64,000 nt of DNA from Balanoglossus misakiensis. Its lineage: Eukaryota; Animalia; Hemichordata. The DNA is taken from NCBI GenBank assembly GCA_040954595.2, contig CM082576.2, forward strand, positions 9,675,129 to 9,739,128, in the 5' to 3' direction. The notes beneath the pieces were generated by a model. The model searched no databases and was not told the DNA's origin. It worked only from the letters and a program-made list of their open reading frames with translations. Positions 1-64,000 of the stretch are shown piece after piece. Numbering within the stretch: the first letter of the stretch is position 1; every line of letters starts with the position of its first letter. The translations under genes were made by a program, and so were the position numbers.

Positions 1-794
1 GACTGTCCAAAACAACGGGATATCATAAAAACAAACATAGGCAAGTGGTAAACAAGAATGGATGTGCCCGTAGGTAAAAATAATTCAGTGAAACTAAACA
101 GAACACAGTGCAGTGCAATATTCATATTTGTTTGCATAAATTACCAGTAATAACTCCAGCTAATTTTCACAGTAACCCGAGCCCATTCATAAGGTTGAAA
201 GATAACATTACATGTGTATTACATAAAATGTATTCCACTTTGTACTTTTGCCCTGTTACACATAAAACGTTTTTTTTAAAAATAAATTTTGATCAAATTC
301 AACTTGACAAAAACACATCTATTTCAAGAAGTATCCATAAAAACAACATGTAGACACGTGTACTTGCGTTTTCTACATTCAAATAAATGTGACAACCTCA
401 TCTCCTGTGGCTTTGCATCCAACATGGCAGTGTGTTCAACTGTATTATAAATAATGGGTTGGAAATCACTGGGTTAAACAAATCCCCCTGGCTTTCATTT
501 TGCTGCAGGCGCTGAAAAGCGATGTAAATTCGCACATACATTCGATAAGACCTCATTATGTCAAGACAGCGCCCTCTGTACTGAACCATCCATTCCATAT
601 CCCCATTCCCACCAAACCCCCTTCCCTCCTGCATCTTTTTTTCATACTACCACCACCACCACCCACACCAACACCATCACCAATATCCAACTTTGTGACA
701 TGATCTCGTGACCTTCACAAAAGGTCATTCTAAATCACGGCATACAAGATATCGCCTGTGCGCGATCCAATCGCCACAATCTTTCGCTGTGGCT

Positions 795-3700
795 TCAGCG
801 ACAGAAATACTGAAACTGTGGTCCAGAGTCGACCCTCTGTCGTTTCCTCGCTTGCATGGTTTCAAAGAACTCGGCAATGTCTTCCTGTTTCACGACCTGC
901 AAGATTGACAACCAAAACAAAAACACACAAAGGGTTACACAATGACCCAGAAGCTTCTGCAAAATCATGCGAAGAATCTCAACACCCCATTTGGCTCTCC
1001 CACTAACCAATACCCCTCCCTCCCCATCGTTCAGCCCGTTCACAATGTGGAACCAAAGCCCCACTAACTAGGAAAGGTGTAGGTTACCATTTTTTTTTCA
1101 AAAACAAATTGCTACATACCCTTCCTTGCTGCGCAAATGACTGCAAGTAATTCTTCAGTTCTGTTTTCATGTCATTGTAACCTATAAAAGGAAAAATCAG
1201 AATAATCTTGACTTTCTGGCGAGCAACAAGTTTGATCAAATCAGGCATTCGTCATGGCAGATTTTAATAGATTTGAGCAGACTCTGACAACTTTCAACAA
1301 CGTCTCAACTTGACACACCACCTCCAGAGGCAAGAAATCTTAACACTTACCATGTAAGACTTCCACTTGTTGCACACGATCCATACCCGAGAAAACCCTC
1401 ATACCCTGTTCGTACTGGGACCCTGCAGCCTGGTTTGATTTGCCCTTCTCTTCGTAGAAACACACTGTGTCCGATTCCTCCAGCAGGAATGTGATGCACC
1501 TGTCTGTGTACATTTTCTGGGAGAGACAATGTGAAGTTAAAGTAGTGTCATTTGCGAGAATCGGTCCTGGCTGCACATTTCATTTGAAATTAATGCAAGA
1601 TAATGATTCACACTGATCTAACTGGGAAACGTACTTTGACAAAGATCATGATCTAAACTAATTTGACATCACAAATTTAACACACATGTACTTGGGACGT
1701 GATGACCAACTCAAAGACAGTCTTTGCTTAAGAAACTAAGATTCAAAGAGAAATCAACAAGAAACCTACCTGACAATTTGTACAAGTACACAATTTCTTC
1801 CTCCACCCTTGTGGCCAGAACGTTGCGTGATTCCCAACTTTGACGTCTCTCTTTCTCAGCTCCTCTAATTTACATACACTGGACCCCCTAGCACAGCCAT
1901 CTGCAGTTTGAGCTGAGGTACCAGCTTCTTGGTTGTTTTCTCCCGTCTTCTCTGACGATTCCGCGTTTTGAGTTGAGTCACCCGCCTCCCTGCTTGGCTT
2001 GTCACTCGTCTGTCCTGGTGAGCCAGCATTTTGGGATGCAGTGACAACCCCTTTCTCGGTTTTATCGTTAGTGTCCGTTTTTTTGTCAGCGACTGAGGAA
2101 TCAGTTGTTGTCTTCACGATACCATCGCCCTCATACTCAGACTGTTCCTGGTTGGCTTTGTTCCAATCTCCCTCCAACGTCTCTCTCCCATTGACACTGG
2201 GAGATGCATCTTCACCAAGAGCAGCCTCATTGCTATTCACCTGTGGGAAAATATCAATGTCAAATCAAAATCAGTACCATCCACCTAATCAATGTGCCAT
2301 GGATAACTGACCTTTTTAGGGCTGTGGGGGGGGGGGGGGGTATTCAATGTCTTTGCGTGATTGACAGAGACAATTTGCACATACATCAAAGTAACAGATA
2401 CAAGTGAAACAGACCTTTCACATAATATTTCATTAGCAATTCAACTTTTCACAGATTAATAGCCATATGTTCAGCAAACACTTCGAAGGCAATTAAAGTG
2501 ATAATGAACCGACAGTCCTGTGGGTCATAGGTGAAAGGTCAACCTACCTGTGCAGCCTCAGACTTCTCTTCCTTGGTGGCCGTGGCTTGTGACGTGCAGG
2601 GCAGGCTTCCACTCGCAGGCTCTGGAACACTTCCCACATCCACAGGAGCTGTTGTCTCTTCCTTGATCACTTTGGTCTGCATTGCATCGCTGGCCGAGTA
2701 TGCCCACAGGAAGTCGCACTTCTTCATGCAATCCTTGCAAATCATTTCTTGGTAGTCGAAGTGGTCTGGCGGTTGTGTGCCCAGATGCTGCGATAGAGAA
2801 CAACCTTGATAAGCGAGAACGTCCTCGCTAGAATCCCGCTTGACATGCAACTCTCAGTCAGTAATATTTTGTCCTTCCTGTACATTTAACTTGCTAAGTA
2901 TATTCATGTCTTCTTGTTGAATTTTACTACAATGTATTACAATGTACTATCAAATCTCTAGGAGGATGGATGGATGGTTAGGGGTAAATAATGTGGAACT
3001 GTCCTGCACTCCTTTGAACACAGAAAAATACCGTGCCTGTCTATGGGTACGTTCCAAAGATTTGAAAACACTGTAGAGTGTCCATGTACGTAGAGCAGAG
3101 GTCAGATGAGAAATGTACATTGACTGAACAAGTGAATAAATAATACTTACCCTGCCATGAAACCAGTCTTCACACAGAATGCACTGGATCATTTCATCTT
3201 CAGTCTGCAATAAACAATCAACGTGACAAAATTGGTCAAACCTGTAAATCAAATGGACCATGTCATCTCAAGAAAACTGAGTGAAATCCAATTTTGAAAA
3301 ATAAAAGCAAAGAAGAGCTTTCCCAATTTACTGTAATAACTTACATTTTTTTCTGGACTTTGTTAAGTTTGATAGCCGTGATCACAACCTCAGTAAGAAA
3401 ACATCATGCATTGTACTATAGTCAAGCATGGTCAACATAAACTGACTACACATGTATGCATTACTTACATCATCTTCCGGGTCAGGGTAAGGCCTGTTAC
3501 AGATACAATAGACTCCTCTGAAATTCTGGTTGTACTCATTATCGGCATTCACAGCTGCTTTGTTCTGAAGTATAGACAAGACCTAGAGTTCACACTGAAT
3601 ACAGATTCACAGTTCATTTGTTAAAGTTTTGCTGATGGAAGGGTTAATCGGGCCATTCAGACTGTGACGTTTCTGTCAATGAGACCGTATGCAGAGAAAT

Positions 3701-5360
3701 CTGTTCTACTGTTACTATGATCTGTTATACACTGTACATGCTTATTACTACTATTTCTCGAGAATTTTTTTTAGCAGACAGGCATAATCACTTTCTGGTC
3801 AAAGATGTATTTCAGGAGTAAGCTTGCATAACAGTGATGACACTCGCACGGTGTTACACAACTTAAGATCTTACAGTTTGTGATCATATTGATTACTCAC
3901 TGGGTAGAATTTACAAGTCAGGTTTGCAAACTTGCCATTTCCACAGTCACATCTGAAGTTTCTGTAAGGGAAGAAAGTAAAATTTACCATGGAGGAAAAC
4001 AAGTTTTATGAGAGTTCTTTTTCTGCAGAATAGTTTCATTTCAGATATTTTATGCATTGATGTGAAAAGCAGATTACATTTTGGGCCAAATGGGGATGAT
4101 ACATCAAACCTAAAATAATAGCCTACTGTACGTAAAGACAGTCGGTGGAAGGGTTACTCTCCAATGTAAACTGTAAAGACAGTCACTATCCAAATGAAAT
4201 ATTGGAACAAATAATATATGTTTTCCATTTCCCAATATTGGAAAAATAAGTTTATTCAAGACATACCATTCTGGCTAGTTTGTGTTCATTTCCCCTTATA
4301 TTTCAATACATCAAAACTGAAGCAAATAAGCAATCACGACACACATCAGATCTGCATTTATATCAGATCACGACCAGTATCAGTAAACAGACAATATGTT
4401 GAACTTCAGAGAAGATCAAAAAGATGATGATCATGTTGAATATCCATCACATAATTTATCAAATACTACTGTCAAGTGAGGCTACGAGATTTACATTTCT
4501 TGATAGGAATGTATGAACACTCAGCTGTCTTGTATACCTTTTAGTGTACATTTCCACTAACTCGTGGCCTTCGTGACAGTCGTAACTACACGCCAAACAT
4601 ATTCCAGCTGGTTCCATATCTGGTGTGATGCATGTTGTGCAGGCATACAAAGCCTGGCGCCCTACCATACCCTGTGACAGATAAAACACAAAACTTGCAT
4701 CAGTAACTGTATGTCTTTTAATTGACAATACTTTAATACTCTGAACATGGGTGTCTATGCCCCCCCCCCCTTTCCATACTCTGGTGATGCATCTATGGTG
4801 CATCATGCATCATTTCCAGAAAAACAATCAGTGTATTCATTACATCAACACACCATGCATGGTGTGTTGATGTAATGAATTAGCTGATTGTTATGCACCA
4901 TTCATTAGACGCCATCTTATTCTGGGGGGGGGGACTTCAATCATGCAGATACGTTTGCGTTTGGTACAGTATTTACACTGTTGTTTCCCTTATGTGCTTA
5001 ACAACCAGCTCGTGTCGTTTCGTATTATTATTTAGAAGCTGGGAACATTCGGGGAGGGGGACAGGAATTCCTGTTATATCACCCAGTCTTATTCGGAGTC
5101 CTACGAAACCCTACATTGTCATTAGCAACATCACAGCAAAGCACCCTCTAAAACAACGGTCAGATATCATTTGATCCAGTCTACTCATTAAAACGTAGGT
5201 TTGCTTTTCATACTTGACCGTAAGTACAGTATTTTTCGTCGCTGCCACCAAGCACGGCATTTGCTTCGTCTTCAAGAAACTGATCTTCCTCAAGAACATC
5301 CAACATAGAAACGCCTTCATCTTCCCCGCCACTGGCTACCACCTGCTTTCCTTCCGCCAT
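795..5360 (-). CDS. UBR7: UBR7, UBR-box zinc finger plus PHD-like finger putative E3 ubiquitin ligase, 10 coding exons, ~510 aa
   Basis: Exons in transcript order: 5360-5214, 4671-4538, 3961-3901, 3564-3469, 3204-3151, 2787-2548, 2240-1770, 1516-1351, 1181-1120, 896-795. All introns are GT-AG with consistent phases; total 1533 nt. The translation carries UBR7 hallmarks: SMLDVLEED..LEDEANAVLGGSD, RQALYACTTC..PAGICLACSYDCHEGHELVEMYTKRNFRCDCGN, NQNFRGVYCICNRPYPDPED, EMIQCILCEDWFHGRHLG, WRKKLCTC, DRVQQVE, and C-terminal EDIAEFF...QYFCR. Confidence 0.96.
4835..4880. repeat. Perfect 46-bp spacerless palindrome in UBR7 intron 1, within a larger imperfect fold-back
   Basis: ATTCATTACATCAACACACCATG|CATGGTGTGTTGATGTAATGAAT. 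Flanking arms AACAATCAG (4823-4831) and CTGATTGTT (4884-4892) are also complementary. Confidence 0.95.
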
Positions 5361-5685
5361 CTTCTCTCACTCAGCAAGATTTACAACCCCCTAGCAAAGT
5401 GGTTATTTAATTAGTCATAAATGTGTCAACGTGAAAATGTATCGATCTTGTCACGTATATCAGTCATAATCTGGTATGGACTGAGAACCACTACACGCGA
5501 ACTTATTAAACGGGTTTCTTTTGGATGTGCTGTTAGTAATCAACGATCAGCGAATCTGAGAGACCTTGAAAAAATCCAAGGACTTAGGGTGGTCAATTCA
5601 TCAGTAAACATACACGCGTGGATTGAACGACGTCTCGAAAGTTGAATAATAATATCAGAATAGCGGTTGCCATTGCAAGCCTAAA
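5361..5685. promoter_or_regulatory. Compact bidirectional promoter between UBR7 and the DUF296 gene
   Basis: The two divergent ATGs are only 325 bp apart. A YY1-like AAGATGGCG overlaps the UBR7 start codon, and an X-box-like GTTGCCATTGCAAG lies at 5666-5679. Confidence 0.6.
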
Positions 5686-6566
5686 ATGTCGCAAAAGACA
5701 CCGTCGGATAGCCTCAAGAGACAGGGAGAGGAGCCAGAACAAGCAGATAAAAGCAAAAACAGGAAGAATGTGGTACGGTAACTCATGGCCCCATAGGTAA
5801 CTCTTTGCTGTGTACCTCGAGCATGGCAGTATAATTAACCTGCATAACTCTATCTGTTTTTGTTTTTTTTTTTAATTTTTCAACCACACCACACCAAGCT
5901 AGACAGTTCATCAAAGTCCACTGGTGTGTTATGCATTCCGACTTGGACCGGGAGAGGAGATAAGGAGTACTCTTTTGAAGTTTGTTGAGGACTACAAGTT
6001 AAGCGCCGCTTTTGTGATGACCTGCGTTGGAAGTGTTACCAAGGCAACCATTAGGCTGGCCAATGTTGATGCAGCAAGGAAAAATGAGGTAAACTTCACA
6101 GAAGTATCTGCATATACACATAAATACTACAACTTAAATAATACAGATAGCATTCTTGCAAGGGTATGATAGATCTGTGTGTGTTACCTGCATATTTTTA
6201 TGTGTGTAAAACAATTTCAAACAATTAGCATTGGTCAGTGTGGTCAGTCTTTCAGCATTAGAATGTGCATTTTTACCAAAGGGGGCTGCTACACTGAAGT
6301 CTACTCTGTTTCCATTTCAGATCGTCCAATTGAATGAGAGATTTGAGATTGTGTCTTTGGTTGGCACCTTATCCGACGGTGGGCACCTGCACATCAGTCT
6401 ATCTGATAAAAACGGGAAGACAGTTGGAGGCCATGTGGTGGGTGGATTGGAAGTGTTCACCACTGCCGAAATTGTGATTGGCCAGCTGAGCAACATGGTA
6501 TTTGAACGTGAAATGGATGATAGAACAGGGTTCAAGGAATTGGTCGTGAAAGCTTTAGACAACTGA
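5686..6566 (+). CDS. PPC/DUF296-domain protein (often auto-annotated 'bifunctional protein GlmU-like'), 3 exons, ~172 aa
   Basis: Exons 5686-5772, 5903-6088 and 6321-6566, all phase-0 GT-AG; exon 1 and its splice junction are the least certain. Motifs typical of PPC/DUF296: YAFRLGPGEEI, AAFVMTCVGSVTKATIRLA, FEIVSLVGTL, HLHISLSD..G..VGGHV, VFTTAEIV, D.RTGFKEL. Confidence 0.9.
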
Positions 6567-8605
6567 GTAGCATACGCAGACATGCCGAATTGTGTGGTAA
6601 AAGTATGTGCAAAAATATCTTTAAAAACACACACACACAAACCATAATGCTTCACAGTTTTCTGTTACAGAAACATGTTAAACTATCATTTTGCTGTGGC
6701 TCTGTTTTCCAGTCAAGTCACAGTTTTAACCACGGGCCATGTTTAACAAAACTGTGAGGGCGCTGTGTACAGAAAATGGTCGCATTTCCCCATTTCTGTA
6801 CATGTGGGTAGGAAATGTGTACTGCCTTTACACATCTAGCTAAATTAGTTTATCTAACATGCTAGCTAAGAGGACACGTTTTACAGTAGAGTGCAGCACA
6901 GACGAAAGAAATGATTCAATAAAACAAAATTGAACTGAGCAGTAGAAGACAAAAACTAAGAATATATAAAATGAGAGTAGAATAAATGTAGTAAAAAAGT
7001 GGGACAAATATGACATGATCTGGTGAATAATGACCACTGGATTAAAAGTGTAACCTGTCAAAGCCGATAAGACTTGTGTCTCTATGACGCAAATTGAAAG
7101 GAAGATTGAATACAGCTGGTACAATGAACCGTGAGATCCGGCTTTATTGGCAGAAATTCCCTCTTCCTCATTCTGCGGGTCCACTATATTCTAGTTTTGA
7201 TTTCTTATTATTTCTGTATTATTGGTGCAAGTTTTACACTTGGTATGTCGACGGATATTGTCTTTAATTGAATCTAATGCACAGTAACCGAATAGAAGGG
7301 TGTATTCTATTCTGTAGTATTACATGTTATCTTAATTCTTCATCATCTCATAATATGACGTCGACCGCCACTGTAAAGTTTCGCACACAAATTAGGCCGT
7401 CCATTCTTCATTCTTAAATTAGGCCATTCATTCTCCGTGAAATGAATACGCAATTGATATTATACGCAGAAAATGTTAGTATACCGCCCTGATTCCATCA
7501 AAGTTTATTGTCCAGCAGGAAGCTACGTAAATTATAGCCGCGTTCAGTTCTGGCATGAAGTGACGGATGAGGGCGCGATAAAACTGGTGGTCATCACGTA
7601 GCAGTGCGAGTAAAATTGAATGATACGCCGCAGTAGACAGTCCGAAGACATGTAGACAGACTGTTAACGGTTATCTTCCTACGAGTTATTTCTGAACTTG
7701 GTTAATATTACCCAAATCAGAGAACACTGCGAGTAATAACGCTTTCTGTTATCATAGATACAGCCTCGACACTTCAGGAAGTGTGCGGCCGTCCCGCTGG
7801 CCATTGAATTGGCAATTAGTGACTTTTCACAGAGTGGTAGCGTAGCGTAAAGACACTCCATTTTGTCCACAACAGACACGATTAGCTCTGTATTTCCGGT
7901 AATGAGGTGGATTGTCAGATGGTTGCGTGATCAACAGGCGGTTTTCTCCATCGGAAAAGCGACCACGAAGATCTAGGTATCTCGGAGCAGTAGAACCACT
8001 TGGGCGACTGCTTGAAGCTGCCGTTTTACTCAAGACACGTATCGGTATCTTTAGGAGCACCAGTCAGCCGACCGCAAGAAAATCATTTTGGCGTCGAGAA
8101 AAATGAAGAAGACGGCCATTCACCGGTCATAAATGCAAATTACCATGGAAAGTGGAGATCGAGCCAGTCATAATTAAGTTTTCGCTTTTGCGGCCACACG
8201 AAAAAAAGTTGCGCCCGCCACATCCAGTGGTCATTAAAAGAGTTGGACACACCATTTAAACCATATATGGGCATTTGTCAATTAGAGGGGGTTGTAATCC
8301 TTTAAGGCCGGGTGCGGCAAGGTCAAGGACCAAGATTAGTTCAAGTTAACATGGGTATAAATCATGTCTTGTCTGTATTAAGGGATAAACGGTGATGGAT
8401 ATTCTCTTCAACGAATAAGCTCCCTGTTCATCAAAAAAGACGTCATTATTTCCTATTTATCATTTTAACATAACTATATATCAGACGACAAGGAAAGGTC
8501 ACAGCAAATCGTGCGAGGGCAGTTGAGTTTTCTATGGTTTCTTCCGACTGTGTTTCACGCCAATGTGACCATATCACACCTTGCTTCTTGTACAAGCTCA
8601 TCGCT

Positions 8606-8617
8606 CATCATCATCAT

Positions 8618-8667
<50 letters not shown>

Positions 8668-8683
8668 AGCTCATCATCATCAT
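8606..8683. repeat. (CAT)n/(CAC)n trinucleotide microsatellite
   Basis: Directly visible. It generates the spurious poly-His, poly-Ile, poly-Ser and poly-Asp ORFs. Confidence 0.97.
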
Positions 8684-11600
8684 CCACACTCTCCACAGCT
8701 GTCAATATCCAAAGCATTGCGTACGAAAGAAATATCGACGGGCACATACCGTCAGTCGATATCGGTGATCGGAAACATGTAAACAGAATTTCCAACAGAA
8801 ACTTCGGGTTAAGTAGAGTGCAGAGTCTTTTGAGTTTGGCCAGAGAGTCGTTACCGAATAACAAGCCTCGTCGACACACGTTTCAAGGAGAGACTCAAGA
8901 CAGCTGGCGTTGATGCATACCGCATGTGTGGGCGGTAAATGCAAATATCTCTTGGTTTTAAAATCGCTAAATGATCCGTGAATAACGTCACATTTGAAAA
9001 CATCAAAAGAGCAAAAACCATATTCACATCGGCCTGCTGCATGTGTGTAGCAGGACTCCACCAAAACTAAGAATTCTCCATTTGTTTTGTATTACCAGTG
9101 ATAGCAATGCATAACGAGAAGAAAACAACCGTGCCATCCTTCATAGGCAGGAACTCTTCTTGGTTACCAGTGCAAGAGAGAGGGGGGAGAGACAACTAAT
9201 TATGGGATGTGTTGTTCCGATGCTTTTCCAATTAGTCCTTCTATTTTATCCCATCTCATGGTGACGTAAGACTTGTTTGGAATACTAAAGTGATCAGAGC
9301 GAATATGTGTTGGGAAAGGATGTCTTGTCATTTTGTGATCGAACGACTCTTGTATAGACTGCAAGGTAAAGATTGAGATAATCATATCGGTGTGTACTTA
9401 TACGCCTGTAGTCAAAATTCAAGTCGGTATTCAAGCATGATTAGAAATTATCAATTGAAAAAAGACTTGTAGCTTCCAACGAATCGAGAGTTTCATCATG
9501 TCCTACAAGATTACTGCCGCCGACAAAAGCTGCATTTTAAAAAGAAAATAATATGATAAGACCGAGAAAAAAAATATTTACTCGCGAAATTGCGCCTGTG
9601 GTAACTAGATTGGAGATATAGTTCCGCGGTCTGTCATTCACTAAGTAACGCTTTTATTCGATTTGGAAGCAAGCGTGACTTCGTTATCACCGCAAAGCGG
9701 CCCCGCTCGTTCCCTTTCCACGCGAGCCATCTCGTATTGCACGTCAAATAATTTGTCCGAAATGTTGTAATGTGTCATCAGAGGATAATTTTCACAGAGA
9801 ATATCGGCGGTTTAACGACACAGCGCATAAATTTGAAGTTTAATCACGAGGAATGTTTTGTTCAAACAGTCGTCACTGTGACAGTAAAAGTCCTTTTCAT
9901 TTCATTTCTTTTTATCGTGAGACGATTAATTCGCGTTGTTTATGTTGGTATGACTCTCAAATATGTCACTATTCATATCAGGATGACGCAATAGTTACGT
10001 CGGCGAATGAAATGAAAGTTTTCCGGGTCTTGGACGAAAGCTATCGTCGTGCGTCACAAATGATAGCAGAATGGAACAAATGTCCATGAAATTCCGTCGA
10101 TGCGTAAATGTTTCCGTCATCCCGCCTCTAAAAAACAAAAACAAAGGAACGGTAATAAAATTCTCCCTCGCTTCCGCGGAAAGACCCATTTTGCATATTG
10201 ATGATTTCTCCGCAAACTTTCGACTGCGTGTGTTTGAGTCGTGTAAACCCACTGGTTGCAGGCGTTCTGTACTTTCTGGGTGCTGTGACTGTAAACCCCT
10301 GATCTTCTGTGTGAAAACATGAACACGTAATTTTTACAGGGAATTAAACCGCAATTTCCACAAGCGAACACAGATTACCTCACGCGAGCACTGATAAACA
10401 GTCGCGCTATTTGTGTAACAATCGCAAAAGCGAATGTGAGAACATTTTTTTATCGGTAGTGTTGCCGCATTCAACGTTGTCTTTTACATTTTCAGAGTTT
10501 TAATCAGACGCCACATTCATCGCTTTCGTAGACGGCGACGCTGGATTCAGTCCCGCCATTCCACATTTTTTTTTCATGATTTAATTTCTAACGAAGATAA
10601 TGCCATGTTGTTGTACTCAGATCACCGACTGCCTGTGTCTGTTTGCTGCTGCATTTGGACAAGTATCGTTAATAAATGGTCAAATAATATTTTGTGGACA
10701 CTCCCGAAATATGGCCGCCGGAGAGCAGCTCGATAGAAAATTCTGAACATTTTGCGTCACTGTGTCGCGCATGATGGGTGCCCGCTGAAAATAAAGCAGA
10801 CGAACAAGATGCATGTAAAACTACACGGCTTGGATCGCTCAGCAGTGTAGTCTATACGAACCACCAGAAAAAAAGGAATAAATGGTCGATATATCTTGAG
10901 GGGGTGGTAAAAAGGCAACGGGGCTTGAAAAACATGGCGATAGAGCGTGATGCATTGATCTCTACATCGTCCAGAAATTCCGTCGTGCGTGTTCGTTTAT
11001 TTTGGTTGAAACACGGATCAAATATGACGCCAACAGCGACGGGAGAAAGCCAAATGACGTTTGACGTCTGCGAAGCGTATTCTCCAGCTGACATTCCTGT
11101 CAGCAGTCATCATAACTGATATGAGACCTGCCCCACTACAGGTGTTGATTTTCCCGACGACAGTGCTGCGAGGAAACTGAGCAGGCGCAGTGCGGTCGGT
11201 CAAGTGGGCTGTACATATACAGTTGCCGGAGTTTAGTAGTTCTCATTCTCACACCTGAGCGCGATAGTGTGTGTAACAGCCGAAATTCAGACACCGGCGA
11301 ATTTCAGAGGGTAGGTGTCGTTTTATTTATACCATGTATCGCAAAATCGATGCTTTTTGGAAGCCATCAATACGGATTTCTTTGGCTGAATCCCTTAATC
11401 TGACACACAAGTACAAGCTTGTGAACGACAGCGCCTGCCGCACAATTTACAAGTAAGCAATTACGCTGCTGAGCGCTTTATTGATTGAGGGAAATGTGGG
11501 AAGCATCGACTTACAGAGAGATTTGTACGCAGGCGTTAGTCAAGTTCTCCATCAATTAACAAGATTCGGCTGTGCATCAGCTGGAATTACCCGACTTTTG

Positions 11601-14600
11601 GCTGACTTCAATTTCGCCAACGCTAAAACCAGGGCGTTTACAAAAGGTATCATTAAGGCAGCGCAGCCGTGACACTGCTTCGGATAATTTCTTCACTCGG
11701 CGGTGAACGATGTTTACCCTTAATGCGGGAAGATAACTTAGTTACCGGCACTCCATCATTCCCCTCGGTGGCCGTGGACGACATCGGGGATTGTGATCTC
11801 GGGCGGCATTTCGACCGCTCTCTCCGCGAAAATCGCGTTTCATTTCATTATCGCTTGTGCCGCGCTGAAGGAGAAACTTGAGTCGCGCACGCGTTTGGCG
11901 CTTTTACTGAACGTTCCGATCTCTTGGTGTCGGACTGTGATGCCTAATAGGGATAAAGGTCAGGTGACAAGGAAAAAAATACTATGTTATTTCCAAAGGG
12001 ACTTAAGCCCAGTCACGTGATTGACGTGATTAGAACTGTCGTTTTATTTGTCGGCATCAAAGTAGTCTCTCTGACTAGTTGATGAGAGACGCTGCAGTCG
12101 ACCGAGCGACTCGTTTGCTCGACCAAAGTGGGTTTATTTGAAAGGTCAACTATCTGCAACTTATGGCTATTTTGTCAGTATTTTTATTCTGTGTGTATCA
12201 ACCATGATTTCCAGTTCAGCTCCCTGAGGCAGGAATACTGATTGCGCAGTGTTAATCTTCTCAACATAGCCCACAATTATGAGCGCAATCGGCATTATTA
12301 TTTAAATTTAAACTGGATATGTGTAAATGTGAAGATTGTACCACAGGGATTGAGTACCAATTGAAGTTAGGCCTAGTGGCCGAAATTCTGGACTTCTCAT
12401 GCCCGTCATCATTTCGGACACTTTCATCAGCAGTGTCTCGGAAACTACCTGCGTAATAGTTAAAAAAAATCAATAATGTCTACAAGACGGTAGTGTAAAA
12501 TGGAAATGCGGCGGTTTTTATGCCATGTTTCTCTGGGCTTTTTTCACCCATTCGCCATCTACTTGAGACTTCTTCTAGAGGGATAAGTTAAAACACTGTT
12601 TGAGATTGTTTACAACTGTTCCCTGTGGGGTTTCAGATACGGAGATAAGTTGATGTGAAGTTTATACTCGTGTTCGATAAAAAGGTCTCCGTCTCACGCG
12701 TATTCGTGTTAAAAACCGCTCAACAGACCCTCAGGTGAAAAAAAAAACAGATATGGCCCGACGGTAACACTTCAGTAGCATATGGTTGTGACATTGTTAT
12801 TCTCGCTGAAACCGAATGTTTGTTTATCGCGTTACAATTCTCACTGCACGATCGATCCTTTGCTGCGACAGTCGACACCCAGTGCCACCTCACACACCCT
12901 CTTCAAAGCAAACCCCTAACAAAGTTTTTCAAGTTAATATAATAGAGTAACTGTTCGGTTGCCTTGGCCATCACTGCAATAAAAAGTTCATGTACATGTA
13001 TCATGACGCTACTAGTATATTGAAATAATGATTACATTCTGATGTGCGGGGATGAGGGCGCTGCAATTGTAGAACAATTTGAATTTGCTACTAACTGGGA
13101 GTTTGACGAGACGAAGTAGAGCTAGAACTTGCTAAATGAAATTTAACCATTAGGTTGTTTTAAACTTACGCGATAATGATTGTCAAATGCACTAGTGTAT
13201 AGTCTTAGGGAACAAAGACAGAATGTCTTCGGTCGTGAATACATGTACTAACAACCGGTCGTTTTTTGCTCTTGGGTGGTAAGTCTTCGACTTCGAATCA
13301 ACAGGCATTTGTCTCGTTAGAATAGATTCATTTATGTTTTGTGTTGAGGCGGGGAATTTGGCACGCCATGTCGCCCGGTCGAATCTCTAATTTGATCGCG
13401 CATAATGCTGGGCGCAAGTTGATTTTCATGATACAACGACTCGTTGCCATGGGAATATTGGACGTATTCATTTCCCCCGCCGTCACCCTTCACTGACACT
13501 ACTTCCCGCCTGATGCAAGTTTTGCAAATTTCTGTTTTGGCACATGCGCATAAGACGATCGTCGCCCTTTAAGTTTAAAACGATATTATTAAACGGCGAA
13601 TTTTGGTTTGCGACAAATCAAGGAGAGATTTGTCTTTATCAGCAAGTACAACTCTAGGCCGCTTGATTGCCACGTCAGTTGACAGGCAGTACAAATTTCC
13701 CCCACCGTGATCCGATGCCTCCTAGATCAGTGGTGTACCTGAGCGCTTGTAATCAGTTCGACTGTCTGAGAACAGCGGCGCGATATTACTTCTACACTCG
13801 TCTCCGGTGTTGAAACCGTACGCTTACTTCTTAATTCCCCCGTTTTGACGCGATTGATGGGAGCCTCGCCGTCTCTCTCCCTCCGATGCGCACCCTTAGC
13901 CAGGGCAGTCGTGGCATAAATGCGCTCAATCAAAAGGCACCAACTCACACATACACTACAAGTGATGGGTTTCTAATAACAGATTAAAGTAGACAGAACT
14001 AAGAGAATGGTGTAATCAAAATAGTATGCCTCGTTGCTTTCACATGTTTTCTACAAAACGAGCTCTCTCGTTGTCAAGGCATTTTTTGCAACTTGCCGAG
14101 AAGTATTACGATTGCACCAATTGCCGCGAACGCAATAATAGCACCAGGAAATGCCATGTGCGCATGCGTTAACGTTTCATGCTGATGTACGCCGTTGGTA
14201 CTTTCTGAAGTAACTTTTTCCCCCTGGGAAACAACCGTTTTGATCTTTTGGCGCTCCGGGCCAGTCAAGAGTTACACATATCCCAATTTGTAATTAAAAT
14301 CGTAATATTCCACCAACTCTACCCTTTATCAGTTTCTAAATAACACGAGCCTAATAGATATGTTTAATTATTAACCGCAATAAAACACTATTCTATCGTT
14401 CACACAATGCCCGGATTGCAATGTATATCATTAAATACGTCATTGTACATCCCTGAAAAGATTCGATTCTCACAATTTTATTAATGCTTTTAAGACGGAG
14501 AACTTCTATCGCCATTTATCATTTTTGATATGTTAAATTTAATTAATATTGCATAAATGTAGTTCTTCCTCTAATTATATCTGCAGTATTTAAGACCCCT

Positions 14601-15885
14601 TTGTTGCGTTTCTCATATTTTAATTTAACTTTGTCAGGAATCTGAGTTCGTTTTCGGGCGACTAGATGAAATATACATGCCTCCTCCCAGCAATGGAGGC
14701 AAGACCAGTTTTGTAATTTCTCGATTACTCATTTTGGATGAGCGCTGGTTGGATGAACGCGCCTCTCTATCTCACGCACTGAAAAATAATTATATCCGTT
14801 GAGGATGTACAAGTGGTTTTAAAGGGTCAGACACCAATGACTGTGTAAAAATTATCGCAACACAATGAACTGTACTAAAGGTAAAATGCAATTTGGCGAC
14901 GTAATATTTTTTCCCGAAAACGACGTGACAACTTTTAAAGTTTTTTTCATGTAGACTTGCGCACGCGCCAACTCAATACACATTTTGACATATTGGAGGA
15001 GCGACGTGTGCCACACGTCCGCGAAGCTGGCTAAAGGTACCTATAGAGTTGGTACCTCTCCGTTTGACTGGCAGTGACATTTCATCGACGATCTCACAGT
15101 TCCCGTCCAACTCATGTCGTATCACAGCCAAAACATATCAATAGCCATCTGCACGATTAATCACTTATCTTCCGAAAGCGGTTTAGTCTACACTTATAAC
15201 TCTTGATGATGCATGTTAATTCCCGTGTACGCCCGTCTTCTGGTGTTAAAATGACGTGCTCTAAACGCTCTGACGCGAGAACCCTTTTCATCACACCCAA
15301 CTGATGGACGGGGCGAACAAATGCCATTCGCGCTCAATTTCTTTGGGTGTGGCATTCTCGTCGTCGTTTGCTTTCGAGTAAACAACCACCTGCAGTTCCG
15401 CACGTCATCTGTTTGTGATCTTACAACTTTTTTTTAGACGAGATTGATTTCGAATCGAAAAGTGGATAAATCTGAACAAATTTGCCTCTGTCGAAAAGAG
15501 CTGCATCAGAGCAAATGAAGTTGGCTGAAGTACAGGCAGCGTGTTAGGATCCTTTCACGGACATCGTAACCCGATTAAACTAAATCTAACTGCAGCTTTA
15601 TATCATTTGGCTTTTGATTTCATTTCCTCGTCGCGGAAGACTGTTTTCTTTAGAATAAGACATCCGGTCATTGAAAATGCCTTTCACGTCTAAGCTTTGA
15701 TTTTTCCCTGCCAAGTCACCAATGCGTGCCTGACCGGCTAATATTCAATTTTAAGGTGAAGTCATCGTTACTCAACATGGGTATTTAAATTGGTACTGAC
15801 AGGTCTATTAAGACGTGAAGGACATGTTAAAAAACAACTCCGTCGGCTGAATAAGTTCACGCGTTTACGCGACTGTTATCACGAT

Positions 15886-16040
15886 TGTATGTATGTATGT
15901 ATGTATGTATGTATGTATGTATGTATGTATGTATGTATGTATGTATGTATGTATGTATGTATGTATGTATGTATGTATGTATGTATGTAGGTATGTAGGT
16001 ATGTAGGTATGTATGTAGGTATGTATGTAGGTATGTATGT
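15886..16040. repeat. (TGTA)n tetranucleotide microsatellite with degenerate GTAG units at the 3' end
   Basis: Directly visible. Confidence 0.97.
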
Positions 16041-16882
16041 CGGTGTCTGTTGATATAATGGTAAGGCGGAAAGCGACGACTCGATGATTCATTAGGTGTG
16101 TTTTTTTTACCGCAATCATGTATTTAGTCACAATCTGCATCTATTCCCGGCCGATCGTCTGTTTACACACGGCATTTAAACTTCGCAAGAAATCGTTACA
16201 GTCACTCGCGGGCAACCTCAATCATCGTAAGTGTGATCAATAAAAGCCACCGACGGCATCGTGATAAAAACGCTGTCTCGAAATAGAATGCGCGCCGACC
16301 CGACATAATTGGCGGTATTCATGACAACGACAGCGGGGATAACAGCGGCCGGGGGAATAGCTTTATCAACAACGCTGCAGAGCCGAGGGAATCCGGGAAC
16401 GGTGTCAGTGTAGGTAATAATAGATGCACAAGGAATACTGATGACCCAGTGGCAGTGAGCTGAGGACAAGCAGAAACAGGGAACCCCGGAAACGGCCTGT
16501 GAGACACAGGAAGACCAAAAGGAAGACGAAACCTCTCGGTTCAACATTCAAAATAAACGCGCATCTTCCCATTACGTGTTTCCTCTGTATTGATTTCCGA
16601 ATTCATGCGTCGAATCATTCTGAAACCCCAGCGAGACAACGTTTACTTTCCCAGTGAAGGAATTCAACAAAGATTTTCCCATGGTAACATAAACTTTGGT
16701 GGCCATTTTGAACATTTTCAACTCATGAAATCGATGAAGCGTGGTTCTCGTTACGTTCGACTTATGTGGCAGTCTTAGGGAGCTCGAATGATAAATTATA
16801 GTCTACACCACTATTTAGGCTAATGGACAGCCCTCGCGCACCAGATCATTTAATCTCTAATGCTTCCTTCATTTAGCCTACA

Positions 16883-16922
16883 CCTAGATGTTTCGGCAAT
16901 ACACAGATCGTCTTTCTCGGGG
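16883..16922 (-). mobile_element. Possible degenerate Penelope-like element terminus / minimal hammerhead ribozyme relic
   Basis: The minus strand reads CCCCGAGAAAGACGATCTGTGTATTGCCGAAACATCTAGG. This resembles the Penelope-associated layout CTGA(N)GA-stem II-CGAAAC, with an imperfect stem GACGAT/ATTGCC. The core is non-canonical (CCGAGAA). Confidence 0.35.
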
Positions 16923-19509
16923 CAAGACCTGGTAAAGTGTAGATTCCGAATTGGCAAAATGTAAAAACGAAAAAAAGACTTGTCGGGCGATGAAATGTAC
17001 ACGAAGTAATAATGGCAAATGATGAGTACTTGTGCGGTGAAAAGAAACCAATCAAAACAGAACATGTGTGACAGTGTAAAAATAGGGAAACGAGAACTGT
17101 AGAAAACGATAAAAGAAAATAGAGAAATAGTATGCGAAACATTAATTTCCAAGAGTAACGGGGTACTTTCTGAATAAAGTGAAGACATAGCAAAGAGGGT
17201 GCCTCCCTATAGTTCGGGAGTTTGCAACTGAATTGTTAGAGAGAAGGCTCCATGGGTGTATTGAAATGCGAGGTGTTACACTTTTAGAACACTTTCGCCA
17301 TTTGATTGCTATTTATGAAGACGCTCGCAGTTCGTGCGTACTTTAAAGGGGGAAGGGGCTTTAACTTTGGATGAAAGTTTCAGTGTCCGCAATTCCGTGT
17401 ACCCACAACATAACTGACTTGTTAACTGAAGTAAAAATCGTTCATTTGACACGAAACCCTCCAAAATCCCGCGCAGACGTGAGCATACTACCTTGATGTG
17501 AAAACCGAATATGCCAGTGGCAGAGAATATCCTGACAGAATACGCGGTCGAATCTCCAACATCCCGAAGTTCAGCTTCAGCGCCTCGTGTGTCTTAGAAG
17601 ATTAAAACGGAAACATTTCCCCAACCCGCGCGCGTATGCAGGGCAACACTCGACGCATTTGCCACGTTTCATGAACTGCATTCCTAACGAGACTGTTACT
17701 TGGGTTTAATAAAAAAAATGATAGTGTGTTATTTTTTTACATTTCCGAAAGGTGAAAAGCGTGTCGAATATTACCGTTGACGGATTCCAACGCCTTCGAG
17801 TGGAATCACGTGCGGATCGATTAGGGATTAGTACTTGTCTGTGTCAGTACCCCCCCCCCCCCCCCCGCGCCTCCTCCCATCCTCCAATGTTCTGAATAGG
17901 CCATGGCTTCTGAGCGCGGCGCACTTCACACGCGCTGGAAAATCCTTCCCTGCTAATTTGAATAGACTTCCAGAACAAAGATTGCATGTATAAGTGGATG
18001 CGCGGATATCTCGACGCTGTACGGATTGGAAAATCTAACCTCGAGTGCTACTATCTGGTCGCACTTTATACAACGGTCGTGATGTGAACGGATCTGATAG
18101 TCTCTTTGCACGATTCAACGAGCGAGATGCGTCCGCCGATAGACAGTAACTGATCCCCAAGCCTCGAGAAGCTTCCATTTTCCCTCCAATTTGGCCGCAT
18201 TAATTGCTCTTCACGGGATTTTTACACAAACATTATCTAGCCCCGTCCACGCCGCTAAATGTTTCTTTGAATGAGTCACGCAGAATCGATTTTATAAAAA
18301 AAAAGAGTTAGTTCGGACGCGGTCTCCCTACAGTTTCTATCATTTTCCCCTGACGCAGCAAGGGTTTACTGTCAAGCATTTCTAGAGGAACTATATTCAA
18401 CGCCGCCACTGTCACCATCGAATGTAGACGGATTCGCCCCGCGCCGTCTCGGTTAGTTATACAAACCGAACCCCGATTGGATTGGAGCGTGAAAATGCCA
18501 AGCTCGTCAACGCAAATCATCTTTAAAGAGAGTTATAAAAATAAAGATCGCAAATTTCTCTCGCGATTTAATCCACCTGCTAATTAAGCTGATGGCGTGT
18601 CTAGGAGTCATTTTCCTAATTGTAAACATGCATAATCAACTGCCGTCGATATGCAGACATCACTCTTACCAAATTTGTTGACGAAAAAATTAATGATTCA
18701 AGGACATTGCGGCTGCGTTATTTTTACCCTAACGAGCACTTTTAACGTTAAATTAGCTGCCGAATGCCCAGTAAGCTTAATATTATTGTTGGTTGGGAAC
18801 TACAACACGAAACAGTCAGATAACTTGCAACTTTACATCAGCTAACTCTGGAGGAAAGCCCTCCGTTAAATTTGCATAACTGTTCATCAGGCCTCAACGC
18901 ATATTCTGAAAGTGTCGGACGGTATGAAAACGACGGTTTAATTCCCATATGAGCGTACCTTCATTCACTGGTGTACTCTCTCGGAGTGATAACGTATTAA
19001 CACACGACGCACGTGTAGTGCTAAACACAAAATTATGGCGGGAACTGAAAGAGCGTTGAAGACATTGACAATGAGACGTTCTCGAGATTCAAGAGTCCGG
19101 CAGATATATATATCCTCAAGTGCGCTTTCACGTGTTATTAACTGCACCATCAGTGCGATAAGAACCTTTCCGGAGGAAACATTTTTCATGAGAAAAGCCA
19201 TTTCAAACACGATACTAATTTTAATATGCGTACATACAATCTAGTGTGAAGTGAATACTGACACTGTTTAGATGTACAAAAATGTATGACTGAAAGTGCC
19301 GTTGCCTAATTGTAAAAGTTTCAAGTTGTAATGCACCTGCCGTTACTGATTGCCTTGACAGTACCGTGTTGTCCAAGCGGAATTCATATTCGTCAAAAGT
19401 GTGATTGAAAATTATGTACCTGGAGTCATTAATTATGTATATCGTTCACAGCGATGGCACAGGTGGTATGTCCATGATTTATGTCAAATGGTACATGAAG
19501 TTCCAAGTG

Positions 19510-19616
19510 CCAAGAAAAGGAGAGGGGTATAGATAGAGACAGACAGACGGGGAGAGAGGGAGAAACAAAGAGCGAGAAAGACAGAGAGAATGTGTGTGTA
19601 TGTGTGACAGAGAGAA
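19510..19616. repeat. Compound GA/GACA/TG low-complexity repeat
   Basis: Directly visible. Confidence 0.8.
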
Positions 19617-22600
19617 CCCTGCTCCATTCGAGTGTTACTGGTATATACTTAGTGAAGATCAGTGTGGTAAGCGGCAACATCATCCTGAAGCAGTTAGCGA
19701 GTGTCAGGGGCGATTAGGGACGAGAAACTCAAACACCGCCAAAATCCCTATAATGGAATTTTGTACTTAATACCAACTGAAATCAAGTAACCAGGGCAAC
19801 ATAACAGAGAGCTTTTTGAATGGTGGCGTAAATCTAAGACGTCAAAATTCTGAAGCTGAGTCATCATTAGCGGTCTGTTTGGCTTTGACTGGAAAAATAT
19901 AATTCTTACAATGGCTGGCGCAGAAAGTGTGTATCGCAAATCGAGTGAAAGGACGGGATGTGACGTTTGCACTACGCATAAATTAATTGATTTTATTTCT
20001 CATGTAAATTCCATTATGTTTTTTTTCCTTCCGATGTATTGACAAAGCGGCCGCTGATACTCCACCCCTTATCATGGTGGGGTGGCTTACTTCCTAAAGC
20101 AAAAGATTGAGCTTACGATTCGGACGTATGGCGGAGCGGAAAAATCATGTTCAAAATGGCCGCCAATGTCTATGACAACTCCACGGAGAACATTTAAATT
20201 ACTGAGATTGTTTTATGAAATCAAGACGGTGGACATACAGTTTTCTTCTTTGACTTCAAAAATACCCCTAACATACTTTAATATAGCGAAGAATTAAAAG
20301 CTTTGGAGGACTGTCATTTTTCTGAAAATCTGTCGCCGAGCGAGGCGCGTTCTACCTTAATGCAGCACATGCGAAGCACTGAGGGGTTACGCCGACATAC
20401 TTAGAGTTTAGAAGATAGATGTTGTCGACTACCGGTACGTAATAAATCAGTGATTGGATGAAATGCTTAATAGTAGTAGGAGACTCCTAGCTTCATGGTA
20501 CAGTAAATACATATTCGATGTTCTAGGAAATATGACTAATGTCTGTGGATGGCCCCTCCCCTTAAAACTTACCGAGATTTATCGAGTAAATGAGGACGGA
20601 AAAATTGTTTATTTTCACGCGTCTTCCGTTTTCGCAATGTTGGAAGCGCCAGTGTGATCTGGTCTGTATTTTACGCGTTCTGGTTAGTCAACGGGGTCCC
20701 CTGGGAACAGCAGAGATCCCTTTTGCAGACAAATGGTGACGTGTCAGCTTTTAGTAACTTTTTCTGGTTTTACCACAAACGCGCATTTTGTATTATTTCA
20801 CAAGGCCGTGTCTGGGTGCACCGTCCATGGGTGTGAGATGGGACTGCTGTATTAGTGTTCACAACGTTTTCAAGTGCAGGAGTGGGTGGGTGGGTCCCCC
20901 TGTGGGGACTGTAACACGGGTGTGCAAAAATCCTTTATCAAAACCTGGCTGTGCAAAGCTCTGACTTATGTTAACAACAGTGAGTATATCGAAGCTACTG
21001 TATATGGCTGCCAGCAGCAACACGTACCTCCTTTGGGATATGTGTGTTCGGATAACGAGACACGGTGGTTTTAAATCAGTTTGGCGTCTCTGGTTATTTC
21101 GCGCGCAAACAAGATAAATCAGATTTAGGCAGATTTCTCTGCAGTTGACCTACACCAAGGTGATATCCACGAAGAGACATCCAGTCCCGGGCCAAGGACG
21201 GTAACGTAGAAAAAAAGAGTGTCTCGTGCACAGCGCCTTCGGGCAGTCCTAGGGGTTATAAGGAAGGGTGTTTCTGGCTACATCCCGAGAAAACTTGCAA
21301 AACCTAACTGTCCGCTGTTTGCGTCAAAAAGTTATAATAATGTTGTGGATAAGCTTACTACATTTGAAACGACTGAAGTATAATCTATACGCTTTGCAAT
21401 TGTGTGCACTGTTTACCTCTACGGAGAATATCATTTCACTAATAGGAGGCTGAGTACTCCCTTGCAGAGAAGACAAATCGAATTAATCGACACGATTGTT
21501 CTAACAAGAACACCCGGGTCGCTTGAGACGTTGTCCCCCCCCCCCCCTCTCCCATGAATTATGCACGCCAAATGTGCCAAATCAGCCCTTTTGATAAACG
21601 GCGTTAACGTCGCCTTGCATGCAGTACACATGTAGAGATATTGAGAACACGTCGTGAATCATGCATTTCTTATGCCGCTGGGATGTGGAAAATCACTGCG
21701 AGAAGCGCTTCGTGTTGGAAACCAATGATTCTTTTGACTTAGAAGGGTCCGTACTTATCTCTTGGCTGACGCGTAACATTGTTTTACTTTCGACGAACGT
21801 GACATAACGGAAGTTGACAAATTGCACTTTGGGGATACGAGGAGCGCTCTGCAGCATAATTATTCCGAAGGCGACTACTAGTATCCCTCCATTTTAAAAA
21901 CGTTTTGTGTCATTCCATCACTCTGCTATGAGTCAATAGAAAAATATATATATGAACAGTCGGCAGATATTCCGGCAAAATTAAACGTACATCAATACTG
22001 CGCTGCTTGGAGATTGAACGTTTGAGTCTTGTACTAAAATTCTATAAATTAATTTACTGGAACTTGCTCAGTCAATCGACGATCCGTATATAGACGCATC
22101 CATGGCGTATTTCCTGGTTCGCGCCAGAAAATCCTGAAGACGTGCATTCGGAGTTCTCGGTCCGCGCGAGGTTTGCGACTAGAACAAGAGGCTTGCTTTC
22201 AAATTGCCAAGCACAGAAGATGACGTGCTAGTATCGACTTTTGACATGGCTGTAAGCACCAATTATACAACTTTTTTGTTGGCAGATGTGGATTCGCCGT
22301 GTATTCGAGTGACTGCTTGCTGTCTTTTTTTGTGTGGCGCCAAGAGCAACAAATCCAATCGTGGCTTTGACGCCTTCAATGGCAGAAATGTGATACTAAT
22401 CAAAGACGACGTGCTGAAGAAAGCCTTTTCAATATCACAGCCATTGTTTGGGGGACATATAGACGTTCTGCGTCGGGACGCCCACTTTGAGATTAAAATA
22501 ATCCGTCTTCGCATATCAGAGACAGCGACTTGTTAAGGAAGTATGAATTATACAATTTTAATATAACCATTTTCTGGAGAGAAAAAAACGAAAATGACCG

Positions 22601-25600
22601 ATTTCCAACGTCGACTCAAGAACATCGATATACATGTATATACACCATAGACTTTGCGTCAGCCTCGTTCGGATAGGTGTTTTTCTTTGATCCGCCACCG
22701 TCGTCATGTCGCTTGATTGTTTGAGTCAACACCGCTGTAATGAAATCATATGGGAATTAATCTTCCCCGAAAAGAGGCCCTGGGGGCTTCCGTTTTGTCC
22801 TTGTCTCTATTTTACCCGCGAGTTTGTCCGCCTGTGTCGGAATGCCCCCCATATAAACTGCCTAGCCACGCGAGATCTCGCTAGGTCTCGTGAAGATGGG
22901 AAAATGGTCTATTGAACCCCTGCAAGGGCAGCCACAAAAGGATGGCATGAAACAAGTTCGAGAACTTTTTGTGTGTGGAAAACTCAGGAAAGTTGATTTA
23001 TTTATACGGTCGAGGGTGACGAGTGACGCGTTGTCCGCGTCGAAATGACATGTCTAATAAAGACTTTGCGATCCACCCGAACACACACGGTATATACACC
23101 GGTATTCCGTCGTTGAATTTACGGATCGCGCCACTGAGCAAATTTACACCCCTGCGCCAGGTGTTCGTGATATCAAATAAGATTTTTATCACGTACGCAA
23201 ATCCATCAGTTTGGAGTACTATAGTACACCATCCGGTTGATATGAGAGTCGCCCACCTCAATTGGTTTTTTCCTCGCGCGTTTTCACTGAAATATAATCA
23301 AATTTTATGTGTTTTATGAGGTCAATAAATGAAATGGGCTGCGAATTACACCCCATTGTTTGCGGATCACGCCGCCGCCAAGAGATCGACTTCTTCCGCG
23401 CTGTTGAGATTTCAGAAGAAATATCACTCCACCTGGTTTTCGCGGAAGGAGGCGTTTCATCATCAGTCATCCTGTAGTATATGATTTTACCACCGCTTAC
23501 ACTGTTGCGCTTTTTGTTCAATTTTGCTTCATTCCCTTTACAGTTTGAAGGATCTGCAACCCATCGATCGACGCCGCAATGGATCTGCCGCACTGCCTCA
23601 AATCGACTTCTCATCTCCGCCCCTAACCCTTAAGTGTTTTCTCGGCAGATTTATTCTCCAAAATACGAAATCAACAAGCCGAAATAATATCCACGACGCG
23701 AAAGCTCTTGCGCGCAAGGTTTAAAGATCAGCCATTTTATGGTGTAATATAAAAGTACGCCTATAGTTGCACGCTCAAATGCTATTGTAACATCACAGCA
23801 ACACGTCAATAACGTGTCACCTGCGCGCCAAACTTCCGATCTGACATTTCAAACAGCCGTAATAGCTGACAACGATCAAGTGTGGAAGTGCCAGCTATCT
23901 TTGATGGTATAAGTCTGTCTAATGCCAACAAAGACGGTACACGCCGCCTGCGACTTCCATCGCGCAAAGCCATCAAGAGCCTAATTTACGGACAATGTCA
24001 CTAGATTTCTGTCCAAACGGCTTATATTAAGAGGGGACGCACTGGCGAACAGGGAACGTCTACAGCAGAATTTCTTGTTCGACTCATTGTGGCCATTATG
24101 AAGCTTTCTAGCATGCAGGTCGCATGTATAGAAAGCAACATATCTAAAATTAACGTAAAAATGAACTGACCAAAATATAATAATCGATGATTGATTGGAC
24201 GTAAGTACATACCGTTCGAATTTCCTGCGCGATTCGATGCATCCTCGAGGCAGTCTGCAATCGCCCTACGCCAGTCATTGAATCGAAAATGTTACACCAA
24301 AAATAACAGAAGCCGAGAAAGTTGAAATGAAACGACCTGATAAGATTTTGTTATAATTTTCTGTTCTCATTTTGACAACACTGAGGCACTGTGACGGGGT
24401 AATTTGCATACTTTTGGATTGCGGAAATCCGATAGAAAAAATAATGAATCAATTTTGTCAACTCATGGAACATGCATGACCACTTTATATAAGAAATCTC
24501 TCTCATATGTGTCTTTACAACTGGGTGTGTCACCCGTTTAATATTTAACTAGTTCTAGTCTAACTTGTTCATATCCATTACACACAGCCACAATGTGTTT
24601 GAAAGTATGTTTGTGGACACCCATATACTTAGTTCATTCAAACGGATCATTCTAAGTTAGAAAAATACATAATTAAACTATTGGCAGGTCTTGGGGCTTT
24701 AATAAGTTTACTTCTAAGAATAATGAAACACACACCGGGGTTGGTTTCAGTTCCTCTCTGAAACGGCCTATTTCGTGTCGACATCAGAACGAGGGAGTCT
24801 AGTGTTTAATTCCCTGTGCAGGTGCGTGGCTCTCTCCAAGATCATATCTAGCAATCTGCGCTGACTTCGTATACGTTTGAAAACCAATCAAGACACAAGC
24901 GTTTTCAACAACTTAACAGAATAAATCAATCTTTGATAAAGGGCAAGGGCGAAAATCAATCAAGGAGGTGTTTAACCATCAATTCGGAAAGACGCATTAT
25001 GGACGCAGCAAGTTATGGAATTTTAATCCACATATTCACCCAGGGACCACCATTATATTTCACACCCCATACGTCACCTGCTTTCTTTATTTTATCACAT
25101 TTCCAGCCTTCGCCTGTTTAATGTTGATCCATCAAATACCATACATGTACATCCATCTCTGTCAATATTTTCAATTGTATCTTCATGTTGGAAATCTAGG
25201 CACTTTTTATTTTTTTTTCTATTCTGTTGTGTGTTTGCCGCTTTCAAACGGTTTAGGATACTTTGTCATACTTTACCATTGAATAATTATATCTTGCTTT
25301 TATTATATATTTTTTAATTTTATTCAAAGCATAAAAAATTCATTTGTGGTTGCATTGATCCAGAGCAATAAAATTCACATTAAAAATTCAAATTCATGGG
25401 ATCGATAGTGGCAATGCGATGCATGCATATCGGCACGCCGCGCCATACTCAAGAAGATACTCGATGGCTCGGATGAAAGTTAGATGTACGTGTAGGCCTA
25501 TATGCCAGATTTCACTTGGCGGCATTTTACTGCAAGACGTGTGTGAATAAACTGCAAAATACTGATACACGGATTTACTACATTTTCCACGTATACAGTT

Positions 25601-28600
25601 AACGTGTTTTAGAGTGATAACTTACAGCGATTTCGTTAAAAAAAATAGGAAAAATAGTGCGCAACCTGAAAGCGCGCTAAGTCACAAAGTGATATGTGCG
25701 GATATTTACCGCTTTTGCTGGTAAGTTCGAGCGCAAAATTTGTTCATCTCCACACATTCTCGTGTCTCCTCCAGAAGGTTTAATCGAAAGCAATAAAACT
25801 CGAATTATGGGCAGCAGATCAGCGGAAATTATTAGTGCAGGGATAGGTCAACATCTGCGTTTTGAAGAGTCGCGATTTTTCATCGTTTATTAAACAATAA
25901 AAAAAGTAATTGTCTCAGAACTTAGCTCCTTGTAAAACTAGCAGAATTAATAAACATTTGTGTGACGGAAATGTCTCAGTGGGCGAGAGTAATTTGATGC
26001 AGGGAAAAATCGCTTGATATGCAATATGTTCCTCCTATACGGGATGTATGTGATTATATCTGATTACAGTTTATGACACGATCAAATAATTGAGTTGTTA
26101 AACAAGTTTTTTTTCTCAACGCATGCCCAGTACGGCGTAGTCTTTGATTAACGGTCCTTATTAGGCACTGGAAGAACCGCGGGGCAGTCTCAGAACCCAC
26201 CAGAAAGGCGATTTCTGTGTGTTCGAACGACAGGCACACAAAGGGCGCTGAGTAATGAAATGTGATAAAGCAATTATTGCTTGTTGACTTGGTAAGACGA
26301 TAATACAATCATTCCAAAATCATCCGCGATCTCGCCAACCTGTATGAGAGGTGAATACCAATTGAGGAAGTGTCAGCGGGCGGGATTTACTCCCACAAAT
26401 TGGGTTTGCCACAAGTTAATGTGTGTCTCATTGGACACGACATCGTCGCGTGTACCCTCCCTTCGCGGTGTCAAGAGCGACTTCATAAAACGGCAGCGCA
26501 ACCCGCTCACGCGAGAGACACATTTTCGATTTACAAAAGGGAGCTCACGCACAGATCATACACCACTTGAAAAACTGCCTGCGCTTGGTGAGCAGACGAG
26601 AGAGAGAGAGCGCGCTGAATAAATTCTCCCCTCCGTCGATTAAAAACACCAGGACGGTAATTACAGCGATTGCTACAGGTGAGTAACTCGGTCGTACCGG
26701 TTGCCGTGGAATAAATACACTGTCATATCTCGAAGTCTTGCGGCAGTTCGGATTTTTGTGTAATTAAGAATCTGCGTGATATTGTACCGTTTTTGGGGGG
26801 AAATGTTAAACTTTCCTTGCCATTGTTAAGTAACCCTTGTCTCCAAAGGTCAGTGCCGCTTCTACACAATAGTGTTCAAAAAGTACACATCGCCGACAAT
26901 CCACCCGAGTAAGCTGTTTATTAGATTGAGTGCCCCGAGCGTGAAATTCAGTGGGTTAAAGTAATGTACAGGTAGACTTCATCGACTCCATCCAAGATGG
27001 CGCTTTAATGACGCTGAAGAAAGTCGACCAGAATACTCTCCACATTTCCCGCTATTTGAGTGGCACCAATACCTGATCTTCCGTTTTACACGCGACACAC
27101 ACAGAAGAGAGATGTTGTACTCTTTTTATATCAGATAGGGCACTCCTTTTCACCTCAGACTGGCGGGTCAGTGCATTTAAACTCCGAGGCTTTCATCAAA
27201 GAGAGCGCCCAAACAAATCGCTTTTCGCGGGGAAACGTTTAATTCACCAACGACTACAAACATATATCCTTACGTCACACACACGCACACCTGATGGCAT
27301 TCCAGCGGTGTCGTCTCTCAGGAGCACGCCAGCGACTAATTCCATCAATGCAAGCAAAGTTCATCGTTCGAAACAGGCAAAAAAAGACCGCGAGATCATA
27401 TCCCAGGAGACACAATGCCCCTTCAACAGTCTAGAAAGTAGCCGCGCTTATCTCTATTTTCGCGAAGAACCCCTCTGCAGTATTCTCATTCGCTGGTCTC
27501 ATTACCGGCTACTAGCATCCCTTACCCGTGATAACATACACCCATTGCGAATCTCGCCGACGACGCCATGTTCAATGCATACGCTGTGCTGCTTTTTCGA
27601 CAACTTCATATAAACGACAACTATGGACGAGAATTGAACGGCAAATCCAAGAAATATTATTTTAATCACTGTCGAGGTGAAATACAATAAGCTTAATAGG
27701 GACAGAACTAGAAAGACGGTCAATGAACCTACGTATCGACTATTAAATCGCCCTGGCGATTGCGAGGAGACGGATATAATGAACGCACGGTCGACGTAAA
27801 TTAAGCACGGGCAATTAAATTATCACTAAACCCCAACTTTCTTGACATCGCAGCGGACACAAAATAAACCTTGGCTGATATTCAACAGAAAGATGGGCGT
27901 CATGCAGCGATAACTAATGCTCCGCCATTTATGAGTAGATCATTATCGTGTGTCGCTTATACTATATTTGCAATTCATTCAACCTCTCCTAACCAGCGAG
28001 AACGTATCATGAAAACTGATGTGAACATTTGTGGATTGCGATCACTATCAGTCTGTTGGACATTGCATGCGGGGAATGCCACGGCGCTCCCGCCAAGCGT
28101 GGCGGTCCGACTGGACACGTTCGATTGATTCAAATCCCGGTGGCGCTCAACTTCCACCTCCCGCGATTGGTTGGCTGGCTAATTTGAATGCAAAGAGTCA
28201 CGCTACCACCCGGTGATATGACTGTCCGTCTGACAGTTTCATGACAAACTACACGGGTTGGCACATGTGGGAATTTTTACAGTTCAATGAGTCCTCGACC
28301 ATCGGATCGGAGTACTTTTTTCACGCTCTGTGGAGTCGCCCTTCGTCCATGCAAGCATGCAATGGAAGCAGACTGAACTGTCTTTGATGCAAGAATATCG
28401 CACAGCTAGTGATAACTTATTAATCCGTGGTGCGACAGTTACATCATGAAAGGACCCTTTGTGTAGTCGGCGTCGGCGTCAGGGAATAATTGGCTGTATT
28501 TTTTCAATAACACATTAATTATTAAGTTGAGAACAGAATAAAAACCACAATACAGAGCTGTAATAACGCAAGTCGTGCCATGACATTCATTTCCACTATG

Positions 28601-28833
28601 TGTTCTTAGGTCGGTGGTTCCAGAACTGTTATCGTAAACGGCGAGCGAGATTAATTTGGAAATGATAAGGGTTATGATTAATTTAGTTCTACCGTGTTTG
28701 TAAAATATTGTTATAAGTTGACTTGAAAGGGAAAAAAATCGATGATTCTTTCACATTTGCGTCTCAGTCCAAGAATAGATCATTATATTCTGTATGTGTT
28801 CTAATGTGAGCGTTTCAGAGAGAGGGGGGAGTG

Positions 28834-28836
<3 letters not shown>

Positions 28837-28905
<69 letters not shown>

Positions 28906-29070
28906 CTGAGACAGGCAGGCTAGGCAGGAAGGCAGGCAAACAGACAGACATAGACAGAGACACAGGAAGAGGCAGACAGATGGACGGACGGACAAATAGA
29001 TAGAGAGAGACACAGACAGAAACAGATACACGAAGAGAGGCAGATAAACTAAGACAGGGAGAACGTATAA
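28837..29070. repeat. (GA)n microsatellite (28837-28902) followed by a compound GACA/GGCA/GATA tract
   Basis: Directly visible. Confidence 0.95.
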
Positions 29071-30840
29071 AGAAGCAGGTACAGAGGAGTCTGCAAGTTT
29101 TTATATATCACATGTGTTCTACTTGTTTCTGAAGACCGGATATCGAGTTGTGTTCCAAATGACTTAATCAGAATTCACTACATTCTCAGGATAAAATGCT
29201 GACACCCGCCCCTTTCATCGACACGTTCTTCCGTTTCTTTTATCTGCTGATATCTTGACATTATCACTTTTGCCTCGTTTTTTATCTTTCCAAAAGAACC
29301 AGAGACGACAGAATGAGTTTTGTGTCTCGCGGGTGATGACTTCACCCTTACATTAACCTGGAGAGCTAACGGCGCGGACCATGTCGGCTCCCATCAGAGT
29401 CAAGACACTTCATAAAAATGTCCTTGTTGCGCCCTTTCATCTTTCATCAAGTCCCGCCAAACGATGCCGTTGTTGCACGTTCTCAAATGCTTCAAGATTT
29501 TCCCCAAAAACACGCGTATTATAAGTGCATAGTGCAGTGCGGGGCGACGTCAAAGTGGAGATTGTTATCATTTGACATAACGTTGTTTATAAGTTTCCTT
29601 CGACAGGAAAATGGTATTGGGGGGGGGGGGAATTCTGCTCGTCGAATCCAATTGATTAGCTGACGTGAACACCTGTGCATGTGATATATTTGAATCAATT
29701 TCGTTTTGCCACACAATCCATTGTGGTCACCTGACAATTTTATTTCCCACGTATATACGGGGCCAATATATCTATGTATTTTTGGTTTTGTGAACTTTTC
29801 TCGAGAAAAATAATACTATAACCCAGCTTTTTTGAAATAACTTTTTCATTTCTCGTGTCAACACATCCAGACACCGTCCCCTTAATTAGTTTCACCCTGA
29901 CCCCAACCCCCAAACCCACCTGATGATCCATGACGTCATTGGGGACGTTTCCTTTTGACGAGTTCAAAAAGATCAACCTTGAGATTCAGCTTTTCATCCT
30001 GCCCATCCACTGATGGCTTTTATCTCCTTTTTTCCGAATTCGTATTCATTTTTTTAATAGCTGGAGATTTACTGGTCCCATTGGCAATAAACACGTGTCC
30101 GTGATATATCGACACTTTGAATTTAATAGAAAACAAGGACGTTAATTGACGCGATTAATGTATTAACTAATTTATAGGTTTCTCCTTTTATTTCTAAATT
30201 CAATACAGTATTTTTTAACAAATGATTTATCCGCACATTATTCTATTATTGTCGCAGTTAAAGCTACAAATATGCTTCCGTGCGCGTAAAAACGGTGAAG
30301 TCCTATTTTTCTTCCGAAATGATAAGATTTTCCCCCGATAAAGTTAATCAAGGGAATTGTGATACAACCCCAGGACAAGAAAAACAATCACATCAAAACC
30401 GAAATGCATGCAGCCAGGCGTTCATGGATTGACTCGTCTACTATCATGTCACTCTATCCCCCCCCCCCTCCCCACATCTATAATGCCTTCCGGAAATGCG
30501 GTTTTTATAGAATAGAAATTTTGGAGAAGAAGAAAACACTGGATAATTGATTTTCATGACTCAAGGAGAAGTAAAATAAGCATGCCGTGTGCGTATCTCC
30601 GGTTCTTAAGACTTTTTTTTCTCTTCTCGGGGACGTTCTCAATTATTTATGTGCGTGTTGCGATTACAGTCCGGTGCATGCAGAGCCACCACAACTGAGT
30701 AAGGTAACACCATGTTAACATGAAAACCTGAAATTCTAAGTGCGAGATCGGGTCGCAGTTTAGCACGGGCCCAGGTTTCCACACATTTAACAAAAGAGTC
30801 TGATATAAATCTCAATCGTCATCATTGGGTGTTATATACT

Positions 30841-30995
30841 ACCTGTCTGTCTTTGTATGTTTCTGTATCTCTCATCCTGTCTCTCTGCCTCTCCGTCTCT
30901 GTCCCCTCTCCCTGTCTCTCTGTGTCTGACTCTGTTTGTCTGTCTCTGTCTCTCTGTATCTGTCTGTATGTCTGTCTGTCTGTCTCTCTCTCTCT

Positions 30996-31026
<31 letters not shown>
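30841..31026. repeat. Compound (CT)n/(TGTC)n low-complexity tract
   Basis: Directly visible; same repeat type as 28837-29070 in the opposite orientation. Confidence 0.9.
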
Positions 31027-34000
31027 AAGGAGGGAAGCCAATTTTAAGCATTACACTTCCCCTTTTTATTGACTCGGATTTACCATCATCCAAACCATTA
31101 GCAAATTCAACGTGTTCAAATGTATTTTAGTGTGATGTATACTTAATGAATGCCCTAACAACGTAACTAACAGAATGCAATGTACAACCAACAAATGTTA
31201 TTTGAGACAGGAAAGAAAAGCCACCGTGAGATATTCAGGGCGGGAAAACGTTCAATTAAATCAAGGCGACGTGACAACAACCTCCATTTATGTACAGTCG
31301 TAGATTTGAACACATATCGAGTGATTTGATATACGATTATGGGGTATGTGCTCGTCTGCATATGGTCACTTAGTAAGAGTTGGATTTTTGTTCATACCTT
31401 ATTTGCGTGAAATGATTCGAAACCTCATTATTATTAATGGATGAACGGTGGATTCGCGAGCATAATTCTAACAGTATTTCTGTCTTAATTTTCATCGTGC
31501 ACCATTCAGTCGTCACAGATGTCAACGCACTGAAAGGCGCGACTGGGTAAAACAAACAATAAAGTGTTCCCAATATTTCTTGAAATGATAAAGTCGAGCT
31601 TTCTCGTTCAATCACACAGGAGTGTATACGTGCATGTACGAGCCACGGCGTTCGCGACAGCTCAACAAAACCCGACCACGTGCCTGATCCAATTATCGAC
31701 CTGTTGGCAGTGAAACCAAATTAGACGCATGCGAGCTAGATCTATGGACCTTTTTCTCGTTTGCAAAGCAGACATTTTTTTTCTGTACACGAGTTGATAT
31801 CGAAATGGTTTTACGTAAGCCAGGGTTCTGATAAGTAAGCTTAATGTTCGAGAGGCTTTGGCAGTAATAACGCAACGCGCCTTTGTTCGTGGCAGCTCGA
31901 AAGTCCTTCAAATGTTGACACAGGAGAACTCTTGGGAGTGAAATACACCGAGGGACAGGTGGCCGAACTTTTTATTTGGCCTAAAATCTGACGACGTCGA
32001 GTAAAACGCGATTTTATTGTCAGGATTCATCCACGGGATGGCACTATAGTTGCTTGCCAACACCTGAGGCCTTAGACTTCTGCCCTCTGAGTAGAAATTA
32101 TAAAGGTCATGACGCATGCTCTGCATTGTTCATTTTTTAGCAATACCGGTGTCATCAGTGTCATGTCGTTTGGCAAACTGGAACTCGTGCGTAATGTGTT
32201 TGCGACTTTGACGGCGTCTTTATCTGGTCTAACCTCGGTCTACCGCTTCAAAGCCGAACCCAACTGCACGTTGTACATGTAAGCTAGTCAACACCATTAA
32301 TAAACGAAAAGGTTTTCGCCAAGCAAATCGAAAGTACACAATTTTTGTAGGCCCAGATAAAACGGGAGACGGAGATCAGTGACAAACGAGCGTCTCAGTA
32401 TCCAGGGAGTTTCGCGCCTTATTGCAAAGCGACACATTTGATCCGATCACGTCGGTTCAATCGTTTGAGTACGACAAATCGGCGCGAGCGGGATTTCCAA
32501 ATATCACGAATTCTAAACCCACTCTCAATTTTAAAAAAATCTCGCACAAGGTTAAAAAAAGTTGCTTGATAACTTTCAAATGTAAAGTACCAACGTCGTT
32601 TTACTGCCGCATGCAAAAATAGTTTTATTTCTTTATTCGTGCATTAAAAAACAGACGTTCATTTCCTACTGTTGAACTGCCAAACAGTTGGGTACAGACA
32701 AATTCTGAAAAAATTAGAACGAATCCTTCTCAAATGACGTGATATCATAATATACTGAAGTTCGGGATAGATTACTGAATGTGAAAGAAACCAGACTTTG
32801 AACGATCGTGGCATCCTGGGCATGTTTCAAATGTCGTCGATTTTTCCCCCCAAGGAGGAGTTCCTTGGGAACATTGAACATATGGTCAAAGTAAAATGAT
32901 ACAGAATCCTTATTGCTGCATGCAGCATATATAGAAGTGTCAGAGAATGCGTTTCTTTTTATCACCCCGACACAAAAGAAAATCCAAGCTATTTTTAAAT
33001 TAGATGTAAAGTCATGAGATCCAAATTGGCTGCACTGCCCCTGGAACGTGTATCGTATCACCGTCGTTTGTTCGCCGGCAACTGTGTTCAAGTCAACCAT
33101 CACGATAGTTTATCACCCATCATTGACTGCAACACGGTGTATTATTATTCTATAGCTGCCTCGGCTAAAAATAGTGTATTAGAGTTCAAAAGCTGTCGGC
33201 CTTCACAATGGCGTCGAGCGCCAGTGTGGAAACTCAGTCTTATTCATGTTTCACACATGCACTGTGCAACTTCGTGGTAGTGCCATCATGTGCGCCAGTC
33301 CCAAACCAGATCAGAGAAAGAGACGGTATACACGAGTCTTTGTCACAAGTAAACTCCCTAAACACGAACTCAGGGCGAGTATATCCAGCCTTGCATTCAA
33401 AACACCAATCACCTACGCAATCCTCGTAAAGTGGAATATCGTGGAGATTTCACCAAGACACTTACACTTCAGATTTTATCCCGCGGATCACATCGATGAA
33501 ATATTCCAGTGCAGTTTAAACATAACTTAACGCCGTGGGATCGTGGCTTTTGCCATCCATTTTTTAGTCGCGCGGGTAGCTAAATCCGAGACAACTTTCC
33601 AGAGTTTTACTTAAATAACTTCGCAAATAATTATAACATGGATACTAATCCCGTATCTACATGAGGAATATTGTGTCATCTCAGTTATACACAACGCGAA
33701 GTCGAATGGCAAGAAATGTCTGTTGACGTTTCATGATGTGGCGACACGTCAAAAGGCAAGAGATTATGCCCTCAAATGTCAAAATAAACTTTGGTTTCAA
33801 ATGTAGCCTGTACATCCCACTCACATTTTCGTTCACTTTTACAAGGACGTGTTTGCAACATGACGCGATGGCTATGTTCTCACCTGAACAGACAAATCCA
33901 TCTTAGAAGTACCCTGGGGCTTGATATCACAGACCCGTCCGTAACTCTTGTTTTGAAAATCGTGTCATTTTTCCGGGGTTTAACTAGTTTTCATATAATT

Positions 34001-35290
34001 GTTTAAGTATCATTGTCATTATTCCCGGGTCGTACATTGGAACAAATGTAACAGTGTCCGTATGTCTGTCTGTGATGCCTGAATGTACTGGACAAGGATA
34101 CAGTTTTTTTAAAAGTTTGCAATCATCGACACTCGATGCACGACAAATGGAATTGCCTCACGCGCTCAGAAATTATAAATCGCCAGTATAGCAGACAGCA
34201 CTCCCAATGGAAAGACAGGCCGTCGGTTTCTGGTGGCATTCGTTATCCCCTGTTATTCCCATTCCTAAGTGACGGGGATCTAGGTCGTCGTGATGAAAAG
34301 TTGTCAACAGATTACGACCTAAATAAATATAAAAAACGATGCTTCATATTATGCGAAATGCCCCAAATGAGCCCCAAAAGACTCATTCGTAGTTTTCAGT
34401 TGATAAAAATGATACAAACGCGTGTCTGGCCCAAGAGAGGGAGAGAGAAGCACCGCACGTCTCTTTGCTTAAATGCTATAGCTAATGGCTGGCCGCTCCA
34501 TATAGATGGTTTTGATGATAATTTTACGCGCTTCCGCGACTTCCCGCTAAGACGCGCCTGATTCGAGCAGAGCACTACGCAATAATAGAAACTAGCGACT
34601 GGGAGCTTCTATAGCGTGCAGGGTGGAAAGACTATTGTTACACAGAGTCTCGGCGGAGAGGAAAACTTCGACGAATCCTCGGGTTTTCCTCCCTGAAGTA
34701 CCGTTTCTGATAATCGAGACATCCCTTCGAAGGAAAGGGGATAGGAAGCGCGCGCGAGGAATGTTGAAATTCGAACAGTGGTATACCGTCTGGAATAAAT
34801 GAGCCGTGTGATTTAATTCTCCCTGCCAAATCAATTTGCACCATTTACGAAACCACCTCTAGGGTACCACTCCACGACTGAAGATGTCTTCACGACTTGG
34901 CCCTGTGCCATGATGCTGTAAAGCCAGAACAATGGCTACTGTTTTCCCCATGAAGACGGTAAAGTAGGAGCCAGGCAGTAAGAACTGAATGATTCGAATG
35001 ATCAAAACAGAACTTACACCGAAATAAAATTACATGTACATATATGTTATTCACGCGTGATTAGGGTTTTAAAAGTCTCCTGAAAACAGATATGTTTAAT
35101 GTGGTTTCCCAGCGATAGAGTAACAACATGTAGCACATCAAAATTCATAATGTTGATTGTATTAGTTCCTTGACGCACCTAGCCGGGGGCGGTGGAAGGG
35201 GGGGGGGGGGGGAGATCGTCACGGCATAAATTGTCGCCGCCCACTTGTAGTCCCGCGAGTTAATCTGGGCCTTTTACGTTACGGTTGCGT

Positions 35291-35494
35291 TATAAAAGCG
35301 GGCAAAGAGGTGACCACTGGTTATGCCGTTTGTAGCAACAGTGGAGCGAACAAGTTGAAAATATTCTGTAGGTGAGTGGGTTTGGGATCAATGAGTGGCA
35401 CGCCCGAGCGTTCTGTGCTTGACTGAGCAAGTGCTTTTAAATTTGTATCTTGTAAGGGACCAGGGTATTTAATTATATTTCCTTGTCATTTCAG
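35291..35494 (+). promoter_or_regulatory. TATA box, short non-coding first exon and 5'-UTR intron of peptide precursor gene A
   Basis: TATAAAAG at 35291-35298. Donor TAG|GTGAGT at 35372 and acceptor TTTCCTTGTCATTTCAG ending at 35494, 44 nt before the ATG. A G-rich tract at 35185-35212 and a half-CRE TGACG at ~35171 lie upstream. Confidence 0.6.
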
Positions 35495-35538
35495 ACTCGT
35501 CATTTCTGAGCGCTAGAAGTTGTTGTGTGAGACACAGA

Positions 35539-36192
35539 ATGATGTCCATAGGCCAGAAGATGGGCGTCTGGTTCGTAGCGCTGTGTTTGATAGTTTTATG
35601 CGATGGACCTGTAGGTGGCGTCAGGCCGATCACGGCGTTTCCACCGGGCCGCTGTCTGCCCAACCAGCCGTACAACCCGTTCTGCAGACTCCTCGACCTG
35701 GAAACCCAGGAGGAAGCGGCGTCGAATGTGGCCAAACGGACTAGGTGCATGCCGGGGATGGAGTTCAGTTTCTACTGCAAGATAGGCAAACGGGCATCCG
35801 GTGTGACGGGCGGGGAAGGCGAGGAGGCGGCGGCGGCCGGGAGGAACCCGCAGCCCAAGAGGGTGTCCCTCGACATCGCCGACTGTTCGATCGGACCCGA
35901 CGGCGAGGTCGACCCCGTCTGCGAGAAGCGGCGAAAGCGGATGCTTCAGCGGAGAGGTGTCGGCAGCCACTGCATCCCCGGCAGCGAATTCAGTTTCTAC
36001 TGCCGCTTCAGAAAAGCAGACGATTATTTTTCCCAGTTGGCAGAGGCGAATCTTGTCGAGGCGAACGACGGCGTTGAAGACGACACGGCGGCGACAGGTG
36101 AGAACACTGGCAGAGATGACCGATTACTGAGGAACGAAATAAGAAGTAAGCCTTTAATAGAACAAGTTGCAGTAGTTCATAGGAATAGATAG
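35539..36192 (+). CDS. Secreted prepropeptide A: multi-peptide precursor with four two-cysteine rings, neuropeptide/hormone-like, family not recognised
   Basis: 217-aa ORF from the first ATG, GC-rich relative to its flanks. Hydrophobic N-terminus (KMGVWFVALCLIVLCDG), KR/RR/KRRKR/RK sites and acidic spacers. Rings: CLPNQPYNPFC, CMPGMEFSFYC (followed by KI-G-KR, an amidation signal), CSIGPDGEVDPVC, CIPGSEFSFYC. The C-terminus may differ if the donor at 36098 is used. Confidence 0.85.
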   Translation: MMSIGQKMGVWFVALCLIVLCDGPVGGVRPITAFPPGRCLPNQPYNPFCRLLDLETQEEAASNVAKRTRCMPGMEFSFYCKIGKRASGVTGGEGEEAAAAGRNPQPKRVSLDIADCSIGPDGEVDPVCEKRRKRMLQRRGVGSHCIPGSEFSFYCRFRKADDYFSQLAEANLVEANDGVEDDTAATGENTGRDDRLLRNEIRSKPLIEQVAVVHRNR

Positions 36193-37484
36193 ACTAGATC
36201 TAGAATTATTTTGTGCTTTCAAAGAGGTTTCCAATTTAGATAGACACAGTTGAGCGGGGTATCGTGTTGAAGAGATGAAAACCCGGGTGTTTTTTGTAAG
36301 ATCAATTCGTAGCATATGTCAAAAATCTATTTTGAGTGAAATCAACTTGAGTCAAACAGGTATTCGTATGTAGGCCTACAAGTCATGTCTCTGCCCGTGA
36401 CGCACCAACAAGGGGTCAACGACTTTTGGAAGACACAGTCGTGACGGAGTGAAAAAAAGAGACGTAAAACGCAGGCATATGTCCGACAAATATGCTTGCT
36501 TGGGGCAACATACACGGTAATTTGTTGCTGCATGGGATGTAAACTCCGATGATGTACAACCCATTTCTTCCCGACGCTCCATTACACGAACGACGGATCG
36601 ATGGCAACGCGGCGTAGAGTCATTGTGAGGCAGCGCTCATACCCGGCAAGCATGACCTCGACCGGTATCGTTACAAAGCACACCCACCGCCGAGATTCTC
36701 ACTTCCTTCGTCATGGATTCTGAAGTGAGAACGGTAAACTATGGCTTAGGTTCAGTAGCGATGGCGATATTTTGTAGCGTCCGTGGCAAAGTGAAAGGAT
36801 CGGTCCGCAACACTTTAGACGTACAACCAATTTCATATTGTGCTTTCATGTTTATCGACGCAATCGGTGCAACTGGCAACTGATAAGGTGTGTTCTACTC
36901 GCTCAAGCGTATTAATGGCACGGTGTTTAAAGTTGTCGTGTCGATAGTAATTGTACGTTTGCGGCTGCAAATACCTTTTAAAGTGCTACCCCATATTGAC
37001 GCCGATTTGCCAATTATAGGCGCGGCTCAAAAACTCAGCTGTCACAAGAAATGATGCATTTTGGGGGCGTTTACAGCTAGTTCGACAGAATTCATGATGC
37101 TATTATACACCAGTCCTCCTAGACTTGTTACATAATTCGAGACTGTTATACAGTAGACAGAATTTATTTTTAAAATATCTGAGAAAATTGGAACGTATTT
37201 TGACAGAAATAAATTTCAGAGAGTTACGCGCACCCCGTGAAACTTAAAGCAACGCCAATCCATTTGGTTTATCAATATTATACATGTATATGGTTATTGT
37301 TCAGTTCTGAAAAAAAAAAACGATTAGATTCCAGCAAGATTAAAATAAGCTCTCCGGTTATGCAGGAAGTGCTCTGGTTATCGGCGAAGTTTTCATGGTC
37401 TCATAAATTCGTGACTAGACGTGTACATAAATTTATTTATATTTTTGCGTTCATCATCTAATCGTGATGTCTCATTCTTTGCAG

Positions 37485-37543
37485 GGATTATGCTTAATCA
37501 GTTGAATCAAGAGTAAATGGCCAGTTTATATCTTTGTAGAAAG
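37485..37543 (+). other. Candidate 59-nt internal exon (alternative 3' end of precursor A, or UTR exon of precursor B)
   Basis: Branch-like CTAAT (~37458), acceptor TCTCATTCTTTGCAG|G and a consensus donor AAG|GTAAGT at 37544. Confidence 0.4.
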
Positions 37544-38689
37544 GTAAGTAGTTTACTGAATAGGCAAAAACTTTGAAAACATGATGTTCACTGAAGCGTG
37601 AATCTGTATTCCAATATTTCATGCCGCTGCGAGTACAAGGACACCGATTTTGAATTAGAAAAGGACACCGTTATGCGCATCGGTCGCTGCGCAGAAGATG
37701 GCCGCCTGCCAACCAACCAATTGAAGTTATCTTCCGTTTAGTTTGGAGACGACTGAGTCCTTCAACACTTAGATGCACACTTTTCTGGTACAGCGTGTTA
37801 AAAATGTTGACATTATTGTTGCAGTGGTGGTAGAAGCTGTACAGATCCACTGGTGGCCCCGCATTGGGGGGGGGGGTGCGCCCTTAGATTTCTCCGCCCA
37901 TACTTACCCAGATCGTGTCTTGTGAGTGTAGCACTAGCAGCAAGCAGACACACACCTCTTGGTGATGAGTACAAGAACGTGACACAGCCGTCGCTCGAGT
38001 GTGAAATCGTGGCAGACATAGAGAAAACGCGGCCACTGAGACTTTCCAATCGTCCGTCTTTGGAGTCTCAACCACAGTAAATGAAAACAAGTAGACGGCG
38101 AAATTTGTGATACACTAGAAATCTGTCATGGAAGAATTCGAACGCTGCGCCCAGTACACAGTTTGTCACGTCTGAACACTAACTATATACGCGACGGGCT
38201 CCACTCAGATGGAGTTGCCCATTGAAATTTTCAGGCGCTGAGCGAAAATAAAATGAGTTATAACAATATGGCATCATGGTTTCAAATATAAGAAGCCGGG
38301 AATATACTGTGTAAAGACGGCACTGCTACTCAGGCCTTAAATTCTATACTTTAGTTTTCTCGCGGTATTTGAAAGAAAATGGGCAAAACTGTAAGCGAGA
38401 AACACTGCGCTCTACCAGACCGGCAGGGGAGAAACAAAAAACAAATCCACGCGGCACTGACACCGTGCTTTCACGCTTCCCGAGGTTTCTCACCCTTCAA
38501 ACGCGAAGAAAAAACAACGCTTCTTGTCAGCTTCCATCCAGAATAGTGTGATTGGAATTCTCGACAACTACTGGTTGACGCGACGTGGCTAAGGCTGAAT
38601 TTAAGGGGATTAGCTAGAAGATTCCGCTCGTCTTTATGTTTTTTTAATATTGTCCATTGGATCATTTAGGGGCGTGGGTCTGTCTGTCA

Positions 38690-38813
38690 CATTCTCCGTA
38701 CAGAGATTGTAACTAAACCCTAGCTAGGAGGACTGACCGCACCAATAGCAGCCAGTCAGAGCCCCTAGCTAGATTAGAATTATCCACGCGCTACAATCTC
38801 TGTACGGAGAATG
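38690..38813. mobile_element. MITE-like 124-bp element with perfect 22-bp terminal inverted repeats
   Basis: CATTCTCCGTACAGAGATTGTA (38690-38711) is the exact reverse complement of TACAATCTCTGTACGGAGAATG (38792-38813). There are also inner inverted CTAGCTAG..CTGAC / GTCAG..CTAGCTAG arms. Confidence 0.7.
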
Positions 38814-41800
38814 GGTGTGTCACTTACGTCTCCCGATACTAGAACGAGATTCAGACAGTTGGGCACGTCGCCATATCAAACCAATCCCCAACACCAAATC
38901 TTCATGCGATTTAACTCACTCTCGGTGCAATAACGCACACGCGACCCCAAAACAGAAGATATGCGACAACGAGGACGGCGGAATCAAAATCTCTGCACAA
39001 GCTTCTCTCTGCCATGCGTTGCCATGACTACAAACTCCAGAACACGAAGAAGACGGTAATCAATAAATGTTGATGCTATCGTCCTCGCATCGGTGACTTT
39101 ATTCTTTATTTCTCTCTCTCTAAATATTTAACTTTGTTGCCTTTATACGATACCATCACTTTTTTTCTAGTCTGCCATGCAAAGAACGCGCATGTTATCG
39201 TCAGAGCCATCTTCTATGTACATGTACATATATCATGGCCATTTTTCAAAAGCGGTGTCTCGCGAAAAGAATAAAAGAAATCGCTTCCTCGTGACTGTAT
39301 TTCAGTACATCACGCACGCCATGTTGGAATGCTCTCAAGTCGCAAACTTATCGTGTTACGGCTTTCAAAGAAGGCATCAAGATTGGCTGTCACTGCGCTA
39401 ATAGAGCAGATTGAGTCATTGGTGTTGGCGGAAGACGTGCCTACCATTGGAGTAATTCGATTCCGGGGCTTCGTTACGCACTCACCGCGTTCGGTCCTTT
39501 CATTGCGGCACACGTGTGTCAAAGTGTCAAATATGATATTTTAACTTCGTGGGATGCAGCGTTTTCTACCTCTTATTCGCCAAAATTAGATTAAGTTTGC
39601 TTAGACAGGATGTTTAATAAAAATCAAATAACCACGGCATATTTATGTAACTGCATGATCTTTTTTGTGGTCCACATGCCACGTAAGGTCGGTGACTGCT
39701 AAAAACGCCTTCATGTATTTTGGTCCATTGTGGACCATTCAGCCGGTTACGTGTTTTCGGCAACGCTCCCCGATGCGGTGTTCTCAACCACGTTTTAAAA
39801 ACCTTATTTTTTCCGGTTTGACCTAAGCACAGTCGAAATTGGTTCCAATAGTAATGCGTTTCTGATATCTGAGTATAGAAGCCAGGAATATGTTAGCTAG
39901 AACTCGCACAACTTTTCTTGATTCCCGGCCCTCAAGGCAGAGGGTCTGTCGCTAACCGGTGCTAACTGATGGGGAAATTATTTATTTTCGGGGAAACACT
40001 GCCCATGCAGTGTCGACCGTTGAAACCCGGACGAGGTCTAAGAGAAACCTGCCATCGGATTTTATGGCGCGTGCGACGGTACCGCCGGCAGTCCTCAGGG
40101 ATCTGCCTGTTTATATCGCGTGTGATATTGTGCTGTGAAGTGAATGAGACGGAACACGTCAGATTCAGATTTATAATTATTGCCTGAGATCAGTCTTCTT
40201 TCAAATGTCAACGCGTTTTTATCCGATAGATGATTCCGGTCGGAACCCGCTGAGCGCCAATTAAAAAGCGTTACTTACGATCATACTAAATTGGACATTT
40301 ACAACCGATTAATTTTTTTAACGCGCTATACGAGGCCCTAGGAGATATCCGGAGTACCTCCTGCAGTGCACTGGGCATTGAAAACTAGTGTGTAGTATAG
40401 AACAGACTGCGAGAAGAATAAGTGTGGTTGTTTCTCGGGTAAACACATTTACTTAGAATTTATTTGGCAGACAACCCCCCCCCCCCAAAAAAGGACTCTA
40501 CTCCGACAAATTTGAACATTTCAACCTCTTCAGTATCATTTACGCCTTGGTCCCCCTGAAAATACAGTCGCTAAAATGTTCCCCCAAAACGGAGAAAGTA
40601 GGCGGATATCTTTCACTCGAAAGATTGTAGATTATTGATCAAGAGCGCTCATTGCATACAATAATGTTTTCCTTACATTTTTTGTCTTTCAATTCCTTTC
40701 AGACTTTTCAATATGCCAACCTGGACTATTTTCTCAGTGCACCTATATACTTGCCCGGTCCAACCAATTCCGCTTGCAACTCTCATGGTGTCTAGTGACC
40801 TATGTGTTTCACACGGCGAAGTTTCTTCGACTTTTAAACACTTTTGTGACACGATTCCCAATAAAACAAAATGTCTACACGTATATATTACCATATATTT
40901 TAGCCTCAAACGGTATTAATATCGTCTCGTTCGTGCGTATCCCGGACGGTAGCTGCACAAAACTTCACCCGTGGTGATATGATATATATTTCATTCAGAG
41001 TGACAAACATTTATTTTGAAACATCTTTGTTTGACCTATAACAATAAACGTATGAATTTATAAGTTGAATTGCACGCATGTCATCTTAGTCTATATTTGT
41101 TCGCTCAATAAAGTATTTTTTCGGAAGAGTATCTTCTTTCTCGGATCCGTGACAGGCTGGGCACCTGAACTCTGGCCTGCTTGAATTGGCTTTGGTTTGT
41201 CCGACCATGTCACTCGCCAGAGAGAGGGAGGGGCAGAGAGAAAGAGAGAGAGATGAGAACATTTTCTTTTGGGTCAAAGTTGTCGACGGGATTCCGTGCC
41301 ACCTAAAGTGTTGGCTGCTGGTGCATGTAGGCCTTAAACTTTACAGCGAGCATTCCTTTCGGTCATATTCTCTACCTGAATCAAATCATAATTTCCAAAG
41401 AATAACAAAGACACACAAAGCTTGAATAAACACGCATGGGCGCTAATTGCTGCGGCTTATAGCCGTCAACATAAAGGATTCATTACTGGAAGCTGCGGGA
41501 AGTGTGTCTCTCTATACGCACACAATCAGCCACAGGTTAACAAAACGTAAACAGCCCTATACATCATAAAATAAAATCCATTCTCCTATTATCGCATTCA
41601 GAACGATAGCCAAACCACACCGCGTGTGCTAACAGCGTAAACTATACGAAGATGGGTAATGAACGGACTGAACTGATAACCGCCCGTGAGGACCTTGACC
41701 GTGGGCACACACTGCCGAGTGCCGGGTGACATTTTGGGGAAGCTACTGCAGACTATTGGGTTAATTGGCCGAGTTTCTTTGCCTTGTGTAAAAACGCAAG

Positions 41801-44219
41801 GAGAGACACGCAAAGACTGGATGTCATGGTTGTATATAGACGTACTTAGCAAAACGGCACCCTAAATCTTCTTCGGGAATTTTGGTGCACCTATACATGT
41901 ATATGCGAAGTGCAACAGTTACACGTGCCACCTTGGATGTGTCGTCAACACCCATTTCACGAAAGACGACCAAAATATCACCGCTTTGTACGACGGCAAT
42001 TAATTTTTCTTACATACCATATATTACACGAATTACTATTATTGCGTTACACTGGTACATTAAATTCCCGCGCAAGACAAATTTAACATCGTTAATTTAT
42101 AGCAGTGGATTTACATAATCGAGTTCTAACGGTCAACAAGTCCCGGGCTCTCGCGTAACAAATACAATATTATTCGATCATCATTTCTGACATCAGTGTA
42201 CACTCCACTTAAGTCGACATGTTCTGAAATTGGTGACAGAAATATGCAGCGATGATGGATGGTTGGATTGGAGGCACATCAGAAGGGAACCTTGGGAGGC
42301 TTGTCGGAAGGAAATTCCGCCTCGGTGTTCGTTGTGTCACTTTATTTTATAAAAACATTCGTGCAAGAATTTGATATAAGCACAAGGGCGCCGTGGCGGT
42401 GAATTAATAGGGTATTTTGCGCTCACAGCGAGATCTCGCGAGACTTGGGTGATTACCAAAGCAACGTGAACGGGATCCTAGCCAAGTCAAATGGTCTATA
42501 ACTAGTACCTCACGTGTCACAAGATGGAAAGTAATCTGCCTGCCAAGGGGGAGTTCGGGAACCAGATTACAAATTATGCAGGAAAGAATCCACTCACACA
42601 CAAACAATTACAGTTAGACTGGTCAGTGACCTGTGATGTACATTCTGTAACGTTTCGGGAGACGACAAGTTAAACTGGTTTGTTCTATTGACGTGCAGAA
42701 CAAGAGAAAGCGATGAATGGCGTTTGCGTCATTCAACGCAGTGAGATTATTAATTTTTGGTAATAATATATATACTTTCAGAGGCAAATCGGCTGTTAAA
42801 TTCTCAAGGAACGCCGTGACGCTGAATTTGTCGCCACCGGGGAAAAACGTGACAAAACTTCAATAAAACGCTGGCGTACTTTTCAACATGCACGCGTAGA
42901 GATAGGCCTACTGAGCAATTTCTAAAAAAAAAAATCTGAATTTTCCATCGCGTTTCATTCAAAGGAAAAGTTGCTCTGTTACAGTTGTAGTGACGTGCTA
43001 AGTGACGTGTTACTAGTAGTCTGAATGTAAACCAAATACACAATGGAGAAAGTGACGTCTCTCCTGTCATCTCCGTAGTTCTTAAGGCAGTCTTAGCGAT
43101 TTGTATTGTACAGTCTGTATATCCCTTCTCCACGACGACGCCATCCATATTGCCCAAAATGGATCACGTATTGTTCAGTTGGTCGGTTAATGAGCATGTT
43201 TCGAATCAGGTGTCTCCTGCAAATAGGCCTCCCTAACCTGTGTTTGGCGCGCAAATTCACGATAGAAATACGGTACTTTGGGGAAATTCTGATAAACACG
43301 CGTTCTAAAAATCCTTCCATCCGGGCGTTGCATCGGTTTGTAACCAATACTGCATTGAAACGAGGGACCCCCCGGAACAGTTTTGCTACCTGTTTCGCGC
43401 GTGTCTTTTCTCAATAAAACAATAAAAACATCGACCCTAAAGTCTAAACGCCAACCCAGTTAGATCTCCAGCATCTGTGGGCAGATCGTGATTTTCGCCT
43501 CAAAAAGACGAGGATTAACTTTTTCTCCCCGCCCCCTGATAAATGGTGTTTGCTATTCAGGAAATTGCTGACAGTTTACTGGGACGATGAATATCGCTCA
43601 CGTCGCTTCTTCTCTCAACAAAAGATTGACATCAAGGAGAGACATCACGAGCGAGCTATCTTTTGTTCCACGCAGATGTAAATCTGCAGGTAGATTGTTT
43701 TACCGTTCATAAATCATGTACGGAATTCCGCTCGGTGATGCAGTGCAGTGGGGGCACTGGTGTAATTATCATCCGTTACTCGCGCCTGCCCACTCTCTAC
43801 ACCCTGAGCGAGTTGAACCGTAATCCGGTCCTCGTAAAAAAACGGTAATCTCTTAATTTGACTGCCGGTAATACTATCTGAACACGTCACCCTTCATAGG
43901 AGACGACACGGCTGTCGTTGGCCGAATTCGCTATAAAGCTTACACGTTACGCATGTCTTTAAAAGCGCGTACTCCCACACTTGAGTTCGCGTTTGATTGA
44001 CTAATACAGGTACATAAATCACTATCATCCTATTAAGTAAAAAGAAAAGATCCACCGTGCACATGGGAGGAGTCACGCATCCTTTTCTGACGAGGTACAC
44101 TTCTACAAATAGAAGTGCAGCAACGGAGCCCATCGCCGGAAGACTGTGTCCTTGTTTTGGGAACTGACTGAGAAGACTAATATTGGCTGTTTTTTATTCG
44201 GGCCTGTGGTGTCGAAAGT

Positions 44220-44648
44220 ATGTCGGCGAGACAGGCTTATTTCTGCGCTTTCGGGGTTCTCGTCTTTTGCCAAATTTTGGGAATGGGCTACACGTATGAA
44301 CTTAGAGACGTCATTCTCGGCTCGCCCTGTCGACGCGGGCGCGAGACGAGCGAATATTGCCGGCGACTGCTAACGCCGCAGTCGTATGTCACGACGACGG
44401 GGACCGAGGATTCTAGTTGGCGGGAGTTGGCGACAGCGTTAGCTGATGTACTGCTCGGGTCCTTCTGTACTCCGGGGCACGGTGATATGAACCGATACTG
44501 CAGAGAGCGGCTGATTCGGGGCGCAGAGTCGCCCGCATCAATCGAGAAACGTCGGTGTATACCCGGTATGGAATTTAGCCACTTCTGCAAAGGAAGTTCG
44601 TGGTTACAACGCAGCGGTCATTCATATTTTCCAAGTCCTGCACGGTAA
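44220..44648 (+). CDS. Secreted prepropeptide B, paralog of A, with three two-cysteine rings
   Basis: 142-aa ORF with a signal-peptide-like N-terminus (MSARQAYFCAFGVLVFCQILGMGYT). Rings: CRRGRETSEYC, CTPGHGDMNRYC and KRR-CIPGMEFSHFC-K. The last ring matches RCMPGMEFSFYCK of precursor A at 10 of 13 residues. The stop codon lies inside a donor-like CG|GTAAGA. Confidence 0.8.
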   Translation: MSARQAYFCAFGVLVFCQILGMGYTYELRDVILGSPCRRGRETSEYCRRLLTPQSYVTTTGTEDSSWRELATALADVLLGSFCTPGHGDMNRYCRERLIRGAESPASIEKRRCIPGMEFSHFCKGSSWLQRSGHSYFPSPAR

Positions 44649-45513
44649 GAATGGTCGATGCAACGATCACTCGCATCCGTTGTTTCTCAAAGTTTTATTG
44701 AGCGATGGCGATTCTTGTTTGGCTACGTACTGTGACAGGGTTTGAAGTTTTTTTCTATAATACTGGTAATTGCGCCTTAGTACAAGCACAGACAAGAACA
44801 TTCAAATGATTTCGAAGCAAAGGCAAACGTGTGGCTAAACTTGCTAAACACTGCTATGATTCTGTTTTAGACCGAAGTTGTTGTTGACTTTGATTTGATC
44901 CACTCAATATCACAACTTGAATGGTCATTTTCATTGAATTTCACTGGTAGAAAGAAAGGGCAATGCCATTGAACTGTGCCAGCTTGTACACCAGACTGCT
45001 TACATGGGATATGCCAATAGCTCTTAGTATGAACGTAGATATGGTGTCTGGCGATGAGAGGGCAATCACGTCCGTTTAATATCTCGAGGAACTGGGAGTA
45101 GCCAGAAATACTCGCTTTTCCCCCTGAGGCCGACACATGATTACGTCGATCATTTCATTTTAGTCAATACCATACATTGGTTCTCAGTAATATCTCTCTG
45201 TTGTCTATGATGATATCAGGCCCAAATAGGAGGAGAAAAAAGTTTAACACTTTGAGATACCGCGATGTAAACTACTTTTAATTACCGCGTTGACAACGAT
45301 AAGTTAGGCCTATCGCTGATTATTAGGTTAGATGCACATATGCTATTAACAGTGTCGCTACGATTTTAATAATTGTTATCGACATTTGGATGGAGAAGGG
45401 ACATAAATGAAAGACTTTCTTTTTTTATCAGTATTTTCGACGTTATTGATGACCCACATATCGGTACCGGTCTATATACATGTATAAGATCCAGATGATG
45501 AAATCACGGTTGA

Positions 45514-45664
45514 CACGTTTCTTTGTGATTGGTCAATTTCTTTAATATCTGACGCTGGACTAGTAGAGCAAAGCGGTTTCATTTCCCCCCGGCGAAGGCT
45601 CTCATTACCTATCATAGTAAATGACCGGCACGTTTCTTTGTGTTTGGCCAATATCTTTAATATC
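45514..45664. repeat. Pair of 36-bp direct repeats (3 mismatches) 79 bp apart
   Basis: CACGTTTCTTTGTGATTGGTCAATTTCTTTAATATC (45514-45549) and CACGTTTCTTTGTGTTTGGCCAATATCTTTAATATC (45629-45664). Confidence 0.85.
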
Positions 45665-48000
45665 CAGCCAGGTTATATATTAAAAGGTTCCCTCGCTATT
45701 GTTCACCGTCCTCGAAATTCCTTTCTAATTCTGCAAGCTGACAGAGCATCTGTACCGACTCCAGTGGTGTCACTGAATAAGGACTTTTCGAAAATCACAC
45801 ACGGTGTACTGGTACGCTTCACGCTGCACTCAATTACACACGACGCATAATTCGAAATACATCCTTCCCGGGATTATTGCAAAAAGCGTATTCGTGTTGG
45901 GCATGGTGTAATTTACCGTGACGATGACACACGTGACGCGATGCCTTTCTTGCTGTTGACTTTTTTATCTGCCCCCCCCCCCCCCAGCTTATACCCCTGA
46001 ATAAAAATTGACGTGCTAGATGAAATGCCATTGGAATGCCATTAGCAATTATTAAGGTAGTATACACCTCGAAAATCAAAGTCTTGAACTTTTGCTCATA
46101 TTTTGCGCAATTGCACGCTATACATGTACCCCAAAATCCCAGCTAACACTATAATTACTTGATACGAATGGGGATGTTCGGCGCTATCGTTACATGCATG
46201 GTCCACGCAGCTCAACATACAAAGGCATTGGTGATGAGGGTGTAGTGAAATCCAGAAACTTATTTTGGCTTTCGTTTCAGGAGTTGGAAAAAACTTGCCT
46301 CCGGCCGTTCAAGACCCACGGGAAGATGACAAGGTTAATTGGCCTGCGGTCTTACTAAGTCTCAACCGTATCCAGGGGCAACCAGCTACAGTTACAGAGT
46401 TTTGCCAATTAGGGACAGGGAAATGGAGAATTTGCCGATATCGTGTGAGATAGAGAACTCGTTAGCAACGAACCTGAGAGTGATCTTCAGTAATAAATGT
46501 CTATTGTATACTTATACCAATACTGCGTATTTTCAGATTTTACATGAAACGATTTGATGTATTGTATAATTATTATACGACGTTTGCACTTCCATTCTGC
46601 GGAAATAAAAATGGCAAATAAACAGTTGCTATAGTCCATTCACACTCGTTCATTTCAAATGTCATTCTACACGTGTTTATAGTGGGCTATGGTACATTTA
46701 GTTTAACTAAGCGGTTTCTGTGCTTTGTCGATCAACCGGGAAAACAATCCACGGATGCCGATGACGCTGGCGACCACCTGTTGACTACGTCCACAATTCA
46801 GGATCGCCGTTGTTGGCGCACTGCTCTTATGGTAAACTTTACCTATAGGATGGGAAACATATTATACATGTAGTACAGGTCTGATCACGAAGTGAATTTG
46901 AACTTTGTTTTCAAACTTTACAGTCAACATTTTTTCCGACTTTAACTTAATCTTCAATTTTTTTTAGTTCAATGCCTTCTTTTGCGTTAATCTTCATTTT
47001 GATAAGTTTCGTTTTCTCTTTGAACGTGGTTTTGATTTCATTTTGTGCTCTTGAATTTAAATTGTATCGCCAGCTTGAACATTGTTTTAAACTGGCTCTA
47101 GCTAAAGCCAATCTCGCTCCAGGGTCTATGCAGCAGCATACTGAAGTTTATAGTACAATAGAATACCAGGATGACACCTGTTGCAATGAGAACATATTCT
47201 GTGAACTTGTCCCGTGTAGCTGTCGAAGGTATGGTGACTTCTCTTGTTTTAGTCTGATTCAAAAATTAAATACTACTGGGCGGGCGTTGGTGGCGCTCTT
47301 CGAAAAGATGAACATGTTCGTTTTACCATGGAGGGTTTTACCCACAGTCACTACGTGCAAATGTTCATGACACTGCATCGTTGTTGTTTACCTTTTCTTT
47401 CGAGCATACTTAATTAATTCATACGGGAGTGTAACCAAGTCCCAAAGCATGTCATTTGCTAAACTTGCTCGAAGCTACGGAATTCAAAAATTTCAGTGAT
47501 GCCTCGTAAAACTCTCCCACTGGCCAACATAAGCTTACATGCCCGATATAACAAACGCAAACTTCATACTATTTTCTTATGCAAATAGGCCCACTTGAGT
47601 ATTTTTTTTAAACAGAAAAGGGGAATCAGTGATTGCCTACAATTATCCGCGAGAGTCTTATCTTTTCCTAGACTATAAAACGACAGTACTTTACATATTG
47701 TTTCAAATGGAAGTATCGCAATGCAACAACTGTTTCGCGAGTAGCACCACTGTCAGTGCCGCGGTGCCCCCGGCCCCAGCCAGTGCATGTAGAGTCCAAT
47801 GGCCATAAGGTTCAGGCGCACGACGGTGTGACGCAGAACTAAACAGACCTATCGTCTTCAAATACAAGCATGTCGAAAATGCCAGGCGTTATATCAACAA
47901 TGTCAGGCTCAGTATGACGTACATGTACTCTTTTATTGTCTCCGATTCTACGGGGATCCGCAAATGACCTGTCTATCCCTCTCTATTGTGGTGTCCGTCC

Positions 48001-48141
48001 TTCACCATGGTAACACCACGCTGTACTTCGTGACCATGCCCTTTGACCCACGTTCAGTACAGCCAGCAGCTACGGCTCATCCGGGTACTTCCCTTAGTCA
48101 CGTGACCTGTGGTCGAGAAGAGAACAGGGGATCGCCATTTT
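48001..48141 (+). promoter_or_regulatory. Putative TOGARAM1 proximal promoter: RFX X-box-like, palindromic E-box and YY1-like motifs
   Basis: TTCACCATGGTAAC at 48001-48014 (X-box consensus GTNRCCATGGYAAC, first base mismatched), GTCACGTGAC at 48097-48106 and CGCCATTTT at 48133-48141. These lie ~170-310 bp upstream of the ATG of a ciliary gene. Confidence 0.55.
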
Positions 48142-48313
48142 TGTTCTGAGATTTACATGGTTTCTAACTCGGATTCCGGCGACAAGAAATCAACAAAACT
48201 GGGGATAAATCACCTATAATGTGATCCAAATGATTGATCAATTATCAGGAGTCACGTAGATATACCGACTGCCGTAACCGTTCGCGCCTTTGGCGAAGTA
48301 AGAACCAACTTGG

Positions 48314-51300
48314 ATGGCGAGTACGGTTGCCAAGTTTGCGGTATACAACATCAATAATGAAGATTTCTTGAGCACAAGAAACATTTCAAAAAGTATGGAA
48401 GAAGATGTTGTGCTGGAGCAGCTTTCTGATGACAGATTTCAACAGAGATCGGAAATCCTCGATTACCTTAGGACGGAAGTTCGCAAACATGGCGGTAGGA
48501 TACAATTTCAAAACATGTCGGCGTTGTTCAGGGGTCTGTCAAGAGCCCTGGCAGACTCGAACTGGACTGTCAGACACCACTGCGTCCAGCTTATATCAGA
48601 GATGATAGCGGGTCTCGATGATGATCTCGACACGTACATGTCGACAGTCCTCCCCAAATTGGTAGCTAATATTGGAGACAACAAAGTAGCTCTTCGCAAA
48701 GCTGTCATCCAAACATTACACCTGTACATGAAGCATTCCAGTGACGTCCAGAATGTTTTCCACGCCATCGTAGAACACGGTTTGGAGAGTCCGGATCCCA
48801 AAGTTAGAGCCGAAACCACCATCAATTTCCCTCTGTTGCTGACCGCAGAATTCGCGAAACAAGACTTATTTACAATAACGCAGGCCTTGGCCAAAAGACT
48901 GAACGGCAGCGCGGAAAATGAAGAAAACAAGATAGCAATCATATCGCTGGAGAGGATCCGGGGGCTGGTAGGAAACGAGGTATTTGTCGGCTATGTGCAG
49001 AGATTGTCCAAACCCGTCAAACAGGTGTACCTACAGCTGACCGACAGGGATGAAAACGGCTACGACGGACCGGTCGATGTGAACTTAAACAGCAGCAAAG
49101 GTGTCCTGGGAAGTGGCACGTGGAAACGTAGCCACAGCCGCGACAGCGACACTGTTGGAAGGGGTCTTGAGTTCGGTATCATACCCAAACACATTATGGA
49201 TCAGTTATTGGATCAACATGATTTACGAGTCAGGGCCCAAGGCATCGAAGGTCTGCGTGAAATTATGAACGACATGGCAGACCTGGCACCACTCCTGCCT
49301 CATATATTGGCATTCATCAGTTTCCTCTGTAATTTACTGGATGATGTGAACTTCAAAGTTACCACTGTAACATTAGATATATTCGATAAACTGGTCAATA
49401 AATTAGGACAAGGAGTTAAACCATACCTCAAGTCGCTGATGAGCGCCCTGACGAAACGACTCGGTGACAACCAAATAGTTATCCGTCAAGCCAACATGAA
49501 AGTTCTCATGCACTTGATGCAGATTCTCACACCCAAACCAATCTTGAACCAACTAACTGATAGTTTGCAGCATCGGAACTCGCGAGTTCGAGAGGAGGCC
49601 CTGAACATGGTCATAGCGTCGCTGCTCACGTTCCCCAGCTACGACTTTGATCTCGGACAGTTGTGTCAAACGATCGCACACACGCTGGTGGACCCCAAGA
49701 GGAAGGTGCGACAGGCCTCCCTGGAAGCGTTCGCTGTCCTGGCCCAAGCGATGGGCCCCGGCAGGCTCCAGCCGCTGGTGTCGGCGGTGGACAGCGTGGA
49801 ACTCAGCATGGAAGGCGACGGCGTCATGGCAGCGGTGCAGGCACGGCTGGCCAGGCGACAACTCCCGAGACTGAATAAAGACGGTCTCGTCGAATACTCA
49901 ATCCCCCTACCGGCTTCGGCCACCACGAGAGGATCTCCCCCGAGCGCCGACATCGAGTGGATCATGGCGGCTGCAGGCGGCGGAACGAGCAGTGCCCGGG
50001 AGAGGAATCACAGCGAGCCGCAGCGCGAACTCTCTCAGCCCATGTCGGCCAGGTCTGCGTCGGGACAACACGAGAACGCCGGGCCCACTCCGGCTCCCAG
50101 GCGATACCATAGTGCCGGAAAGAACAGGAAGAAATTGCCTTGGGAAGAGCTGCCGAATGAAGATGATGGTGTAGAATTGGAGAAATTGGAGAACTCAAAT
50201 CAAAGAAACCACCCCAATAGTGCACCGTCACACGTAAGTACAAAAATAGAAATAAACATACATGTACATGTATATGTACATGTACATGTATGAACACCAC
50301 AACATTTATATTTTAGATTTTAATTTTTCTACCCTCTTTGCCTAATAAACCCTTTTAAGTCAAATAATAGTAAAAAATGTTGAATAACAATAGAACTCAT
50401 TGTTTTAGTTATAAATAATAATCTTGATCTGAATTTTGATAACAAAAAGGTGAAATTAAACTAAAATGTCAGAAAAAATTCATTCTTTAGAAGGGAACTA
50501 CATGTATAATCTTCTTAAAATGAAATTGCAAAATTAAATAAAAACAAACAGTGACTGAAAAGACACAGCAGTGGAAATTGTTTCCGTTGTTCTGCAATGG
50601 ATCATTTTACAACTGCAAAAAGTAATTCCTGTGGCCAGAAATTTATAAGTGTCACCCCAAAGAAAAAGTTGTAAGAAAAAAAAGGTCTCTGGAATTAAGA
50701 AATCATGCCGTTGTCATCAGTAGATTTTTATACAATGTCCATGTACATGTAGGTCACTTGCACCCAACAAGTGTCATTTTGTATGCCTCTGGAATGGAGG
50801 ACAGGTTGAATGACCATTGATCGTTACGTCACAGAGAATAATGCATTACTCTAATGGAACCTAGATGAATTGCTGAATAGAAGTACCGGCGATCAATTTT
50901 TTTCCCTCTGCGTACATGTCTAATGCCCGCAGCCGTGTATGGCTGAGGCAGGCAGCCTGCGTCATCACCAATCAATGAGGCCTTGACTGCGCCCCGCAAA
51001 GAGTTGAATGCCGGTCAGTTTAAAAAGTTGAAAATATGATGGTGGCGCGGAAAATTTGGTGCGGGGAGAGCGATTTGCGGGTTCTCTTCACTGTTGACAC
51101 TGGTTTGAATTATTGATGAGATTTTGGCAAGTTGATGCCCAGCTCAGTCATGCAGATCAATAAGTTGGGAGTGAGCGTCCGCCAACAGTTGGCTATAGAT
51201 AGGTAACCCCATTAATATTTGATGTTGACCGATCGGATGTCGGGGCCACCTTTTGAGTCTTTGACACTACGACATGTAGAGGCCCTTCCTGTCCGCACAT

Positions 51301-54300
51301 CAAATCTCAAGGTTGCACAGACACTTTTTTGATGCCAGGTGAACCGAGTCCCGTTTGAATTGAAATTCTTGCGAGGATGTATTGGTTTTGTTTTTTGTCA
51401 GTGATGTGAAAAAGGTCAGCAAAAAGTGTGAATGAAAACCTTGTTTAAACATTCAACAGAATGCTACCTTTCACAAGAATTAATTTGAAGCAGAATTTCA
51501 ATTAAAGTGTGTTCTTTGAAACTGGCAATATACCGGTATATTTGTTATTAATTAACTCCTCTTATAGTGTCTGTGAGGTCCTGTCCAGTTGTAGCGGCAA
51601 CATACATGTAGTGTACATGTCATGATTTTGTGTTTATTTCTTTCTGGTTTATAAACATAATTGCATACATGTACCTGTACAGTATTTTTTTTGTTTGCAC
51701 TGCCATTTTCCCCTAAAAAGACTAAATTACTGATTTTGTGCCATTACTGAAGGTTGTCGCAGAAACACCCATAGTATAACTATTCACTATTGGGTGTGTG
51801 GACGCAGTGATGTGGGTAATATCTCTATGTGTAAAGTTTGCCTTTCTTTCGCCCGCTTCCAATAACGCTGAAAAGATCCTTTTATCTGACAATTGTCATG
51901 GATCATAAAATGGGGACATAAAAACAGGAAAGATGTAGGGCTTCAATTATTGAACGAGAAATGATAGGTCTCCTGAAACGATACATTGTTCAAGTTTTTT
52001 TTACGGCAGTGCATGAAAAAAGCAAGGAGGCAACTGTCCGTCTGATGTGCGTGGTAGTTAATTTCCATGTACGATGTCCAGTGGATGTGTGCGAGTTGAG
52101 CTGTGACAACCAGTACATCATGTACATGTACATACTGGATGCGGGTGTCTCTTTTGGCTTGAAGACCTGGGGAAAGGGCAGTTTGTGGCAACATTACACC
52201 AGGTGCCTTTGTAATGAGTGTACAAAAAAAAATAGCTGTGTACGTGTAGATTCAGTCATTAGAATGGCGCTTCTCGAGGCGACCCTGTGACCTTTGGTAG
52301 AAACAACGGTTCTTACCCATGACTGCAGTGTTTTCAATTCAGGTCAGAATGTGGTGGTGATGAATCCCCAATTTCCATGATTCAAATTAAACCTGTACAT
52401 GTACGTGGCCCTAATGATTTGCAAGACTTTTTCCAAAAGTTTTGCAATTGACTGTCTCATGTTTAACGTAAACTTTAAGTTGCCATGACATTCAGGGACA
52501 TGTACATTTGTACAACACAAGCAAGACTAAATTTGAATAATATTGTCGTATAAACTACCAGTGTTTGTGTTTCCATGCATTTTATGTTTACGTCAAAGCT
52601 GCACGGTCAAGTTTGATCACAAAATATTCATATACATGTACCAATTTTTTTTTAAAACAACCAACGTACATGTTCAACCCATCTTGCCAAAAGGCTTGGG
52701 GTGGGATGTGGGTTTCTCCAGCCTGTATGCAAATGTAAGGTCTGTGAAAAAAAAATAAAACTTCCTTGTCTGAATCTAGGATAAATCTCTCCATCAACAA
52801 TTCATTTTGCTTAAATGTATATATTGTACAGTACAGCTGTGTTGTTGCCCGCATTATGTCCAGCTACAAAAAGCCAACAAAAGAGTTTTGTCAGTCGTAA
52901 AGTTTTTCCGCAGACAGCTCCCAGTCAAGCAACCTGTTGAAGAATAATTCTTCCAGCGCACTCTTTTCTTGTGGCCATTGTGTGTACACTGTATGGGTTG
53001 TTTGGACAATGCGGCATTATTTTGGGGACGTTGTCTTGAATGGATATGGTCCATGACAACAGGGCCACTCCGCAGCCCAGAAGAGGTTGCATTCATCGGT
53101 TTACCCTCAATCGAGGACAGGCCTATGTGTGCACTCAGTCGGCCCTTCACTAAATGTAGTATTAATAATGGCAAACACGCAGAGATGTATAAACTACATT
53201 ACTAGCCTAGGTGCAAAGTGTGTGTGTGCGAATACAATACTTTGTGGACAAGAAATTTCGTCTATATCGGGACCTGGATAAATACGACAGCAGACAGCGA
53301 CCAGCTGCTATCTGTGTCAAACTTTGTTCGGACGTAAACATGTCTACACCTTTTGTTTGCCTGCAGATTTGTCCACCACTACAGCTGCACCATATAATTT
53401 TATTGCATTGTGAGTGTACTGACTGTCCTTACAGTGTAGCACTTTCATATGAACTTGGGTTATTCACCACGTACATGCCATTTTGTACGTGTGCATATAA
53501 TTAGAAACGATAAACAACATCCATGTTTGTTTCATCTTGTATTGTCCTGGGTGTTTGAATAGTCGTTGATTGAAAATTAGAAAAATGTACAATTGTGATG
53601 ACGATCTGTACATCTGTACATTGAAATCATACAAAATGTAAAAGTACATGGGTACAATATCATAATTTGAAATGTATACATAAAATGTATCTCCACAGTA
53701 CGTGTGCACTTACGTGTACCATTGTATACAAAGAGCCCAGTGCGTGTGTTTGCAATTTGAAAGAAAAATATCTATAAAAAAAGACATGACTTGGTGGTTT
53801 CATTTACAAAATTGTTTTTGCATTTGAGCCATGAGCATGACAGAAAACGACTGACGTGTTTTTTACTGAGTATCCCATTTCGTGTCTTCTTTTTGTGTGT
53901 GTGTCATTTTGATGACGTCAAACCAAGATACGTGTAGATCGGAATGAATAGCGCAGAGATGGAGAGTGGAATGACTTCTTTTCATCGTCGGTGATGAAAT
54001 GTGGGCAGTTACAATGTAGGGTTTCGGAAGTGTCAATGAAATCGTATTCCCAAGATGATACGGTGTATACTTCAGTGGTCACAAGATGTTATGATACTAC
54101 TTGGGAGGAAAACATGAAGATTTTGTCTGAAAATGATTGCTGGTTTTCAATGCATAAATGAACATATATTTTCCCACATACATATACTCATTTCCAAATT
54201 ACACGGTATATGTTGATTGTCCAAATTTAAATTAAGAATAAAACATCTAGTTTAATCTCGGATTTCAGACTAGACGATATTAGTTACACTTATGGCAGCC

Positions 54301-57300
54301 TCCTGGCGAAGTCACTCATGGGTCAAAGATATCAGATATTATCGGATACTGTTGATTGTTTTGTCTGGTATCTTCCAGGCCTTTAAATGAGACGATGCCT
54401 GTGTATCGACATGTACACACATGAAGAAATAAATAAATTATATCATTGCGTACAGCAGGTACCTATTGATGGAACCAAATTTCAAATGCCAGTTATATTC
54501 CGTAGTCATAGCAAGAGCAGGAGTGGCCATCTTTCAAGGACACATCTTCTCGAAGACTGTGTCATCTTTACATGTACTTGTGGCATCATTAGGAATGGGA
54601 GTACGTGTACAGTGTGGGGAAAGGTGAAGGCGTTAGGAACAATGGACGATGGGGTTTTATTTAACTTGGAGATTTCCCTACGCCGTGTAAACAAGCTGGC
54701 AAGATGACTTGGCAGGTTTAGCTGATACACGAAGAAGAGATAAATAAATTACCCATGCATGGAAAGACCTGATTTGTGTAAATTAATTTTTCATCATGAT
54801 TCTGAATAATTTACCTGATTTCACACATCATCCGTGGCATTCAGATTTGATACACTTCAGCCATGAACTTTGGTATCCTTGGCGATGGATTTTGTGAAAT
54901 ACACTGTATTGCAGATTCTATTGAATATGTAGTGAGAAAGTAAATTGTGCGTGGAGCGCATATATTCCATTCTGTGAACTTCTGATTATGCCGTACTGAG
55001 CGCCCAAACAATATGTGTAAACCTTGCCTGGAAAGTGTAAATATGAGAGAAAGTACCAATATTTACCGATCGACATGCATGAAAGGTGTGATCAATAGTC
55101 GTCATAATTACCTGTGGCTGTACATGAACATGTATGTAATTGTGTTACATTAACATTCTAATACAGTGTACGCTGTTCCATTTATTGTGACCCACAACAA
55201 ACCCAGTAATTCAGGTCTTTTCAGAGGTCCCAAGGTGTGTATTTTGCATACACCAAGAACGCCCCATTTTACATGACCCTTGGGGAGATTAAATCCAGGA
55301 GACAATGGACGGACATAATTTCCTTTCACTGTGTCTCTCTTCCCCCCCCCCCCCCCCCCAACATTTCTACCTCTGGTCATAGATGGGTGTACATGTACTG
55401 TTCACTTCAGCATTGTGACTGTATAGAACTTAGATCTTGTTGACCTCGAAGGCTCATAAATATCGATTTTCTTGTCCAGTTGTTGTGTACTGATTAACGT
55501 ATGGCCCTCCTGGCTGCGACACTGTTTCCAAAACATCAACTCGGGTTCGAGGTGTGGCCGTCTCACCCTTTGAACACCGTGTCAACAACTGTTTTACCCA
55601 ACAGTGCAGGGTGGGTTTTTTGTTTTGTTCTGTCAAACAGCTGCAAAGTTCAGCTGCCATAGTAAGTGTATTTGTACACACACACAGAGCATCACAGCAT
55701 TCAGTGGGGTCGCAGTTGTTTCTCGTGGCGACGTTGTTTGACCGCGCTAACTGAGGGACGCGCTCTAGTCTTAAAGTTAACTTTGCCACGGCCAAGTCTA
55801 ATGGTCAATGTCATTCGCTATGGTAGTGTCAACAGGTGTGAATGCCGGAAATGAGATTGATTTTCACCTTGAGAGCTTTCTTCGCGGAGGAGTTTATTAA
55901 GATTGATTGCATGCAAGACGATGAACAAATACCCCTACATGTACCCCCCCCCCCCAAAAAAAAGAAAGAGAAAAATAGTTTCTTTTACAATCCACCATGC
56001 CAGAACTGTGTTGGTGAAAAAATGGTATTATACAAAATTGAAACGGTCATTTTGAGGACACAATATTTTTTTTTTGTTATATCCAAGGTGCAACATGTAG
56101 AATGCATTACTTGACATAACTACAATAGGCATCATGAATTATAAATAATCCCATTCCATTGGATTGGAAATTGGACATGGTCGCCCACGACAGGAAGAGT
56201 ACTGTTAGTGTTTTTCCGGACTTGTATGTCTAACATTGTATTAAATTGCCCGCTGATCATTCGGATTGCATCAATAATTCAAATACCAGCCACTGGCATT
56301 AAAACTCCAGTACAAAGGGGGCACGCAGGCTTAAGCGTTTCCCCCGATAAAAAGTCTTAAATTATAATAGATTGCCATGGTAGCATAATGAATGTGTTCA
56401 TGCTCAGTTGTTAATGCCACGTCACTTGCGTGATTTGATATGTACATTACTGTAATGTACATGCTCACTGTTTGTTACGTAGATTATCCGGGTAACGTGA
56501 CCAACAAGTTGCACACATATCAATCATTTAAAACCGATTAGATGTATACTTTAGGACAAGGTTAATAAATGTGTCAGGTTGTTTATATGATTATATGGAA
56601 TTAGAAAAATATGATACATATTTGATCTTGTCGAATTTATTGCTTGTCAAAAATGTTTGTAGGGGTAATACATGTGCTTTTCATGTATGAAATCCCATTG
56701 TGCCTGGCTCTTGGTTGTATTCCGTTCAACTGAACGTGGCAGATAAAAAGACAATTTATTTTTCTGTACATGACCGTGTGGAACTGGAACTTTACAAAGA
56801 ATCAGCATGACCTGTGGTGTCTTATTCACGGTACATGCATCTGCACATTCCACAACTCTAGAATGCAGTTGTCATGGGTGGACACGACAATGGTGCCTTT
56901 AATTGCATTATTACATCAACACGGTCACGCATCTGTGAAAGTGATGTCTTCATGCAAACTAGTACCGGTACTCAGTGTCCTGCTGTGGAATATAAGACTG
57001 ACCTGCACCAGTCCAGAATAATATATGCGAGGTTTTGAACATGCCTTTTCTTGAATATTATCAGTTTTGCAAGAAGGGCCACTATGCTACATGTACATTG
57101 TATGTAAGAGAGTGGTGGGGTACCTTGATAGCATGTCCCCCACCGTCGTGTATGTTCCATTCACTGATACAGCTGCATCTTTGTTTTCTCTCTCTTTGTA
57201 TAACAGAAACGACAGGCAGAAGACAAGCCACCGCTTAAAGCACGACACACGTGGAGTGATGTGGACGATAATGCTGAGATCAAAGTGTACAGACACACTA

Positions 57301-60300
57301 AGGCATCGACCGGTTCTAGAGACCAGTCACCAGATACAGGTTGGTCATGTTGAGCTATGCCCCTCCAGGATCTGCTTGATTTTGATGATGATTTCTGTCT
57401 CTATATTTGAAAGTACATGTACTTCTTCATTTGAAAAGTACATGTATACAATAATACAGTTCAGGTAGACACAAGCGTGGGATGTTAAAATTTTTCATGA
57501 TCCTGTGATTTTGCATGCTGTCTTATCCACATTGAAAGATTTTGCCTACGAGAAGTGATTTTCGGGGGGAAACTCTACTTTTTTTTGCCTGCTGATCTGG
57601 AGTCTTTCAAATGCTCTCGAAACTGCCCCTGTCTGACACCCTGTCACACATTCCCTCAACCTTTAGGTTCCGGAGCTGGAGGGTCGTATCGTCAGATCCA
57701 CCTGAACAAGCTGAAACGAGAGCGCGAGCGTCCGTCCTTCAATGCCTACACTGCGGGACTGGGGAGCAAGAATGATGAGTCGCCAACCGGCCACGGAACT
57801 TCGTCCACTGATAGAGGTGAGTTGCGTCTTCGCTATCCGATGGGAGTTTCAACCTAAAGTGGCGTTGTTTGGTACAGATTCCATCGGTGTAAGAGGAACA
57901 GTCGGTTCTTGTTCTTTGTGTCAGGAGTCTGTTGTGTGTTCGGAGTCTGTTGATCGGTGTGCGGATTGTGTTCTTGGATGAAGAGTGTGTTGTATGTTGC
58001 TCGGCATGTTTATGCTTGAAAACAGAGTGGTGTTTTTTATAATATGGTTCCAGATCGTGATGTGAGGACAAATCACAATACATGTATGATTTCCAACACA
58101 TATAAGGTTTCCTTCACATCCAGTCTCCCCCCCCCCCCCCCCTCACCTTGCTTTCAACCAATGCTGGCGTTAATTTGCAACTTCATTTATTTACATTTGA
58201 TTATTTTCTCTTTTCCTTGTGTTTGTTTATGTTTCCGTTATCGTTCTTTTCCCCGTTTCGAAGATTGGCCGGGATGGAAATACACCAATGGGACCTCTTT
58301 CAGTGATATCTTTGGTAAAATGTTTTGCCTTTTGAGTTGCTGGTATGCTGTGCTGCACTTTTAACCTTTGAACTTATAACCTCTGAACTAACCCCTGTCC
58401 CCCATTAACTGACAGTTATTAACTTTAACTCATAAGGAGCGTAACTTCAAGAAGTTAAGCGGAATATTCTACAGGAAATAACTTGTAGCAGTGAGCTTCA
58501 AGGAAAACACCTCCATGGAATGCATTAATTAATTCTCGCTATTATTAACCAAGGCAACAGTTGCTCCACAATGCTGAAACTCACGACACATGGCTGTAAA
58601 CTACACATGTTCCTTGATTTGTTCCCTTGTTCTCGCATTTGTTGTGTTGACATTGAATGTTTCCGTGGTAGAAACTGTTTTCCGTTGAAATATTTCTCAA
58701 AATAATCCAGTTGCTATTACATACATGTAGATATAGCTGATAAAGAATATGCACCTATAAAATTGTGTCTTCACTATTGCGCATAGTCATAGGAACATGA
58801 GAATTTCTGTTGCACCTATTTTTGTGTGACCCTGCACCTTAAATAAAAAGCTCGTACTAAGCGTGAAAAAAGGGGCAAATTCCATCACCTTATCTGCACG
58901 TACAGTGAAACATTTCATGTTGTTCAGTGTAGAGCAAATACATTGTTTGATGGGATATCGGCATTGATGCGTGGCGGGGCCATTGCCTGTGTTAACCTTC
59001 GATCTCTGGGCGTTAGTCTGCCCCCATAAATGCCCAGTGACACTGTGTATAAACAAAACAAAAAACAACATTTAAAGGCTGTGTGTACATTGTATTGCCG
59101 GCGAAATGACATTCAACTCGAGGGGAGTGGGTGTGGTGTGTTGTCACTGAAGTGAACCATAGGTGTGGTTGCACTCCAACATAATTTGACGTGGAGACTC
59201 TATAACAGTTGCCGTGACCTCTGATGGTAGCCTCTTGACCTTTTCCCTTCTCCGCCATTCTTCACTTCAAGAACAGGTACTGAAAGAGAAGAAGGCGGTT
59301 GACATGCCCCAAACAAGGACAGAAAAAAAGGATCCTTTCTTTAGACACTTGTACTGAACTATTGTTGATACTAACCGCTGCCGTTTGTGTGTTGTTGTGT
59401 TGTTTTTTCTGTGGTGTGTGGTTTGGTCTGGTTTGTTTGTTCGTGGTTTTATGTTTGTTGGATAGATAGCTGTGGCCATCAGTTATACTAGTATACATAT
59501 TTGTACAAACACACTCCCACACACACTTTAAAAATGTGTAAGACTAAGGCCCCCCCCCCAGTTCATTTCTGCTTTAGTGTAGTGACATAATGAAACTACA
59601 GAAATGTACCAATGTATGTACTAAAAATATAGTCAATGTATTAACAATTGGTAATTATTGTATGAGTACAAGACTTTGATACCTAACCACGCAAAAAATA
59701 GGTACCTAATGAATTCTCACAGTTTATATCCACTGAAATCTGTTGAATGTCGTGAAATTAATTGCCCTGTGCTGTCAGTTTAGTACATTGCCTGTATTTT
59801 CTGACCACTAATAAAAATTTCTTCCAAAAATGCAAGAAACCCATCTGTCAAAATGCCATCATGCATATTGACCAATGAATACACATGTGGCATACAATTA
59901 CACTTTAATTCTCCCTTTAACAGTGCAGTGTTTCACACTGGCCGAATTCAATGTCAGACCCCCACCCCACACCACACCACTGTACCCTGACGTGTCCATT
60001 GCATGGTGTCATCCCACAACAGGTGACACAGACATCCTGTCCAGCACGGCCAACAAGAAACGCGGAGTCGGGCGGCAAGACAGCAAGGACAGGGATGACA
60101 AGTACTTCCCGTCGTTTGGCACCAGCAAAGATGAGGAGTTCCTGCGCAAGAGTCTGGCCAGCACCTGGCCAAGTCAGGACAAAGACGCATCTATCTCCAG
60201 GAAAAGAGTTGATCCACTTTCAGGTATACCTCTAGTGCCACTTTATTGTGACAGTTTAAACCGTTTTGAAATTGTCTTCCATGTTATGAAGGGCGATCTG

Positions 60301-63300
60301 TGTCAAACAGTAAATTGTTATACTGTGATTGAGTACTTGTATCATAAATGAACTGTTTTCGTGCGGTGGTGTAGTTACGACTGTGTCAATAACAAAAATC
60401 AATCATAATTGATTCACATATCTTCCAATTGTGCATTAGTGTTTCCCCAGAGGATAAATCAGGGTGATTGATAATGAAACTAAGTAATTAATAGTTAATC
60501 ATCTCCTACGAGTCCTAGGCTTTCTGTCAGCAGTGTGTAGAGAGAGCGTTAGGTCATTTTAATCATTCACGTGTATTGGCCCAGTAAATCCGGTAGATTT
60601 CAACGGGAGCTGCAGTGGGAGTTGGTCAGATGTAGTGTAGGCGACAGCATAAAAAAAAACATGTCGCCGTTCCCTACATCTGATTTTAATCAGATTGTAT
60701 TTGGCTGTGTGTGTGACTTACCTGTTTCAGTCTGACGTCACAGAAAAAAATTTCTATGGCTTAAAATGTAAGTGTGGTTTTTGCGTCAAGTGACTTAGAC
60801 ATTTTTTTATACCTTTCTTTTTTCTCAGAGCCAACCACTCCGTCCACTGCATACCCTCCTGAATGGCCTGGATCCGAGGAATCGCCCAAGAAGAGCAGCA
60901 AAGTGAATCAGTCGTCGATTCCCCTGAAACCAGCCTTAGCCCGATCGGCGACCAGGAAAACCAAACATGTGCCTCCGCTGGATTTGAACGAGAAGGGACA
61001 CAAGCCTTCCGCAGGGATTGAACACGAGCGGGCCAAACTGCATCTCGCGGGCCTGAAGAAGGACGACGACTTTGACGATCTTGATGACAGTGACGACGAT
61101 TTTTATGTAAGAATTATTTTTTTTTTTTTTTTTGGGATAGGGTAAGGCTTAACTGGACTTCATCGGATTTTATTAACATCTAACATCGTGTTTTGTTTTA
61201 AAATTTATTGTCCAATGATCATTCTCTTGAAACAAAGCATTAAAAATACCTTTTCTTTTTTCCAGCAAATGCAGAATTCCCTGCAGAGTCTCCGGAACAG
61301 CGCCGCCAGGAAGCGGGCTGCTCGGAGAGCCGAAAACTCGAATGGGTCGAGTCGCACCACGTCCAGGTCGCCGTCACCACCGTTCGATGACAGCGGCCAC
61401 TACAGCGTTCTGTACGACAGCCTCGATCCCTCACCAAAGAGCACACCAAAGAAGAAGGGGTAGGAATGAAATTCTGGTTCTCTCATCTCTCAGAAATGCC
61501 TTGTGAAATTCTGATTTTGTGTGTGCATGTGTGTTTAAAATAAAATGCAATTTATTTTCCTTCCACAAAAAGAACCTGAAAACTCAGATGCCTCTATTTC
61601 AAAGAACAGTAAAGTTCATGTTGGCATAAATGATAATCTCATGTTATGTTGCATATCAACAAGTTATGCAGGTATTGTGGGCCCTAAGGATTGATACTCC
61701 GTACTCACAAAAATTCCCTGAGTACATTCATTCAAACCTTTCACAAGTTACCAAAGAAATGACGTGTCGTCTTATTAATCAGAGATAAGAATGCTATATG
61801 TGGAATTGGTGTCATCGTGCCTCTCAAGGTTTGTTGACCGCCTCCCGTGTTGTTTTTCTTCCGAAGGAAAAAATCCAATGAATCGCCTTTCAGTAACAAG
61901 CCGCGGGTGGCCCGACACTCCAACAGCGAGAAAGAAAGCCCCGAGAACAGCAGCCGGGAGATCGAGCCCAACCCGTTCGAGTTCAGCCCAACCGGCGGGG
62001 TGACGTTCCGGGACAAAGTCAAGTCTGACGTCAGTGTGGTGGGCCAAGGATACGGCAAGCAGGACGCTCCGAGTAATAATGTCGCAGTGCCGGTCGCTCA
62101 GCCCAGGTCCGATTCGCCGCCCATACCGACCCATCAGAAAGCCAACGCCAGGGAAAGACGGAGACAGACCAAAGGTGAGTTTGTACATGTAAGGGGGATA
62201 TCTCGCCGAGTAGGGTGACATAACGAGACGTCTCAGTACTTGAGCGTTTTCTGTTCTGTTACAGTTTCCGTTTTTGTTGTTGTGAAGAAGGCACTTTTGT
62301 AGGTTTCCCATTTTCATGCAAATTTGCGCAGTGCATTGTCACCGCGGCTGACAACAGAATGAAAGGACTTCATCCTGCAATGTTGTACGCTGTTGTTAAG
62401 TTGAAGAGAAGAAGTCAACAGTATTTCCTGCAGAGTCGCCCGTTAGTAGAGAGACGGCTGCTACAGAATTCGTGATGGCCCCTTCACAGACTGGCGTGTT
62501 TGCGTCTCTGAGAACTCACGACTTTCCTCTCCGACTCTTTCTCATCACAGGCAACATGGTGTCTCCTCTTACCATGGCGTCGATGAACCACCCGGGACCC
62601 GTAGATAACGATGACCTCAGCGAGGAAGTGGGCGTCATCGGGAAAGGTACAAATTAGTGACAATTAATTATTTACTTATATTCTTTTATTAAATAAAACG
62701 TGCAAAATTTAGTAGTCAATTAATGAAAGTGAAACTCATAATAAAACATCATTGGGTTGACGGAACTGATTAGCAGTGGGTTATCAGAGATGATGTATGC
62801 GTGTATCGTCTTGGATGCCCGTGAGTGTTCGAGATTCCACATCGTGTGTGTAGTTTCCAACCGTTTTTTTGCTATCTCTTGAGGATTCTCAAACGCTGCC
62901 TAGCGGCCCGGTTCTCGTGTTGTGTTCAAATCTCCAGCACTTCAGCGGGTGGGTGGCACTGGGGTATAATTTTTCGATGGTTGAAACCAAGATTCTTCAT
63001 GTAATTCTTGCCATTCCTCAGGGGTGTTTGGCACCAGTTACGCTCCCCCGTCTCAGGAGTATGGAGGCGACAAGTCCAAGCGAGCCAACAACCGGAAGGA
63101 CTCCGAGACCGGGCGAAGCAATCTGCCGAAAGGCGTGTATGGTGTCTACGGCGTCGGGATGAAGCAGTCCAACAGCTTTGACGACAACGACAGTTCTGAT
63201 GAGGAGGTAAGCCCTCTCAGCCCCTCTATCACAGCTTATCTGTCGCTCCTAACAAACACACTCCATCCCTGCCAAGGTGGTAGTGTTTTTCTCGAGTACA

Positions 63301-63691
63301 TCGTTCAGATAAAATTTGTTTACATTGATTTTTTGTAAATAGTGCATGAGTGTGAGAACTGTAGGATTCCTGTGTTAGTTACGAACGATCACAGGCAAGT
63401 ACAATCGGTGGCTTTGATGGCTTCTAACGATGCGCCCGGAATGTTCCCAACAGGACCCGGCCAGCATTTCCATGTCCAAGTCCACCAAGGATAAGGTGGC
63501 CAAGAAGCAGCAGGAAATCGAGCTGAAGAAAGCGGAGAAGCAGGCGGAGAAGCAAGCGGAGAGGGAGAAGCGGCAGAGGGAGCGGGAACTCTGGCAGAAG
63601 CAGCAGGAAAGGGAGCGGGAGAAGGCCCGTGAGCAGCAGCGGGAAAAACTCAAGGAAATGAAGAGCTTTGCGGAAGACATTCCGATCGACT
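48314..63691 (+). CDS. TOGARAM1: TOG array regulator of axonemal microtubules 1 (crescerin/FAM179B/CHE-12 family), 3'-partial; continues beyond the window
   Basis: Exons 48314-50233, 57207-57339, 57667-57816, 60023-60223, 60829-61106, 61266-61459, 61867-62174, 62551-62646, 63022-63206 and 63454-63691, all GT-AG and phase-consistent (~1234 aa in window). The 1920-nt first exon encodes two HEAT/TOG arrays (e.g. LLDDVNFKV, LGDNQIVIRQ, HRNSRVREE, LLTFPSYDFD, DPKRKVRQASLEAFAVLA, AVQARLARRQLP, GLVEYS). Linker motifs SAGK..KLPWE and LRNSAARKRA are recalled from the family. The C-terminal TOG domains are not in the window. Confidence 0.92.
50257..50292. repeat. (TACATG)n near-palindromic short tandem repeat at the start of TOGARAM1 intron 1
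   Basis: CATACATGTACATGTATATGTACATGTACATGTATG. Confidence 0.85.
58264..58314 (+). other. Candidate 51-nt symmetric (phase 1-1) cassette exon of TOGARAM1
   Basis: Long polypyrimidine tract, then GAAG|ATTGG...TTTG|GTAAAA. Inclusion keeps the frame and adds DWPGWKYTNGTSFSDIF. Confidence 0.45.
60626..60682. repeat. Short imperfect inverted repeat in a TOGARAM1 intron
   Basis: TCAGATGTAG..GGCGACA..A-rich loop..TGTCGCC..CTACATCTGA. Confidence 0.6.
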
Positions 63692-64000
63692 GTGAGTATA
63701 GATACATGTAGTACCAGCGTGGCACCCCCCCAGCAAATGCCATTCCCATCAGGAGCGCTTCATAAACCAACACACTTGTGTGCTGACTGACATATGTGTA
63801 AGAAAAAAAAAATTCGCCGAGTCCATTTCCCGGAGTCACTTCATGCGATTATCATTGAAACTCGTGACGTGATTTCGTGTACAATATTTGCACAGCCTTG
63901 GTTTGTGTGCGGACTTGATCTCTTCCATGTCAGTCAACGTCTACGGCGCACATTCCGATAGTCTTTCACACGTCTGGTTTCGAGAAGTTTGGCCTATCCT

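Follow-up and report, generated by a model that had tools for sequence, protein, structure and literature searches.

Two same-strand open reading frames in the window, by which we mean the whole 64-kb stretch of Balanoglossus misakiensis DNA analysed here, are, as judged from sequence, real, conserved and paralogous genes that represent a family of multi-ring peptide precursors, probably undescribed and restricted to enteropneusts. We favour, with moderate confidence, the reading that the proteins of gene A (ORF1) and gene B (ORF2) are prohormone-type precursors of ring peptides, likely to act through a receptor as neuropeptide- or hormone-like signals. The genes and their predicted products are laid out as follows.

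35539..36192, + strand: main coding exon of gene A (type A precursor, ORF1), 217 aa if read through to TAG 36190-36192
35539..35604, + strand: signal peptide of gene A predicted by hydropathy, about residues 1-22, MMSIGQKMGVWFVALCLIVLCD
35653..35685, + strand: gene A ring 1, CLPNQPYNPFC, C39-C49, x9, a degenerate copy of the motif
35746..35778, + strand: gene A ring 2, CMPGMEFSFYC, C70-C80, x9, KRTR upstream and KIG-KR downstream
35884..35922, + strand: gene A ring 3, acidic loop D-CSIGPDGEVDPVC, C116-C128, x11, then EKRRKR
35971..36003, + strand: gene A ring 4, CIPGSEFSFYC, C145-C155, x9, then RF-RK
44220..44648, + strand: coding exon of gene B (type B precursor, ORF2), 142 aa, stop TAA 44646-44648
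44220..44282, + strand: signal peptide of gene B predicted by hydropathy, MSARQAYFCAFGVLVFCQILG
44328..44360, + strand: gene B ring 1, CRRGRETSEYC, C37-C47, x9, diverged (CSPGFEMSGLC in P. flava)
44466..44501, + strand: gene B ring 2, CTPGHGDMNRYC, C83-C94, x10, then RER
44556..44588, + strand: gene B ring 3, CIPGMEFSHFC, C113-C123, x9, EKRR before and KG after

A chance origin of the ORFs is excluded because C.PG.EF occurs in a six-frame scan of the whole 64 kb at three places only, all of them in ORF1 and ORF2 rings, because no other locus passed E<0.01 in a tblastn search of the window with both proteins, and because orthologues exist elsewhere. The start codon of gene A, at 35539, has an A in position -3, and the gene's stop lies 8,027 bp before the ORF2 ATG on the same + strand. 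Translation reproduced what the sequence-only reading had described, two ORFs about 8 kb apart with hydrophobic N-termini and basic sites; their proposed paralogy was borne out by BLASTP (1e-6). Between them they carry two-Cys rings at seven places, with a spacing of C-x9-C in five, C-x10-C in one and C-x11-C in another. Three of these rings share C-[MI]-P-G-[MS]-E-F-S-[FH]-[YF]-C-[KR], in exact agreement with the earlier count and spacings, and two extra Cys lie within the hydrophobic N-terminus of each ORF. That N-terminus consists in both of a basic n-region and a 12-15 residue hydrophobic core (maximum 11-residue Kyte-Doolittle mean 3.15 in gene A and 2.41 in gene B), is conserved in the orthologues (in P. 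flava type B as MLTRQVYLCAFGVLVCPQIYG) and is predicted to be a signal peptide. Basic sites lie around the gene A rings (KRTR, GKR, RRKR, RR and RK) and at the gene B rings (KRR), and the KIG-KR after gene A ring 2 is a Gly-dibasic, amidation-type signal.

Orthologues were found in other acorn worms. Gene A is 52% identical to P. flava type A (XP_070578400/XP_070578404; E ~7e-47), with XP_070578404 (E 7.2e-47) alone reaching E<=1 when ORF1 was compared with 720 candidates, and has full-length orthologues in P. flava (XP_070578400-406), G. talaboti (XP_078001256-258) and S. kowalevskii (XP_006819290, LOC100379065). Gene B aligns with P. flava XP_070578407 from the start Met (tblastn E 8.5e-25, 41.7% identity, 44220-44645). 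A family profile searched against 1.84e9 representative proteins returned five proteins at E<=1e-3, four of which are hemichordate RefSeq entries carrying only the name "uncharacterized protein" (P. flava type A, 8.7e-96; G. talaboti, 2e-22; S. kowalevskii LOC100379065, 2.5e-19; P. flava XP_070578407, 3.3e-8), and gave no convincing family match outside hemichordates among those 1.84 billion proteins. The family thus appears so far to be confined to acorn worms (enteropneust hemichordates), where it spans three enteropneust families, in line with the lineage specificity suggested beforehand. Text searches of the literature, which are blind to peptide sequences printed only in figures, found no published name or description of it, and the earlier label of 'undescribed' probably stands. 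At 180-217 aa and with a homologous Met at their start, the RefSeq models of the orthologues refute the possibility, raised when the two ORFs were first described, that these are exons internal to some larger protein.

The four-ring type A is present in all four species (B. misakiensis, P. flava, G. talaboti and S. kowalevskii), and the three-ring type B was seen in B. misakiensis and P. flava only, the family profile search finding none in Glandiceps or Saccoglossus. Since B. misakiensis and P. flava both have type B, the A/B duplication predates their split. Types A and B of P. flava lie on one 41.86 Mb contig under consecutive accession numbers, and the tandem pair is therefore probably conserved there. 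The proposed expansion is accordingly seen at both levels, with three to four rings inside each gene and two gene types, A and B.

Orthologues share with B. misakiensis the start Met, the hydrophobic N-terminus, the ring order (identical in 4/4 type A proteins) and the basic flanks, whereas their spacers and tails are almost unrelated to it. Mean pairwise identity is 0.68 for ring 4 plus flanks, the family's most conserved block, 0.55 for ring 2 plus flanks and 0.43 for ring 3 plus RRKR, as against 0.16 and 0.11 for the spacers and 0.21 for the tail; C70, G73, E75, S77, C80, C128, R139, C145, P147, G148, E150 and C155 are invariant across six proteins. In every type A protein an Arg stands immediately N-terminal to the first Cys of ring 2, a basic run (KRRKR, RRRKR, KRRR or RERQRR) comes no more than four residues beyond the ring 3 pattern D-C...P-x-C, and a dibasic pair lies at +3/+4 beyond ring 4 (RK, KK, KK, RK). 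Gly precedes that pair in three of the four, B. misakiensis having RF-RK versus RG-KK or RG-RK in its relatives, and Gly-basic follows ring 2 in three of the four, the G. talaboti ring 2 having no Gly; amidation signals are thus not universal in the family. Both type B proteins have KRR ahead of ring 3 and share IEKRR-CIPGME[FL]S.FCKGS, in which KG follows the ring without a basic site. Ring 1 varies (CIPGSLFNKYC in S. kowalevskii, CGPGKSNGAFC in G. talaboti, x6 spacing in P. flava), and rings 1 and 3, being poorly conserved or acidic, may be spacers, not products. Identity to P. flava is 92% for a neighbouring conserved gene (TOGARAM1-like), compared with only 52% and 42% for the precursors, so that all but the rings evolves fast. 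The three B. misakiensis CxPGxEFSxxC copies differ by synonymous codons at six of their seven amino-acid-invariant positions, a pattern expected with selection on the peptide sequence, not on the DNA.

AlphaFold2, run on a six-sequence alignment, gave a mean pLDDT of 51 and a pTM of 0.19, with an N-terminal helix (residues 4-22, pLDDT ~82) as the sole confident block. The model contains no confident globular fold, although with so shallow an alignment (6 rows) low pLDDT is weak evidence against a fold; a low-confidence model with one helix fits what would be expected if the prohormone were disordered and carried a signal peptide. Neither gene A nor gene B proteins matched a Pfam family. Neuropeptide precursor clusters made up 10/10 of the matches listed for gene A in an ESM Atlas feature search and 9/10 of those listed for P. 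flava type B (one row per family set, out of 30 hits), at scores of 0.81-0.87 that fall below the 0.9 bar and make this a lead only. Because rings and basic flanks are conserved and spacers are not, and because there is neither a confident globular fold nor a Pfam match, both genes have a prohormone-like architecture, as the sequence-only reading had recognized.

Under this prohormone model, the signal peptide would be removed and the precursor secreted; a convertase would cut, for example, at KRTR/C, G-KR, RRKR and the RK beyond ring 4; and a disulfide would close within each ring around the core C-x-P-G-x-E-F-S-x-x-C. Amidation of the C-terminus would occur where Gly precedes the basic site, yielding CMPGMEFSFYCKI-amide from B. 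misakiensis ring 2 and a product ending in ...C-R-amide from ring 4 in the other three species. The peptides would then be released from secretory cells and act on a receptor, which would give the family its inferred signalling role.

Basic sites and disulfide loops behind a signal peptide would suit any convertase-processed secreted peptide, and lineage restriction with fast evolution (the 52% and 42% against 92% above) is common in defence and reproductive peptides; the rings could then be non-neuroendocrine products released outside the animal, as epidermal or mucus defences, toxins, or waterborne pheromone or gamete signals. We consider this unlikely, because the rings are near-neutral or acidic (a conserved Glu and one Lys/Arg after the ring) and so differ from cationic antimicrobial hairpins, because an 11-residue core that is near-constant over three enteropneust families is more readily explained by a fixed receptor interface than by an arms race, and because neuroendocrine processing is typically marked by Gly-dibasic amidation-type signals. 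A different interpretation is that the proteins remain unprocessed, as small secreted matrix, adhesive or binding proteins with three to four disulfide-stapled loops. Cleavage is predicted, not observed, rings 1 and 3 have no clean flanking sites in some species, and two conserved segments, the C-terminal D-x-x-[LVI]-[LWFI]-x-x-x-I-R and CDGP.GGV beyond the signal peptide, would not readily be taken for peptide products. However, furin-type RRKR/RRRKR and K/R-R sites fall exactly at ring borders in all species, spacers are nearly unconserved (0.11-0.16) with lengths that vary by species, and AlphaFold2 found no confident fold, all of which make unprocessed proteins very improbable.

It would also be possible to regard the family as a strongly diverged branch of a known cyclic neuropeptide family. 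Peptides of the somatostatin, allatostatin-C and urotensin II types are disulfide-closed rings cut from a prohormone, as is predicted here, and come as one C-terminal peptide per precursor with ring cores such as F-W-K. The Pfam profiles for somatostatin and urotensin II, like that for Pro-MCH (PF05824), matched 0/6 family members at E<=10. Closer likenesses are to the MCH and elevenin types. Ambulacrarian MCH-type peptides are described as having Met or Ile after the first Cys, then D-[WV], and Lys/Arg penultimate to the second Cys, in an x10 ring (x8 in vertebrates), with a single peptide at the extreme C-terminus of the precursor (Semmens et al. 2016, PMC4772807). The acorn worm proteins likewise have a predicted secreted precursor and a dibasic site ahead of a disulfide ring that starts Arg-Cys-[Met/Ile], with Gly two residues on. 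They differ in carrying three to four internal rings, the last of which in gene A has 62 residues C-terminal to it, and in motif rings of x9 with P-G after Met/Ile and aromatics ([FH]-[YF]) before the second Cys; moreover, the same account already reports a separate MCH-type precursor in S. kowalevskii (PMC4772807). From the weak MCH echo noted in the sequence-only reading (RCMxG), then, Met/Ile after the first Cys stands, and ring size, position, the P-G step and the Pro-MCH profile do not agree.

Elevenin (L11 peptide) is described in protostomes as a C-x8-C peptide, single-copy in its precursor, with conserved D5, C6, F11, P13, C15, R16 and G17, and its receptor clade as bilaterian (PMC10175484, PMC5818035), with predicted elevenin-like receptors in S. 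kowalevskii listed there without a known ligand precursor (PMC10175484). A ring of similar size with an in-ring aromatic, C-[RK]-G after 6/22 family rings (C-R-G in several members) and D-C...P-x-C in ring 3 of 4/4 type A proteins are elevenin-like, yet D before the first Cys, P-x before the second and R-G after it are spread over different rings and never combined in one, and the precursors are multi-copy. Known members of both families make one peptide per precursor, C-terminal in MCH and N-terminal in elevenin, and five of the seven B. misakiensis rings are x9 and none x8. Descent from either type therefore seems improbable to us, and the earlier statement that the rings match no known cyclic family held wherever it could be tested here. 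No ring in the mature region of the six proteins is x8; their sole Cys pair with that spacing, C12-C21 of G. talaboti, falls within the signal region.

The following elements outside and at the end of the coding region of the two precursor genes were read from the DNA.

35291..35298, + strand: TATA-like element TATAAAAG upstream of gene A, within the 25-nt stretch 35276-35300
35372..35494, + strand: putative 5'UTR intron of gene A, donor TGTAG/GTGAGT, acceptor TTGTCATTTCAG/A
36098..36099, + strand: putative proximal phase-1 splice donor in the gene A tail, ACAG/GTGAGA
36146..36147, + strand: putative distal phase-1 splice donor in the gene A tail, AGAA/GTAAGC
43944..43967, + strand: TATA-like stretch TTTAAAAGCG upstream of gene B, weakly like the gene A promoter stretch

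The TATAAA in the 35291 region is the only one within 34900-35540, and a second TATAAA lies upstream of gene B at 43932. The stretches 35276-35300 and 43944-43967 are 80% identical over 25 nt, a similarity that is not significant (blastn E 2.4), and the TATA-like elements of both genes may have a promoter role. Both gene models are incomplete at the 3' end. The gene B TAA stop overlaps a donor-like CG/GTAAGA, and P. flava XP_070578407 has a C-terminus 36 aa longer than that of gene B, whose protein may continue into a further exon; none was found, nor was a small terminal exon of gene A when searched for. In the gene A tail, the proximal donor at 36098 coincides with the point where P. flava isoform X2 diverges from X1 (...ATG/), and the alignment of the X1 protein to B. 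misakiensis DNA ends at 36144. Both putative donors are phase 1 and compatible with the Gly/Arg codons at the junctions in P. flava X1 and X2.

Two same-strand ORFs about 8 kb apart, with hydrophobic N-termini and seven two-cysteine rings between them (five C-x9-C, one C-x10-C and one C-x11-C), had been described by the sequence-only reading, and the stop-to-stop ORF list, translations and ring table bear out each of these points. ORF1 (gene A, encoding the type A precursor P0001) and ORF2 (gene B, encoding the type B precursor P0002) are separated by 8,027 bp, and both proteins have a basic start followed by a strongly hydrophobic core.

ORFs (stop-to-stop ORF list and translation) and their rings (ring table, residue numbers, counted from the N-terminus)
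35539-36192, + strand: ORF1, 217 aa from the first ATG
44220-44648, + strand: ORF2, 142 aa
ORF1 ring 1, C39-C49: x9
ORF1 ring 2, C70-C80: x9, CMPGMEFSFYC
ORF1 ring 3, C116-C128: x11
ORF1 ring 4, C145-C155: x9, CIPGSEFSFYC
ORF2 ring 1, C37-C47: x9
ORF2 ring 2, C83-C94: x10
ORF2 ring 3, C113-C123: x9, CIPGMEFSHFC

Scanned in all six frames, the window has C.PG.EF at 35746, 35971 and 44556 only, and ORF1 and ORF2 were the only loci at E < 0.01 when the proteins were compared with the window by tblastn. Synonymous codons differ at six of the seven ring positions that share one amino acid across the three CxPGxEFSxxC rings (ORF1 rings 2 and 4, ORF2 ring 3), which argues that the peptide is conserved, not the DNA.

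The best match of P0001 was P. flava XP_070578404 (E 7.2e-47; isoforms of 195 and 211 aa), and no other of the 720 candidates reached E <= 1; P0002 alone gave no homologue at E <= 10 in a word-indexed search (26 candidates), and its P. flava orthologue surfaced with a profile search only. That profile, built from P0001, the P. flava protein and P0002, retrieved five proteins at E <= 1e-3 from 1.84 billion cluster representatives: P. flava type A (E 8.7e-96), Glandiceps talaboti XP_078001258 (E 2e-22), Saccoglossus kowalevskii XP_006819290 (LOC100379065; E 2.5e-19), P. flava XP_070578407 (E 3.3e-8) and the metagenome protein P0008 (E 6.6e-4). Every named match is annotated as "uncharacterized protein", and the window's own two proteins are absent from the searched collection. 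XP_070578407 is the ORF2 orthologue, aligning with the window from its start Met to its last codon (tblastn, E 8.5e-25, 41.7% identity). Judged by these comparisons, ORF1 and ORF2 are genuine genes that have acorn-worm orthologues, and since P. flava types A and B share a 41.86 Mb contig and have consecutive accession numbers, the tandem arrangement is probably conserved there. The family looks lineage-specific, as had been proposed, all named profile matches being hemichordate, a restriction that refers to annotated or predicted proteins of the searched libraries and that unannotated copies elsewhere would escape. P0008 has no signal-like N-terminus and sub-threshold Pfam matches only; we treated it as a chance match, probably unrelated to the ring-peptide family. 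This protein comes from metagenome and run assemblies and contains a duplicated unit of ~85 residues that includes ISCFPTVESHYCRHE (C-x8-C).

All four type A proteins (window, P. flava, G. talaboti and S. kowalevskii) share one layout: a signal-like N-terminus, a CDGP.GGV stretch (more diverged in G. talaboti, CDVPVHGI), rings 1-4, with spacers between rings 1 and 2 and between rings 2 and 3, and a tail. Ring 1 is a degenerate copy of the motif (CIPGSLFNKYC in Saccoglossus, CLPNQPYNPFC in the window, x6 in P. flava). Ring 2 reads C-[IM]-P-G-x-E-[FLM]-S-[FW]-[YW]-C-[KR] with Arg immediately before it (4/4), and ring 4 reads C-[IM]-P-G-x-E-F-[SN]-[FY]-[FY]-C-R with a dibasic pair at +3/+4 (4/4). 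The acidic ring 3 (D-C...P-x-C, x10-11) is followed within four residues by a basic run in all four proteins (KRRKR, RRRKR, KRRR or RERQRR). Both type B proteins (window and P. flava) have three rings, with IEKRR before the last, and across the six proteins the invariant columns are C70, G73, E75, S77, C80, C128, R139, C145, P147, G148, E150 and C155. Gly ahead of a basic site is the usual amidation signal in peptide processing; it stands after ring 2 in three of the four species and after ring 4 in three of the four, the window having Phe at this position after ring 4.

Regional mean pairwise identity, four type A proteins
Ring 2 and flanks: 0.55
Ring 3 and RRKR: 0.43
Ring 4 and flanks: 0.68
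Spacers (two): 0.16 and 0.11
Tail: 0.21

This combination of a signal-like N-terminus, conserved peptides bracketed by basic residues within unconserved spacers of variable length, and Gly-basic signals forms a prohormone signature, and we therefore favour, with some reserve, the reading that genes A and B encode prohormone-type precursors whose ring peptides act as neuropeptide- or hormone-like signals. The precursor would be cut by convertases into small peptides, with predicted products such as CMPGMEFSFYCKI-amide and GVGSHCIPGSEFSFYCRF, and the Cys pairs would close within each ring because the cleavage sites fall between rings. An alternative interpretation, that the products are an uncleaved small loop protein, we consider very improbable beside the basic sites that bracket the rings; an AlphaFold2 model from the shallow six-sequence alignment (mean pLDDT 51, pTM 0.19, N-terminal helix alone confident) agrees with a disordered precursor. 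Peptides released externally for defence, as pheromones or as toxins would be an unlikely explanation, though one to keep in view. In ESM Atlas feature searches, neuropeptide precursor clusters made up ten of ten rows for P0001 (rows listed one per family set, out of 30 matches) and nine of ten for P. flava type B, with scores of 0.81-0.87, under the tool's 0.9 bar, so that we use them as a lead only; the rows span many neuropeptide families, which suggests the class and no specific family.

It is also improbable that the proteins are diverged members of a known cyclic-peptide family, an explanation that overlaps the prohormone reading in mechanism. No Pfam family rose above its cut-off for any of the six members, with matches inspected to E <= 10, and the mismatch to known cyclic families that had been claimed extended to MCH-type peptides and elevenin, both compared by eye against printed sequences. 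In the portion of Semmens et al. 2016 (PMC4772807) drawn on here, ambulacrarian MCH-type precursors are described with a single peptide at the C-terminus, whose ring is two residues longer than the vertebrate ring, with Met/Ile after Cys1, then D-[WV], and a basic residue penultimate to Cys2, and S. kowalevskii has a separate MCH-type precursor; against these excerpts, Met/Ile after Cys1 is the only feature shared by the acorn-worm rings. Elevenin, in the corresponding excerpts of PMC10175484, always has 8 residues between its Cys, one peptide per precursor and conserved D5, C6, F11, P13, C15, R16 and G17. In contrast, x8 spacing is seen in no acorn-worm ring beyond the signal region, an elevenin-like C-[RK]-G stands after 6 of the 22 rings, the elevenin-like D-C...P-x-C is confined to ring 3, and no ring unites these features. 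With defining features absent or scattered over different rings, we did not assign the family to either group, as far as these printed excerpts describe them.

Elevenin-like receptors have been predicted in S. kowalevskii and amphioxus, which, according to the consulted part of PMC10175484, lack any predicted elevenin precursor, and these receptors sit in a clade whose ligands typically have one or two disulfide bridges (review, PMC5818035, in part). On these grounds the CxPGxEFSxxC peptides are long-shot candidates for endogenous ligands of an orphan deuterostome disulfide-ring-peptide receptor, foremost the Saccoglossus elevenin-like GPCR; if so, deuterostomes would also have elevenin-type signalling, in a version with several copies and an enlarged ring.

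Hemichordates stand between echinoderms and chordates and are used to reconstruct the evolution of deuterostome nervous and endocrine signalling; to our knowledge, almost all their catalogued neuropeptides belong to families that other phyla have as well. A family of peptides that is conserved in all three major families of enteropneusts, has multiple rings in each precursor and lacks any relative that can be detected outside them would add a lineage-specific element to this toolkit. Prohormones yielding disulfide-cyclised peptides are a well-known type of object and the family appears new, so the interest lies in the family and its possible receptor rather than in a new principle. The genes would serve as cell-type markers, and the ring peptides, made synthetically, would be candidates with which to deorphanise hemichordate GPCRs, among them the elevenin-like receptors still ligand-less in deuterostomes. 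That the family is undescribed had been proposed and is probable rather than proven. The ring strings, LOC100379065 and XP_006819290 returned no relevant paper among 8.1 million PMC papers and 0.36 million preprints, a search that figure-only sequences escape, and the hemichordate and enteropneust neuropeptide literature searched, to which the 2013 catalogues (Jekely; Mirabeau and Joly) do not belong, holds no description of such a family. It is not included in the S. kowalevskii neuropeptide list in the part of PMC10508912 consulted, the supplements of PMC6188537 and PMC4772807 contain none of the ring strings, and a cone-snail-toxin preprint has no hemichordate content.

Gene A has the following features, read from the sequence.

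Gene A features
35291, + strand: TATA-like TATAAAAG upstream of the gene
35372-35494, + strand: putative 5'UTR intron, GTGAGT ... TTTCAG
35539, + strand: ATG, A at -3
36098, + strand: putative phase-1 donor ACAG/GTGAGA in the tail
36146, + strand: putative phase-1 donor AGAA/GTAAGC in the tail

The tblastn alignment of P. flava X1 with the window stops at 36144, the segment between the two donors is exactly what distinguishes the P. flava isoforms (48 nt and 16 residues), and the P. flava junction residues, Gly in X2 and Arg in X1, fit one shared acceptor exon starting G-purine. On this evidence, gene A probably has a small last exon further downstream and, like its P. flava orthologue, probably undergoes alternative splicing; that the donors match the isoform difference suggests that alternative splicing of the tail segment is conserved. 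Downstream motif scans of the window turned up nothing equivalent to the P. flava C-terminal tail. This putative alternatively spliced segment has the consensus D-x-x-[LVI]-[LWFI]-x-x-x-I-R, conserved also in P. flava type B. A run of 15 G lies at 35198-35212 (+), ~80 nt upstream of the gene A TATA-like element.

The gene B stop TAA (44646-44648) overlaps a donor-like CG/GTAAGA, and its P. flava orthologue is 36 aa longer at the C-terminus; tblastn and downstream motif scans in the window gave no match to that tail. In the window species, gene B may continue by splicing into a further exon or may be truncated. A similar stretch, ACGTTACG...T(A)TAAAAGCG, lies ~265-275 nt upstream of each ATG, at 35276-35300 and 43944-43967 (+); the two copies are 80% similar across 25 nt, a match that by itself is not significant (E 2.4), and may represent a shared core promoter.

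Downstream of both genes, at 48302-50290 (+), the product of an intron-free ORF of 663 codons has HEAT/TOG repeats (Pfam matches include CEP104-like_TOG and CLASP_N) and shares 92% identity with the P. flava protein 'TOG array regulator of axonemal microtubules protein 1-like' (other matches <=54%), which makes the window species a close relative of P. flava. Over the same evolutionary distance, the precursors are 52% (A) and 42% (B) identical. In P. flava, this TOGARAM1-like gene is recorded on a 41.0 Mb contig, separate from the 41.86 Mb contig of the precursors, so its linkage to them may differ between species, or the window ORF may be a retrocopy. Microsatellites in the window are (TCA)27 at 8605-8684, inside a poly-Ser ORF, (TGTA)39 at 15886-16040, (GA)33 at 28837-28902 and an imperfect (TC)80 at 30868-31026.

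Follow-up and report, generated by a model that had tools for sequence, protein, structure and literature searches.

The window, by which we mean the whole stretch of 64,000 nucleotides from Balanoglossus misakiensis that was analysed, contains on its forward strand a gene (gene 1) whose product is probably an acorn-worm precursor of disulfide-ring neuropeptides or hormones, with predicted secretion and proteolytic cleavage. As judged from the sequence, with moderate confidence, the second of its four rings (ring B) is the likely amidated product in this species, TRCMPGMEFSFYCKI-amide. The family of the precursor appears to be undescribed, and multi-copy prohormones with cyclic peptides are a well-known kind. 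That the gene is real is supported by orthologues in three other acorn worms, which is stronger evidence than the shuffling experiments described below.

Gene 1 has the structure of a multi-ring peptide precursor

The following features were assigned to gene 1:
35291..35297, forward strand: TATA-like box (TATAAAA) identified by sequence, 5' of the putative non-coding first exon; promoter function presumed
35320..35371, forward strand: putative 5' non-coding exon called from consensus, start approximate, donor GT at 35372
35539..36145, forward strand: main coding exon with acceptor AG at 35493-35494, start codon ATG at 35539 and two alternative donors (36098, 36146)
35539..35619, forward strand: predicted signal peptide, approximately residues 1-27, with the cleavage site placed by eye
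35653..35685, forward strand: ring A, CLPNQPYNPFC, spacing C-x9-C (C39-C49), poorly conserved and without flanking dibasic sites
35734..35793, forward strand: ring B cassette, comprising KR (35734-35739), TRCMPGMEFSFYCKI (35740-35784), Gly (35785-35787) and KR (35788-35793); C70-C80
35884..35922, forward strand: ring C, CSIGPDGEVDPVC, spacing C-x11-C (C116-C128), acidic and followed by the basic cluster KRRKR
35950..36015, forward strand: ring D cassette, comprising RR (35950-35955), GVGSHCIPGSEFSFYCRF (35956-36009) and RK (36010-36015), without Gly; C145-C155
37485..37516, forward strand: terminal coding exon, phase 1, nine codons reading IMLNQLNQE and then a stop

The raw open reading frame starting at ATG 35539 comprises 217 codons and contains both the 15-mer under study and its sister copy. 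The initial annotation had described the former as KR-TRCMPGMEFSFYCKI-G-KR, and this is what we found: positions 35740-35793 translate as TRCMPGMEFSFYCKIGKR, and the upstream KR (35734-35739) lies just outside that interval. Its description of a sister copy, GVGSHCIPGSEFSFYCRF between RR and RK and lacking the Gly, was likewise borne out in the window, as was its view of a convertase/carboxypeptidase E/PAM-type cassette, which lies in a precursor-like gene; no other ring in the window has a Gly-dibasic signal. The predicted monoisotopic mass of the amidated cyclic 15-mer in its oxidised form is 1808.79, against 1866.79 for the Gly-extended form and 1989.85 for ring D as a free acid.

The 15 codons at the end of the raw reading frame are likely intronic, since the splice model agrees with the Ptychodera flava isoforms: joining the donors at 36098 and 36146 to the nine-codon exon at 37485 predicts products of 196 and 212 amino acids, the P. 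flava isoforms have 195 and 211, and both junctions in the window agree with P. flava X2 and X1. The exon at 37485 scored highest against the P. flava tail (29, the next being 17) and is preceded by a pyrimidine-rich acceptor; a similar C-terminal tail is present in the long isoform of Glandiceps. Use of one or the other donor takes 16 C-terminal spacer residues in or out, an alternative that is also annotated in P. flava and is therefore conserved, although it lies outside the peptides. Hydropathy analysis (Kyte-Doolittle, 11-residue) gave a peak of 3.15 at residue 10 and a maximum of 1.12 past residue 40, so that by this measure the product has a single, N-terminal hydrophobic segment and no other. 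AlphaFold2 returned no confident fold for the precursor (mean pLDDT 50.2, pTM 0.18).

When the mature precursor was shuffled 20,000 times, the pattern of a dibasic site, Cys ring, Gly and dibasic site arose 32 times and two dibasic-flanked rings never arose, and of the 2,801 segments obtained by translating the window in six frames, 1 matched the amidated pattern; all of these patterns were defined after the sequence had been seen.

In the classical pathway PC1/3 or PC2 cuts at KR or RR, carboxypeptidase E trims the exposed basic residues and PAM converts a terminal Gly to an amide. Applied to gene 1, removal of the signal peptide by signal peptidase would be followed by PC1/3 or PC2 cleavage at KR/RR and carboxypeptidase E trimming, after which PAM would generate TRCMPGMEFSFYCKI-amide with a Cys3-Cys13 bridge; ring D would be released as a free acid in the window species. 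By analogy with other cyclic neuropeptides, the target is likely to be a rhodopsin-type peptide GPCR. In Saccoglossus kowalevskii, neural territories express both PC2 and PAM, according to the part of PMC10508912 considered here.

Homologues in other acorn worms

Orthologues of gene 1 were found in P. flava (XP_070578400-406, 54% identity), Glandiceps talaboti (LOC144453778, 34%) and Saccoglossus kowalevskii (LOC100379065, 34%), species that fall in the families Ptychoderidae, Spengelidae and Harrimaniidae, respectively, P. flava being the closest to the window species. Together with a further P. flava protein, XP_070578407.1, these acorn-worm homologues are all annotated as 'uncharacterized'. 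They resemble the window gene in ring order and flanks and, in P. flava and Glandiceps, in the short terminal exon, but differ from it in that ring D has the Gly-dibasic signal and ring B contains a Trp, whereas in the window the signal is at ring B.

A first search, with 720 candidates, had yielded a single P. flava protein, and a profile search of 1,835,955,588 representatives gave four matches at E up to 0.001, all from acorn worms. An alignment search of 4,917 candidates recovered two P. flava proteins and nothing outside acorn worms, and it failed to recover the Glandiceps and Saccoglossus sequences included among its own queries. The blank outside acorn worms is therefore weak, because this word-based search overlooked two of its own query proteins and short divergent peptides are hard to detect. 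No match was obtained with the paralogue described below as sole query (26 candidates), for the precursor and six homologues in Pfam above the cut-off, or among PDB sequences apart from one chance match (E 1.2); of 90 pattern matches in metagenome contigs, 0 were confirmed. In the Atlas, all ten of the feature rows shown were neuropeptide or hormone precursors (0.81-0.84), which we take as a lead only, as all matches fell below the bar of 0.9 and the recognition score was low (1373). A Saccoglossus fragment spanning rings C and D gave no usable match when used as Atlas query.

Conservation of the rings and of their C-terminal signals

Across the four orthologues, 6 of 11 columns are invariant in ring B and 6 of 11 in ring D, compared with 0/11, 2/20, 0/35, 3/16 and 2/43 in the flanking and spacer segments. 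This conservation of two rings amid variable spacers is the pattern of a prohormone. The ring consensus is C-[IM]-P-G-x-E-x-[SN]-x-x-C, and ring A of Saccoglossus is also of the CIPG type, suggesting that all rings derive from one ancestral repeat. In all four species the residue directly before the first Cys of ring B is an Arg, which is therefore likely retained in the peptide. Ring C has an Asp before its first Cys and a Pro at -2 in 4/4 species. The residue before the last Cys of ring B is Trp in the three orthologues and Tyr in the window. Ring D of Glandiceps and that of Saccoglossus, which belong to different families, have FGNRCIPG-x-EFN-x-FCRG-[KR]K in common, and in Saccoglossus the Gln that follows the Arg upstream of ring D could yield a pyroglutamate N-terminus.

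The C-terminal processing signals are distributed differently. Following ring B, the window has KI-G-KR, P. flava KA-G-R, Saccoglossus RY-G-R and Glandiceps RS-RR without Gly, so the conservation of GKR in orthologues, which the initial annotation had put forward as a check of its peptide, was not observed: G-KR follows ring B in none of the three (G-R in two, no Gly in one). The KR upstream of the ring fared better, being kept in two orthologues and absent from the third. Following ring D, the three orthologues have R-G-KK, R-G-KK and R-G-RK, and RF-RK occurs in the window only. The proposal that the sister copy is non-amidated thus agrees with the missing Gly in this species but does not extend to the orthologues, in all three of which the same position reads C-R-G-[KR]K. 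Over all 22 rings, 4 carry a Gly-dibasic signal, 2 a Gly-Arg signal and 16 none, and each gene 1 has exactly one Gly-dibasic ring (4/4 species).

These counts bear on an alternative in which the precursor is of the same signalling kind but the ring itself is active and amidation dispensable, the G-KR at ring B being a lineage-specific detail and rings B and D and the ring of the paralogue roughly equal ligands. The equal conservation of rings B and D would fit this alternative, as would C-terminal signals that vary freely (Gly-dibasic in 4/22, Gly-Arg in 2/22 and none in 16/22) and a last paralogue ring that lacks an amidation signal in 2/2 species. The retention of one Gly-dibasic ring per gene 1 in 4/4 species, however, argues against it, as does the fact that in the two closest species the Gly-dibasic ring has the same sequence, and we consider dispensable amidation unlikely, if worth keeping in mind.

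The amidated ring may have changed position

Ring B of the window, CMPGMEFSFYC, is identical over 11/11 residues to the Gly-dibasic ring D of P. flava, the only identical pair among 28, and the flanks make the positional orthology of the rings clear. In column permutations, which ignore relatedness, an identical pair of any rings was obtained in 1,695 of 100,000 cases and this particular pair in 57 of 100,000. At the DNA level, rings B and D of the window agree in their final five codons (P ~0.04, a value based on few codons), and three synonymous differences between them fall in the first half.

We infer from these comparisons that the ancestral amidated product was ring D, with the ending C-R-amide, and that in the lineage of the window species ring B may have acquired a D-type sequence together with a dibasic amidation site, after which ring D would have lost its Gly. 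The change in ring B may have come about by partial gene conversion between repeats or by convergence; convergence accounts for the identity as well as gene conversion does. Ring B of P. flava and Saccoglossus could also be amidated via its single-Arg site, which would weaken the picture of a hand-over.

On present sequence comparisons the family-wide amidated product is likely to be ring D, and the 15-mer amide is a sound candidate ligand in the window species. The initial annotation had singled out the 15-mer as the most likely bioactive ligand at the locus. This assessment gains from the 11/11 identity of ring B to the Gly-dibasic ring D of P. flava, whereas the equal conservation of rings B and D and the missing amidation signal of the paralogue's ring make the rank of most likely ligand a tentative one. 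Because the amidated ligand has likely moved between repeat positions, the 15-mer stays a good candidate in this species.

A hand-over would not be needed if the missing Gly after ring D were an assembly error or a rare allele and ring D were amidated here too. The RF-RK sequence comes from one assembly, unreplicated, and all three orthologues have the Gly; against this, a change from Gly to Phe (TTC) requires substitutions at two bases without any shift of the frame, the sequence is free of any N, and ring B of the window has independently gained D-type residues and a dibasic site, which makes an error or rare allele extremely improbable.

A tandem paralogue lies downstream of gene 1

A profile of the rings run over the window matched just two open reading frames, that of gene 1 and that of a second gene:
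44220..44648, forward strand: gene 2, tandem paralogue with a hydrophobic N-terminus and three rings, 8 kb downstream of gene 1
44328-44360, 44466-44501 and 44556-44588, forward strand: rings of gene 2, the last being KR-RCIPGMEFSHFCK-GSS, without amidation signal

Gene 2 shows 41% identity to P. flava XP_070578407.1, an accession that directly follows those of gene 1, suggesting a conserved tandem pair. Its last ring is identical to ring B of the window at 8 of 11 residues. In both species with the paralogue (2/2), C-K-G is retained at the end of this ring with no basic residue after it, and the Gly may therefore belong to the peptide instead of serving just as amide donor. The gene 2 reading frame ends 31-38 residues before the end of its P. 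flava counterpart, at a good match to a splice donor (44645-44648); the stretch from there to 48300 yielded no matching exon.

The repeats and the duplicated gene could also point to a different role, namely a product of epidermal gland cells or gametes in which defensive, antimicrobial or pheromone-like cyclic peptides carry the same processing signals. Secreted defensive peptides likewise use dibasic and amidation signals, and in the searches run the family was found in acorn worms only. Typical antimicrobial peptides are, however, cationic, unlike rings B and D, which have an invariant Glu and no basic residue within the ring; these rings are moreover conserved over three families, and with just two genes in the window, as in the P. 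flava set, there is no sign of fast expansion. A defensive or pheromone-like role is accordingly very unlikely, and a precursor of neuropeptides or hormones remains the preferred reading.

Comparison with known peptide families

Among known families, elevenin (L11), a peptide described from protostomes (PMC11004728, PMC13311285, in the parts considered), offers the most useful lead, through a weak similarity of motifs. Elevenin-like receptors are treated as bilaterian in PMC5818035, as far as this source was covered, and the covered part of PMC10175484 gives predicted elevenin-like receptors for Saccoglossus and Branchiostoma and no predicted precursor. The family described here could therefore be thought of as a divergent, multi-copy deuterostome relative of elevenin that provides the ligand of these orphan acorn-worm receptors, a possibility partly compatible with our preferred explanation. 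Elevenin and the present peptides were compared by eye and by motif counts. Both have one disulfide ring and an aromatic residue at -4, and the elevenin-like features C-R-G and D-C with P-x-C are found after the D rings and in the C rings, respectively. In the elevenin table of PMC10175484 (44 rows, from the part consulted), C-R-G occurs in 42 rows; counting by eye gives 43 rows with F/Y at -4, 38 with P at -2 and 42 in which D/N precedes the first Cys. In acorn worms F stands at -4 in 4/4 D rings, D before the Cys and P at -2 occur together in 4/4 C rings, and C-[RK]-G is present in 6/22 rings, where a dibasic site comes next in three (so that the Gly would be consumed) and not in the other three. 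Ring A of the window also has P-Y-N-P-x-C-R in common with two ant elevenins.

Against membership, elevenins as given in the sources consulted are all C-x8-C, single-copy and non-amidated with the Gly kept, whereas here rings B and D have the spacing x9, are multi-copy and are expected to be amidated. The x8 spacing occurs in 0 of the 22 rings (x6, x9, x10 and x11 were seen), and one peptide per elevenin precursor contrasts with four rings in gene 1 and three in gene 2. The hallmarks are scattered over different rings (D/N in 4/22, F/Y in 9/22, P in 5/22), with all three combined in none, and the PYNP of ring A is absent from the three orthologues. Amidation of ring D would moreover consume the Gly, the residue that mattered most for activation of the Aplysia elevenin receptor (PMC10175484, in the part consulted), and the Atlas rows shown include no elevenin cluster. 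Elevenin membership was rejected on spacing, copy number and the failure of the hallmarks to combine in one ring. A divergent relationship, too, is quite unlikely, and it is just as doubtful that the two genes encode the missing deuterostome elevenin-type ligands, with the amidated ligand moved from the fourth to the second repeat in this lineage.

Other families share fewer features. Somatostatin/allatostatin-C peptides, for example starfish SS1 (KCIGRFQPFSMPC), are likewise cyclic after a basic site and resemble the present rings in a C-I start and F-S at -4/-3. In the parts of PMC8851493 and PMC7536072 considered, this family is characterized by a single C-terminal peptide, an FxP or FWK motif and an N-terminal phase-0 intron. 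It was rejected on position (the peptides here are multi-copy, with ~40-55 residues after ring D), on motif (FxP/FWK in 0/8 B and D rings) and on intron (coding is uninterrupted to residue 186, and the single intron identified within the coding sequence is in phase 1). MCH-type peptides are similar in the Met or Ile after the first Cys, which is present in 8/8 B and D rings, and Saccoglossus has its own, separate MCH-type precursor (both from the part of PMC4772807 considered); this type was rejected, as position -2 is aromatic and not basic in 8/8 B and D rings and the peptide is not a single C-terminal one. CCHamide and excitatory peptide are also cyclic and amidated but, unlike the present peptides, single-copy and located at or near the signal peptide (PMC5627052, in the part considered), and neither a His-amide nor a GGN ending is found here. 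CCHamide was rejected because ring A, the ring nearest the signal peptide, lacks an amidation signal in 4/4 species.

No matching family was found in the parts of PMC9793003, PMC12002301, PMC6188537 and bioRxiv 10.1101/2022.10.30.514428 that were covered, and the motifs and accessions searched for are absent from the supplements of PMC6188537 and PMC10508912. Literature searches by ring motif, accession and topic, which cannot reach figures and have most subscription papers outside their scope, found no description. The predicted Saccoglossus precursor lists in two 2013 PNAS surveys of bilaterian neuropeptides might include the gene.

Genomic neighbourhood

Downstream of the paralogue, a large exon (48314-50290, forward strand), with further likely exons to the end of the window, belongs to a FAM179B/TOGARAM1-like TOG-domain gene (E 8.6e-72 to PDB 5dn7; TOG/HEAT Pfam matches); located 3.7 kb past the paralogue, this gene provides a synteny marker for the peptide genes. 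On the other side, a UBR-box zinc finger exon (4462-4809, reverse strand; PF02207, E 3.7e-08) is accompanied by what is presumably a further exon resembling UBR7 (1743-2264, reverse strand), without Pfam match. A short way past the UBR-box exon and in the opposite orientation, two exons (5903-6563, forward strand) encode a PCC/PPC-domain protein (PF03479, 'plants and prokaryotes conserved', E 3.1e-11 and 1.1e-17), with an apparent intron between them in an animal genome. The UBR-box exon and the two PCC/PPC exons were the 3 segments with a Pfam match among 238 stop-to-stop segments of at least 55 amino acids in 1-35000. No Pfam match at E 0.001 was found in 6600-35000, the ~28 kb upstream of gene 1, a search that shorter exons would escape. 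Long CT/GA microsatellite-like tracts at ~28750-29100 and 30720-31050 give rise to spurious low-complexity reading frames.

Biological significance

Hemichordates, which occupy a place between echinoderms and chordates, possess peptide receptors without known ligand, the elevenin-like receptors being one case stated in the part of PMC10175484 consulted. A conserved, undescribed precursor supplies a short list of synthesisable peptides for screening on such receptors. The amidation signal is located on different repeats depending on the species, which makes calling a ligand from one genome risky. At the same time, the ring that carries the signal is identical in the two closest species, a small natural experiment on the redistribution of function within multi-copy precursors. 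Should the receptor turn out to be of the elevenin type, the elevenin system would extend to deuterostome ligands.

What the first reader, a model, noticed from the sequence alone, without database searches (positions are those of the whole stretch)
44553..44591. Synonymous-site divergence shows protein-level constraint on the shared ring
Seen: precursor A has AGG TGC ATG CCG GGG ATG GAG TTC AGT TTC TAC TGC AAG (35743-35781). Precursor B has CGG TGT ATA CCC GGT ATG GAA TTT AGC CAC TTC TGC AAA. Ten of 13 residues are identical, and 8 of those 10 use different synonymous codons, while the flanks do not align by eye. Inference: an old duplication with purifying selection focused on the mature peptide. 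This argues that both ORFs are real genes and not chance ORFs or a recent DNA repeat.
Basis: seen in the sequence. Interest (0 to 1): 0.7.

Follow-up and report, generated by a model that had tools for sequence, protein, structure and literature searches.

The report
Acorn-worm cyclic neuropeptide precursor pair
Two neighbouring acorn-worm genes, conserved in other acorn worms but labelled only 'uncharacterized', carry repeated two-cysteine segments that are likely cut out and secreted as ring-shaped signalling peptides, a family I could not match to any named neuropeptide.

Summary
Random change rarely gives this (5-30 of 200,000 simulations), and the loci share no other DNA similarity.

Both ORFs are real genes. 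Gene A has orthologues in Ptychodera, Glandiceps and Saccoglossus. Gene B has a Ptychodera orthologue under the next accession number. A's two splice donors and its last exon reproduce both Ptychodera isoforms.

A has four cysteine pairs and B three; the 12 main rings across six proteins share C-x2-G-x-E-x4-C. Hydrophobic N-termini, basic cleavage sites and Gly-basic amidation signals point to prohormones. Main rings are better conserved than spacers.

Membership tests fail for somatostatin/allatostatin-C, MCH, elevenin and Hairpin DREP, although the first eight ring positions resemble mollusc Hairpin DREPs. No relative outside acorn worms was found. Expression, processing and receptor are untested.

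Verdict: ordinary purifying selection, pointing to an apparently undescribed acorn-worm peptide family.

The parts
35291..35297 (+). TATA-like box upstream of gene A (inferred promoter)
   Evidence: sequence only
35372..35494 (+). putative 5'-UTR intron of gene A (GTGAGT donor, pyrimidine tract + CAG acceptor)
   Evidence: sequence only; untested
35539..36145 (+). gene A main coding exon: predicted signal peptide (about residues 1-27), four cysteine pairs, acidic spacers; alternative donors after 36097 and 36145
   Evidence: orthologues in three acorn worms; hydropathy and basic sites; both donors give products matching the P. flava isoforms, 196/212 aa vs 195/211 aa
35653..35685 (+). A ring 1 (C-x9-C), poorly conserved
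   Evidence: 3-4 of 11 identical in orthologues
35746..35778 (+).
35884..35922 (+). A ring 3 (C-x11-C, ends D-P-x-C), between KR and KRRKR
35971..36003 (+). A ring 4 (C-x9-C), the best conserved ring of A, between RR and RK
   Evidence: 9, 8, 7 of 11 identical in three orthologues
36146..37484 (+). phase-1 intron of gene A (GT..AG); the last 15 residues of the plain ORF are read-through into it
37485..37516 (+). last coding exon of gene A (nine residues and stop), matches the P. flava C-terminus
   Evidence: best acceptor scored 29 vs 13 for the next; tblastn 6 of 8 identical
43932..43938 (+). TATA-like box upstream of gene B (inferred promoter)
   Evidence: sequence only
44010..44112 (+). putative 5'-UTR intron of gene B
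   Evidence: sequence only; untested
44220..44648 (+). gene B coding region: predicted signal peptide, three cysteine pairs. The stop overlaps a donor-like GTAAGA and the P. flava orthologue is about 30 aa longer, so a further exon is possible but was not found
   Evidence: 41% identity over 153 columns to XP_070578407; exon search negative
44328..44360 (+). B ring 1 (C-x9-C), degenerate main-type ring
   Evidence: (5 of 11)
44466..44501 (+). B ring 2 (C-x10-C), poorly conserved
   Evidence: 4 of 12
44556..44588 (+). B ring 3 (C-x9-C) after KRR; the finding
   Evidence: 9 of 11 with the P. flava orthologue

Best explanation
Genes A and B are two old tandem paralogues, shared with other acorn worms, that likely encode prohormones whose cysteine pairs are predicted to be cut out as disulfide-closed ring peptides and would act as neuropeptides or hormones on a cell-surface receptor. 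Shown: real genes, paralogy, 3-4 internal repeats of a two-cysteine unit, and stronger conservation of the main rings than of spacers. Predicted from sequence and textbook prohormone processing: the hydrophobic N-terminus routes the protein into the secretory pathway; each cysteine pair forms its own disulfide; PC1/PC2-type convertases cut at KR, RR or single R; and PAM amidates rings that end in Gly plus a basic residue. Inferred by analogy only: neuronal or endocrine expression and a GPCR target. The synonymous pattern is the usual footprint of long purifying selection on a receptor-binding peptide.
For: Orthologues of A in P. flava, G. talaboti and S. kowalevskii and of B in P. flava. All four A proteins keep 8 Cys and both B proteins 6 Cys after residue 30, with a single strong hydrophobic stretch at residues 6-25. 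12 of 12 main rings have C, G at +3, E at +5 and C at +10; P at +2 in 11 of 12. 6 of the 8 main rings of the four A proteins are followed by Gly and a basic residue within 1-2 residues. In window A every ring from 2 to 4 lies between dibasic sites. Rings are better conserved than spacers. No globular fold is predicted (pTM 0.19; weak, shallow alignment that included one false hit). The nearest language-model clusters are all neuropeptide precursors, scores 0.81-0.84, which the tool rates as leads only. PC2 and PAM are described in S. kowalevskii (PMC10508912, passages).
Against: No expression, peptidomics or receptor data. Signal peptides were judged by hydropathy only. B ring 3 has no dibasic site or Gly-basic signal directly after it in either species, and 0 of 4 main rings of B show the amidation signal. 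S. kowalevskii A has no dibasic site before ring 2 and P. flava A only a single R after it. A rings 1 and 3 and B rings 1 and 2 are little or no better conserved than spacers. Disulfide pairing within each ring is assumed, not shown.
Confidence: 0.72

Rival explanations
1. They are divergent deuterostome members of the mollusc/annelid Hairpin DREP family (Koch et al. 2023), with a loop shortened by three residues.
For: Mollusc Hairpin DREP rings begin after KR with C-R-P-G/N/D-M-x-F-N and Aplysia has two copies. Of our 16 eleven-residue rings counted, P at +2 in 14, G/N/D at +3 in 15, F/Y at +6 in 9, N/S at +7 in 14, M at +4 in 4.
Against: Ring C-x12-C in 0 of 22. R at +1 in 1 of 16 and P at +8 in 1 of 16. 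The family's phase-1 intron after the signal peptide and phase-0 intron after each peptide are absent. The AlphaFold model of B ring 3 shows no beta strand, only a short helix (pLDDT 57, weak). No PDB hit at E up to 10 apart from one unrelated chain. The motif was chosen after seeing both sets, and the annelid members lack P-G.
Confidence: 0.1
2. They are the missing ligands of the hemichordate somatostatin/allatostatin-C-type receptors, or of receptors of the elevenin/endothelin/CCHamide group, changed beyond motif recognition.
For: SS/ASTC receptors exist in hemichordates but no precursor had been found (PMC8851493). SS-type loops range from 10 to 15 residues. Ring 4 is followed by R-G in 3 of 4 A proteins, as in elevenin's C-terminal CRGVAA.
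Against: WK motif 0 of 22, FxP motif 0 of 22. Not a single C-terminal copy, and no phase-0 intron in the pro-region, both general in SS/ASTC genes. Elevenin precursors are single-copy, directly after the signal peptide and not amidated.
Confidence: 0.1
3. They are secreted but not neural: mucus, defence or gamete-signalling peptides processed in the same way.
For: Restriction to acorn worms so far and a multi-copy layout fit such peptides too (own knowledge, not tested).
Against: Rings are more conserved than spacers across three families of acorn worms, the pattern reported for signalling peptides and opposite to toxins (PMC9048919). The main rings are not cationic, unlike typical antimicrobial hairpins (own knowledge).
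Confidence: 0.12
4. The cysteines build one folded, uncleaved domain, for example a twin CX9C (CHCH) protein.
For: Most rings have CX9C spacing; AlphaFold puts helix at the end of each ring.
Against: No Pfam match for either window protein or five orthologues at curated cut-offs. Pro-Gly inside the motif breaks a helix. Spacers vary in length and hold basic cleavage sites. pTM 0.19.
Confidence: 0.04
5. Chance ORFs or a recent DNA repeat.
For: The 13-codon window was selected after the fact.
Against: Orthologues, conserved splice isoforms, and no DNA similarity between the loci.
Confidence: 0.01

Closest known systems
RefSeq 'uncharacterized' proteins: P. flava XP_070578400-406 (A) and XP_070578407 (B), G. 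talaboti LOC144453778, S. kowalevskii LOC100379065
   Same: Orthologues: same cysteine layout, ring motif and, for A, the same C-terminal isoforms
   Different: No function or family is assigned in the records; three gene/accession identifiers and the motif RCIPG gave no relevant paper
Hairpin DREP, putative neuropeptides of molluscs and annelids (PMC10501145)
   Same: Signal peptide, KR, then C-x-P-G-x-x-F-N/S; single-disulfide ring; more than one copy in Aplysia
   Different: Ring x9 not x12; no N-P-V-x-G turn; other intron pattern; invariant Glu at +5 here; no hairpin predicted
Somatostatin / allatostatin-C (echinoderm SS1, SS2)
   Same: One-disulfide ring of similar size; receptors present and orphan in hemichordates
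   Different: Multi-copy and internal, not single and C-terminal; no WK or FxP; no phase-0 pro-region intron; amidation predicted
MCH-type peptides
   Same: Two Cys, with Met or Ile after the first (10 of 12 main rings)
   Different: No conserved basic residue near the second Cys; not a single C-terminal peptide; an S. kowalevskii MCH precursor was already reported, whose sequence I did not see
Elevenin / CCHamide / endothelin group
   Same: Disulfide ring followed by R-G in ring 4
   Different: Those precursors are single-copy, with the peptide right after the signal peptide
Lineage-specific orphan precursors of echinoderms (Arnp22-25, PCNP1-20)
   Same: Predicted two-Cys peptides without a known family; Arnp22/23 carry two copies
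   Different: Arnp22/23/25 have four residues between the Cys; no CIPG, CMPG, CLPG or CVPG in the crinoid supplements; the Arnp24 sequence was not visible to me

Membership tests
Prohormone / neuropeptide precursor (general class) | N-terminal signal peptide, no other membrane segment | tested here: met
   Hydropathy only: best 11-residue window 2.4-3.2 at residues 6-25 in 6 of 6 proteins, at most 1.8 later; no SignalP available
Prohormone / neuropeptide precursor (general class) | Peptides flanked by basic cleavage sites, Gly for amidation | tested here: inconclusive
   Met for A rings 2-4 in the window and 6 of 8 Gly-basic signals in A orthologues; not met C-terminally for B
Prohormone / neuropeptide precursor (general class) | Peptide region better conserved than spacers | tested here: met
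   (main rings only; A rings 1 and 3 and B rings 1 and 2 do not clearly show it)
Prohormone / neuropeptide precursor (general class) | Expression in neurons or endocrine cells; processed peptide detected; receptor activated | not testable with these tools
   needs in situ hybridisation, mass spectrometry and receptor assays
Hairpin DREP | C-x-P-G/N/D-x-x-F/Y-N start of the ring (mollusc members) | tested here: inconclusive
   partial match, counts; motif chosen after the fact
Hairpin DREP | C-x12-C ring with N-P/S-V/I-x-G turn | tested here: not met
   0 of 22 rings of that size (family sequences)
Hairpin DREP | Phase-1 intron after the signal peptide, phase-0 intron after the peptide | tested here: not met
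   signal peptide and all rings lie in one exon in both window genes
Hairpin DREP | [quoted passage not shown] | tested here: inconclusive
   low-confidence model without strands
Somatostatin / allatostatin-C | WK (SS) or FxP (ASTC/SS1) motif in the loop | tested here: not met
   0 of 22 each (definition)
Somatostatin / allatostatin-C | Single copy at the precursor C-terminus | tested here: not met
   3-4 internal rings
Somatostatin / allatostatin-C | Phase-0 intron in the pro-region | tested here: not met
Somatostatin / allatostatin-C | Chromosome-level synteny with the SS/ASTC linkage group; receptor activation | not testable with these tools
   no genome is held for this window
MCH-type | Met/Ile after the first Cys | tested here: met
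   10 of 12 main rings (definition)
MCH-type | Basic residue near the second Cys; single C-terminal peptide | tested here: not met
   K/R two residues before the second Cys in 2 of 21 rings; none directly before it in 22 rings; multi-copy
Elevenin | Single copy right after the signal peptide, C-terminus CRGVAA-like, not amidated | tested here: not met
   only the C-R-G is shared
Twin CX9C / CHCH proteins | Pfam CHCH match, helical CX9C pairs | tested here: not met
   feature list from own knowledge

The most novel reading that the evidence does not exclude
These are the first deuterostome relatives of the mollusc/annelid Hairpin DREP peptides, or the long-missing ligands of the hemichordate somatostatin/allatostatin-C-type receptors; either would add a branch to the set of neuropeptide systems inherited from the bilaterian ancestor.
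Probability: 0.15. Interest if true: 0.72.

Novelty: new variant of a known kind. Interest (0 to 1): 0.45.

Why it matters
Hemichordates are the sister group of echinoderms and a key outgroup to chordates, and some of their neuropeptide-type receptors, including the SS/ASTC type, had no known ligand. A conserved, multi-copy ring-peptide precursor with an orthologue in the laboratory species S. kowalevskii gives short, synthesisable candidates for receptor screens and a possible neuronal marker. Against that, lineage-restricted orphan precursors are common in such surveys (20 in crinoids), and the synonymous pattern itself is ordinary.

Tried and rejected
No genome is held for this window, so other paralogues and chromosome synteny were not searched. 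B alone found no homologue at E up to 1; its orthologue came only from the profile search. A six-sequence profile found no new protein among 6456 candidates and missed two of its own members (P0006, P0007), so it is not exhaustive. P0008 (E 6.6e-4, metagenomic, no hydrophobic N-terminus, only one Cys per repeat aligned) was dropped as a false hit; it was still in the alignment folded. Pfam and PDB sequence searches were blank for the precursors and rings. No RNA holder listed. One contig of run X3, of guessed type, stops one base past A's second donor, but no splice joint was shown, so it is not counted as evidence. No downstream exon of B was found. 204 stop-to-stop ORFs between the flanking genes gave only two PCC/DUF296 hits: no receptor and no third paralogue (tblastn in 30 and 56). 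Both AlphaFold models were too poor for a fold search, which was not run. A second Atlas search did not complete. In one search one short ring was missed by the pattern and P. flava's rings were mis-numbered; counts for 22 rings are from the corrected. Earlier scan notes: nothing. Jekely 2013 is not held, Mirabeau and Joly 2013 was not looked up, and the FASTA supplements of PMC10501145 cannot be read; any of these may list this gene or further Hairpin DREPs.

Full report
Observation. Ten of 13 residues match; 8 of the 9 that have synonymous codons differ; identity by codon position is 11, 11 and 5 of 13. Nei-Gojobori gives pS 1.33 and pN 0.12. Twelve random substitutions keep 10 or more residues in only 5, 18 and 30 of 200,000 trials. 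The stretch was chosen for its identity, so these numbers flatter it, and synonymous saturation alone predicts 5.1 differences (P of 8 or more 0.04). Whole-protein controls are cleaner: A against B scores 79, above all 5000 shuffles (maximum 66), and sensitive blastn finds no DNA similarity between 30000-43000 and 43001-48300. This is an old protein-level homology, not a recent repeat.

Two corrections. The upstream flank does align (18 of 36 identical). And the ring is not a single shared element: A has four cysteine pairs and B three, and with B's ring masked B still aligns to A through its first ring (32 of 5000 shuffles as good).

What the genes are. The window is from an acorn worm. Protein A finds P. 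flava XP_070578400-406 (47% over 82% of the query, E 7e-47). A profile search of 1.84 billion representatives returned five hits: that protein, G. talaboti LOC144453778, S. kowalevskii LOC100379065, P. flava XP_070578407 and one metagenomic sequence that I dropped as false. XP_070578407 is the orthologue of B (41% over 153 columns); it has the next accession number after A's isoforms and a contig of the same length, which suggests that the pair is tandem there too. All are named 'uncharacterized'. A second profile search added nothing among 6456 candidates but also missed two of its own members, so absence outside acorn worms is not proven. B was not found in Glandiceps or Saccoglossus.

Gene structure. 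The plain ORF of A reads into an intron. Two GT donors (after 36097 and 36145) splice in phase 1 to an exon at 37485, giving 196 and 212 residues that match the 195- and 211-residue P. flava isoforms at the joint and C-terminus. This is the strongest single proof that A is a real gene. B's stop overlaps a donor-like GTAAGA and its orthologue is about 30 residues longer, but no matching exon was found. Both genes have a TATA-like box and a possible short 5'-UTR intron (sequence only).

Anatomy. All six proteins have one strong hydrophobic stretch near the N-terminus. The 22 cysteine pairs are 8 to 13 residues long; the 12 main rings (A rings 2 and 4, B rings 1 and 3) all have C, G at +3, E at +5 and C at +10, with P at +2 in 11 and S or N at +7 in 12. 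S. kowalevskii ring 1 also begins C-I-P-G, so all rings probably descend from one unit (inference). Six of the eight main rings of A proteins are followed by Gly and a basic residue, the amidation signal; none of the four in B is. Main rings are 17/22, 14/22 and 13/22 identical in A orthologues against 60/129, 34/129 and 35/129 elsewhere, and B ring 3 is 9/11 against 30/81 (Fisher p 0.0009-0.0066, without Cys 0.014-0.047, uncorrected). The other rings are hardly better conserved than spacers. Which A ring is the counterpart of B ring 3 is open: local alignments favour ring 2 against the window and P. flava proteins, ring 4 against the other two species.

How it most likely works. Predicted: secretion, one disulfide per ring, cleavage at basic sites, amidation of some rings, and release of several cyclic peptides of roughly 13-21 residues for the main rings of A. 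Inferred: neuronal or endocrine source and a GPCR target. PC2 and PAM are described in S. kowalevskii. The Atlas neighbours are all neuropeptide precursors but below the tool's threshold, and AlphaFold sees no globular fold (weak). None of expression, processing or receptor was tested.

Comparison with known families. SS/ASTC precursors were still missing in hemichordates in 2022, but these proteins lack WK and FxP (0 of 22), are multi-copy and lack the phase-0 pro-region intron. MCH shares only Met/Ile after the first Cys, and a Saccoglossus MCH precursor was already reported. Elevenin shares only C-R-G. The closest look-alike is the Hairpin DREP family of molluscs and annelids, whose mollusc rings start C-R-P-G/N/D-M-x-F-N after KR. 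But their ring is three residues longer, the turn residues and intron pattern differ, and the low-confidence model of B ring 3 has no strands. I treat it as a lead of about 10%. So the pair works like a multi-copy neuropeptide precursor and is a member of no named family that I tested.

Is it in print? Nine full-text searches found no description; one search used the gene identifiers and the ring motif. Seen: PMC8851493 passages and parts 1-2 of 9; passages only of PMC10508912, PMC4772807, PMC5627052, PMC5818035, PMC12002301, PMC7179676, PMC9048919, PMC8557429, PMC13311285 and bioRxiv 2022.08.05.502922; passages and supplement term searches of PMC13554239 and PMC9793003; a supplement search only of PMC6188537; for PMC10501145 passages, section 3.1, supplement searches and Data Sheet 10 whole. 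The 2013 bilaterian surveys and several supplements could not be seen and may list the gene, and subscription journals are not covered.

Verdict. Observation confirmed, interpretation supported and extended. The synonymous pattern is ordinary; what it marks is an apparently undescribed acorn-worm family of predicted cyclic peptide precursors with a testable orthologue in a laboratory species. Interest 0.45.

Noticed in passing
window 35746-35778 and 35971-36003: Window A ring 2 is identical (11 of 11) to P. flava ring 4, and rings 2 and 4 resemble each other more in these two species (9 and 8 of 11) than in Glandiceps and Saccoglossus (6 of 11): possible homogenisation of rings within the precursor.
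   Followed up: partly
window 36064: Run X2 carries a 6-base, in-frame insertion in the acidic spacer of gene A; the only listed indel inside either coding region, though 83 rows were not shown.
   Followed up: no
window 6600-35300: About 29 kb upstream of gene A without a Pfam hit in stop-to-stop ORFs of 62 aa or more; may hold regulatory DNA or non-coding exons of A (P. flava lists at least six accessions for two proteins).
   Followed up: partly
window 2950-4806 (-) and 5903-6563 (+): UBR7-type exons (zf-UBR, weak PHD) head to head with a PCC/DUF296 gene.
   Followed up: partly
window 48314-50293 and beyond: A 659-codon exon with TOG/HEAT repeats (TOGARAM1-like) starts 3.7 kb downstream of gene B on the same strand.
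   Followed up: partly
window 46972-47370 (+): 132-aa ORF with a hydrophobic N-terminus and several Cys between gene B and the TOG gene; no Pfam hit; may be chance.
   Followed up: partly
window about 38700-38800, 41200, 42410-42470, 46050-46110: Short high-copy repeats: depth spikes and many loose ends in the laid contigs.
   Followed up: no
window 39657-39849 and 44897-45151: One X2 contig joins these two stretches in swapped order, although blastn finds no similarity between the regions; allele, other locus or assembly artefact.
   Followed up: partly
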